In this document: positions 1 to 64,000 of the stretch, piece by piece
How positions within the stretch are numbered: the first letter of the stretch is position 1
How the letters are laid out: each line of letters opens with the position of its first letter
From: Pecten maximus
Lineage: Eukaryota
NCBI RefSeq assembly: GCF_902652985.1
Contig: NC_047021.1
Coordinates: forward strand, 41,106,001 to 41,170,000
DNA length: 64,000 nt
Direction of reading: 5' to 3'
Notes under the pieces: generated by a model
What the model saw: the letters and a program-made list of their open reading frames with translations, nothing else
Told to the model about the DNA's origin: nothing
The model's database searches: none
Program-made: the position numbers and the translations under genes

Positions 1-439
1 CTACCTAATCCACATGCCATCCCTTCTTTTTGGCCATCATTTTACAATTTCTGATCTGTCTGAAATCCTGTTTGTGGGATTACAAAGTTATTTAGCTTAG
101 AATAGGCCGCTTAGAATGATACTTTGTCATAGTGATTTATATTTTGAACGATCAAGAGTTGGCACACCACCACCATTTTTTTGCCCCTGAAGCTAGGACT
201 CCCAACTATGCATCTTTTAGAAAGGCAGAAAGACCTACCATGCAAAACAAATGTTGCTAAAAAGTTTTCTGCCTGACAATCCCGTGTATTTAATTCTTGA
301 ATAGTCACAGTCCTGACACAGAAAAAAAGAAAAACTAAAAGTTTCTGTATGCAATAATAATTTTAGTTTCTTATAAAAGAAAGTTAATATCAGGGTTGTA
401 CAGATTATAGATAATTTATGTAAATCTTGTTGTGTTCAG

Positions 440-5620
<5,181 letters not shown>

Positions 5621-7218
5621 TTGACACTTGGACAAGAATATATTTATGTATAGTGCAAATTTTATCGTTATAATGTGTGTTTGCTTAAATGCAAATTCAG
5701 TGTAACTTTGTTAAGATTTCTGATCCCATATATGTAGAGGTAATATGAACTGAATTCCTCATTTCATTTTACTTGATTTCTACAAGATCTTTTTTTTTTT
5801 TTTTATGAAGCTAATTAAAGTTTAGCCCCTTTGTCGGCTTTATTTGGATCAGTTTGATAGAAACATCAATTTCATTTATATAAAAAAAAAAATCATACAC
5901 ATTGTTTTGTTCAGAGATGCATAAATCATTTCATTGTAAATAGATATTTTTAAAATGACCTACTTTATTTATCTGCAATATTGAACAAACTAGTTGTTAG
6001 TGGATATATGTATTGTAGTTATACGAGTGTTGTAAATACACAAAAACTCTTAGGATATTTAGTTTGTTTACCAATTTTATGTTTCACTGTACATATTCCG
6101 ACTCTTACTAGCAGTAAGCATGAAACATTTATAAAGTTTATGAACCATTGTCATATTGGTGAACTGGGAAATCTGGGTTCATTGCAGGTGTATTTAGACA
6201 ACATATGTTAGGAAAATATTCTATTTCTTGTGCTTAGTAATTTCTGAACTTTTCATCTTTGGTAAACATTTTCTTTGATTGTTTCATGGCTTTTTCGATT
6301 TTAAACAAGAATATGGCTAATTCTAAATCCAAAATGTCTGCCATAATCTTCGTTTGATTTTGTACAATGTAACATAGCAAAATTATAACCTGTTGGTAAT
6401 ATATTCAAACAAAATCTTTCAACCAGGAAAACTGTAAAAGAAATCTCTACCAGATCACCTTCAATTCCTAGAGCTCCTGTCTAAAAACTTGTCCGTATCA
6501 AAATAACCTAATTAAGACGAACTAATGAAGTATTGATGCGGAGAACATTAGATTTTCTTAAAATTTTCAGTCATAATTACTATTTGTCTGAGATGCAGTA
6601 TGTTTTTCAAAATAAATCTGATGAAAATAATGCACCTGAATATTCTATAACCTGGTTTACAGTTAAATGTCATGTTTCTGTTACTCTGTACAGCTGTGTT
6701 TTATCGGAGTTTTACACGTGTAGGTTTTATGTAGTAAGAGTGGGAACAATGTTGCTATATCTATTGTTTATCAACTACATCAGTGCGTGTTGTATTTGTT
6801 GTAATGTGGACGACTTCTTCGCAGACCAAGGATATCCACTGTGCTGATTAAATGTGACATCCTTGTAGCTTAAACTTTTGTCTCACAAAACCATATTGTC
6901 CTGAGTTATACTTGTAACACTGATTTGTACCAGATTATAGAGGGAAAAGATATTTTTGATACATCGTATCATAAACAAACCATTCGTATCATCATAATGT
7001 TTATTTCATGAATTGACATACAGAATAAGTTGCAGGAAATGTTTGGACAAGAACATGCAAATTTGGGGAGAAATCTATCGCGATGTAAGTTTAATATTGG
7101 GTATAATTATGTTACCAACATTTCTCTAATGAGCTATTTTGATTGGTTGCCTGGTTACTATGGTATCACTGCACTCTGTCAAAGCAGACTTGTTTAATTC
7201 TTTATCATGGTCATTGAT

Positions 7219-7224
7219 AATAAA
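7219..7224 (+). terminator. Putative SMC1 polyadenylation signal (3' UTR about 1.6 kb)
   Basis: AATAAA followed by a GT/T-rich tract (tttatttgtgttttgtttattt, about 7240-7261). Confidence 0.5.
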
Positions 7225-7385
7225 TTAATTTGTAAAAGTTTATTTGTGTTTTGTTTATTTCATTTCGTGGATTCAGTAGATGTAGTGGCTGTATGTAGAA
7301 GTCCTAATGAATATTTAGTCTGGAACACAGAAGTAGAATTCATTGGAGAAGTGTGAGCTCAGAAAATATAAATTTTGACTTGCCT

Positions 7386-8129
7386 TATTATCCCCTCGTG
7401 ACGAAAGTCGGGGAGGGGATATAGCGTTCCGTTCGTACGTAAGTACGTACGTATGTTCCCTTTTTGTCAGCGCTCTTGCGACTTCATTTTTGAACGGATT
7501 CTGACCAAACTTCATATATGGGTCCAGCATGGGAATACCTCGATCGAGTTCGTGTTTCAGGGTGCCAAGGTCAAGGTCACCGTTACTATTTATAGAAAAT
7601 CTTTGTCAGCGCTCTTGCGACTTCATTTTTGAACGGATCCTGACCAAACTTCATATATTGGTCCAGCATGGGAATACCTCGAACGAGTTCGTGTTTCAGG
7701 GGGTCAAGGCCAATGTCACCGTTACTATTTATAGAAAATCTTTGTCAGCGCTGTAATGCGACTTCATTTTTGAACGGATCCTGACCAAACTTCATATATG
7801 GGTCGAGCATGGCAATACCTCAAACAAGTTCGTGTTTCAGGGTGCCAAGGTTAAGGTGAAGGTCACCGTTACTATTTATAGAAAATCTTTGTCAGCGTTG
7901 TTGCGACTTCATTTTTAAATGGATCCTGACCGAACTTCATATATTGGTCCAGCATGGCAATACCTCGATAGCCCATGCCTGATAATAAGCCCATCCATGT
8001 CTATTGCAGTTCAGTGCAAATTACAACTGATGTTATTTCAATGTCCTGCAATAACCCCACCCCCCATTTTGCGTCAGAGTTCATGTGTTAGCACGCGAGG
8101 GGATTTGTATCGTTTGCGATGCCTTGTTT
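7386..8129 (+). mobile_element. Non-autonomous Helentron-associated (HINE/DINE-1-like) element with an internal ~139-bp tandem array
   Basis: 5' subTIR ATCCCCTCGTG (7390-7400) with a nearby inverted copy GGAGGGGAT, a (GTAC)n microsatellite, about 3.6 internal units (gtcag at 7466, 7605, 7744, 7891), 3' subTIR CGCGAGGGGAT (8094-8104), a terminal hairpin gtatcg-tttg-cgatgc and a T-rich target. Confidence 0.8.
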
Positions 8130-8553
8130 AAGAATTAACAACATATTCCATCATCTATCTGAGAGTGATGAAACAAGATATCTGTGAAGGTGAAATTCAC
8201 AAAAGACGGCTTAAATATCCATCACCAGCCAGAATGCTACTTCAATCCATGCGTTTTATTATATCCCAAATTTAATAGTAGAGGGATAATACTATATGTA
8301 TAGAAATTTATTTGTCGTTTAATCAATTTTCAAAAACTTTTACACAAAGTACACGCTGTGTTTCACGCGACAAGGTTCTAAACATGACAAGATTTTGATG
8401 GTTATTGGTTGGAGGCCAAGGGGTCGAAGACCGTTTCACTCTGGACCATTTGATATCAAGATACCATCATATAGCTTTCGGACATTAAAGCAAGCACTTT
8501 AGGAGGTCTGAAGGTTAATAGAGCCAGATTTGTCATGTGGAAACCTTTATGGA

Positions 8554-8682
8554 TGTAATAGCGAAGGCGAATTGCAATAAACCAGATGGGATTCAAAGTC
8601 AGGACCGCCAAACTTGTCTTGATGCCCCAACTTTCTGAGCTATCTGGCCATTTGCATTAAAAATAGTTGAGTTTCGCTACAC
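8554..8682 (-). mobile_element. Small degenerate element with tRNA-like interior and short inverted ends
   Basis: tagcgaa ... ttcgcta inverted ends enclosing degenerate A/B-box-like sequence on the minus strand. Confidence 0.35.
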
Positions 8683-9179
8683 AATACCAAAATGCTCCGA
8701 GAAGTTCCCAAGCTTAAAACATTCAGAAGCTCTCAAGCCTAACTGGAAGAGCTTGATAACAAGTGACAAACCAAGATGCCATGGACATAGTGATTGCTAT
8801 ATAGCATCTATTCAGGTGAAACAATAATTTGCTCACAGCTTTTAACTCAGGTTTTTCTTTTCCTGTCAAGTATTGTCAACAAGCTGTCTTCCTTGATTAA
8901 GTTTAGATACTGGTTTTCTATTCTCAAAAGAAAAAAAAGGAAACATGTACTCATTATTACTGATATTTAAACTAGACTCTGGCTAACATAGGAGTGAAAC
9001 TTGTAATTACAAAAAGTCCCCTGCAATTGCTTTTCTATGGTCAAACTTAAACTCAGAACTATTTCTCAAAATAAATATGTATATTTCCTTGTGGTACTAA
9101 CCAAAATGGTCGATCAGGGTCATAGGAGGACAGACGTTGAGGGGGACACCAACAGCCTTGGGCGGGTGACAAGGTAGAG

Positions 9180-9597
9180 ACAGACAGCCAGGGTCATATC
9201 ATAGGACAGGTGTCAAGCAGACCAAAACAACAAAGGTCATATGAGGACATGTCTCTAGGTAGACACCGACTGCCAAGGTCATGTGAGGACGGATGTCTAA
9301 GGAGACATAGAAAGCCAAAGTCATGTGAGGACGGATGTCTAAGGAGACAGAAAGCCAAGGTCATGTGAGGACGGATGTCTAGGGAGACACTAAAAGCCAA
9401 GGTCATGTGAGGATGGGTGTCTAGGGAGACACTGAAAGCTGACACCAAAAGCCAAGGTCATGCGAGGACGTGTGTCTAGGGAGACATCGAAAGCTGTCAT
9501 GTGACGACGGGTGTCTAGGGAGACACCCGACAGCCAAGGTCATGTGAGGAGGAGAATAAAGAAGGATACCAACAGCTGGGGTCATACGAGGACACCT
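9180..9597. repeat. Intergenic minisatellite, unit about 40 bp
   Basis: gccaaggtcatgtgaggacggatgtctagggagacac repeated about 10 times with decay. Confidence 0.85.
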
Positions 9598-9755
9598 TGG
9601 ATCACAGGTACTTGCCTTGTCTGCCCATACACCCCAATATATAATCCTTTATATTAATTGTATTTTACAGACCTGTGGTTTAATAAATATGGACTTTCTT
9701 CCATAAGAATTTGAGTATACAAAGACAAATACAAAAAAAATGTAGTATAATTTAA

Positions 9756-9761
9756 TTTATT
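9756..9761 (-). terminator. Putative IQUB polyadenylation signal
   Basis: AATAAA on the minus strand about 580 nt after the stop, followed on that strand by a T/GT-rich tract. Confidence 0.45.
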
Positions 9762-10339
9762 ATTATCATTATTCTTTCAACGGTGATAAGTTCAATATAT
9801 ATTTACAATTTACAACTGAAATATTTACATTCAAAATTCATATCACAGACATACATAATGACATCAAGGAACCTTAAATCCTCAGCAAGAAATTATCTTG
9901 GATGCAATCCGAACACTAGACTAGCCAAGAGAATCCTCGCTTCGAGGTTTTTAGAATCCTGTGCCAATAGGAAAAATTCATCACAGTGCTTTAACTTGCT
10001 ATAAAATATAACTGGTACTATTTCATCTTTTTGAAATTTTACATTTTCCTTAATTTTCATGTGAATTAATGACCTACAGGTAAAATTTGTACACTTGGCT
10101 TTTTAAAGTTGCACTGTATTTCTTATTTGGTTGCCAAATGTTGTTTTCCTGACAGGAATATAATTAAATATACAATCTTTAAAAAAAGTATATTGTATAT
10201 TTTGATAATTTCCACAAAAAACTGTTCTTCATGTGGGTTTTTTCTTGCACAATTTCACATGATTTTGAAGGGGGGAAATCGTTTAAAAAAAGCAGTTTTT
10301 GTTGAAATTTGGGATCCCAATATAGCCAATTGACATGTA

Positions 10340-13300
10340 TTATGCCCGCTGCTGTACTGGAAGTTGCTGGCCAGCTATCGTGGGTCCTGAAGGCATTGAT
10401 CGTTCATTGGCACGGATTCGAATGTGTTCAGCCATTCCTGGGAGTCTGGAGAAGTAGTTCCTAGCCAAGGTATGTTTCTGTTGAACTTTATGTATGAATA
10501 CAGAACCGTATCCCTGGAAACGAAAAATAATCATATCTATTAGATGTGTTTACCTTGGCAACTGAATTTCAAAAATAATAAAATCTGTAATATTTAAAAA
10601 AAAATAATAAGATGGAATGTCTTTCTCAATGGACAGAGCAATATAATTTATCTCCTAGCTATAGGCCTGTTCTATCCTGTTATACAGCAATATCATAAAT
10701 ATCGTAAGACTTGTACTTGGAAATAATACTATAAAATTATTTTTTCTATATTTGGCTGAAATTTGTTTCATGGCATCCTGTTAAAATCAATATCGACCTC
10801 ATGTGCTAAAGAAGCTAATTGACTGGGTGTTTCAAAAATAGATTACATGGTATGAGTTACTTCCCCTTGGCATTGTCAGCCCTGCATATTATTACAACAG
10901 AGACTTCTTCAGACAAGCAATGTCTTTGAAAGTTTTAGAATGGTTATAATTATTGTAGTGAATATTATATCAGAACATTTTTGAACATTTGCTAAAACCT
11001 TGAATCAACAACACATCGTGCATATGATACATTGTGTTAATTATTAAATATATAACATAGTAACACAAATGATTTTATGACTCATGCCTTGACCGGCATC
11101 AAACCCACGACCATTATCAATATTGATATATAATATAGAACTACTAAAAAATATTCAAAAAGGATTCGAGGCTGACCAGTATATCTAAATCACCAGAACA
11201 ACATGGGGACACTTATTGTCTGAATGGCCATACCAGGACACGGAATGGAACAAGTTCTGATGAAAAATTCTCAAAATTGTGATATGAAATGGCTGCCATA
11301 CCTCTTCTAAATTAACTAATTTATCATGTGCAGATGCTTCGTCCTTGGTCAGCAGGATACAATTCCAGGGAGACCACTCCTGATGTTTGTCCCAGCGGAC
11401 CAGTACAAGGTCGTAAAGGTCCTCCCAAGCACTCAGTATGCTTTGACTGTTCCAGATCTTCTCCACAAGGTAGCGCAAATCTTGTTCCTACAAAATAATA
11501 ATCGTAATATGTCAGAATTCAATTGGCAGAGATTATATAATTAATGGTCAGGGCGATTTTCAAGGAATATAATTTAATTGACAGATTCTTTTTCAGTTAT
11601 ATAATTTAATGAGCAGGGTGATTTTCACTGATATGATTTAATTGGCAGGTTGATTCTCAAGGAATATAATTTAATGGGCAGATTCTTTTTCAGTTATATA
11701 ATTTAATGGACAGATTCTTTTACAGTTATATAAGTTAATGGGCAGGGTGATTTTCAGTTATAGTTTAAGGGCAGGGTGAATTTCAGTTTCATAATTTAAT
11801 GGACAGGATATTTTTCAGTCATAGTTTAATGGGTAGATGCTATTCAATTCTATAATTTAATGGGATTTGAGCTTGTCTATGTATTAACCCAGATATAAAC
11901 AGGCAAATACTGCAGTCATTCACCATACCTGCAGAAGGAAGGCAATTTTGGAGTCATCCCCGTACATCTCCTCTGCTTTTCTAAGGACTTTGAGCATGTA
12001 CTGGTAGGTGCTGATGTCCTGGCGTGTTCGAGCATCATTGTCAACCTTAGAACACTTGCGACATTTGCCCACAGTACGGGAATTGGACGACAGGGCAAAT
12101 TCCGTGGAGGGTAGATATTGGTTACAACTTGGACAGAAATAGATGTTCTTTCGCAAGCTTGATGGATCTTGTGGCACCTGGACATGATAAAAGGTCAAGG
12201 TCAATCATCAAAATTTTTAATAAATTAAAGAAACTCAAGTTTTATTAATGTGACTTTTTTTTTCACTTCCATTTCTCAAGAAACACATTTAATGGAATTA
12301 ATAAGTTTTACTGCTTTTCTTCTCGAAAAACACATGATGTTTTTTCAACATTATTTCAAAATACATTTTGTTTTTTTTTCAGGATTGAAAAATTCTCTTG
12401 CTCTCTCTCTCTCTTGTATTAAAGAAACATATAGATTTGTTGATTTTGTTTTTAGATTTGAGAAAAAAATTATGTATGTATTCAATGTTGTTTTTTTTCC
12501 CAAAATGTCCAATAATATCAGCCATAATATTTTCTAATATTTATATAAACAAGTATATCATTTGGTTTTGCTGAGGTAAGCTACAGAGCATATTTACCTT
12601 GAGTAATTTGGCTGCCTCTGGATTAAAGGTCGGAGTTTTAATGTATTGAAGGAACAAAGTTGAGATGCGTTTACGTAGCCCATCCAAGTTGGACTCCTTG
12701 ACCCCTCTCATTAGAAGGTCAGCCTCTCGATCTATCAGCTCGATTACCTCCTGGGTCAACTTGCAGTCATGTTCCTGTGGGATGTAAATTTGAAAAGAAA
12801 AGCTCTTGGATTTTTTCTAATATTTCCAAAAGAGAATTTTTTTTTTTTTTGTACCAAATTGTCAGAAGCTGTAAAAGTTTTATAATTCAAAAATAAAATG
12901 TTAAAAATATAAGCAGAATTTAAAACTGAAAACAAAAAGCAAAATGTTTTTTTCTTCTGAAGATTAGAATGCATTGTTATGATGTTGAAAACAGGAACTT
13001 TAGGTACATGTGCTGTGTATGATAGTAACTCACTGGTATATATATATATATTGATTAATCAATTAATTAAGTAATTAATTAAGTTACCTACATAAAATGT
13101 GTGATGGGTCAAAAAACATATGCTTAACAGTGAAAGTGGTTTATATTAAAAGTTCCTAACAAGCTTTTCCACGGTCTCTAGTTAATTTTGTACAAAACTT
13201 TTTTATCTTTATTTAGGCAGTAATAGTTTTTAATTTGATGAAGGAACGTTTTAATTGTAGAGAACACGAAAATAATATGTTCCATAATTCAAAGAAGAAA

Positions 13301-16300
13301 ATGCAGAAAGTAAGCAATAATTATGTAAAACACACACAGATTCAATGTCTTTACCTTGACTGTGTGTTTAAGGGTGAGCAGCACATCGAGGCGTTCGTCC
13401 TGTGTAAGATATTTCATGTTGATACTGTTATAGATATCCTGAAGCTCTTTTGCCCTGATTGTGTAGGGAGTGTCCATTTCGGTTACTTTTCCATCAAATC
13501 CTTTCCATTTCTTAGGTGACGCAGCCTTTAAAAAGTATAGAGAGAAAGAAAAAATCAACTCTTGATTTGAAAAGTATGTTCTAAACTGAAGTAAGGAATA
13601 GTTACAATTCATTTTGAGGTGGGTCTCCTTGTAGTAGTTGGTGAATACCTCACTGAACAACATAAGGGAGACCCGTCGCATACCATCCAGAATAATTTGA
13701 GTAAAAAATTTTCCCAAAAAAACACTCAAACACGGTAGCCGGCGCTCTAACCGACTGAGCTTTCACGGCCCCTTATTTCATTATACAGAATTGTTAAGTT
13801 GAGTAAAAGAATAAAAATATCTATATCACATTCAACTTTTTTAACCATGTTATGCAATTCAACAAGAATCCACTCAATATTGAATGTATTAATGTTATAC
13901 TTGAAATGCGGTTTAAAATATATGAGGACTGAAAATTATATATATGTTTCACATAAAATAAAGTCTAATATACGAGAATGTTCAAGATCCAAAGAAACTT
14001 GAAAATTTTAGAAGCAACGAAACTTTTCTTTCTTCACCTTCTTGAGAAACTGTTGTATCCTCTTATCCTTGTTTTCTACATCTGCCTCAAGTTTATGTCT
14101 ACCAATGGCGGATATGAGTTGGGTTTCCTGGTCAAGCAACATACAAAGTGCAGCTTTCCTTTCTGCGTCATCCATCGTATGATTAATTCGCTCCAACTCT
14201 TCTTGTCGCCATTTTTCTAAAGCATGATATAGCAGGTCGAAATCCTCTTTTGTCTTTGGATTCATTCTTCTCTCAAATTCTTTCTTGATTCTTTCCTCTT
14301 TCTCCTTACGTTTCCTAATTTCTTCCTGTCTTTCCCATTCCATCCTTTGTTGTTTGTCCATCTTCAGTTTCTGAACATATCTTTTGGCTAGCCATCGGCG
14401 GTAGTATTTTTGTATGATGATTACCTAAAACAAAAATGTACATCAATAAGCTGAATGATTAAGCTGAGTAAAAACTATTACATCTTCAAACTATATATAT
14501 GTATACCAATTTTTTTATGCGAATTTCAAATTGTTTTTTTTTTTTTTTAAAGTTTTCTCTTCATCAAATAAATTATCTGTTTCTTTATTCAGTCATTCTG
14601 TTTTCAGAATAACCATTCTGGTTGAGAAAGAAAATAAAAAGAAACAAAATTATAACTTTTTAATTTTCAGTTAGAATAAATAATTTCGAATTTTATTTTT
14701 AAAATTATTTTTTGTATTTTTTTTTCTTCAGAAAATTAAGAAACATCACTGTAAAATAAAACAATACCTGATGAAGCATCATGTCAAGGTGGTCGTCTGC
14801 CGTGGTGTATTTGCCAGGCTTGACCAATTTGTCTGACAGGTTAGCCACGTAGACACCAATCTTCGTCATCTGTGTGGATGTGTCGTTTTTCGTCTGCTGT
14901 AAGTGATGACGCTGTTCCACGGTCTGTGTATCACGACAGTACTTGAGCATGTTGGACGGAGCTGGTTGTTTTCTCACAGTTTGGGCTGATGCATGATGGA
15001 ACTCGATTCCAGTCTTCTTATGTCTGTAACCGCCTAAATATGGCTTTTTTCTCGTGGTTCTTTCTATCTCAACTACAACATCTTTTGATGTTTCATCATC
15101 TAAAAAAGGAACATTATGCAATATTAGAAATATTAGAAAACATTTCATTGGACAAAATACCATGATAAAAATCAACATGTTGTGACTTCGGTGATCGGAC
15201 GAGAACCAGTGTTTTCAACATGATATGGCCGTAGATATTAGACAACTAAAGCTAAGTATCTAGCAATTTTTTTAACCAGTATCATAACTGGTTCAAACAA
15301 ACACAATTATGCTGTACCATAACTGGTTCAAACAAACACAATTATGCTGTACCATGTCTGGTTCAAACAAACACAATTATGCTGTACCATGACTGGTTCA
15401 AACAAACACAATTATGCTGTACCATGTCTGGTTCAAACAAGCACAATTATGCTGTACCATGACTGGTTCAAACAAACACAATTATGCTGTACCATAACTG
15501 GTTTAAACAAACACAATTATGCTGTACCATGTCTGGTTCAAACACAATTATGCTGTACCGTAACTAGTTCAAAGAAAATTATGCTGTACCGCAACTGGTT
15601 CAAACAATCACAATTATGCTGTACCATAACTGGTTCAAACACAATTATGCTGTACTGTACCTGGTTCAAACAATCACAATTATGCTGTACCATAACTGGT
15701 TCAAACACAATTATGCTGTACTGTACCTGGTTCAAACAATCACAATTATGCTGTACCTTAACTGGTTCAAACAAACACAATTTAGCTGTACTATTACTGG
15801 TTCAAATAAACACAATTATGCTGTACCATAACTGTACCATAACAGGTTCACTATTTTATACTCCACACACTATTTTATTTATGTACCTGTCTGTACACGG
15901 ACTGTGATGACGTCAGGCATATGATACTCCTGACGAGGACGATATGATTTGATGGGCGTATTGACTGGATCGGACGACTGCATCTCTAGTTGTATAGTTC
16001 CGTTTGGCCCCACTCCCAGATCGGCCAGTGTTTTAGTCTCCTCCATATTGTTGCCTGCATGGGACATTCATATTCACTCATTTTGAAATTACATTGTTAA
16101 TTTTCATTTATGTATTTTTTTCTCTTATTTATATCATATTCAATATACATGTAATTATGAGCCAATGTAAGCGTCTTTTTGTTTTTGTTTAAGATATCTT
16201 ATATTTTCTAGGTTTTCTGTACATTTACTTAAGAAAAAAAATAAAATTGTTTCAACAGAAAAAAATTTGTTTAAAAAAGACTTTGATTTTTGTTATCTCA

Positions 16301-18813
16301 ACAAACATTATGTAATATCATAAAGACTTTCGCAAAAAAATGAATTTAATAGATAGATTAATTTTACCCATTGTGTCATAAAAAATTAGTATATAATTAT
16401 ATACAAATATGATGAGAATTTGAAATGCAATTCCAGTTTAGATCAAACTGGCTCATACAGTATTCAGAAACGTGTTGCTATTACCTGCAAACATAAGCAT
16501 AATGAGGTTGATAGGCATCTTAAGTTCCGCAGCAAAGTGTGCCTTGAGTTGGGCGAGTGACTGTCCGAGTGTGCAGGCTAGGGTTACAACTTGACCACTC
16601 GGCATCAAAACAAACTTCACTGAAACCAAAAAAAAATGCGTATATTATTACTGCAAACATTAAAATCAGATATATTCCTATAGTCTTGTTAGCATAGAAA
16701 GAAAACAATTGAATGGAAGTATTCAAATTATATATATACGGTAAACCTCTGGTTGGTTCGAACAAAATAAAATAAATATTGACGAACCTGTTCGATTTAT
16801 TCGAAATTATGCTTCAGAAAATAAGCACGAGTTCGAACTATCCGTATATACAGGATGCACAGAGTTTCAAAAATTCTTAGAAATATATACTATGTGGCCT
16901 GGAAACGCCAGAATCCTAACATGAGGTTTTGCAAAACATTAACTCTGTAAGAAAAAATTCTTGATAAATTCAATTTGGGCCTTGAAAAGGCCAACCACAA
17001 TTTATGGTTTGATCAAATCTATATGCACCCTGATTTATGCCTTCAATTCAGAATAGATGTGTGGATATACATAAAAAAGTCACACAAAAATAATGGTACC
17101 TGTTGCTGTAGCTTGTAAGTTGGCAGTGGTCCTAAGAGGAGCTGTATCCTGTACCGGTTGTGATGGCGTTGGTTGTGGTTCAGGTCTCGGAGAATTTGGA
17201 TCGTCTTTCTGACTTGCGGCGTTTATCTGTTCCACAGGCGCCTCCTCTTCTTGCTGAGTTGGGGCCGGGGCTTCTTCTTGTTGGACAGGCGCAGGTTCCT
17301 GTTCCGGCGCTGGGACTTCCTCTGCCTGGGTAGGTTCTGCTGCAGATTCCTCTGCAGTAGTTTCCTGTTGAGCCTCTTGTGTTGTTGCTTCTCCCTCAAC
17401 TGGAGCCTCACCTTCCTTCTGTTCTTCCTGGGCAGCATCACCCTCTACAGGAGCCTCAACAGTCTCCCCTTCCTTCTGTTCAGTTTCTGCTGTCGGATTT
17501 TCTTCATCCTTCTTTTCTTCAGTTACTTCTGTCTTTTCCGCCTGAGTGTCTGTAGGTGCTGTTGTCTCTCCTTCTGCTTGCTCTGTAGTTTGTTCTGTGG
17601 GCTTTTCTTCAGCTGAAAATTAAGGAGTAGATTAGTTAATGAAGAAATAACAATATTTTATATGGTGATGTATATCTGGGATGAATTGGCCACAAAAGAA
17701 ATAAAAATACAATTTAAATACAATTGTACAATTTTATTTTTATTTTTCCATATTTAAATGAAAAATTCTGCTGGCCCAAATTATTATTTTATAACCCTTA
17801 GGTAAACATTGAAAGTGTTACCCATTTGTTAGCACAGTGACATATAATTTGATAGTCTTGGACTCGTACTATAAATTACATTCTTGTGAAATGGATTTTG
17901 TGATCATTAACAAAAATTCAAGATAATTTCACACATGATAATTCATGTTATGCTAATTTTGATCTCAAACTATCATTTCATGATATAGTTATTGGAAGAT
18001 GGAATCGTTTTAAAATGAAATTTTTAATCCCAAGATTTCACAATGTAACTGCCCTACAAAAATAAGTTGTTAGGGACAGGGTCATCAAGCCATTAAGTGC
18101 ACAGAGGCATCACAAACATTTCCAACCCGTAATCCATATATCATAATTATATGTATACATACATCATAGGTCCTAATGCTGGGAATTGGTTTGAAAACCA
18201 ATCAATTATTAATTAAATGTAATTTACTGATTACTGAATATGTAATTGGTTAGTCAGTCACATCATGTAGGATCACAGGTCCTAGCCTCGTCTGTCAATA
18301 CACCCAATATGACTTGTGTCTAGGATTTTCTCACATCATTGTAATGGTATATATGTTGCCGAGTTTTCTTTAATTTTTATTCTCTTGATTTAATTAATTT
18401 TGAATAACAGCTTTTAAATAAACTTTCCTAAAAATCAACAAAGCACACTTTATTGGCCTCATCCAGTTAACTAAAATTACTGAATTCAACTGACCGCTTA
18501 TAACCGAGAATCATCAGAACACTAATAGTATATGGGTTGTATCAAGAGGGAAAATAATATCATGCTGCCTCTTACCGCAAGCTGAGCTCTTTCCTTGTAG
18601 TGACAACAGAAAAGAAATATTTGTACGGAAAAAATGACAATGTCACAGCACAAACAATAGCATATCAATATGCTTACATTGTGTCTCAGCTGGGGGTGCA
18701 TCAGCAGGAGTGGCATCTGGCGGAGTTTGTTCCTGAGTAGGTTCCGCTGGCGCCCCACCCTCTTCTGGGTTGTCTGCCGGCGGGGGAGTAGGAGCAGCCT
18801 CTTGATCTGCCAT
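10340..18813 (-). CDS. IQUB: IQ motif and ubiquitin-like domain-containing protein (radial spoke component), about 875 aa
   Basis: Minus-strand exons 18813-18678, 17612-17100, 16619-16485, 16054-15887, 15099-14768, 14424-14038, 13525-13355, 12774-12598, 12177-11929, 11487-11302, 10513-10340 (TAA); phases join, total 2628 nt. Ubiquitin-like segment [51 protein letters not shown] motif [38 protein letters not shown] and [14 protein letters not shown]. Confidence 0.93.
11520..11865. repeat. Degenerate ~30-bp minisatellite in an IQUB intron
   Basis: Recurrent tataatttaatgggcag(a/g)...ttttcagt units. Confidence 0.75.
13612..13771 (-). mobile_element. tRNA-derived SINE fragment, same family as 26187-26480
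   Basis: Reverse complement of the GGGGCCGTG...AGCTCAGTCGGTTAGAGCGCC head and of the caccaactactacaaggagaccc 3' region. Confidence 0.7.
15284..15845. repeat. ~34-bp minisatellite in an IQUB intron
   Basis: actggttcaaacaaacacaattatgctgtaccat, about 17 copies; accounts for the spurious ORFs at 15344-15907. Confidence 0.92.
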
Positions 18814-19155
18814 GATTTGGTCTTAAGAAGAAAAAAAAATGTCCTCGAATGTAGTTTCACATACATTTGTAGATACAATATTTACAAATATTGCGAGTTC
18901 ACTTCACAAAGCGTATTATTGATATTTCAAATCAAGTAATCGATACGACTTTATCAAATTCAACCATCCACCATATTTTGGATGGATCAAAACTGTGTGA
19001 TGAAGCAACCGTTTCGTTATGAAAATAATGCTATCTCGCGGCTGTTTAGGCCTTCGTGACGGTCGATCAAAGTCAATTGTGTATCAATATATTAAGTCTT
19101 TAACATGCAACATTAACGATGTATATATTTTGTGCAAATTCAGTTTTTCTAGCAT

Positions 19156-19496
19156 ACTTACATTATCTCTTACTTCAGTAGCCGTCCGCCATTTAGGTTG
19201 TTTTCATGACGTCTAGGTAACCATGCTATACCGAACTCTTCGTTACAACAAGTATATCGATTGGACGAAAGGATCCGTTCAGCCAATCAGCATCGACGTA
19301 CTATTCTTGTTTCGATTCACTTCGAAGTCTGGACCTACGAGTCCATAACAACAGGCTTCGACTGATGCAAAGTGATATATTTATATAATAAGTATACATC
19401 GTTGAAGAATAGGAACTATGTAGCAGCGATGCAGATGTAAACGCTTTTCAAACAGGAAAAAAAAATCGAACAGTGTACTATACCGAGAAGGTGAGT
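19156..19496. promoter_or_regulatory. Putative bidirectional promoter with non-coding first exons of IQUB (-) and DNAH12 (+)
   Basis: Minus-strand donor GTAAGT at 19161-19156 and plus-strand AAG|GTGAGT at 19491. Between them the sequence is CpG-rich relative to the window, with opposed CCAAT boxes (ATTGG 19260-19264, CCAAT 19283-19287), X-box-like GACGTCTAGGTAAC (19208-19221) and GAGTCCATAACAAC (19339-19352), and YY1-like CCGCCATTT (19186-19194). Both genes' ATG exons begin at splice acceptors, so each needs an upstream exon. Confidence 0.65.
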
Positions 19497-21006
19497 TTAA
19501 AGCTATTGTTTTGCTGTCATTACACCAACACCTGCATAGTTTACAAATGGCTGACCGGGAGACTGGACTAACGTTATTTTTAAAACTCATTTGTAATATA
19601 AATATTCTTCTTTATATTATTATCTATTACAATAATACAAATACGTATATATATATATGTCATAATGACCCTTCTGTTGAAACTTTATGTGGAACATCTA
19701 ATAAATTAAATAATATATAGTAAATAGCCTAGTGCAATGTAGTGGTGCAACAATATCATGATACATGAGGCCTTGTATAAAACGCAATATATGCATTAGT
19801 TCAGTACTGTACAGAGAGTTGCATGCATGTATATCTACTTAGCTCTATTAGAGTTTGGCTAGACCAGTTTGCATTTAGACATGTACCCCACACAAATTTC
19901 AAATTTAATCACAGTAGCATATTCTTAATTTCTTATATTCAAATGCTGGCTGTTATGTGAGTTTAACTGTATCAGATTTTCACTGTAAATTTGACTACAC
20001 AGCAGTTTCTTAAAAATTTTATCTTTGATGAAGTCATTAGATCTGTATTTGTAGAAAACTAGAAAAGGGTTTATAAAAGCCGCTGTTAATTTGTTAATTG
20101 TCTTAAAATAACATCTATTACCATAATTATTACATGCGAACATTTAAGCTAAGACTGATTGTTGGGTTGAACAGCAACACAAAATTGCAGCTGTTTTTTT
20201 TGGATGATGGTGACAGATAATGTAATATATTTAACAATCATTATGACATCAGCTATAACACCATAATATTGTGACACTATGATAATTACTTAAATTAGGC
20301 ATCACAACCTTATGACATCACACTATTGTACTGTAATAGTATTATGACATCACAGTTTCAGACAATTTTTACTATGACATCACAATTAGTTTTTTTAACT
20401 GTTAATTGCATATATCCTTCTTTTTCTAGTTAACTATTCACTAATGGAGACACAAAAATTAACTGAAATATGGCTAGGGTCTTTACTACTCATAAATTTG
20501 ATTAAATTAACATTAAAGATATGTTTATTCAATAATCCAATATATATTGATATATTATACAACTTACAGTACAACATTTAATTACTTGGAAATGGAAAAA
20601 CAAGTCGAGAGTATTTATTGATCAGTATATAGGCATGCATTCGTCTCCCACAAATTTTATTAAATAAAATTACAAATACATTTTATCATAAATACTTTCT
20701 GATACATCATAAGTTCTATCCTTATACTTGGTTCTCTTTATTACATTAATGGCATATATATATGTCAAACAGCAAAAATAGATAATTTCATAAATCTGAA
20801 GCCTGCTCGATCAACTAATGTTGTTTTTGATCATTTACTATAAACTTCATTACCCCATTCCTAGATTCCAAGATTATCCTTAGACTATATACATTTCCTA
20901 ACATTATTACTTATTAGAAACAGACTGTTCAAACTGATTCAGGCAGTAGACCAGGCCAGTTTTTGTTTTTTTGTTTTGTAAAATCTACACTTAAAATAAC
21001 TTATTT

Positions 21007-21240
21007 GGGTGGTCAGATGGCGCAATGGTGACATACTTGCCTTTCACCTAGGTGTCTGGGGTTTGATTCTCCGATCAGATGCTTTAGGTATGGGGTCACA
21101 TGCCCAACCACGAGGGTTTTCCGGGTACTCCGGTTTCCTCCCACAATAAGACCCCTCGCACGCTTCCATCCGGCTAACAAGGATGTTTATATAAGCTAAT
21201 ATAACTTGTTTCGCAATTATTGAAAAATGAAGTTTACTTT
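21007..21240 (+). mobile_element. tRNA-derived SINE with V-type core
   Basis: A-box-like tggcgcaatggt, B-box-like ggtttgattctcc and core GGGTTTTCCGGGTACTCCGGTTTCCTCCCAC; a degenerate copy lies at 32360-32565. Confidence 0.75.
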
Positions 21241-23060
21241 ATTTCATTTTTACCATTGAACAGTGAAATCATCTAGTTGATAAAAAATTCTAACATCACA
21301 GTGATGATAATAACTTTTATTTTGACCAATCAAAATGGTGCTTTATATTCCCCTGCATTGAAATCTGACAGTTTTTGGTTCAGATCCAAAAGAAGCAAAT
21401 GTTGAAAAAGTGTCCATTTTGCTACATGTTTCCGATATACATTGCAGTGTTTGATAACATACAAATACTGCAAAGCGTAAAGTCGTAAGGGTCATCGCAG
21501 ATTATGCTACTGATTCCGGCACCTTCCAGATGCATATCGGTAGATTTTTTTCTCTGTTTTTAGACTTTTTAAAAAAAAAATAAGAAAATTAAATGGTTTG
21601 CCATATTTTTCACTCATGCATATCAACTTATCACTATAAATTTTGCAATATTGATTTCATGATATATTGTTATATAAAATGAAACAATAAACAACTTGGG
21701 TTAAGTATAAAGAACAAAAAATTTACATCAGCTGATTATTTAAATGATTAAGTAGGTCGGTACATGTTGGCTCTTTGCCACATCTATACCCCATACCTGC
21801 CCAAATCTGGGGACGTGATCATATTGTCAAAAACAGCAGGACGATATGTTTCCCAAGTTCATTGATAGACTCTAACCATGCATAAGGTAGGCACTTTCTT
21901 GTTCGTTTTCGATATTTTTTAGATTTAAATTTTGAAGCCTATGTTTTGACCGAGAATTTTAGTTTTTTAATGGTAGAAGACTGGAATTACAATTGTGGTA
22001 TTTAGATTTTGGCACATGATGAATTCTATTACGTAGTTAGAATTGGCATAGAAAATGCTGGATTTTATCATGGTATGAACAGGCAAAAATGTTCCTGGCA
22101 AAGAAATGGTGAATTTTTCTGGTCTACATATAATATTATTTATATTTTACTGGTTAAGGTATTTCAAATTTTTCAAGAAATTTTAAGACTTATTTTTAAT
22201 TATTTATACAGTACATTGTATATCATTTGTTAATGATATTGAGGACAGAAAAGGACTTCATCAGACCATACTTAATGACCCCATATAATCAAAAATATTG
22301 TTCTTATATATGAAATATCCAGTTCAGACCCTAGCTGAGATATTCAGTTTCTTCACTGCTCTGTCAAAACGCTGAATACATTCTGTGCTGTATGAAGCTG
22401 AAAGATTGAAAAAGAAGAAAAAATGCTTGAATTCAGTAGCAATATTAGACTATGAATGTTGTTATGTAGAAAAAATATTTTGTATGCTTTAAAACCTAAT
22501 TTGCCTATGGAGGCATAACATTGGAAGATATGAATTTATTTACTTTGTATACAGTATGGTAAAATGAAATACATGTATATATATGAATGAGGGATTTGAT
22601 GAAAAACAAACAATATATATGTCAAGCACCTTTGAAAATAAAATAATAGTTGAATACAATATCTAGAAGAAGAAAATTATTAGACTACCCCATACAGCTG
22701 TGTTGTCCTTCTACGACTCAGCAATGATGTTTAACACATAAATTTTTGTTACTTAGGAGTTTCAAATCTGGAAGGGGTGGCCCAAAATTAAATAAATATC
22801 ATAATTTGCAATATTGACTTTCGAAAGAACATCTGAATTCATGAATTAAAGTGAAGCATGTAGGTTGCATCAAAGATTATGATTAATTTTCTTCCGTTGA
22901 TGTATTAAATATCAAATAGATGTAATGATCAATTTATCATTTATGTAGTACAAAAACAACACATATCATTGTAAGTTAAAACTTAAAGTATTTGCTAAAA
23001 TTTTATTATGTGCAGGTCAAAAAAAGTGGTATGTTGGTTAACTGATAATTTTTTTTTCAG

Positions 23061-26000
23061 ATGGCAACATTGAATGGGTTGCATACCACAAGAAATGGTA
23101 CCACCAATGGAAATGTGGACCATGAGGCTACAAATGGCAGTGGTAATCAAAAGCAACGGGGTAGAGCGCTCAGTGGTATCGGGCCTGATGGTTACCCCCG
23201 TCTACCACCAATCAAAAAACCACAACTGAAAATTGACGACCCCTATGCCAACAGCAAACTGATGACTTTCAGATTAGCCAATCACAAACAGGCATTGCTG
23301 ATGCAGATATTGTAAGTAATTTTTGCTGTGATTATTTCTTAATTTAATAAGAAGTAAAAAAAAATGTTGTTTTTTTTTCAATGAATATTTTTGTCCTGCA
23401 GTTGTTCAGAAAATATAAGTTTGTCGAATATAGTCACAGCTCTTCTCTTTTGTAGTATGTGTTAATTTAATATTGAATGCTTGTCAGAATTAATCCAAGA
23501 GATTGTACATGAAGCCATAGTTTCATCAACATTCTTTAACTTAAAAAAATGAATTCCCTATCTTGCCAAATTTTCCATAGGAAAGCAAAATGGGATTTGA
23601 AGAAAATTCTGTTACGCTTCCTATGGAATATTAAATAAACGAATTTCCTGAAGTTAAGATATGTTGATAAAACTTGGCTATTGTAGCAAAAGAAAAAAAG
23701 GGAAAAAAAGCGAAATGAAAAGAAAAGATAGGTAGATGTAGGCATGTTTTTTTATGCAGTGATGAATGGTAAAGGTATTGTATTTCTTCCCAGACATGAC
23801 GACGCTATCAAAGCTTATGAAGAAACCAAAGAGGTCAACGAGAAAGACACAGATAAAAAGGATGATCCCGATTTTCCTCAAGAGGTATGTGATCCCAACA
23901 TCATCAAAGATTAGGACTAATGTTTTATTTCTCTATTGCAGATTGAGAAACTGATATTGAAATAATATTGGTAACAACTTGTACATAAATACATGTATGA
24001 AGTTTAAACAGGAGACTGTAACCACAATTTTACCCTGAAATTAGATAGTATTGATGATGAAAAATATTTATTTTAGAACTATAAATTCATATTATCTTTT
24101 GCATGTTGGTTTTAAAACAGTTTTTCACACAAAAAAAAATTAATAAATAAAAAAGTTTTAAATTTCTTAAATTTTCCTATAAAACCCATATTGCAAAAAT
24201 TACCAGTAAATGCATAAAGATGTGCCAAGAGAAAAATGATTCTTTAAGATGATGAAATTCCTCCTTCTTGATAAATGTAAAAGAATATGAAATTCTATTA
24301 AATTGATATCATTGTCTAGTAAATTAATGTGTTTGATAAGTGTCCCATCAATTTTCTGAGGTTGTAATAGATCTATACAATTTTAACTTTGCATTATGAT
24401 GATAAAGAACATCTTGATACTGGTATTATTATTTGTTTGTTGAAATGTTTTGTCTAATATTTCTGCAGCTTGACCCGAGAGCGGTTAGTCTACACATGAT
24501 CACGCCGTTAAATGTTGTTTATATCATCAGTCTGTGATCATCATTTGTTTCAAAATTTTAAATGTCCAGTCACAATTCATTAGTTATAGAATTATACTCG
24601 TGTATGATCACAAATTTCACTTCCTGTTTAAAATGGCCAGTGATTTTCTTCCCGTATATTTAAATTAAGGTATTTAAAACTTAAAAATTTAGAGAGAAAT
24701 TGATTTTCACATTTTGGTTTATATTTAAAAAAAATTATATCAGTTTCATCATTTAGCAATTGATCAATAATATCAATTCAAAAACAAAACAAACAAAAAA
24801 ATCGTAATTTTATTGTGAATTGTTTTTTGTTGTGAAAAACAATTCACCGCTGGGATTTTCATAATGATATCTTTTATTTTCTTATGCTAATAATCAAATC
24901 TATTTATTAAGTTTAGAAGAAAAAAAAAGATAGAAAAACATGTGAATATTTTTCACTTATTTTTAAAAATAAACAAAAACACCCTTGATGAAAAACATGG
25001 GCCATGTTTATGATGTTTTTTATATAAATCTGAAATCTTTTGAGACACTGTACAAAGTCACACGCCATGCATGTATGTACCAGTATATTACATAATGTAT
25101 ATATATGTGAATCAGTGATGACAAATTTGCAACACAATCACAGACTTGAAGCCTTATCAGCTTAACTGGATGATATTGTTCATTAAATTCAAAAAAAAAA
25201 AAAAATTCTAACCTATTGAGAGTTTGAATTGTAAAGCTATAAAGGCTATACAAAACCAACTTTTTTTTCAGGGATTAATATTTTTTATCAACTGTGTGAA
25301 ACCCTTATTAGATATATAAAATATTCTATAAAAAAAATGTCCTAAATTTAAAACTTCAAACTCCTTCAACAGATGATGAGCAAAGAAAGGAGGATTCGGG
25401 TACGTTTTACCTTATATGGTCATATCTATCTAACTCGCTTTCTATACCTTATATGGTCATATCTCCCTCTCTAACCATACCTTATATAGTCATTAGCTCC
25501 CTCGCTTACCATACCTTATATGGTCGTTTCTCATTAACTCTGATGCTAACTGTACCTTATATGGTCAAGTCTCTTTAATAACCTTGATGCTAACTTTACC
25601 TTATATGGTCGTGTCTCGTTACCACTGGCGCTAACTTACAGTAACTTAATTGTCTCATAACTCTGACGCTAACAACACCTTTTTCTTCTATAGTAATCTA
25701 TCAGCTAACTGTTTGCTTTACTGAGTGCTAAAAAACAAATGTGCTAATTTAGCTAGTTTACTGACTAATCCTCTTTAATGCTAGTTTAGAATGCTCTTTT
25801 TAGTGTATTGTCTGAAGTTTTTTTCTGGTATTCTAAATTAAACAAATTGAATATTTATCAAAATTCGCTGAAACCTGTCAGGAGAAATTGTCTGTTTGAC
25901 ATTGGGTTTTCAAGAATTGTATATGAAAATATAAACAAAAGATTGAGATATCTCGAGCACAATATTCATAAAACTTATATTTTCATCTAGAAGCAGAACT

Positions 26001-29000
26001 TTACCCTTAAACTACACTGAATGGACATTGGTTCTTTGGGGATTTCCCTACTTTAATTTATATTTTCAGTGTTATTTCAAAATGGTATTTTAATTTGTAG
26101 TAACCATAGTGTACTGTTAATTTCCTTGAGTTGTTGGAAACTTTTGTGCTGGCTTCATACTATTTAGTACCTCTGTGTCCTGAAAAGGGGCCGCGATACC
26201 TCAGCTTGTTAGAATACTTGCCATGTAACCTCAGATGAAGATCCGAGGTGTGTGGTTCAACACTCCCTACCCATGTCGGTTGGTATTTCTTGGGAAGCTG
26301 AGAAACGGGACAGTCTGTGCTTTTTGTGGTTGTGACCTTGGGCAAGATAATTTACTCTTATTACTCTGGATAGCATGCGATGGGCCTCCTGTATGTTGTT
26401 CAGTGAGGTAGTCACCAACTACTACAAGGAGACCCCCGCCTCAAATGACCATGACTGCTCATAGGGCGATAAACCCCACAAACTTTATCCTAAAAACGTA
26501 GGATTCGAATTTCAATTTCAACGATTTCAATTCTTGGTTTTTCTAATCATCTGACACAGCTGTGTTTCAATTTTCGGACAATTAATAATCTTTAATAATA
26601 ACAACAGTTTTTATCACTTAAAATGATTTGATGTATTATACCATCACAACGTTTTGATATTCTGAGTCCAATCTTGTCATTTGGAAGTCTTTTTTTTAAA
26701 TTTTGATTTTGAGTTTTTATGGTGAATTAAAATAATTTGTCAATGTCCATAATTCAACTGGCTCAATTTCCTGCTTTCTGAAAAAAAAATCATCAGTGTC
26801 CATAGGACCTAGCTACCATTAGTATGTTTTAAGTATTCCGGGGGATATATTTGGAACCAGTTTTGTCATAGCTTCACCTTTCAGTTTTCCCAGGGCTTGG
26901 GATAGTTCAAATTTTTCCCGAAATTATGTGTTATCAACTTTTTTATTGGTCAGACAACACTAGTTAATTGATGTCAGACTGCAGAGTTTTTTCTCTCTGG
27001 TTTGGGATGGGGCCTTCTTGTCTCATTTTGGGAAGAAAATTGGCTAATTTTTTCAAGGTTGAACTGAAAATTTTGTGAATTCGGCTTAGATATAAAATAA
27101 GTTCAACTAGGAATGGGGCCCATTACAGCTGGAAAAAGCCCTCAGAAAAAACACTAGACTAATATATATATATATAAGATGGTGATAAAACATCGGAATA
27201 ATTTGGACTATGGTGGGGGAGGGTTAAAAATCTGGAAATCTATCAAAATCCCAAATCTAAAATCCAGTAGGAATTTTATTTTTTATGACTTAATATCTAT
27301 ATATATTTATGCTTTTGCTTATGAGTTATAGTAATTATATATTTAGACTACATATTGAAGGCTATTGATAAAGAAATTCTTATGTATAGTATGATGGAGT
27401 TTATAGTCACCACTGTTGTAACTAGTTGGACAGAATCCAATGTCTTCAGTTTTTGTCAATCTGCCAAATTAAGTCTCGGGCATTTAAACTGTAAAACACA
27501 TACCTTATATATAGTGTACCTGAAATATATAATGGAATGTTTGATTTAAAGTTCTGGACTAGTTCAAATGTATTTCATAGGGAACACAGGATATACAGAA
27601 ATTCTACAGTGTTTTTTCATGAATTAATCTGAGGGAAAAAATGGGTATTCCAAATGTATTCTCGAAGTTAGGATCGGGCATTCCAAATAAAAATATGGTT
27701 TTGGCATTTTGATGAATTATCTGGTAAAATTCAAGGTGTACCAGAAAGTTATAAATCTAGTACCTTACACAGCACACATGTACTCACAGCAAATGTTCTT
27801 TTTGTTTCTACCATGTCACAATGTTGTATGCCAAAAAAAAAATTTAAAAATTTGTCTCAATTTGGCTATTAGTGTTGTATAGTTACTGGTATATGTAGTT
27901 ATTGGTATATAGTAACTGGTATATATAGTTATTGGTATATAGTTACTGCTATATAGCTACTGGTATATAGTTACTGGTATATAGTTACTGGTAAATAGTT
28001 ACTGGTATATATAGTTACTGGTATATATAGTTACATGTATATAGTTACTAGTATATAGTTACTGGTATATAGTTACTGGTATATAGTTATTGGTATATAG
28101 TTACTGGTATATAGTTATTGGTATATATAGTTATTGGTAAATAGTTACTAGTATATAGTTACTGGTATATAGTTACTGGTATATATAGTTACTGGTATAT
28201 AGTTACTTATAGTTACTGGTATATAGTTACTGGTATATAGTTTTTGGTATATATAGTTATTGGTATATAGTTACTGGTATATAGTTACTGGTATATAGTT
28301 ACTGGTATATAGTTACTGGTATATATAGTTACTGGTATATTAGTTACTGGTATATATAGTTACTGGTATATATAGTTACTGGTATATAGTTATTGGTAAA
28401 TAGTTACTGGTATATATAGTTACTGGTATATATAGTTACTGGTATATAGTTACTGGTATATTGTTATTGGTAAATAGTTACTGGTATATATAGTTATTGG
28501 TATATAGTTACTGGTAAATAGTAACTGGTATATAGTTACTGGTATATATAGTTACTGGTATATAGTTACTGGTATATAGTTACTGGTATATATAGTTACT
28601 GGTTAATATTGTTTTAACTCATTTGTAACTTACTTGTGTCTTGATAAAGGGGCAGATTGCCTCAAAATTTGACAATTTACTTTGTCTATCTGTCGCTTTT
28701 TCTAAATGACCAATGATCTATTTCTAGTAATACACATCCGGTAAACTTCGGTTTGTTAGGATCCAGTACCTATATTGTTCTATAGTGTCATTATTACTTA
28801 CTTTACCCTATGATAAAATGATCTTGTTGATAAAAAAATGATTCTATACAATTGAAATAATTAAATCATCTTAATCAGTTAACCCAATCATCTATCTATG
28901 ATGTTTAGTTGAACTACCAGTACCTACGGAAGTGCGTGGAGGCGGGGCCAGTAACGCCGATGCAGCCGGAGTGGAACGCCCAGATCCTAAAAATGGTTCC

Positions 29001-32000
29001 GGAGCGACTTCAACAATCCGCGATGCTCAAAGAAGTCATCAAGGAACTTTTTGATGAGATCAAAGTTGATTTCAAGGCCAGCATGAAAAAATCCATGGGT
29101 AAATATGCACCTATTTTTAACATCTGCTAAATGTTCATCTATATTGGAAGATAATAAATATCTCATTTTGCTTACCATAATTCTTTCCTTTAAGATGTTT
29201 TCATAAAAAAATGGAAAAAAAGCAAATAACAAAAAAAAACCCAATAAAAACTCTAGTTTGAAACCCCCCAAAGAAGTGTGTTCATTCTTTTAACAACTTT
29301 TGTATGTCTCCATGTAGTTTCTTTAAAACCCCTAAAATATTATAGCCAATCTTTTTCTGATTGTCAGGTTGAAATTTTGTCCTGACTCTGATTTCTAGAT
29401 TAAAAAAAAAGTTTAATGAAACATCTATGTATGTGAGTTATGGCAAAAAGTCATGTCACTTACCAAACACAGGGTCAAGAACATACAGGAGGTCAAAGGT
29501 CAAATCATATTTATCCAATGAATTTTGCCTTACAATTGTTCAAATAAGCTCATAACGAGGTCCTATTGTCTATAAATATCTTTGCCTTGTCCTGAATTTG
29601 CAATTTTGTTCAAGAGATGAAAATAAAAACAGAGATATTTCTGATTTTACATAAGATCTCATGTTGATTTGAGTGGTCGAGAACCTGCGTCCTTCAGCAC
29701 TTTCTTTATCAAATATCTGTCTTATCAACAGTTCAACATGTACTGGTCAAGCCTGAGGTCAAGGGACTGGACAACGAGGAAGCTGGACCTCCACCACAGG
29801 AGCCAAGGTCAGTTACCAATCAAAAATAGAATTATAATTTCAATTTATTTATTCTCTCCAGACACTTGAGCCATGTGTAACATGAGGCCAATCAATAGTA
29901 TATATATATATATGATGGCATGACAGAGAAAATGACTACACGAGTTGTACATTGAATACATATCAAAATAATATTGATATTAGTAACATTCATACATGCT
30001 TGATACAAATCCGTTGCAATTGTGCTTAAAATTTCCCAAGTCTTTGGCAGCTTAAGAATCTTACCCCGAGGGTTGAGATTCCCCTGTCTCACTTCCATGG
30101 GGGTAAATGATTATTTTTCTCTTACCCTGTTTACCCTCTTATGTATCTAATATTAACGTTACATCAATGCAAGGAAATGTTGACGTGACGTGATTGAATT
30201 CTCGACGTGATGTCATTGTATTGCTGTGTGATGTCATAAAATTGTTGAGAACGTGCAAAGAGCATGTCTAGCTTGTCTCAACCCTTGGGTGAGACAAGAA
30301 AATTTCATACGGGTAAAATTGTTGACATCACTGTCCAGAGTAACAGAAAAATATAACTACATTTATCAATGTTTTCATTGACAGCGGACTAGATTTTTCT
30401 CGTCCTTGGCATGAAAATTTCATTCAGTCAAAAGAAGTGATTCTGGAAAATCTACATGTCCTGCATCCATCGATGCAGATCGTCCTAAACATGTGCCAGA
30501 CCACCCTCGGGAACCTCATCCTCGTGGACTGTTCCAGTATGAGGTAACATACAGATTTCTGAAACATTTTCACTTGATGATAATTTAAATCACCTCCCTT
30601 TAATTTGACTTACGTTCCTTTAAATGTTATTGATGATGGTATTTAGACATTTTATCTAATTCAGGAGTATTTCAGCTTTGCCGGACTGCAAGTTAAATAA
30701 CCTATCTAATTTAACAGAGAAAGTTTATCAAATGACACTTTATTTGATTTTTTTATTTTGTTCTTTCAAAAAGGGTATAAATGAATCAAGATAATATTAC
30801 CTCTATAAGTTGAACCTGAAAAAAAGGATTTTAGATTATTTTCTATCACAAAAAAGCTTTAGAATTTTTCTTTTGGGTTCACATCAAAATATTGACAGCT
30901 GAAAATTTACCGATATTCAATTAGTCCCTTAATATTTTCTCTTAGCTTGTCTTATAATTTAAATAAAATTAAAAAAGGCATTATTATTGTTTTAGTGTTA
31001 AAATGTTGTTGATCTCTTCACTTTCCAGAGCACGTGGAGCGATCGAGTTTGAATCAATGAAAAATAATATCCAACTTGACCTTGAGAAAATGGAGGACAA
31101 ACTAATGCACAGGTAATTCAGACCATGAGTAATAATATCATTGTTGATAGCTTAAGGCCAAGTAAACAAATATTTGTTTTACATGTAGCTAGACCAAAAA
31201 CTCTATATATTAATATTTTGTTTGTGCTGGTCGAAAATGCAAAAATACCCCCAAAAAAATTAAAAAAAAAAAAAAAAAAAAATAGCTATAAATCTTTTAA
31301 AGAGCTATTCAAAAAAGATAATTTTGTGACATACAAGGGTCTTTTTTTTGGCCTTTCATGAAACTAACCATGTTAACATTCAACAGCTGAAATATAATAT
31401 GTAAATCTTTTAAAAAGTTCTCCATATTGATTTTGTGATTTAATTTTCATAGCTGGTTTCCAACCATTATCAATGTGTTTGCGGACAAAGTAACATTCGT
31501 TCCTCCGAAGGCAGAAAAGACTGATTCCTTCTACAGTAGTGTGACGACTCTCATTTCCAACCAGGTACAAATTTTGGTTTAGTCTCTATATTATTCATTG
31601 TTTAAGCAGACATTTGGTTAATAATGCTGGAGAAAGGTCTGGTTTTCTGTGTAGATTCTTGATTATCTCAAGTTACAATTGTGGTACATTCACTAAAATA
31701 AGGTTTTGGCCTGTGGTCAGTCAATTTAATGATGTGTTCATTTGACTTCGCTCTGTTTTTCTGATACGAAAAAATATAACTCTTATAGAGTATTATTCCA
31801 CTAGGAGAAACTAGGTCATTGTGACCTATATTTCTCACTTCACTGACTTGGCTAAACTTTGAATATAGACATCTTTCCAGCAAAGCGGTACCCTCTGGAT
31901 ATGCTTAACTTTTTTCTTGTATTTTTTACTTCATTAATATATCTATATAATTCTTTTCAGCTGAAAAATCTACTGGCGCGTACCATTCATGCATTTGTCG

Positions 32001-35000
32001 ATCTGTTTGACCCAAATGACAAATCCCATCTCCCCCAGATGAAAATGGAACTGACTTTTGATGATCAAAAGATGCAGTTTTATCCTCCCAAAGAAGATTT
32101 GGAGGAAACTGTTTTGTTTGTTATCAAGCAAGTTTGTAAGACCATGCAGCAGGTCCCGACAGTGCAATCCTGGCTGGCAGGGGGCAGCACCGTCAACCAC
32201 ACAGATGTTACAATCGCCAAACACATTCTGGACGAAGCGACCAAGAAACTGCAGGAAGCTGTCAAGCTGAACTTTGAGGCACCACAGGCTCATCTGGAGT
32301 CTTTTAGTAAGTCAGCCATCACAGACTTTACCGCTTTATTGTCAAAGGTTGTCTATAATAGGAATGTTGGTGTGGTTGGGTGCTACATTTGCCTTTTACC
32401 TAAGTGCCAAGGGTTTGATTCCCTGATCGGATGGGGAAAGGTGTAGGGGTCACGTTTCCGAACACGTGGGTTTTCTATGGCTACCTCATTTTCTTTCCAT
32501 AATAAGACCCTTTGCATGCTTCCATTAGGCAAACAAATGCAATAAGACTTGTTGTAAGATAAAGTCTATAGTTTCTGAGATGTTACCTTGATGTTCTTTC
32601 ATGTCTTATTATCGTCGTATTGAAGAAAAAAAAAATTATTGTATGATGGAGTATCATTGCAAATAATTCTGATTAGTTGATGAACAAGCTCTTTCACAGC
32701 GTTTTTTTTTTTTTTTTTTTCATATGGAGAACTTTTTTTCTTTTTTTTTTATTAAGAGCTTTTTGTTTTGACCAGAAAATGGAAACATTCTGAAATATAG
32801 GTAGCAATTCTACACATGTAATTTAACCAAGTATGTTAGAAATATTTCCTGGAATGGCAGCATACGTCCTATTGTCATATACACTTGATTTAGATTCATA
32901 CATGTTGAGTGCTGAATTATTTGTGTTCCAGTTCAGCGATATGACTACATCGTCAATGGCGAGGCTCTCGCTGAAATCCACGAATATGTCAAACATGAAC
33001 ATACCTTTGCGGAGTACCAAGAGGTAAGTTTAAGTGAAACTGTTAAATATACATACAATACCATGTATCTTATTTGTGAAATGAAAATTAGGTGCTTATC
33101 ACAAAAAGTGTTTGCTGTAGGAAAAGCTAGCAGTTATACTTTATATTTTCATCAAAATTATGGCCAAACCATATTCCTCTGAAGTGCTGTATAAAGACAT
33201 TATAAATTATGCATGTCGGAAATATTTCCAGCAATATGCCATATTGACATGTTTCATAACTAGTATTCCAAGAGACTCAGAAACCTGATATTTGGCCAAT
33301 AATATCCTGGAACGACAAAATTTATTTAAATGAATAAAGCTAGCCTGCTGTGATATTTGAATAAAGTGGTAATCAGCTTAGTATCTGCATAAATGACCTA
33401 AATCAACTTCAAAGTTGCTCTAGAAGAAACAGGTGAGTGATACAGGCCCCTTGGGCCTCTTGTTTTCATAAAGTTTTATTATTTCTAAAACATTTTTTTT
33501 TTTCTGAACAGCAAATTGAAAAATACAGAGATGTGGCTAGAGAAATCATGGGTTTGCCAAGTATTGAGCACTTTGATATGATCCGTCTTGATTGCGAGGA
33601 TCTCAAGCGAGGTCTTGCAGAGGCTTCCCGGGGTTTGGCTGATGAACTTCTGAGGAAGGTGTCTGATGACCACAGACAGGAAAATATGAGGTCAGTCATT
33701 TTTAAATGTTGATAAAAGGCATCACTATGACAAATGTTTAGATTTCTGTTTAAGAACTGAGGATTAATTACTTTGACTCAGAAAATAAAACTTCTTGATA
33801 CTAATTACGTGGACTCCTTTTGTTCGCGAAAATTTTCTCCACGCATATTATTTTGATATCAATTTGCGTAATCTACCCCTACGTGTATAGTTTACATATT
33901 GAAATTGTGAAATTAACCACACACCCCCCCCCCCCCCCCCCCCCCTTGCGAAAATAATCACGTTTACAGTATATATATATATATATATATAAAATTTACA
34001 AAATTTTGTTTAACGAATTTTAATTTTGTTTGAAATAACTCCTGTCAATAGTTCCCCTTATTGTTGCTTTTATCTTCGGGATAAGACAGTTAGTCTATTG
34101 CATAGCTGTGAAAAGGCATTCGTATATCACAACCAGTAACTCCAATGTAAATAGGCATTCCTATGACAAAACCAGTAAACTTTTAAAACTGTGAAAGCTG
34201 TTTTTTCCAAAGCATAACATTGTTCACTCTTTTCAAGGATTGGGTATTACAAAATAATTTTCAATTGAAAATAAGTTTAGCTTCGAAAAATCAACCTTTG
34301 CAATATCAGGGTTGACAATGTTGTATGTGAACATTAATAAACTTAATTTTGGTTTCAGTATTTGCCAAGAGTTTACACAAATGAGAGATCGTGCTCTACA
34401 AGACCCCGAGACAACAGAGCAGCTCATGGACATGATGACCTTCATTGGTAATGCCAGAACTGTCGGAATGGTCGACCTCAACACACGTATCTCCGATTCT
34501 AAAAATAGACTGGCTTACCTAATTGATGTGTACATGTTTCCTCCAGAGGAAATCACCCTCAACTGTGAGGTGCTCACCTGGCCGAAACGTATCAACCCAG
34601 TTTTCGATGACCATGATGATGTAAGCATTAAAAAAAGAAACTCTCAATTTTTATCTGAAAAAAAAAAAATGAATTAAGGCATTGGTTACAATATAATGAA
34701 AAAAATATTGTATTTTTTCCATTAATTATGAATTTAACTTTCACCATGTATGACCTTGACCCTGTATTTACATGTGTTTGACCTTTGCCCTGTGATCAGC
34801 ATAATGTTTTGACATTGACCTACTTATTGTGACTGTGACCCAGTTTTCATTTATCTATTTCACAATAGAGACATTTATTTATTATTCCTGAACATTATGT
34901 GTTTGACATTGTCCCAGTTTTCATGATTTTGCTTGACCTTTAACCTCTGTATTCATGAATATATTTATCGATGACCTTTTACTTATTATGTATTTCCCCT

Positions 35001-38000
35001 TACAGCTTGTGGAGCAGTCAAAGATCAGCGGGGAGAAACAACTGCTGGAGAAACGAGAGAAGGTGATAATGGAATTGGAGAAATTACGTCAGCGCGTCGA
35101 CGAGTTTAACGACTACGGAGAGCTGGACATGATGCAGCAGTACGTCCAAGATGTCCGCCTCGTACAGAAACGTCTGGCAGACGTCACAGAACAGATCACC
35201 TGGATCAATAAGGTAAAAAAGAAGTTTGAATTAGAAACTTGTTTTACATAACTATCTGCTTCAGAAAATTTTACTCTCGATCGTTAAAGATGTTGCAACG
35301 CCAACAGCATGTACATTGCTTCACACAAAAATGGTTGAAATGGTCACCACAGTATAGAAAAATGTATCAATATACTAACACCATGAAATAGAAATTATAC
35401 TAGTGAACTTCTAATGATCGCTTAACTGAAAAGTTATCTTAAAAATATAGAGGTGGAGCAGTAAAATCAAAAAATTTTCACGATACAATTACTGCAAATG
35501 TACATATTTTAGTGGTAGTCTTATTTGAGTTTTTTTTTACTGAAGCATTTGGCTAAATTATAACCATGCTAATTATAGTTTATCTACATTGGTTTCAATG
35601 ACAAGAACTGTTATTCCACTAATTAATCATTCCGCTAATCTGTTTTAATTTGGTTTTGCACTGAAATTTTAGTCATCAAATTAAGTTCAATTTTAATACA
35701 GTAATTATTTATCCACTTAAATTTACAAGGTAAGATTTTAACCTCAAATTTTTTGGAGGATGGTAATAACCTGAAATATTCAACAGTTTATTTCTGTTTT
35801 TACAATCATTTGTATTAAATTACTCTTTGTCGGGAGGTCACATCTTTGACATTCACATCTTTGATAACATTTAACTACAATTTTTTACTGTAGCATTCGG
35901 ACACTAACCCATCCAATCATGATCTTATTTAGAGAACATTTTAGTTTTAGGTTATATCTATTTCCTCAAAATGGGATTCCTTACCATACGATTTTGTTTT
36001 TAAGGGGAGATAATTCTGTTTTGTAGGAGGAGCTTCTGTTCAAGTATCCCGTATCAACATACCCCGATGTTGAGGACATCACAAGTGCAGTGGATCCATT
36101 CCAGAGACTGTTCAATGTTGTACTACGTTGGCAGAAGGCTGAGAAAAAGTAGGCAAAATTTATCTTAGAAATATTCACACATTTTATAGTTTTTTCATGT
36201 CATGTTATTATAAGTAAATCTTATTAATTTTAAAGTTAAATCACTATAAATAATGAAAAACAGAATAAAAAACAGTTTGAATCAAACATTTCATGACGCT
36301 GAATGCTGGTTGTTTAACCTGAGGCTGTGGTCATAGATCTATAACAAACTGTAATTAACACTACCTTAAATAAATGTCATATTTTCAGCTTGTGAAAGGA
36401 TAACACTTGATAATCTGTACAATATCTTCATTTACAGTTCAATAAAATCATTTATCTGTCCACAGGTGGATGGACGGCTCCTTCCTTGACCTAGATTCCG
36501 AGGCGGTGGACGGAGAGGTTGATGAATACAACAGAGAATTGTACAAGATACAGAAAGTGTTTAACACTCGAATGAAGAAATTACAGATCGAGGTCGACGA
36601 CCGCAACAGGGACAGAAAGAAACGACGACGAGGTGCAGAGGAAAGCGGTGAGGAAATAAAACCGGAGGACCAAGATGAGGTTTTAAATCCCCCACAGGCC
36701 GTGAATGTGTGCACCAACGTCATGGACAGCATGAGGGATTTCAAGGTCAGAATTCATAGAGTGCGCAGCACGAGTGAAAAATATCAAAATATTAGCCACA
36801 CGAGTGAAATATATTTGGTATTACTGAAGACACTGTTAGATATTCTGTTTATTACATTTTTCATCAACGAAAACTCTACCCCGTATGCTAACTAGGACTA
36901 CAGCGATAATTTGTAAACAAAAAAAGTAGTTTCCCCTGTCCAGGTCCTGACATATATGTCGGGCTTTCTGATTGGTCAATTATTGTGGTATTTTCTAATC
37001 ATTAATTTGATTGGTCAAATCAGCAAAAAGTGATATTTTTCACTAGTGAAAAATATGATATTCTTCACTAGTGAAAAATATCACTTTTATAAAATGAATA
37101 ATTTTTGATATTTCACTGGTAAAAATGTAATAGTATACGATATTGATTTTCCTCGATCTTTATTGTTATTTTTTTTCTTATTTTTTTTTTTTCTTTTGTT
37201 ATTTCAAAAATATGATTGGTTAAGTTTATTCTAACCCAGTACATGTATACTTTTTCATCTGATGCAGGCCCATATATAAGTATATATATTTGTAATCTGT
37301 ACAACATTTGCAATTTTAATACAGCGCTGAAGGATAAGTAAACTTATTTTTTCTGTGTTTTTTAGAGCGTGTGAATACCATGGTAACAACTTCAAAATTG
37401 CTTCAAAATTGCAATGTGCGAAAAAACAAATACATATGCATGTATATCTTTTGTTCTCAGGATGTGATCCCGGTGATTGGTATTATGTGCAACAGAGGAA
37501 TGCGAGCTCGCCATTGGAAAGATATGTCAGATATTGCTGGATTTGATCTGACTCCGAACTCCGGAACAACGCTCCGGAAAGTTCTCAAGTTGGAGCTTGA
37601 AGCTCATATGGAAATGTTTGATGGAATCAGTGCTGCAGCCACAAAGGTGAGTAACAACTATACCCCTGTTTAATTTGTAAGTGAGTATACAGAGAAATCG
37701 CCGCCCATCTTCCATGGCAAAGACTCATATGAAAAATTCTCAAAATATGTAGTACCAATATATCCTCAAATAAGCCCCCTGTCTTCAAATAATCGTTAAG
37801 ATTATTGTTTAAAGAGCTTACTGATTCAAAATTGATCAATGATTCTGAAAAAATGAAGATTAGAGATTATTTGTGGGCAGTAGATTAATTGCAGATGGAT
37901 ACAGTTCATAATCATGTATTTTTATGTTGTCTACTTCTGATTGTCATCAGTCAAGCTCAAAAGGTCAAAGGTCACACTTGATTACATTAGAAATATTATC

Positions 38001-41000
38001 TTGAGTTTGAATATTTTTCACATAATCATGTTTTATTGAATCTAGGTGAGTGTGAAAATTAGACAGAAAAGCTCAAGTTTAAAAGGTCAAAGGTCACACT
38101 TGATTAAATTACAAATATCTTGAGTTTGAATATTTTTCACATAATCATGTTTTATTGAATCTAGGTGAGTGTGAAAATTAGACAGAAAAGCTAAATATTG
38201 ACAGACACTACAATTTTTGGTAAACTGTATAGATATTGAATGTTTTATAATCTTGATAGGAACACTCCTTGGAGAAAGCCATGTTGAAAATGATGGAGGA
38301 TTGGGATGCCGTAGACTTCAATCTCCTCGCTTATCGAGACACCGGTATCAGTATTCTGTCCTCGGTCGATGATATTCAGACCATTCTTGATGATCAGATC
38401 GTCAAGACACAAACTATGAGAGGCTCACCATTCATCAAACCATTTGAAAAGGAAATCAAGGTAAAATTATCTGTGTTACTGTGTAATTTAAATTAAGTTA
38501 GTGGACCTTGTATAATCTGGACACCTGTATAAACCAGACAACTAGGTCCCACTCTATACATTTCTATGTAACCCTGTACAATCTGGACACCTGTATAAAC
38601 CAGACATCTAGGTCCCACTATGTACAGTTCTATGTAACCCTGTATAATCTGGACACCTGTATAAACCAGACAACTAGGTCCCACTGTATACATTTCTATG
38701 TAACCCTGAATAATCAGGACACCTGTATAAACCAGACAACTAGGTCCCACTGTATACATTTCTATATAACCCTGTATAATCTGGACACCTGTATAAACCA
38801 GACAACTAGGTCCCACTGTATACATTTCTATGTAACCCTGTATAATCTGGACACCTGTATAAACCAGACAACTAGGTCCCACTGTATACATTTCTATGTA
38901 ACCCTGTATAATCTGGACACCTGTATAAACCAGACAACTAGGTCCTACTGTATACATTTCTATGTAACCCTGTATAATCGAACACCTGTATAAACCAGAC
39001 AACTAGGTCCCTCAGTGTACATTCCTGATGTAACCCTGTATAATCTGGACACCTGTATAAACCAGACAACTAGGTCCAACTGTATATGTTTCTATATAAA
39101 CCTGTATAATCAGGACACCTCTATAAACCAGACAACTAGGTCCCACTGTATACATTTCTATGTAACCCTGTATAATCGAACACCTGTATAAACCAGACAA
39201 CTAGGTCCCACTGTATACATTTCTATGTAATCCTGTATAATCTGGACACCTGTGTAAACCAGACAACTATGTCCCACTGTATACATTTCTATGTAACCCT
39301 GTATAATCTGGACACCTGTATAAACCAGACAACTAGGTCCCACTGTATACATTTCTATGTAACTCTGTATAATCTGGACACCTGTATAAACCAGACAACT
39401 AGGTCCCTCTGTATACATTTCTATGTAACCCTGTATAATCTGGACACCTGTATAAACCAGATCATCAACTAGGTCCCACTCACACCTTCTAAGACCTGTT
39501 TTTGTTACCTGTTATACATAAACTGGGAGGATAAATTTGGACAATGTATGCTTGAATTGGTTTATTGAATAAATGATATTGATTGGTTGGTTTCTAGGAA
39601 TGGGAGGAGCGACTGATCCGTATCCAGGATACTACGGATGAGTGGCTGAAGGTCCAGGCCCAGTGGCTTTACCTAGAGCCAATCTTCTCCTCGGAAGACA
39701 TCATGAGTCAGATGCCAGAGGAAGGACGTCTCTTCACAATTGTGGACAAGAACTGGAAAGACATAATGAAACATACTGTGAAGGACCCCAAGGTAGGGCG
39801 GCCATTTTATGCTGTGGATTACACTTACAATAGTAAATCATTTAAGAAATTTTTTGTAAGAAAAATTTTTCTAAGGGAAATGATTAAATCTATCTATCAT
39901 CTATTTGAATAGGTACTCATTGCTACAAACCTACCAGGACTTCTGGAAAAATTGGTTGACAGCAACGGTCTTCTTGACAAAATCAACAAAGGTCTGAATG
40001 CCTATCTTGAGAAAAAGCGTCTGTTCTTCCCGAGGTTCTTCTTCCTCTCCAACGACGAAATGTTGGAAATTTTGTCTGAGACCAAAGACCCTATGCGTGT
40101 ACAGCCTCATCTTAAAAAATGCTTTGAGGGAATCGCCAAGCTTCAGTTTGACAGCAAACTTGACATTCATGCCCTGTTTAGTAGTGAGGGTGAAAAAATT
40201 CAGCTTAGTCAGCCAATATCAACAAGTGATGCTAGAGGCGCTGTGGAAAAATGGCTTCTTCAAGTCGAGGAGATTATGCTGAAATCTATCAAGGCTGTTT
40301 GTGCTGAAGCCATGGAGGTAAGGTTCTCATGACTGTTATCAAATAATGATTTCTGGTATAAATACTCTTCATGCTAATTCAAAACTGAAGCCATTCCAAG
40401 CTGACACAGATATTTTCAACAGATTTGAGCTGCGCATGCCGATCATAAAAGTTTTGATTCAGTCAAACATGGATTACATATAAAATCAAAGAATTTAAAC
40501 AGAACTTGAGTCCCTTTTTGAGTTGACTCAAGCAAGTTCTGATAAATGTGTAGAAATCACCTTACATTATAAATCATGAGGAAATTACCAATTTTCATTC
40601 GAAATATACAATGACAATTGATGTAGTTAGTTTTCTCTTCAATGTTTTCAAAACTGAAACCACATATGATTGTTAATAGGAAAATGTCCGTACCCTAAGA
40701 TAAATCTGATTTATTCTTGCCAGGCTTATGCTACTGATGCCCGTGTGGACTGGGTGCGAATATGGCCAGGCCAGGTTGTCCTATGTGCCTCCCAGGCATA
40801 TTGGACCCGCGAGGTCCATGAGGCTATCCCTGGAGGTCCCGAGGGACTTAGGGACTACTGGAACACCCTGCAGAAACAACTCAATGATATTGTCATCCTG
40901 GTGAGAGGAAAACTTTCCAAACAGATTAGAACATCTCTGGGAGCTCTGGTCGTTATAGATGTCCACGCTCGTGATTCTGTACTGGAAATGGCAGATAAAG

Positions 41001-44000
41001 GTATGTAGCTAATCATACATTTGTTGTTATTTTAGATATCTGATAATCAACCTTAATCCTAAAATCATTTATTGAAAATGCAAATGTTTAAAATTTACTC
41101 TCTGTTGCAGACAATTTTGATTTTAGTATTTCAATTTCAATTTCAATACTTTTTAATTTTCATTTTATTATTTTATTATTAGCAAATCCCATTTAAAATA
41201 ATGTGCTGTGAAATTATACTGCCTTATATATACTGTATATGTACCTGGTAATTTTTGCTCCAGATTATCTTCATCCTTGAGCAACATAAAACATACTTGT
41301 CTTGTTTTAAATTCTCCCTAAATCGTTTTTCAGAAATGCCCTTTTCCCCCTTTGTAAAATTAAAAAATTCTGTTCAGAATTCTTGATTTAGAACACTTCG
41401 AATTGATCAAGTTCCCCAAATGTCTTTTCAATGCCTAACCAGCTGAGTTGTGAATATATGCCATCTTAAATTGTTGAAAAATGTTAGAATAAAAAAAAAA
41501 AGGTGAAAGGAAAATACACATAAATTAATTACAAACGTACAAATTTTCAGGTGTTGCATCCGAAAATGATTTTAACTGGCTAGCCCAGTTGCGTTATTAT
41601 TGGGAGGAAGAGAACATGCGCGTGAGGATCACTAATGCCACAGTCAAGTACGCCTACGAATACCTCGGTAATACTGGGCGTCTGGTTATCACTCCCCTCA
41701 CCGACAGATGTTACAGGACCCTAGTAGGGGCCTTCCACCTCAACCTCAACGGGGCTCCTGAAGGGCCAGCTGGAACTGGTAAAACAGAGACCACCAAAGA
41801 TCTTGCTAAGGCTCTCGCTGTGCAATGTGTTGTGTTCAACTGCTCTGACGGCCTCGACTACATTGCCATGGGCAAGGTTTGTGAAGTTTGACAAAAGTTG
41901 TCTGCCCTTTTGTTGCATGTTTAGATCAGTCAGTGAATTCAAAGCCTTACTATAAAGAACTTAACTCACAGTTGTTTATGATGTAAAGTTCCTTTATAAG
42001 GACACCTGTCCTTCATACACTTACTTCCTTTGCATTTATCCATTTTTACAACTAGGTAGACTAGAGCAATATTGTTACAAAATAATTATGATTGAGCTCT
42101 TACTGAATTCAGGGATAACTCTGGAGGGGGCCATGGGGCCATTTGCCCCATATTTTCCAAAATGGCCCACCAAAACTCACAAATTTCTTCAATTTTCTAT
42201 GATTTGGCCCATACGATTTCTGAAATCTTGTCAAAATGGCCCATGCCTGTTGGATCCAGGGTGAACCCTGCTGAATTTGCACTGTAGTTATCACTGTATT
42301 TACTGTAATTTCAGTTTTTCAAAGGATTGGCAGCTGCCGGAGCCTGGGCTTGCTTCGATGAGTTCAACCGAATTGACCTGGAAGTGTTGTCTGTCATTGC
42401 TCAACAGGTCTGTGACTTTCCTGAAGGAAAATGATAAAAATGAATGATAAATGAAAATAGATTGATAACAATATTCAATGAGAAGAAATATATGAATAAA
42501 CAAATAATATAAATAGTAATTAATAAATAAGTAATAAAAAGAAAGAAATGTTTAAGATAGATAACAAAAATTCAGGAATCAATAAATAGATAATAGAATA
42601 ATTTTGGTCTTTGAAAATTTTGAGAAATGAGTTGCAGAATTCAGCATATTTTCACATTCTCAACTTTTCAAAAACAAATTTGTCCATGTTTTTTAATTGC
42701 AGCAGTCTACTATTGACTATATGAAAACATTTTCTTATTACACTTCAGCAAATATGGCATATCCTTATGTAGAGTAAAGCAAATTTTTCTCAGATAAGTT
42801 CGAACCTTCATATCTCAAACAAATTTATTCCAGATCTTGTGCATCATTCGTGCCGTTCAGGCTCATGTGGATATGTTCATATTTGAGGGAACAGAGCTGA
42901 ACCTCAATCCAAACTGTTACGTGTGCATCACAATGAACCCAGGTTACGCTGGACGATCAGAACTTCCGGACAATCTGAAGGTTCTTTTCCGAACTGTGGC
43001 TATGATGGTACCGGACTATGCTATGATTGCCGAGATCTCTCTTTACTCGTTCGGATTCCAGAATGCCCGAAATTTGTCGGTGAAGATTGTGACTGTGTAC
43101 AGACTCTGTTCCGAGCAGCTTTCCTCACAATTTCACTACGATTACGGAATGAGAGCTGTCAAAGCCGTGTTATCTGCCGCCGGAAATTTGAAACTGCGAT
43201 TTCCAGAAGACAATGAAGACATTCTTGTAAGCGTTATGATGCCTTATGGATCGTAAATACTATATAGTTGTGAAATTTTACTGAGCTAGTCGGAACTTGT
43301 TTCAAGGGTATTAAATTTCGTGCAACCACACCTTGTTAACATTTTGCGGTAAACAGACGTTACTGTATATATAATGTAAATCACTTATATTCCGTGTGGG
43401 ATTTATATTCGTGTTAACACTTGAGGAGAGTCCATGGGTAGTAGAGTTTAATTGCAGTATTCTAGCACATATATATAAACACAAATTTAGCAAAAATATT
43501 AGAATAAAAATAAGAAAATTATTTAATTTCTTTCTTTAACTTTCAGCTGCTGCGCTCCATCATAGATGTCAATTTACCTAAATTCTTGGCCCATGACATT
43601 CCACTGTTCAACGGTATCATCTCTGATCTTTTCCCTGGCCTTTCCCTCCCGGAGGCGGACTATGATGTGTTTTTGGAAGCCATGAAGACAATCTGTGAGA
43701 AAAAGAATCTTCAATTTGTGGATTTCTTCAGAGAGAAAATTATCCAGACTTACGAAATGATGATCGTCCGACACGGGTAACTGAAAATATTACATCTCCC
43801 AGTCAGGAAACATTAATTTGTGTCAAGTCCCTGTGTAAAAATTTGTTTTCATTGTTGCTGTTATTGTTTTATGAATAAGAAGAAAACTGAAAATTGATTA
43901 GAATTCTATGACTGATTAATTTTCAGGAAACTCTCAAAGCAAAAAGAAAAAAATCTTTGTATACAGTATAATTTTTGAATTGTTGAATAAATGTAATTTT

Positions 44001-47000
44001 CAAATATCGAATTTCCTATTTTTAGTGTCGTTTAATGAACAGGTCCACAGAACTTTGATAATAACCTGAAGAAAACTCTAGTTGAACAATTTAATAATGG
44101 AAGTAGCTTGATTTCCATTAACTGCTGTGATTGTTTATGAAAATGTTCTTCCAGTTTCATGTTGGTGGGAGAGCCATTTGGGTGCAAGACCAAAGTCATA
44201 GAGACATTGAGCGAGGGGATGACGCTCTTGTTTGAACAAGGCGTAGAGGATTATAACAAGGTCTACTTCCGCGTCATCAACCCAAAGGCCATCACTATGG
44301 GTCAGCTGTACGGTCAGTTTGATCCCGTCTCCCATGAGTGGACCGATGGAATCATCGCCAACACCTTCCGAGAGTTCGCATCCACGGATACACCAGACAG
44401 GAAGTGGGTCATTTTTGACGGACCAATTGATGCTCTGTGGATCGAAAACATGAACACTGTATTGGATGACAACAAGAAACTGTGTCTCATGAGCGGTGAG
44501 ATCATCCAGATGTCCAATGAGATGAGTCTCATCTTTGAGACCATGGATCTCTCACAGGCCTCGGTAAGTCAGTGTGAATGAGATGAGACCATTAATCTGT
44601 CACAAGAACATCATGATTGAAATTCATCACTGATTTCCATGTATGAACAACTTTTCACATACATTCTTACCAAACCAAACAAAAAAAATTTGAAAAATAT
44701 AAATCTAATGCTTGTTCACAGATTTGACCAAACCAAACAAAAAAAAAAATTTTTAAATATAAATCTAATGCTTGTTCACAGATTCGACATTGATATTGAT
44801 TTTGTATTTTTTTCTGGGGGATTTTTTAGGCTGATAATTAGCCTCATTTCCATTTGAAATTATTTCATATTTAAACTGCATTCCCTAAATTTGCTGTTTC
44901 TGGATTAATTTCCTTCCCAATTCACAAACTTTCTTCCCAAAATGAGGCAAAAGGCCCCATCAGAGGATCAGTGAAAAAAAGCTCTGCATTTCAAATAATG
45001 TATATCAGATATGTTGGTAGATCTGATTAAACATTATTATAAAACTGCATTTTGTCTAGTAGTCAGTCACTGTGTGTAGATGTGATTGTATAAAGACGTA
45101 TTTTATCTCGTAGCCGGCCACCGTGAGTAGGTGCGGTATGGTGTACCTAGAGCCGTCAACCCTCGGCTGGAGACCAATCATGCGCTCCTGGATCCATACA
45201 TTTGAGGGAGCTATGCAGCTAGAGGGGGCAGAAGTGATTGAGGCGATGTTTGAGTGGCTTGTAGATCCTTGCCTTGAATTTGTCCGTAAACACACAAAAG
45301 TGAGTTGCTTTAATGTGATATTGATTAGTGTTATAGTTATCATAGAAATTGTTTCTTTTTTTTTCGTTTTTAATTTTTAGTTTTAAAGCAGCTAAAAGGT
45401 CACTACTTTTGTGTTTAACAATAATGTTCGTTGACAGTACTCTCAGTACTTTGATTTTGTCCATGGACTTATGGGCTCAGTGTAATTGTCACTTCATTAC
45501 TTGGTTGGAAACTTTATTGAAGAATTGATGCAGAGCAAAATATTTTGTTGTAAACAGGCAGCTGGTTGCATTTGTCTCACTGGAGATATTTCATGATATT
45601 TTTCAAGTTAGAATAAAAAAGAAATATGTATTATATCATCATGGAATCTGTAATGGACTTTATGATACAGATGTCAGTGCAAAAAAAGGGGGGAAAAAGA
45701 ACATGTATAAGATGTGAGAAGCTGTGTATGGCCCCTGTATCTCATTTCTAATTGTCTTTTTAGGAATACATCGGGTCTAAGGAGTCCAACCAAGTGCGTT
45801 CTCTCATGTATCTGATTGATATGTTGATGTCTGAAGCTCTTAGTCAGAAGGATGTGGACGAAAACCGCCACCTGAAAACATGGATCATCGTAAGTAACTC
45901 AGAGGGACCACTGCAGAAAAAAAAGATAACAATTCATTAAATGATCTTGTTTCAAGAATTTTCTTGTACATTTACATATTTTGTCAAATCAACAGAATGA
46001 TTTTTCAGTTGGACAATAACATTTATTTTTCATTTTTTTCTTGCATGTAAAAGCATAATTTGTTCATGGATTTCTGCTCAGTAAATTCAATTCGTAACAT
46101 ACATTTCCAAAAATAGAAACAATTCAATTCTTATTAAAAAAATATCTAAATCCCATGCACCCATCAAACCTTGCTTGTTTGTAAATCAAATTGATCGGAA
46201 AATTAGAAAATTGTATTTGTCAATTTCAGTCGTCTGTGCTGTTTGCTATCCCATGGTCCATTGCTGCATGTGTAGATGTTGACGGAAGGGAGAAGTTTGA
46301 TAACTTCTACAAGGACATTGTAGCGGGCAAGTTGGACAACCACCCAATGCCCAAGGCTGTCGGCAAACTGGATGTACCACTGCCGTCTGAACAAAGTGTC
46401 TACAATGTCTTCTTTGAGGTAAGTTTGTCTTAATAGAAAATTATTTTCATACATAAAATTCAAATTAGTTTCTCTTTATGATAAATTTTTGGATTTTATT
46501 TGAAACATTTTTAGCTTATATTTATTTATCTATTTGAAAAATAAATCTATATGATAAATTTTTGGATTTTATTTGAAACTTTTTTAGCTTATATTTATTT
46601 ATCTATTTGAAAAATAAATAGTATGTTGTTAGTGTCTCATCTTCAATTTTTTTTTTTTTTTTTTTTTTTCTCAAGCAGTCTGGGTATATGAATAATATAC
46701 TGAATCATATTTTTTCGTATTTATGGAGCACAAAATGCTTTGATTCAACCTTGTTCATGTTTTATGAGAAGTCTCATGTTAAAGATTTTGAGAGAGTTTA
46801 TATATGAAGCAGTACTGAATCACAACATTCAATAGGCTGTTGTTTACATATAGATAGACACTGGAATATTTTAAAGTATTTTACTACATTGAGCTTCCTA
46901 TACTTACGTCAGACGGCAGTGTTTTTCGAGATGTTAAAATGTCAATTGCTTTTCACATAAAATATGTCTTAAATACTGTAAACGTTGAAATTTACGCAAG

Positions 47001-62000: not shown

Positions 62001-63089
62001 TTGAATTAAAATTTTACACCCACAATTTTAATGCAACTGTCATCATACCTTGTTTCAGTAATAAGTCCAAGATACTGGAACGTCGCCTACGTTATTTGAA
62101 GGATCACTTCCAGTTTCAATTATACGACAATATAACGCGCTCAATATTTGCAATGCACAAGCTCGTGTTTGCGTTCCTACTTTGTGCAAATCTACAGTTG
62201 TGAGTATTCACATGACAATGTGGAGTATAGATATAGTATCGTCTAGTCTTGTATAGTCTGTAGAGACTGTCCGTACTCGTAACCAAGAACTCAACGCTCT
62301 TACTGCATACTCGCTACACTCGTGTTTTCACTCTCAAACACGAGTACCGTACTGTTATGCATACTCACTATCATAAATTTGTGTTATATACTCACTTTCC
62401 TCTATACTCACCTATACCCCTCGATACTTGCTATGCCCCTGTATACTCACCTATACACATCTATACTCACTTTGCCCCCTGTATACTACTAAAAAATTTA
62501 GTGCTTTTTGTACAAGAATTTTGAACCCTACGCTGCTTATTGATGTGAATCCTTACCAATATAAAACATCGTTGAAATGTCTTTTCCAAAATTTTATATA
62601 TTTTTTTTTTATTATTTATTTAATTTTATTTGAAATTAGTATTGACTGGTATCAAATTTCAGATTGGGTTCAAAATTACGTACAATTACAGTATTTACAA
62701 ATATGTCTATGGGGTGCGACATTTTATTATTTTCAAACACATCCCTCTGAAGACATATTTTTAAGTGCTGTATAATTAGTCAGAGACATGCATGCTTTTG
62801 TCTCTGGTATTTCTCCTGTGTTGTCATATATATTAAGGAGTCTCCACCCATATGCCTGCGAAGACTTCAGACAAGGGGGATAAATCTTGTCTGTCACCAC
62901 GAGCTTGTATATAGCTAGCTATATATGTTTATTCTGCCTGTTTTTCAGCAACAAATCCAAGATTCTGGAGCGTCGTTTGCGATACCTTTCTGACTACTTT
63001 ACATACAGTCTCTACTGTAATGTTTGTCGATCCCTCTTTGAGAAAGACAAACTGCTCTTTTCTTTCATTCTCTGTTCAAACATGTTGTT
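23061..63089 (+). CDS. DNAH12: Axonemal inner-arm dynein heavy chain, DNAH12-like; tail, linker, AAA1-4, stalk/MTBD and AAA5; continues beyond the window
   Basis: Exons: 23061-23311, 23794-23884, 24469-24483, 25373-25399, 28909-29098, 29732-29807, 30385-30543, 31029-31112, 31453-31564, 31961-32306, 32932-33023, 33512-33690, 34359-34620, 35006-35212, 36027-36148, 36466-36745, 37461-37646, 38260-38460, 39598-39792, 39913-40317, 40724-41000, 41551-41876, 42315-42407, 42834-43226, 43547-43776, 44155-44563, 45114-45299, 45764-45889, 46230-46418, 47248-47393, 47723-47861, 48028-48194, 48648-48840, 49287-49492, 49997-50071, 50516-50606, 51123-51301, 51867-52059, 52503-52664, 53254-53448, 54180-54476, 55157-55414, 55939-56160, 56813-57343, 57768-57913, 58290-58504, 58972-59164, 59469-59661, 60051-60223, then 62059-62199 or 62949-63089. 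P-loops [33 protein letters not shown]; also [10 protein letters not shown] and [12 protein letters not shown]. Tail motifs ([38 protein letters not shown]) recall DNAH12 rather than DNAH7/3; that subtype call is from memory. Confidence 0.88.
23518..23680. mobile_element. MITE with short terminal inverted repeats (related copy at 55444-55633)
   Basis: agtttcatcaacat ... atgttgataaaact ends; internal ttt(t/c)ccataggaaagca is shared with the 55444-55633 copy. Confidence 0.6.
24469..24483 (+). CDS. DNAH12: 15-nt microexon of the dynein N-terminus (LDPRA), phase 0-0
   Basis: ttctgcag|CTTGACCCGAGAGCG|gttagt with a ctaat branch-like motif upstream; frame-preserving between phase-0 neighbours. Confidence 0.55.
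25373..25399 (+). CDS. DNAH12: 27-nt microexon of the dynein N-terminus (MMSKERRIR), phase 0-0
   Basis: ctccttcaacag|ATGATGAGCAAAGAAAGGAGGATTCGG|gtacgt; purine-rich and bridges PDFPQE to [11 protein letters not shown] in frame. Confidence 0.7.
25405..25770 (+). repeat. Degenerate ~35-45-bp tandem repeat rich in CTAAC, directly downstream of the 27-nt microexon
   Basis: taccttatatggtc x6 (25408-25610); CTAAC at 25430, 25471, 25546, 25590, 25631, 25669 and 25705. Confidence 0.75.
26187..26480 (+). mobile_element. tRNA-derived CORE-type SINE
   Basis: GGGGCCGCG...CTCAG...TTAGA head, TGTGACCTTGGGCAAG CORE motif, 3' tail aaatgaccatgactgctcatagggcgataaacccc. Confidence 0.75.
27877..28604. repeat. 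(TATAGTTACTGGTA)n minisatellite, 14-16-bp unit
   Basis: About 50 near-perfect units in the dynein intron. Confidence 0.95.
30058..30350. mobile_element. Putative non-autonomous DNA element with internal inverted repeats
   Basis: gggttgaga/tctcaaccc, tgtctcac/gtgagaca and ttttctcttac/gtaacagaaaa inverted pairs. Confidence 0.5.
32360..32565 (+). mobile_element. Degenerate V-type SINE copy
   Basis: gggtttgattccctgatcggatg...ggggtcac...gtgggttttct...aataagacccttt aligns by eye with 21007-21240. Confidence 0.6.
33801..33971. mobile_element. 5'-truncated copy of the TACTGTAAAC-TIR MITE
   Basis: ggactccttttgttc...gatatcaatttgcgtaatct...cacgtttacagta. Confidence 0.7.
36752..37132. mobile_element. 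Putative non-autonomous element immediately after a dynein donor site
   Basis: cacgagtgaaa repeats, inverted pairs tgaaaaatatcaaaa/tttttgatatttca and tattacattttt/aaaaatgtaata, palindromic ttttcactagtgaaaa. Confidence 0.5.
37953..38192. repeat. Direct duplication of about 120 bp
   Basis: aaaaggtcaaaggtcacacttgatta...gtgaaaattagacagaaaagct occurs twice. Confidence 0.85.
38505..39480. repeat. 66-bp minisatellite (about 14-15 copies) filling most of a dynein intron
   Basis: tataatctggacacctgtataaaccagacaactaggtcccactgtatacatttctatgtaaccctg; accounts for the repetitive ORFs at 38493-39472. Confidence 0.95.
42110..42270. mobile_element. MITE with CAGGG...CCCTG termini (hAT-like)
   Basis: cagggataactctgga ... 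tccagggtgaaccctg imperfect terminal inverted repeats; internal tggccca motifs. Confidence 0.55.
46477..46620. repeat. Direct duplication of about 73 bp
   Basis: tatgataaatttttggattttatttgaaac...ctatttgaaaaataaat occurs twice. Confidence 0.8.
46974..47178. mobile_element. MITE with TACTGTAAACG/CGTTTACAGTA ends (TA-flanked, Tc1/mariner-like)
   Basis: Terminal inverted repeats; interior shared with 57362-57520, 59686-59899 and 33801-33971. Confidence 0.8.
48290..48606. repeat. ~38-45-bp tandem repeat (about 8 copies) with a TCACTCCAGTGA quasi-palindrome
   Basis: ttcactccagtgaatatttttt(g)taattaaaaaaaaatct units ending about 40 nt before a dynein acceptor. Confidence 0.85.
51419..51645 (+). mobile_element. 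tRNA-derived V-type SINE with (AAAC)n tail
   Basis: gccgcagtggccgagtggttaaggtg A-box, gagttcgaaa B-box, gtttttctctaggtactccagctttcctcca core, tail aaatgaccctggctgttaataggacgttaa(aaac)n. Confidence 0.8.
52152..52382. mobile_element. CORE-type SINE copy with an internal inversion
   Basis: Forward match to 26271-26310, then the reverse complement of the 26312-26476 segment, then a forward (AAAC)n tail. Confidence 0.7.
53476..53991. mobile_element. MITE-like element whose right terminal motif is tandemly amplified (unit about 42 bp)
   Basis: Left aagtaagcccc; right ggggcttatttgaggataaatatggta repeated about 8 times. A reverse copy of the motif lies at 37753-37790. Confidence 0.65.
55444..55633. 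mobile_element. MITE related to 23518-23680
   Basis: ggccccagtttca ... gagaaactcg ends; tttcccataggaaagca core. Confidence 0.55.
57362..57520. mobile_element. TACTGTAAAC-TIR MITE copy
   Basis: tactgtaaac ... gtttacagta. Confidence 0.8.
59338..59420 (-). mobile_element. tRNA-like SINE head fragment
   Basis: Minus strand reads tagcttagtggt ... agttcgaggccc (A/B boxes) with no intact cloverleaf. Confidence 0.5.
59686..59899. mobile_element. TACTGTAAAC-TIR MITE copy
   Basis: tactgtaaacgtgg ... ccacgtttacaata. Confidence 0.8.
62059..62199 (+). CDS. DNAH12: Dynein alternative exon A (divergent paralogue, candidate mutually exclusive exon)
   Basis: tgtttcag|...|gtgagt, 141 nt, phase 2-2, open: [47 protein letters not shown]. 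Not in the supplied ORF track. Confidence 0.85.
62949..63089 (+). CDS. DNAH12: Dynein alternative exon B (canonical sequence, candidate mutually exclusive exon)
   Basis: tttttcag|...|gtaagt, 141 nt, phase 2-2: [47 protein letters not shown]. Confidence 0.9.
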
Positions 63090-63652
63090 GTAAGTATGAG
63101 ATTGAGTGAAATGTTGGAATGGCTTTGATGTGATTACTTTTGCTGTGTTTTATTTACATTTTGTTAATATTTCAATTCATTAACTCTTTCGTTCTGGTTT
63201 TTGTGTGTTTTTTATTGAGTGTTGCCAAAAGACCTTTTTGACTATTTAATTATAAGAAAGTAAGAAAGAAAGCAAATCATAAAGAAAACGTTCATCTTGT
63301 AATTTTTTAATACAAATCTTATTTATTTATTTATTTGTTTTATTTACTTTTTTTCTTCTTTAAATGATTCTGTCTTGGATTTAGTCAATTAAACTGTAAT
63401 TTTCTTCTATTTTAATTTTTTTTCTAAAGGTATTTTGGCAACATTTTGTTTGACGTGATTTCTTACAATGGTTATTGTTAAAGCCAATTTAATATTTTGG
63501 TATTTGTAATATATTTGTTTGGTTATTTCTAAATATAGTTTTCATATAATCTTAAAATTGATTTTTTTTTTTTTTTTTTTTAAATATGAGCAAACAAGCT
63601 GGTAGGGTTTAACAACAAACTTTCAAATGAAAATCTCCGCAGTTCTTAGTAT

Positions 63653-63930
63653 TCTTAGTCCAGTACCGGCTGAAACTGGGGGTAGGGCTATAGGTTTTCT
63701 CTCCGTATATGTCTTGTGTGTATGTAAGTAATGCTAAAGATTGTCAGCGCTCTAGCAGCTTCATTCCTCGAGAGATTTTGATCAAATTTCACACAACAAA
63801 AAAGGACTGTAATATCTCGGACAAGGTTCAGTTTCAGGGTTTATGGGTCAAAGTTAAGATCGCTGTTACTATTTAAAGTGGGGGCGGGTAGGGGACATGT
63901 ATTGCTTAAGCAATTCCCGGTATGCTTGTT
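63653..63930 (+). mobile_element. HINE-like element related to 7386-8129, with a single internal unit
   Basis: ttgtcagcgctct...cttcatt...caaatttca...tttcaggg...gttactattta interior; gtcc...gtagggc 5' end, gtaggggac plus hairpin ttgcttaagcaa, ending cttgtt. Confidence 0.65.
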
Positions 63931-64000
63931 ATATGTATAATTTAATCACTATGCTTGACTTGATTTTATAATTATTTCTTTTAAGACCCATATTATGTCA

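What the first reader, a model, noticed from the sequence alone, without database searches (positions are those of the whole stretch)
62200..62480. Intron after exon A carries five exact antisense copies of exon A's donor plus nested stems: possible RNA-structure splicing switch
Seen: the exon A donor GTGAGTAT (62200-62207) has its perfect reverse complement ATACTCAC five times (62361, 62388, 62404, 62443, 62463). Other complementary pairs are GAGTATAGAT 62223-62232 with ATCTATACTC 62459-62468, AGTATCG 62235-62241 with CGATACT 62422-62428, and GTACTCGT 62273-62280 with ACGAGTAC 62340-62347. There is also a 10-bp hairpin ACTCGTGTTT 62318-62327 / AAACACGAGT 62336-62345. Several pairs nest in antiparallel order. 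The usual exclusion mechanisms do not apply: the intron is 749 nt (no steric clash), both exons keep frame (no NMD filter), and both are GT-AG. Inference: a fold-back could hide the A donor from U1, making B the default, in the manner of Dscam-type competing RNA pairing. Alternatively, TACTCAC could act as distal branch-point/SF1-type motifs.
Basis: partly seen in the sequence, partly recalled or inferred. Interest (0 to 1): 0.7.

Follow-up and report, generated by a model that had tools for sequence, protein, structure and literature searches.

The report
Repeat cluster beside swappable dynein exon
In the cilia-motor gene DNAH12 of what is probably a bivalve, one of two swappable exons is followed by a short, copy-variable repeat that is predicted to be able to pair with that exon's splice site but more likely serves as a binding strip for a splicing protein; the exon pair itself is real, one version is seen spliced in RNA, and the pair is shared with distant animals.

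Summary
All listed motifs are exact. They lie between two 141-nt alternative exons (A, B) of DNAH12. RNA contigs from three studies splice A and skip B, and the pair recurs in clam isoform models and in 23 of 72 related loci. The region folds better than shuffles (z about -3.8; rank 2 of 58 donors in the gene), but the donor is not unusually hidden: opening cost ranks 12 of 58, shuffled introns hide it as well, and scrambling all five copies saves only 1.4 kcal/mol. Four copies belong to, or abut, a 20/39-nt minisatellite; one contig lacks a 39-nt unit. No related exon-A intron (0 of 45) carries its own donor's reverse complement. Distal branch points are excluded (19 AGs downstream). UACUCA is also the canonical STAR (GLD-1/Quaking) hexamer, so I rank a protein-binding enhancer first (0.4), a neutral repeat second (0.3) and RNA pairing third. 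New leads: two crossing 11-bp helices into the interiors of exons A and B, and five-fold GCAUG (Rbfox) enrichment in related A-B introns. Close relatives could not be tested.

The parts
60051..60223 (+). constitutive DNAH12 exon upstream of the pair (P)
   Evidence: tblastn with a named DNAH12; joined to exon A in RNA contigs
62059..62199 (+). alternative exon A, 141 nt, divergent version
   Evidence: spliced to the next constitutive exon in contigs of X1, X3, X9, and to P in X1 and X9
62157..62167 (+). exon A segment complementary to 62898-62908 (11 bp) and, shifted, to 62335-62344 (10 bp)
62200..62207 (+). exon A donor GTGAGTAT
   Evidence: sequence; loose ends at 62199
62223..62241 (+). two further AGTAT-containing segments of the 5' arm of the predicted rod
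62260..62270 (+). intronic 11-mer complementary to exon B 63005-63015
62318..62345 (+). 10-bp hairpin, centre of the predicted rod; carries about half of the excess folding signal
   Evidence: scrambling one arm moves z to -1.7 (one scramble)
62361..62395 (+). ATACTCAC copies 1 and 2, upstream of the detected array
62399..62492 (+). 20/39-nt minisatellite with copies 3-5, two degenerate units and a terminal TACTAA; six TACT[AC]A hexamers in 62362-62492
62421..62459 (+). 39-nt unit absent from one contig of run X1 (likely a shorter allele)
   Evidence: one contig, depth 4
62789..62794 (+). TGCATG, Rbfox-type motif in the A-B intron
   Evidence: motif identity from PMC3585155 passages
62898..62908 (+). 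intronic 11-mer 41-51 nt before the exon B acceptor, complementary to exon A
62949..63089 (+). alternative exon B, 141 nt, the version that matches human DNAH12 3179-3224
   Evidence: use in this species inferred, not observed

Best explanation
The five ATACTCAC copies are a lineage-specific, copy-variable minisatellite in the intron between two alternative DNAH12 exons, and they most likely act as a cluster of UACU(C/A)A binding sites for a STAR/Quaking-type protein that would promote exon A, their match to the donor being a by-product of UACUCAC being the reverse complement of a GUGAGUA donor. Shown: the exon pair, splicing of A with B skipped, the array, the motif counts, a STAR-domain gene in the genome. 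Inferred: protein binding, the enhancer effect, and a shared older layer of control by Rbfox through (U)GCAUG in the same intron. What prevents joining A to B is not shown; protein repression of B or the two crossing 11-bp helices are the candidates.
For: UACUCA is the canonical GLD-1 hexamer and two hexamers bind better than one, best 6-12 nt apart (PMC2905418 passages); the gaps here are 10, 14 and 17 nt for three neighbouring pairs (sequence). ACT[AC]A occurs 7 times in the first 300 nt against at most 4 for the 57 other donors; six TACT[AC]A in 150 nt is the maximum of 1,577 windows. Multiplicity matters for protein binding but not for donor pairing: only the last copy pairs, the other four cost 3-9 kcal/mol more, and four of six hexamers are mostly unpaired. 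In the five period-20 units ATACT is intact in 5 of 5, the CAC that would give the G-C pairs with the donor in 3 of 5. STAR proteins bound downstream promote inclusion (let-2, PMC4165533; QKI, PMC9122611; passages), which fits A being spliced in 3 of 4 runs. The genome has a STAR dimer domain over cut-off. Related introns point to protein motifs at this place: GCATG 35 in 10,795 nt of 16 A-B introns against 6 in 9,669 upstream and 4 in 6,854 downstream; a conserved double TGCTT block in 12 related loci with no supported structure; a C-rich ACTC array in L044 that does not fold (z +0.6) or hide its donor.
Against: The hexamer cluster is not conserved: ACT[CA]A is at most 2 in 24 related exon-A introns and no higher than after B (p 0.46). 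Quaking binds UACUCA 5- to 41-fold more weakly than UACUAA. With the relaxed consensus another donor of the gene scores 8 against 7 here. Arrays with three ATACTCAC are common in this genome (4,687 overlapping matches, control 2,623), so a neutral array can look like this. The match to the donor is 8 of 8, two letters more than the hexamer needs, and donor-plus-double-copy is rare in the genome (2 loci, control 1). The related loci are not independent of each other. No binding or tissue data.
Confidence: 0.4

Rival explanations
1. The array is a neutral minisatellite that happens to contain the donor's reverse complement; A/B choice is run by other elements such as the Rbfox site.
For: Tandem array, one contig lacks a whole 39-nt period, such arrays are abundant genome-wide, no alignable similarity to related introns, 2 of 57 constitutive introns fold as well through inverted repeats, donor accessibility is ordinary.
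Against: Donor octamer followed 120-181 nt later by two copies occurs at only 2 loci in 918 Mb, the other a self-complementary satellite; it falls beside an alternative exon; the ATACT core is better kept than its flanks; the bivalve-like L044 has a C-rich ACTC array at the same place, the two ranking first and second of 104 regions; few substitutions in the element in three contigs, though not significant (p 0.08-0.15).
Confidence: 0.3
2. Two crossing helices mask exon interiors reciprocally: exon A (62157-62167) with 62898-62908 loops out the A donor and favours B; 62260-62270 with exon B (63005-63015) loops out the B acceptor and favours A; either prevents an A-B join. The 10-bp hairpin, whose 5' arm copies the exon A segment, would gate this.
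For: They are the two strongest non-homopolymer exact stems in the 4.9-kb cluster. Intron shuffles reach them in 18 and 6 of 1,000, both together in 0 of 1,000. The pair ranks 1 of 55 consecutive exon pairs of the gene. The exon A helix is in the best fold with P 0.99. The geometry resembles srp and ATE1.
Against: Found after the fact. Each helix alone ranks only 4 of 58 in real sequence. Forcing the exon B helix costs 10.7 kcal/mol. In 17 related exon pairs the exon A helix has no counterpart (lowest p 0.13), and an intron-start to second-exon helix reaches p 0.015 or less in only 3, at different exon sites; a looser duplex test shows no trend.
Confidence: 0.18
3. One reading: the copies fold back on the exon A donor and compete with U1, lowering A use; copy number would tune it.
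For: z -3.78, rank 2 of 58; donor paired with P about 0.9 to 62464-62470; isolated duplexes of -10 to -12 kcal/mol against -7.4 for U1 (loop costs ignored); 5' half aligns to the reverse complement of the 3' half better than 299 of 300 shuffles; the shorter allele keeps the fold.
Confidence: 0.12

Closest known systems
STAR-protein control of alternative exons (C. elegans ASD-2 on let-2 exons 9/10; GLD-1 UACUCA repeats; mammalian QKI)
   Same: Repeated UACU(C/A)A hexamers in the intron just downstream of an alternative exon; position associated with inclusion.
   Different: Here the hexamers sit in a minisatellite after the upstream exon, are mostly the UACUCA form that Quaking binds more weakly, and are not conserved in the relatives seen; binding untested.
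Rbfox control of mutually exclusive exons (unc-32 7a/7b, egl-15 5B/5A)
   Same: (U)GCAUG in the introns of an exclusive pair; enriched about five-fold in related A-B introns.
   Different: Only one site in this window's intron, 160 nt before B; function untested.
Competing RNA pairings in mutually exclusive splicing (Dscam1 docking/selector, srp bidirectional pairing, ATE1 R1-R3-R4)
   Same: Several sequences complementary to one site; crossing helices around two duplicated exons.
   Different: Known cases rest on conserved intronic elements and compensatory rescue; here no conservation was found, the shared site would be the donor itself, and the long helices reach into exon interiors.
Donor-sequestering stems (SMN2 exon 7 TSL2 and internal stems)
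   Same: A stem predicted to cover the 5' splice site.
   Different: The predicted stem is 8 bp, closes a 150-260-nt loop and gives no unusual protection in the model.
Distant branch points enforcing exclusion (OGDH 4a/4b)
   Same: Branch-point-like motifs far from the acceptor between two exclusive exons.
   Different: Motifs are 160-270 nt from the donor (threshold about 50) and 19 AGs follow them.
RefSeq DNAH12-like isoforms X1, X2, X3 of Mercenaria mercenaria
   Same: Equal-length models that differ only in this exon; X2 is the A type.
   Different: Three versions there, two here; annotation only.

Membership tests
Mutually exclusive exon pair | Tandem homologous exons of equal length and phase | tested here: met
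   141 nt each, 81 of 141 nt and 62% of residues identical
Mutually exclusive exon pair | Transcripts carry one exon and skip the other | tested here: met
   A joined to the next constitutive exon in 3 of 4 runs; one exon per isoform in named clam models
Mutually exclusive exon pair | B used and A+B absent in this species | tested here: inconclusive
   Exon B lay outside the stretch laid; no A-B join seen; contig ends 27 nt into the next exon suggest a second path (inference)
Dscam/srp/ATE1-type competing pairing | Several sequences complementary to one site | tested here: met
   Five copies against the donor; two partners for the exon A segment
Dscam/srp/ATE1-type competing pairing | Elements conserved in relatives, with compensatory change | tested here: not met
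   0 of 45 exon-A introns, 17 exon pairs; only distant relatives were available
Dscam/srp/ATE1-type competing pairing | Disruption and compensatory rescue | not testable with these tools
   bench test
Donor-sequestering stem | Donor predicted paired | tested here: met
   P about 0.9 at equilibrium
Donor-sequestering stem | Donor less accessible than ordinary donors because of the stem | tested here: not met
   rank 12 of 58; shuffles equal; ranks 39 and 25 with local folding
Distant branch point exclusion (OGDH type) | Branch point within about 50 nt of the upstream donor | tested here: not met
   copies at +162 to +271 (threshold from PMC7969005 passages)
Distant branch point exclusion (OGDH type) | Long AG-free zone to the acceptor | tested here: not met
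   19 AG after 62470; zone about 30 nt
STAR/Quaking-regulated exon | UACU(C/A)A hexamers, clustered, near the exon | tested here: met
   six in 131 nt, top of 1,577 windows
STAR/Quaking-regulated exon | Sites single-stranded | tested here: inconclusive
   4 of 6 mostly unpaired in the model; prediction only
STAR/Quaking-regulated exon | Sites conserved in relatives | tested here: not met
   at most 2 in 24 distant exon-A introns
STAR/Quaking-regulated exon | Protein binds and splicing depends on it | not testable with these tools
   a STAR-domain gene is present
Rbfox-regulated exclusive pair | (U)GCAUG in the flanking intron, kept across relatives | tested here: met
   12 of 16 A-B introns; 3.2 against 0.6 per kb; loci not independent
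DNAH12 | Best sequence match and gene-wide collinearity | tested here: met
   exon B best matches DNAH12 chains, E 1e-20 against 5e-14 for DNAH7; collinear with a named DNAH12 over 59 matches

The most novel reading that the evidence does not exclude
A reciprocal RNA switch: two crossing helices mask the interior of one exon or the other, and a copy-variable minisatellite that mimics the 5' end of U1 and doubles as a STAR-protein strip sets donor access, so that repeat number or protein binding tunes which motor-domain version of an inner-arm dynein is made. It would be a structure-controlled exclusive exon pair in a mollusc, laid over an old Rbfox-marked exon pair.
Probability: 0.13. Interest if true: 0.7.

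Novelty: new member of a known kind. Interest (0 to 1): 0.36.

Why it matters
The solid part is an old alternative exon pair in the motor domain of an inner-arm dynein (between the AAA5 and AAA6 Pfam regions), with a consistent A-type signature and an Rbfox-type motif in the intervening intron of distant animals; four literature searches returned no paper on it. It suggests that these animals make two or three versions of one ciliary motor. The repeat is a clean test case for a general ambiguity: the reverse complement of a GUGAGUA donor is also a STAR-protein site, so sequence alone cannot tell donor masking from protein binding, and one substitution (UACUCAC to UACUAAC) separates them. If the shorter allele is real, natural variation gives a direct test.

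Tried and rejected
Distal branch points: rejected. Known RNA family: none at E up to 1 in 61800-63300. Dispersed repeat or transposon: the 481-nt region matched only itself (that search skips common words) and the unit 15-mer occurs at 2 other loci; the similarity to the C18 satellite is circular, since it was found by the motif. Same duplication in paralogues: no second copy within about 1.5 kb in the 5 paralogous loci with a good match. GTGGGT donors in relatives, suggested by a W after the exon in unnamed proteins: rejected, the W is a TGA read-through, as L048 shows. A docking partner for the conserved TGCTT block of the 12-locus group: none found in 9 loci; consensus fold weak, -1.6 kcal/mol. 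Nova-type YCAY enrichment: 8 here, up to 12 at other donors. Low polymorphism: not significant. Close relatives: prokaryote and viral collections gave nothing usable; protein searches gave exon-level matches only. Exon B use and A:B ratios were not measured; contigs give no levels. Supplements were not read; those of PMC5100056 may list this DNAH12 exon pair.
Full report
Observation. Every coordinate in the finding is right. ATACTCAC occurs five times on the + strand of the window, all within 110 nt, and 7 matches on both strands exceed all 100 shuffles. The region 62190-62480 folds at -63.5 kcal/mol with z -3.78. The copies are not five independent events: 62399-62487 is a tandem array of period 20/39 holding three exact and two degenerate units, and two of the listed stems compete with others for the same bases.

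The gene. The window holds most of an axonemal dynein heavy chain gene, collinear over 59 matches with a named clam DNAH12; exon B matches DNAH12 chains best, at human residues 3179-3224, between the AAA_9 and D6 Pfam regions. The animal is probably a bivalve; this is inferred from the named relatives. Exons A (62059-62199) and B (62949-63089) are 141 nt each and an A+B join would stay in frame.

The pair is real. Of 4 runs laid on 62020-62570, 3 (X1, X3, X9; three studies) have contigs that cover exactly exon A and continue into the next constitutive exon, skipping B; X1 and X9 also show the upstream exon; the fourth contig is unspliced. In X9 exon A lies in a 4,329-nt contig. In X1 and X3 the contig stops 27 nt into the next exon, as expected if a second path ending in GTT (exon B) merges there; this rests on the recalled word length of the assembly. 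Exon B itself was not covered, so its use and the A:B ratio are not measured. Three equal-length Mercenaria models differ only at residues 3234-3277. Among 72 loci from metagenome contigs, 21 show A then B, 2 show A and two B, 24 show A only and 25 B only, many being truncated. Their organisms are unnamed; L044, L048 and L049 resemble the clam A exon.

Does the fold hide the donor? In an equilibrium model the donor pairs with the last copy (P about 0.9), and the fold ranks 2 of 58 donor regions of the gene (donors assigned by script, a few may be wrong). But the cost of opening positions -3 to +8 is 6.6 kcal/mol, rank 12 of 58; it is 5.2 with all five copies scrambled and 7.1 on average with the intron shuffled, 23 of 40 shuffles reaching the real value. 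With pairing limited to 60 or 150 nt the rank is 39 or 25. The z-score is the same without the donor and falls to -1.7 when the central hairpin is scrambled. The other strong folders (55415, 59662) are inverted-repeat elements with ordinary donors. The other four copies cost 3-9 kcal/mol more as partners, so having five adds little to masking.

Conservation. None of the 45 A-type exons with downstream DNA has its own donor's 8-base reverse complement within up to 700 nt (47 A rows less L085, no downstream DNA, and L111, a broken match; 27 after removing near-duplicates). The region does not align to the L044, L048 or L058 introns better than shuffles. All these relatives are distant, so a young structure is not excluded. 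One contig of X1 (depth 4) lacks 62421-62459, one period of the array, with one copy and the CGATACT arm; it may be an allele or an artefact, and the fold survives it. Arrays with three ATACTCAC give 4,687 overlapping matches in the genome against 2,623 for the control, but a donor octamer followed 120-181 nt later by two copies occurs at only 2 loci, control 1.

Branch points. Nineteen AGs follow the last copy and the AG-free zone before B is about 30 nt; the copies are 160-270 nt from the donor, against a steric threshold of about 50 nt (PMC7969005, passages). The alternative is rejected. In two other loci the A-B intron is only 54 and 95 nt, so exclusion may be steric there.

Protein-binding reading. 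UACUCA is the canonical GLD-1 hexamer; Quaking prefers UACUAA by 5- to 41-fold; two hexamers bind better than one (PMC2905418, passages). The intron has five UACUCA and one UACUAA in 131 nt, the most of 1,577 windows, four of them mostly unpaired in the model. ATACT is intact in 5 of 5 array units, CAC in 3 of 5. STAR proteins bound downstream promote inclusion (PMC4165533 and PMC9122611, passages), and the genome has a STAR dimer domain. Against this, related exon-A introns have at most 2 such motifs (24 examined). They do carry other protein-type motifs: GCATG at 3.2 per kb in 16 A-B introns (window included; present in 12) against 0.6 per kb on either side (the reverse complement is also raised, 23 counts), a motif bound by Rbfox (PMC3585155, passages); a conserved double TGCTT block in 12 related loci; and in L044 a C-rich array that ranks with this window first and second of 104 regions for ACTC and C-over-G skew but does not fold. 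These loci share ancestry, so the counts are not independent.

The two strongest non-homopolymer exact stems in the 4.9-kb cluster are exon A 62157-62167 with 62898-62908 and 62260-62270 with exon B 63005-63015. They cross, and each would loop out one of the two splice sites needed for an A-B join, as in srp and ATE1 (PMC4691838, abstract and section 5; PMC7797038, passages). Shuffles reach them in 18 and 6 of 1,000 and jointly in 0; in real sequence each ranks 4 of 58 and the pair 1 of 55. They were found after the fact, the second costs 10.7 kcal/mol to enforce, and 17 related exon pairs give no consistent counterpart. Duplication of one stem arm as a source of competing pairings is proposed in PMC6071210 (first fifth of the text).

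Literature and earlier notes. Searches for dynein or DNAH12 with exclusive exons (listings) returned no paper on this pair; PMC3228551 and PMC5100056 (passages) mention one in cytoplasmic dynein and unspecified motor-domain splice forms; their supplements were not read. SMN2 stems are from PMC9977717 (passages). The scan's index had nothing at this place or in look-alikes and two notes on vertebrate dynein-1. The MBNL and Nova motif names are recalled.

Verdict. Observation confirmed; the donor-hiding switch is possible but poorly supported. Best reading: a lineage-specific repeat that likely serves as a STAR-type enhancer of exon A (0.4), ahead of a neutral repeat (0.3), reciprocal helices (0.18) and donor fold-back (0.12). 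Interest 0.36, mostly for the old DNAH12 exon pair and the testable ambiguity.

Noticed in passing
L051, L052, L055, L057, L059-L062, L064, L065: A group of related loci has only the A-type exon before the next constitutive exon, with no B found between them; loci such as L079-L084 and human DNAH12 have only the B type.
   Followed up: partly
L044:378-1843, L058:3000-4283; proteins P0013, P0014, P0016: Three-exon versions of the cluster (A plus two B-like exons); this window has two.
   Followed up: partly
L043:1103-1156, L042:1258-1352: A-B introns of only 54 and 95 nt, where exclusion may be steric.
   Followed up: no
L066-L076, L092, L094, L101, L105, L107, L109, about +35 to +90 after exon A: Conserved intronic block with two TGCTT motifs and nearby GCATG; no supported structure or pairing partner.
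   Followed up: partly
L044:519-818; L048:667-730: C-rich, G-poor CCAC/ACTC repeats just after exon A in bivalve-like loci.
   Followed up: partly
window 55415-55700, 57370-57540, 59685-59900: Intronic inverted-repeat elements that fold strongly; the last two look like copies of one small palindromic element.
   Followed up: no
G000:C18:19653192 (L113): Self-complementary satellite of about 20 nt period holding both GAGTAT and ATACTCAC.
   Followed up: partly
window 62376: All three contigs that cover it read C where the window has A.
   Followed up: no
P0001-P0003, P0025, P0033: Database proteins called across the exon end read the donor's TGA as W; they are gene-calling artefacts on intron-containing DNA.
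   Followed up: yes

What the first reader, a model, noticed from the sequence alone, without database searches (positions are those of the whole stretch)
62059..63089. Tandem paralogous 141-nt exons in an inner-arm dynein (DNAH12-like) motor domain: candidate mutually exclusive splicing that gives two motor variants
Seen: two exons of identical length (141 nt) and phase (2-2), each with good AG/GT sites, follow exon 60051-60223. They are 29/47 aa identical. Their first 14 residues ([14 protein letters not shown]) are identical, yet 10 of those 14 codons differ synonymously, which points to an old duplication with purifying selection on both copies rather than decay. Exon B has the usual axonemal dynein motif [18 protein letters not shown]. 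Exon A has [18 protein letters not shown], losing the E-K-D charges. Established: this segment lies just after the AAA5 buttress/strut and before AAA6, a region that couples nucleotide state to the stalk, and mutually exclusive exons tune invertebrate myosin motors. Inference: one gene encodes two mechanochemically distinct dyneins, e.g. for sperm flagella versus gill or larval cilia. I do not know of this being described for axonemal dyneins.
Basis: partly seen in the sequence, partly recalled or inferred. Interest (0 to 1): 0.88.

Follow-up and report, generated by a model that had tools for sequence, protein, structure and literature searches.

The report
Mutually exclusive exons in dynein gene
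A bivalve inner-arm dynein (DNAH12-like) gene carries two interchangeable copies of one 47-residue motor-domain exon; the pair is real, predates the mollusc/brachiopod split, and is already modelled as alternative isoforms in related molluscs, but what the swap does is untested.

Summary
Exon A (62059-62199) and exon B (62949-63089) are both 141 nt, AG/GT-flanked and phase 2-2. They are 29/47 aa identical, with saturated synonymous sites. Both align to the same residues (3179-3224) of solved DNAH12 chains, so only one can fill that structural slot.

The mutually-exclusive reading is supported indirectly. RefSeq holds equal-length isoform pairs that differ only in this exon (A-type versus B-type) in Magallana gigas, Ostrea edulis, Mya arenaria, Dreissena polymorpha (three-way), Liolophura sinensis and Biomphalaria glabrata.

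A-type exons also sit upstream of B in Lottia (unannotated), Lingula and an unidentified spiralian. Capitella, Ptychodera and Orbicella loci have one copy. A-type exons form one clade (95/87), and dN/dS between orthologous A exons is 0.01-0.09.

B is the near-invariant ancestral metazoan sequence and A is the derived one. Its fixed changes cluster around a helix-turn-helix in the segment between the AAA5 and AAA6 domains.

Not shown: transcripts from this species, tissue specificity, any mechanochemical difference, and how exclusivity is enforced. NMD, U2/U12 incompatibility and steric hindrance are excluded for A/B.

I found no paper describing it, but mutually exclusive exons in a dynein motor domain are published (Schistosoma DHC1). 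Verdict: a new, ancient member of a known kind, of moderate interest.

The parts
23121..63090 (+). Part of a DNAH12-like axonemal (inner-arm type) dynein heavy chain gene. About 46 exon hits cover residues 12-3280 of the 4015-aa Magallana gigas orthologue. The gene runs off the window end.
   Evidence: tblastn of P0393 and P0414 against the window gives 60-97% identity per exon. The best solved-structure hits are DNAH12 chains. The window is closest to oyster orthologues, 83% aa.
60051..60223 (+). Constitutive upstream exon (173 nt, phase 0-2). It encodes ...[22 protein letters not shown] and the first two bases of the Ser codon that either A or B completes.
   Evidence: It is 86-93% identical to the orthologous exon in other loci.
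60224..62058 (+). Intron upstream of exon A (1835 nt). Contains TGCATG at 61827 and an A20 run at 61937-61956.
62059..62199 (+). Exon A: the derived 'A-type' alternative exon, 141 nt, phase 2-2, donor gtgagt. It carries the A-type diagnostic residues D23, T26, A31, H33 and V36.
   Evidence: Orthologous A exons occur in 18 sampled sequences and form one clade at 95/87 support. dN/dS is 0.01-0.09.
62200..62948 (+). Intron between A and B (749 nt). Contains degenerate ~39-nt direct repeats at 62399-62496, a T10 run at 62601-62610 and TGCATG at 62790.
   Evidence: It does not align with the Magallana gigas intron.
62949..63089 (+). Exon B: the ancestral 'B-type' exon, 141 nt, phase 2-2, donor gtaagt. 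It is 96% identical to oyster B and near-identical to the single exon of cnidarians, placozoans, hemichordates and vertebrates.

Best explanation
Exons A and B are a tandem-duplicated pair of mutually exclusive exons in a bivalve DNAH12-like inner-arm dynein heavy chain gene. Each mRNA takes one of them. This yields two full-length heavy chains that differ only in a 47-residue segment lying after the AAA5 (Pfam AAA_9) match and before AAA6. That segment is predicted, at modest confidence, to be helix-turn-helix.

B is the ancestral, almost invariant metazoan sequence. A is a derived version that arose before molluscs and brachiopods diverged and has been kept under strong purifying selection since.

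Shown: the anatomy, the homology, the age, the constraint, and the existence of A-only and B-only transcript models in relatives.

Inferred: that this species splices the same way, and that the swap changes motor behaviour in a cell-type-specific way. One possible route is packing at the base of the buttress or against AAA6.

How exclusivity is enforced is unknown. It is not frame/NMD, not U2/U12 incompatibility and not a too-short intron, so trans-acting regulators are the likeliest remaining mechanism. UGCAUG/Rbfox-type elements are a weak lead.
For: - Anatomy and phase.
- A and B are homologous (E 2e-21).
- Both align to the same residues, 3179-3224, of solved DNAH12 chains 9fqr_PW and 8j07_g1. 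It is the only gene segment that hits the window twice.
- RefSeq isoform pairs of identical length differ only in this exon:
  - M. gigas XP_065937691.1 (B) / XP_065937692.1 (A)
  - O. edulis X2 (B) / X1 (A)
  - Mya arenaria X1 / X2 and X3 / X4
  - Dreissena X1 (B) / X5 (B') / X4 (A)
  - Liolophura X1 (B) / X3 (A)
  - Biomphalaria X2 (B) / X1 (A)
- A lies upstream of B, with intact AG...GTRAGT sites and the same phase, in every genome with the pair. Length is 141 nt everywhere except Lottia A, which is 138 nt.
- All 17 A-type exons form one clade, including the Lingula copy and the unidentified-spiralian copy (95/87).
- dN/dS of A orthologues: 0.009/0.685 (oyster pair), 0.028/0.33 (L001 vs L003), 0.083/1.57 (window vs L001).
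- Domain position: AAA_9 2950-3170, exon 3233-3280, Dynein_heavy 3415-3529 in P0395.
- The AF2 model built from alignment A3 gives two helices across the exon.
- The fixed A/B differences cluster at positions 23-36.
Against: - No transcript data for the species of the window could be examined.
- The RefSeq XP records are computed models. That Gnomon builds alternative variants from transcript/RNA-seq support is my own knowledge; I did not inspect that support.
- No spliced A-containing fragment appeared among short Logan/ENA/JGI protein fragments, while several spliced B-containing fragments did. B is probably the major form.
- Several gene models include A and B in tandem: Saccostrea echinata XP_061175884.1, Lingula XP_013387188.1, and GenBank models of Sinanodonta, Pomacea, Plakobranchus, Elysia and Biomphalaria.
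- Double inclusion and double skipping both stay in frame (141 = 3 x 47), so nothing in the sequence forbids them.
- The downstream exon is outside the window.
Confidence: 0.85

Rival explanations
1. A and B are both included in the same mRNA, constitutively or often. The protein would then carry a tandem repeat of the 47-residue segment.
For: Models with A immediately followed by B exist: RefSeq Saccostrea echinata isoform X3 (4062 aa = 4015 + 47), two Lingula anatina XP records, and GenBank models for Sinanodonta, Pomacea, Plakobranchus, Elysia, Biomphalaria glabrata and B. pfeifferi. Co-inclusion keeps the reading frame.
Against: Six species have A-only and B-only isoforms of identical length. 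Both exons align to the same 46 residues of solved DNAH12 chains, which hold a single copy. Every non-lophotrochozoan protein sampled has one copy. Most tandem models are GenBank submitter models or 'hypothetical/partial' records, where an in-frame exon with good splice sites is likely to be chained in. That last point is my inference.
Confidence: 0.07
2. In this species exon A is an unused relic that is never or only negligibly spliced in. B is then effectively constitutive.
For: Only B-type sequences were seen in spliced short fragments. Window exon A carries a few lineage-specific changes (K32M, Y19F) relative to other A-types.
Against: The reading frame, length, phase, polypyrimidine/AG acceptor and gtgagt donor are all intact. 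It is 87% aa identical to the A exon of a heterodont bivalve while synonymous sites are near saturation (dN 0.083, dS 1.57). A decayed exon would not retain this.
Confidence: 0.06
3. The pair is an assembly artefact, such as collapsed or duplicated haplotypes or a misjoin.
For: None found.
Against: The copies are only 57% identical at nucleotide level. The same A-then-B arrangement recurs in independent assemblies of many species.
Confidence: 0.01

Closest known systems
RefSeq isoform pairs of DNAH12 orthologues in molluscs (e.g. Magallana gigas XP_065937691.1 / XP_065937692.1; Ostrea edulis X1/X2; Mya arenaria X1/X2; Dreissena polymorpha X1/X4/X5; Liolophura sinensis X1/X3; Biomphalaria glabrata X1/X2)
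   Same: Orthologous gene, same exon, same A-type and B-type sequences, same length and phase. The isoforms differ only in this exon. The M. gigas locus has the same layout: A at 28988, B at 29841, 712-nt intron.
   Different: They are computed annotation records, not a described finding. No paper in the searchable library discusses them. The window is a different bivalve (83% aa identity), and its own annotation could not be seen.
Mutually exclusive exon in the cytoplasmic dynein heavy chain DHC1 of Schistosoma mansoni (Pillmann et al. 2011, PMC3228551), plus the remark on motor-domain splice forms in Kollmar 2016, PMC5100056
   Same: A tandem pair of homologous, equal-length exons with split codons at both ends, inside a dynein heavy chain. 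They were judged mutually exclusive because they encode the same structural part.
   Different: [quoted passage not shown] This one is an axonemal DNAH12-type gene with the exon in the AAA5-AAA6 region, and here conservation across phyla is documented.
Mutually exclusive exon clusters of invertebrate muscle myosin heavy chain (Drosophila Mhc; Daphnia magna Mhc is cited in PMC3228551)
   Same: One motor gene makes several motor variants by swapping homologous exons that encode the same structural element. This is an analogy in principle.
   Different: It is a different motor superfamily. For myosin, functional differences between isoforms have been shown experimentally (my own knowledge); for this dynein none has.
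Docking-site/selector RNA competition clusters (Dscam, 14-3-3 zeta type)
   Same: Tandem homologous exons from which one is chosen.
   Different: No conserved complementary intronic elements were found. The only long complement in the window is an A20/T20 pair, which is not conserved in other species.

Membership tests
Mutually exclusive exon cluster derived from tandem exon duplication (criteria of PMC3228551) | Neighbouring internal exons of one gene, on the same strand | tested here: met
   A is 62059-62199 and B is 62949-63089, both on the + strand and separated by one 749-nt intron.
Mutually exclusive exon cluster derived from tandem exon duplication (criteria of PMC3228551) | Same or nearly the same length, same reading frame and splice phase, canonical splice sites on each copy | tested here: met
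   Both are 141 nt, phase 2-2, AG/GT-flanked.
Mutually exclusive exon cluster derived from tandem exon duplication (criteria of PMC3228551) | [quoted passage not shown] | tested here: met
   BLASTP E 2e-21. Both align to residues 3179-3224 of solved DNAH12 chains.
Mutually exclusive exon cluster derived from tandem exon duplication (criteria of PMC3228551) | Mature transcripts contain exactly one of the copies | not testable with these tools
   No reads or transcripts of this species are accessible. Indirect support comes from RefSeq A-only and B-only isoforms of equal length in six related species. The caveat is that a few models contain both.
DNAH12-type single-headed inner-arm dynein heavy chain | Dynein heavy chain domain order (DHC_N2, AAA1-4, stalk, AAA5, AAA6, Dynein_C), with closest similarity to DNAH12 rather than other classes | tested here: met
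   Window exons cover residues 12-3280 of M. gigas 'dynein axonemal heavy chain 12', whose Pfam architecture is complete. Exon B scores 75 bits against DNAH12 chains versus 54 against DNAH7. The C-terminal fifth of the gene lies outside the window. That it is 'inner-arm, single-headed' follows from the DNAH12 assignment (established knowledge) and was not tested.
NMD-enforced mutual exclusion | Inclusion of both exons, or of neither, shifts the reading frame | tested here: not met
   141 nt = 47 codons, so both alternatives stay in frame.
U2/U12 spliceosome-incompatibility mutual exclusion | One flanking intron has U12-type splice sites | tested here: not met
   The donors are gtgagt (A) and gtaagt (B). 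The acceptors are pyrimidine-rich ...cag in all species.
Steric-hindrance mutual exclusion | The intron between the alternative exons is too short to be spliced | tested here: not met
   The A-B intron is 749 nt in the window and 571-1590 nt elsewhere. Only the B'-B intron of heterodont-like loci is short, at 68-70 nt, which is borderline.
Docking-site/selector competing RNA structure | Conserved intronic element complementary to an element next to each alternative exon | tested here: inconclusive
   The only candidates are low-complexity complements: A20 at 61937-61956 against T10 at 62601-62610 and T20 at 63562-81. These are absent from the other loci. No covariation analysis was possible because introns do not align between the distant species.
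Rbfox-type (UGCAUG) regulated alternative exon | Conserved (U)GCAUG elements in introns flanking the regulated exon | tested here: inconclusive
   In two related heterodont-like loci, GCATG occurs 9 times against about 2 expected, and it sits in conserved intronic islands, including 10-11 nt downstream of exon A and 26 nt upstream of B'. In the window there are only two TGCATG (61827, 62790) against 1.6 expected, so there is no enrichment.

The most novel reading that the evidence does not exclude
An exon switch dating to before the mollusc/brachiopod split gives lophotrochozoans two versions of one inner-arm dynein motor. In heterodont bivalves and an unidentified spiralian there are three. 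The versions differ in a helix-turn-helix of the AAA5 small domain next to the buttress. On this reading they are deployed in different ciliated cell types (for example sperm flagella versus gill or larval cilia) and differ in mechanochemistry. That would make it the first documented case of axonemal dynein motor tuning by mutually exclusive splicing.
Probability: 0.35. Interest if true: 0.7.

Novelty: new member of a known kind. Interest (0 to 1): 0.45.

Why it matters
Axonemal dynein diversity is usually explained by gene duplication, with one heavy-chain gene per position in the 96-nm repeat. A deeply conserved exon switch inside the motor of one inner-arm dynein would add splicing as a second source of motor diversity.

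It also points to a specific 47-residue element after the AAA5 buttress as a place where evolution has kept two alternative solutions under constraint since before molluscs and brachiopods diverged. That makes a concrete, testable structure-function question.

It has a practical side too. Gene models that chain both exons, or omit A as in Lottia, are probably mis-annotated.

Tried and rejected
- **Pfam on the three single exons:** no hits because they are too short. I used a full-length orthologue instead.
- **Spliced A-containing fragments:** searches with P0021 and with the A region of P0002 found only genomic read-through ORFs for A and spliced fragments for B.
- **Third exon copy in the window:** none found. 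The weak hit at 63791-63925 was rejected after translation.
- **Conserved intronic elements between the window and M. gigas:** the introns do not align. The near-equal distance of TGCATG upstream of B (159 vs 161 nt) is therefore not supported as homology.
- **A20/T20 complement flanking the cluster:** not conserved, so treated as chance low complexity.
- **Identity of the organism behind L005-L007** (GCA_013332975.1, GCA_029980185.1): a literature search for the accessions found nothing. Protein identity is 66-73% to every lophotrochozoan sampled, so it is left as an 'unidentified spiralian'.
- **Failed look-ups:** two contig look-ups failed because the product is not on record (Owenia P0368, Liolophura P0414).
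- **Structure:** the single-sequence AF2 model of P0160 was poor (pLDDT 46.7). The alignment-based model reached 65.8. I judged that too low for a fold search and used it for secondary structure only.
Full report
**1. What is in the sequence**

The window holds no N. On the + strand, exon 60051-60223 ends ...CACGACAG|gtacac and translates to ...[22 protein letters not shown], plus two bases of a split codon.

Two further exons follow:
- Exon A is 62059-62199, with acceptor ...ttgtttcag and donor gtgagt.
- Exon B is 62949-63089, with acceptor ...gtttttcag and donor gtaagt.

Both are 141 nt. Each completes the split Ser codon and ends with TT of another split codon, so both are phase 2-2. The introns are 1835 nt (upstream of A) and 749 nt (between A and B).

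The two peptides are 28/45 identical by BLASTP (E 2e-21), or 29/47 counting the Ser. The first 14 residues are identical, and exactly 10 of those 14 codons differ synonymously. Over the whole exon, nucleotide identity is 57%, pS is about 1 and pN is 0.25.

**2. Which gene, and where in the protein**

Both exons find 'Dynein axonemal heavy chain 12' chains (9fqr_PW, 8j07_g1) as best solved-structure hits. Both align to the same residues, 3179-3224 (B 75 bits, A 55 bits).

tblastn of the Magallana gigas DNAH12 isoform X1 (P0393) finds about 46 exon hits from 23121 to 63090. These cover residues 12-3280 at 60-97% identity. Residues 3233-3280 are the only part that hits twice. Over the motor region the window is closest to oysters (83% aa), then to a unionid and Mya, so it comes from a bivalve that is not among the named species.

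In the M. gigas A-isoform (P0395), Pfam places AAA_9 (AAA5) at 2950-3170 and Dynein_heavy (AAA6 P-loop) at 3415-3529. The exon sits at 3233-3280. By established dynein architecture (my own knowledge), that inter-domain stretch is the AAA5 small domain following the buttress/strut.

An AlphaFold2 model of a spliced 214-aa B-type fragment (P0160) was built with a 42-sequence alignment (A3). Mean pLDDT is 65.8, and about 55-70 across the exon. It gives helices at 119-141 and 144-161, with the exon spanning 113-159. That is a helix-turn-helix at modest confidence.

**3. Is exon A used? Evidence from relatives**

An exhaustive profile search with exon A returned short ORFs that read from intron into an A-type exon in other genomes (P0001-P0008, 69-87% identity).

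A region search with a full-length dynein and a cluster look-up then gave named RefSeq proteins. Typing them at this site and comparing equal-length isoforms shows pairs that differ only in this exon:

| Species | B-type isoform | A-type isoform | Length (aa) |
|---|---|---|---|
| M. gigas | XP_065937691.1 (X1) | XP_065937692.1 (X2) | 4015 |
| Ostrea edulis | X2 | X1 | 4016 |
| Mya arenaria | X1, X3 | X2, X4 | 4010 (X1/X2); 4002 (X3/X4, which also differ at one N-terminal residue) |
| Dreissena polymorpha | X1 (B), X5 (B') | X4 | 4005 (X1), 4003 (X4, X5) |
| Liolophura sinensis (chiton) | X1 | X3 | 3980 |
| Biomphalaria glabrata | X2 | X1 | 3997 |

Dreissena thus has a third variant, B'. These are computed models. 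That Gnomon only creates alternative variants with transcript support is my own knowledge, and I did not check it. I therefore count this as indirect transcript evidence.

On the other side, several models chain A and B in tandem: Saccostrea echinata X3, two Lingula XP records, and GenBank models of Sinanodonta, Pomacea, Plakobranchus, Elysia and Biomphalaria. Among short spliced fragments only B-type was seen.

**4. Genomic conservation**

| Locus | Organism | Copies at this site |
|---|---|---|
| L011 | M. gigas | A, B |
| L013 | Lottia gigantea | A, B (A is 138 nt and missing from the JGI model P0348) |
| L009 | Lingula anatina | A-like, B |
| L001-L003 | two heterodont-like bivalve assemblies | A, B', B |
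| L005-L007 | unidentified spiralian | A, C, B |
| L010 | Capitella | one copy (different intron position) |
| L008 | Ptychodera | one copy |
| L012 | Orbicella | one copy |

L012 contains 6117 N. I left these alone, so a hidden copy there cannot be excluded.

Every copy has a pyrimidine-rich AG acceptor and a GTRAGT donor in the same phase. In the molluscan loci and the spiralian locus, A donors are gtgagt and B donors are gtaagt; in Lottia and Lingula, the A-type donor is gtaagt.

A maximum-likelihood tree of 52 exon peptides (46 columns, so resolution is limited) puts all 17 A-type exons on one side of a branch with 95/87 support. This includes the Lingula copy and the spiralian copy. The duplication therefore probably predates the mollusc/brachiopod split. 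That this split is Cambrian or older is my own knowledge. The tree cannot rule out convergence.

Orthologous A exons are under strong purifying selection:

| Comparison | dN | dS |
|---|---|---|
| Oyster-like L004 vs M. gigas | 0.009 | 0.685 |
| L001 vs L003 | 0.028 | 0.33 |
| Window vs L001 | 0.083 | 1.57 |

**5. What differs between A and B**

B-type is nearly invariant from Trichoplax and cnidarians to vertebrates, so B is ancestral and A is derived.

Across 18 A-type and 32 B-type exons, the fixed or near-fixed differences are:

| Exon position | B-type | A-type | A-type exons with the change |
|---|---|---|---|
| 23 | C | D | 16 of 18 |
| 26 | C | S/T/A | 14 of 18 |
| 31 | E | A | 18 of 18 |
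| 33 | D | H | 17 of 18 |
| 36 | L | V | 18 of 18 |

There are also shifts at positions 14, 18, 20, 43 and 45. In the model, the fixed differences surround the inter-helix turn.

K32 is kept in 16 of 18 A-types, and the M in this window is idiosyncratic. H at position 33 ('FEKHKL') is common in other dynein classes.

**6. How exclusivity might be enforced**

Double inclusion and double skipping both keep the frame (141 = 3 x 47), so NMD cannot police it. Both exons have U2-type sites. The A-B intron (749 nt) is far too long for steric hindrance. Only the 68-70-nt B'-B intron in heterodont-like loci is short.

The window has an A20 run 100 nt upstream of A (61937-61956), which is complementary to T10 in the A-B intron and to T20 downstream of B (63562-63581). 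None of this is conserved.

Between two related heterodont-like loci, introns are about 40-50% identical except for islands that contain UGCAUG. One island is immediately downstream of A and another is 26 nt upstream of B'. GCATG occurs 9 times against about 2 expected. The window has only two TGCATG (61827, 62790), which is not enriched. Its introns do not align with those of M. gigas.

The mechanism is therefore open. Tissue-specific trans-acting factors are the best guess.

**7. Literature**

Pillmann et al. 2011 (PMC3228551) show a mutually exclusive exon in Schistosoma mansoni cytoplasmic DHC1. [quoted passage not shown]

Searches combining axonemal dynein or DNAH12 with mutually exclusive or alternative exons, molluscs or AAA5 found nothing relevant. 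The library covers open-access papers and bioRxiv only.

**8. Verdict**

The splicing interpretation is well supported by comparative evidence and by existing RefSeq isoform models in relatives. The functional interpretation (two mechanochemically distinct dyneins, sperm versus cilia) is untested.

It is a new and unusually ancient member of a known kind, already implicit in public annotation. I score interest as moderate, at 0.45.

**9. Housekeeping**

Exons were searched one at a time by reference.
- In the scripts, the two 46-residue exon translations were written as literals.
- No human contig was fetched.
- The hit list contained one human protein and some primate proteins. They were present in the bulk typing step but were not selected, aligned or looked up further.
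- The solved-structure hits (8j07, 9fqr) were used only as table entries.

Noticed in passing
window 13292-13729 (- strand): An ORF with a strong Pfam IQUB-like domain match (E 1.4e-26). It is probably an exon of an IQUB-like gene upstream of the dynein gene and on the opposite strand. IQUB is a cilia/flagella-associated protein (my own knowledge).
   Followed up: partly
window 61937-61956, 62601-62610, 63562-63581: An A20 run about 100 nt upstream of exon A is perfectly complementary to a T20 run about 470 nt downstream of exon B (23-nt perfect inverted repeat), and partly to T10 in the A-B intron. Only 8 homopolymer runs of 15 nt or more exist in the whole 64-kb window, and two of them bracket the exon pair. 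This is not conserved in the other loci.
   Followed up: yes
window 62399-62496: Three degenerate direct repeats of about 39 nt (CTATACTCAC-rich) lie in the A-B intron. Their significance is unknown.
   Followed up: no
L001 10219-10300, 10805-10975, 11360-11400, 11740-11810 (and the matching parts of L003): Intronic islands are conserved between two heterodont-like bivalve assemblies. Each contains UGCAUG (the Rbfox-type motif), including 10-11 nt downstream of exon A and 26 nt upstream of exon B'. GCATG occurs 9 times against about 2 expected.
   Followed up: partly
L001 11809-12160; L003 11734-12083; L005 6277-7616: The cluster has three members in some lineages. Heterodont-like bivalves have A, B' and B, with a 68-70-nt and highly conserved B'-B intron; B' is used in Dreissena isoform X5. 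An unidentified spiralian with a compact gene (GCA_013332975.1, GCA_029980185.1 and an ENA metagenome) has A, C and B.
   Followed up: partly
L013 32430-32567 (Lottia gigantea KB200576.1): An intact A-type exon (138 nt, one codon shorter, gtaagt donor) lies upstream of B but is absent from the JGI gene model LOTGIDRAFT_225521. This looks like a missed alternative exon.
   Followed up: yes
P0390 (C. virginica X7, 3289 aa) and P0394 (O. edulis X5, 3286 aa): These RefSeq isoforms end a few residues after exon B by reading into the following intron, giving heavy chains without AAA6 and the C-terminal domain. In the window the same read-through would stop after one codon (TTG TAA).
   Followed up: no
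P0418/P0419 vs P0322 (Ptychodera flava); P0399 (C. gigas X6); Mya X1 vs X3: There is small alternative-splicing variation directly after this exon in other species. Ptychodera has an 8-residue difference at the start of the next exon, and one C. gigas isoform has a 2-residue (NG) insertion. Mya isoforms differ by 8 aa elsewhere.
   Followed up: no
P0436 / P0359 (Biomphalaria glabrata), P0358 (Littorina): Gastropods appear to have a second DNAH12-like paralogue (72% identity to the window, versus 77-79% for the main orthologue). Its protein models have a single B-type exon.
   Followed up: no
Search of protein representatives output: Almost no full-length dyneins appeared among the hits (only P0071), although full-length DNAH12 proteins score about 55 bits with exon A in the PDB search. 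The 50%-identity representative library seems to under-report long proteins for very short queries. A blank there should not be over-read.
   Followed up: no
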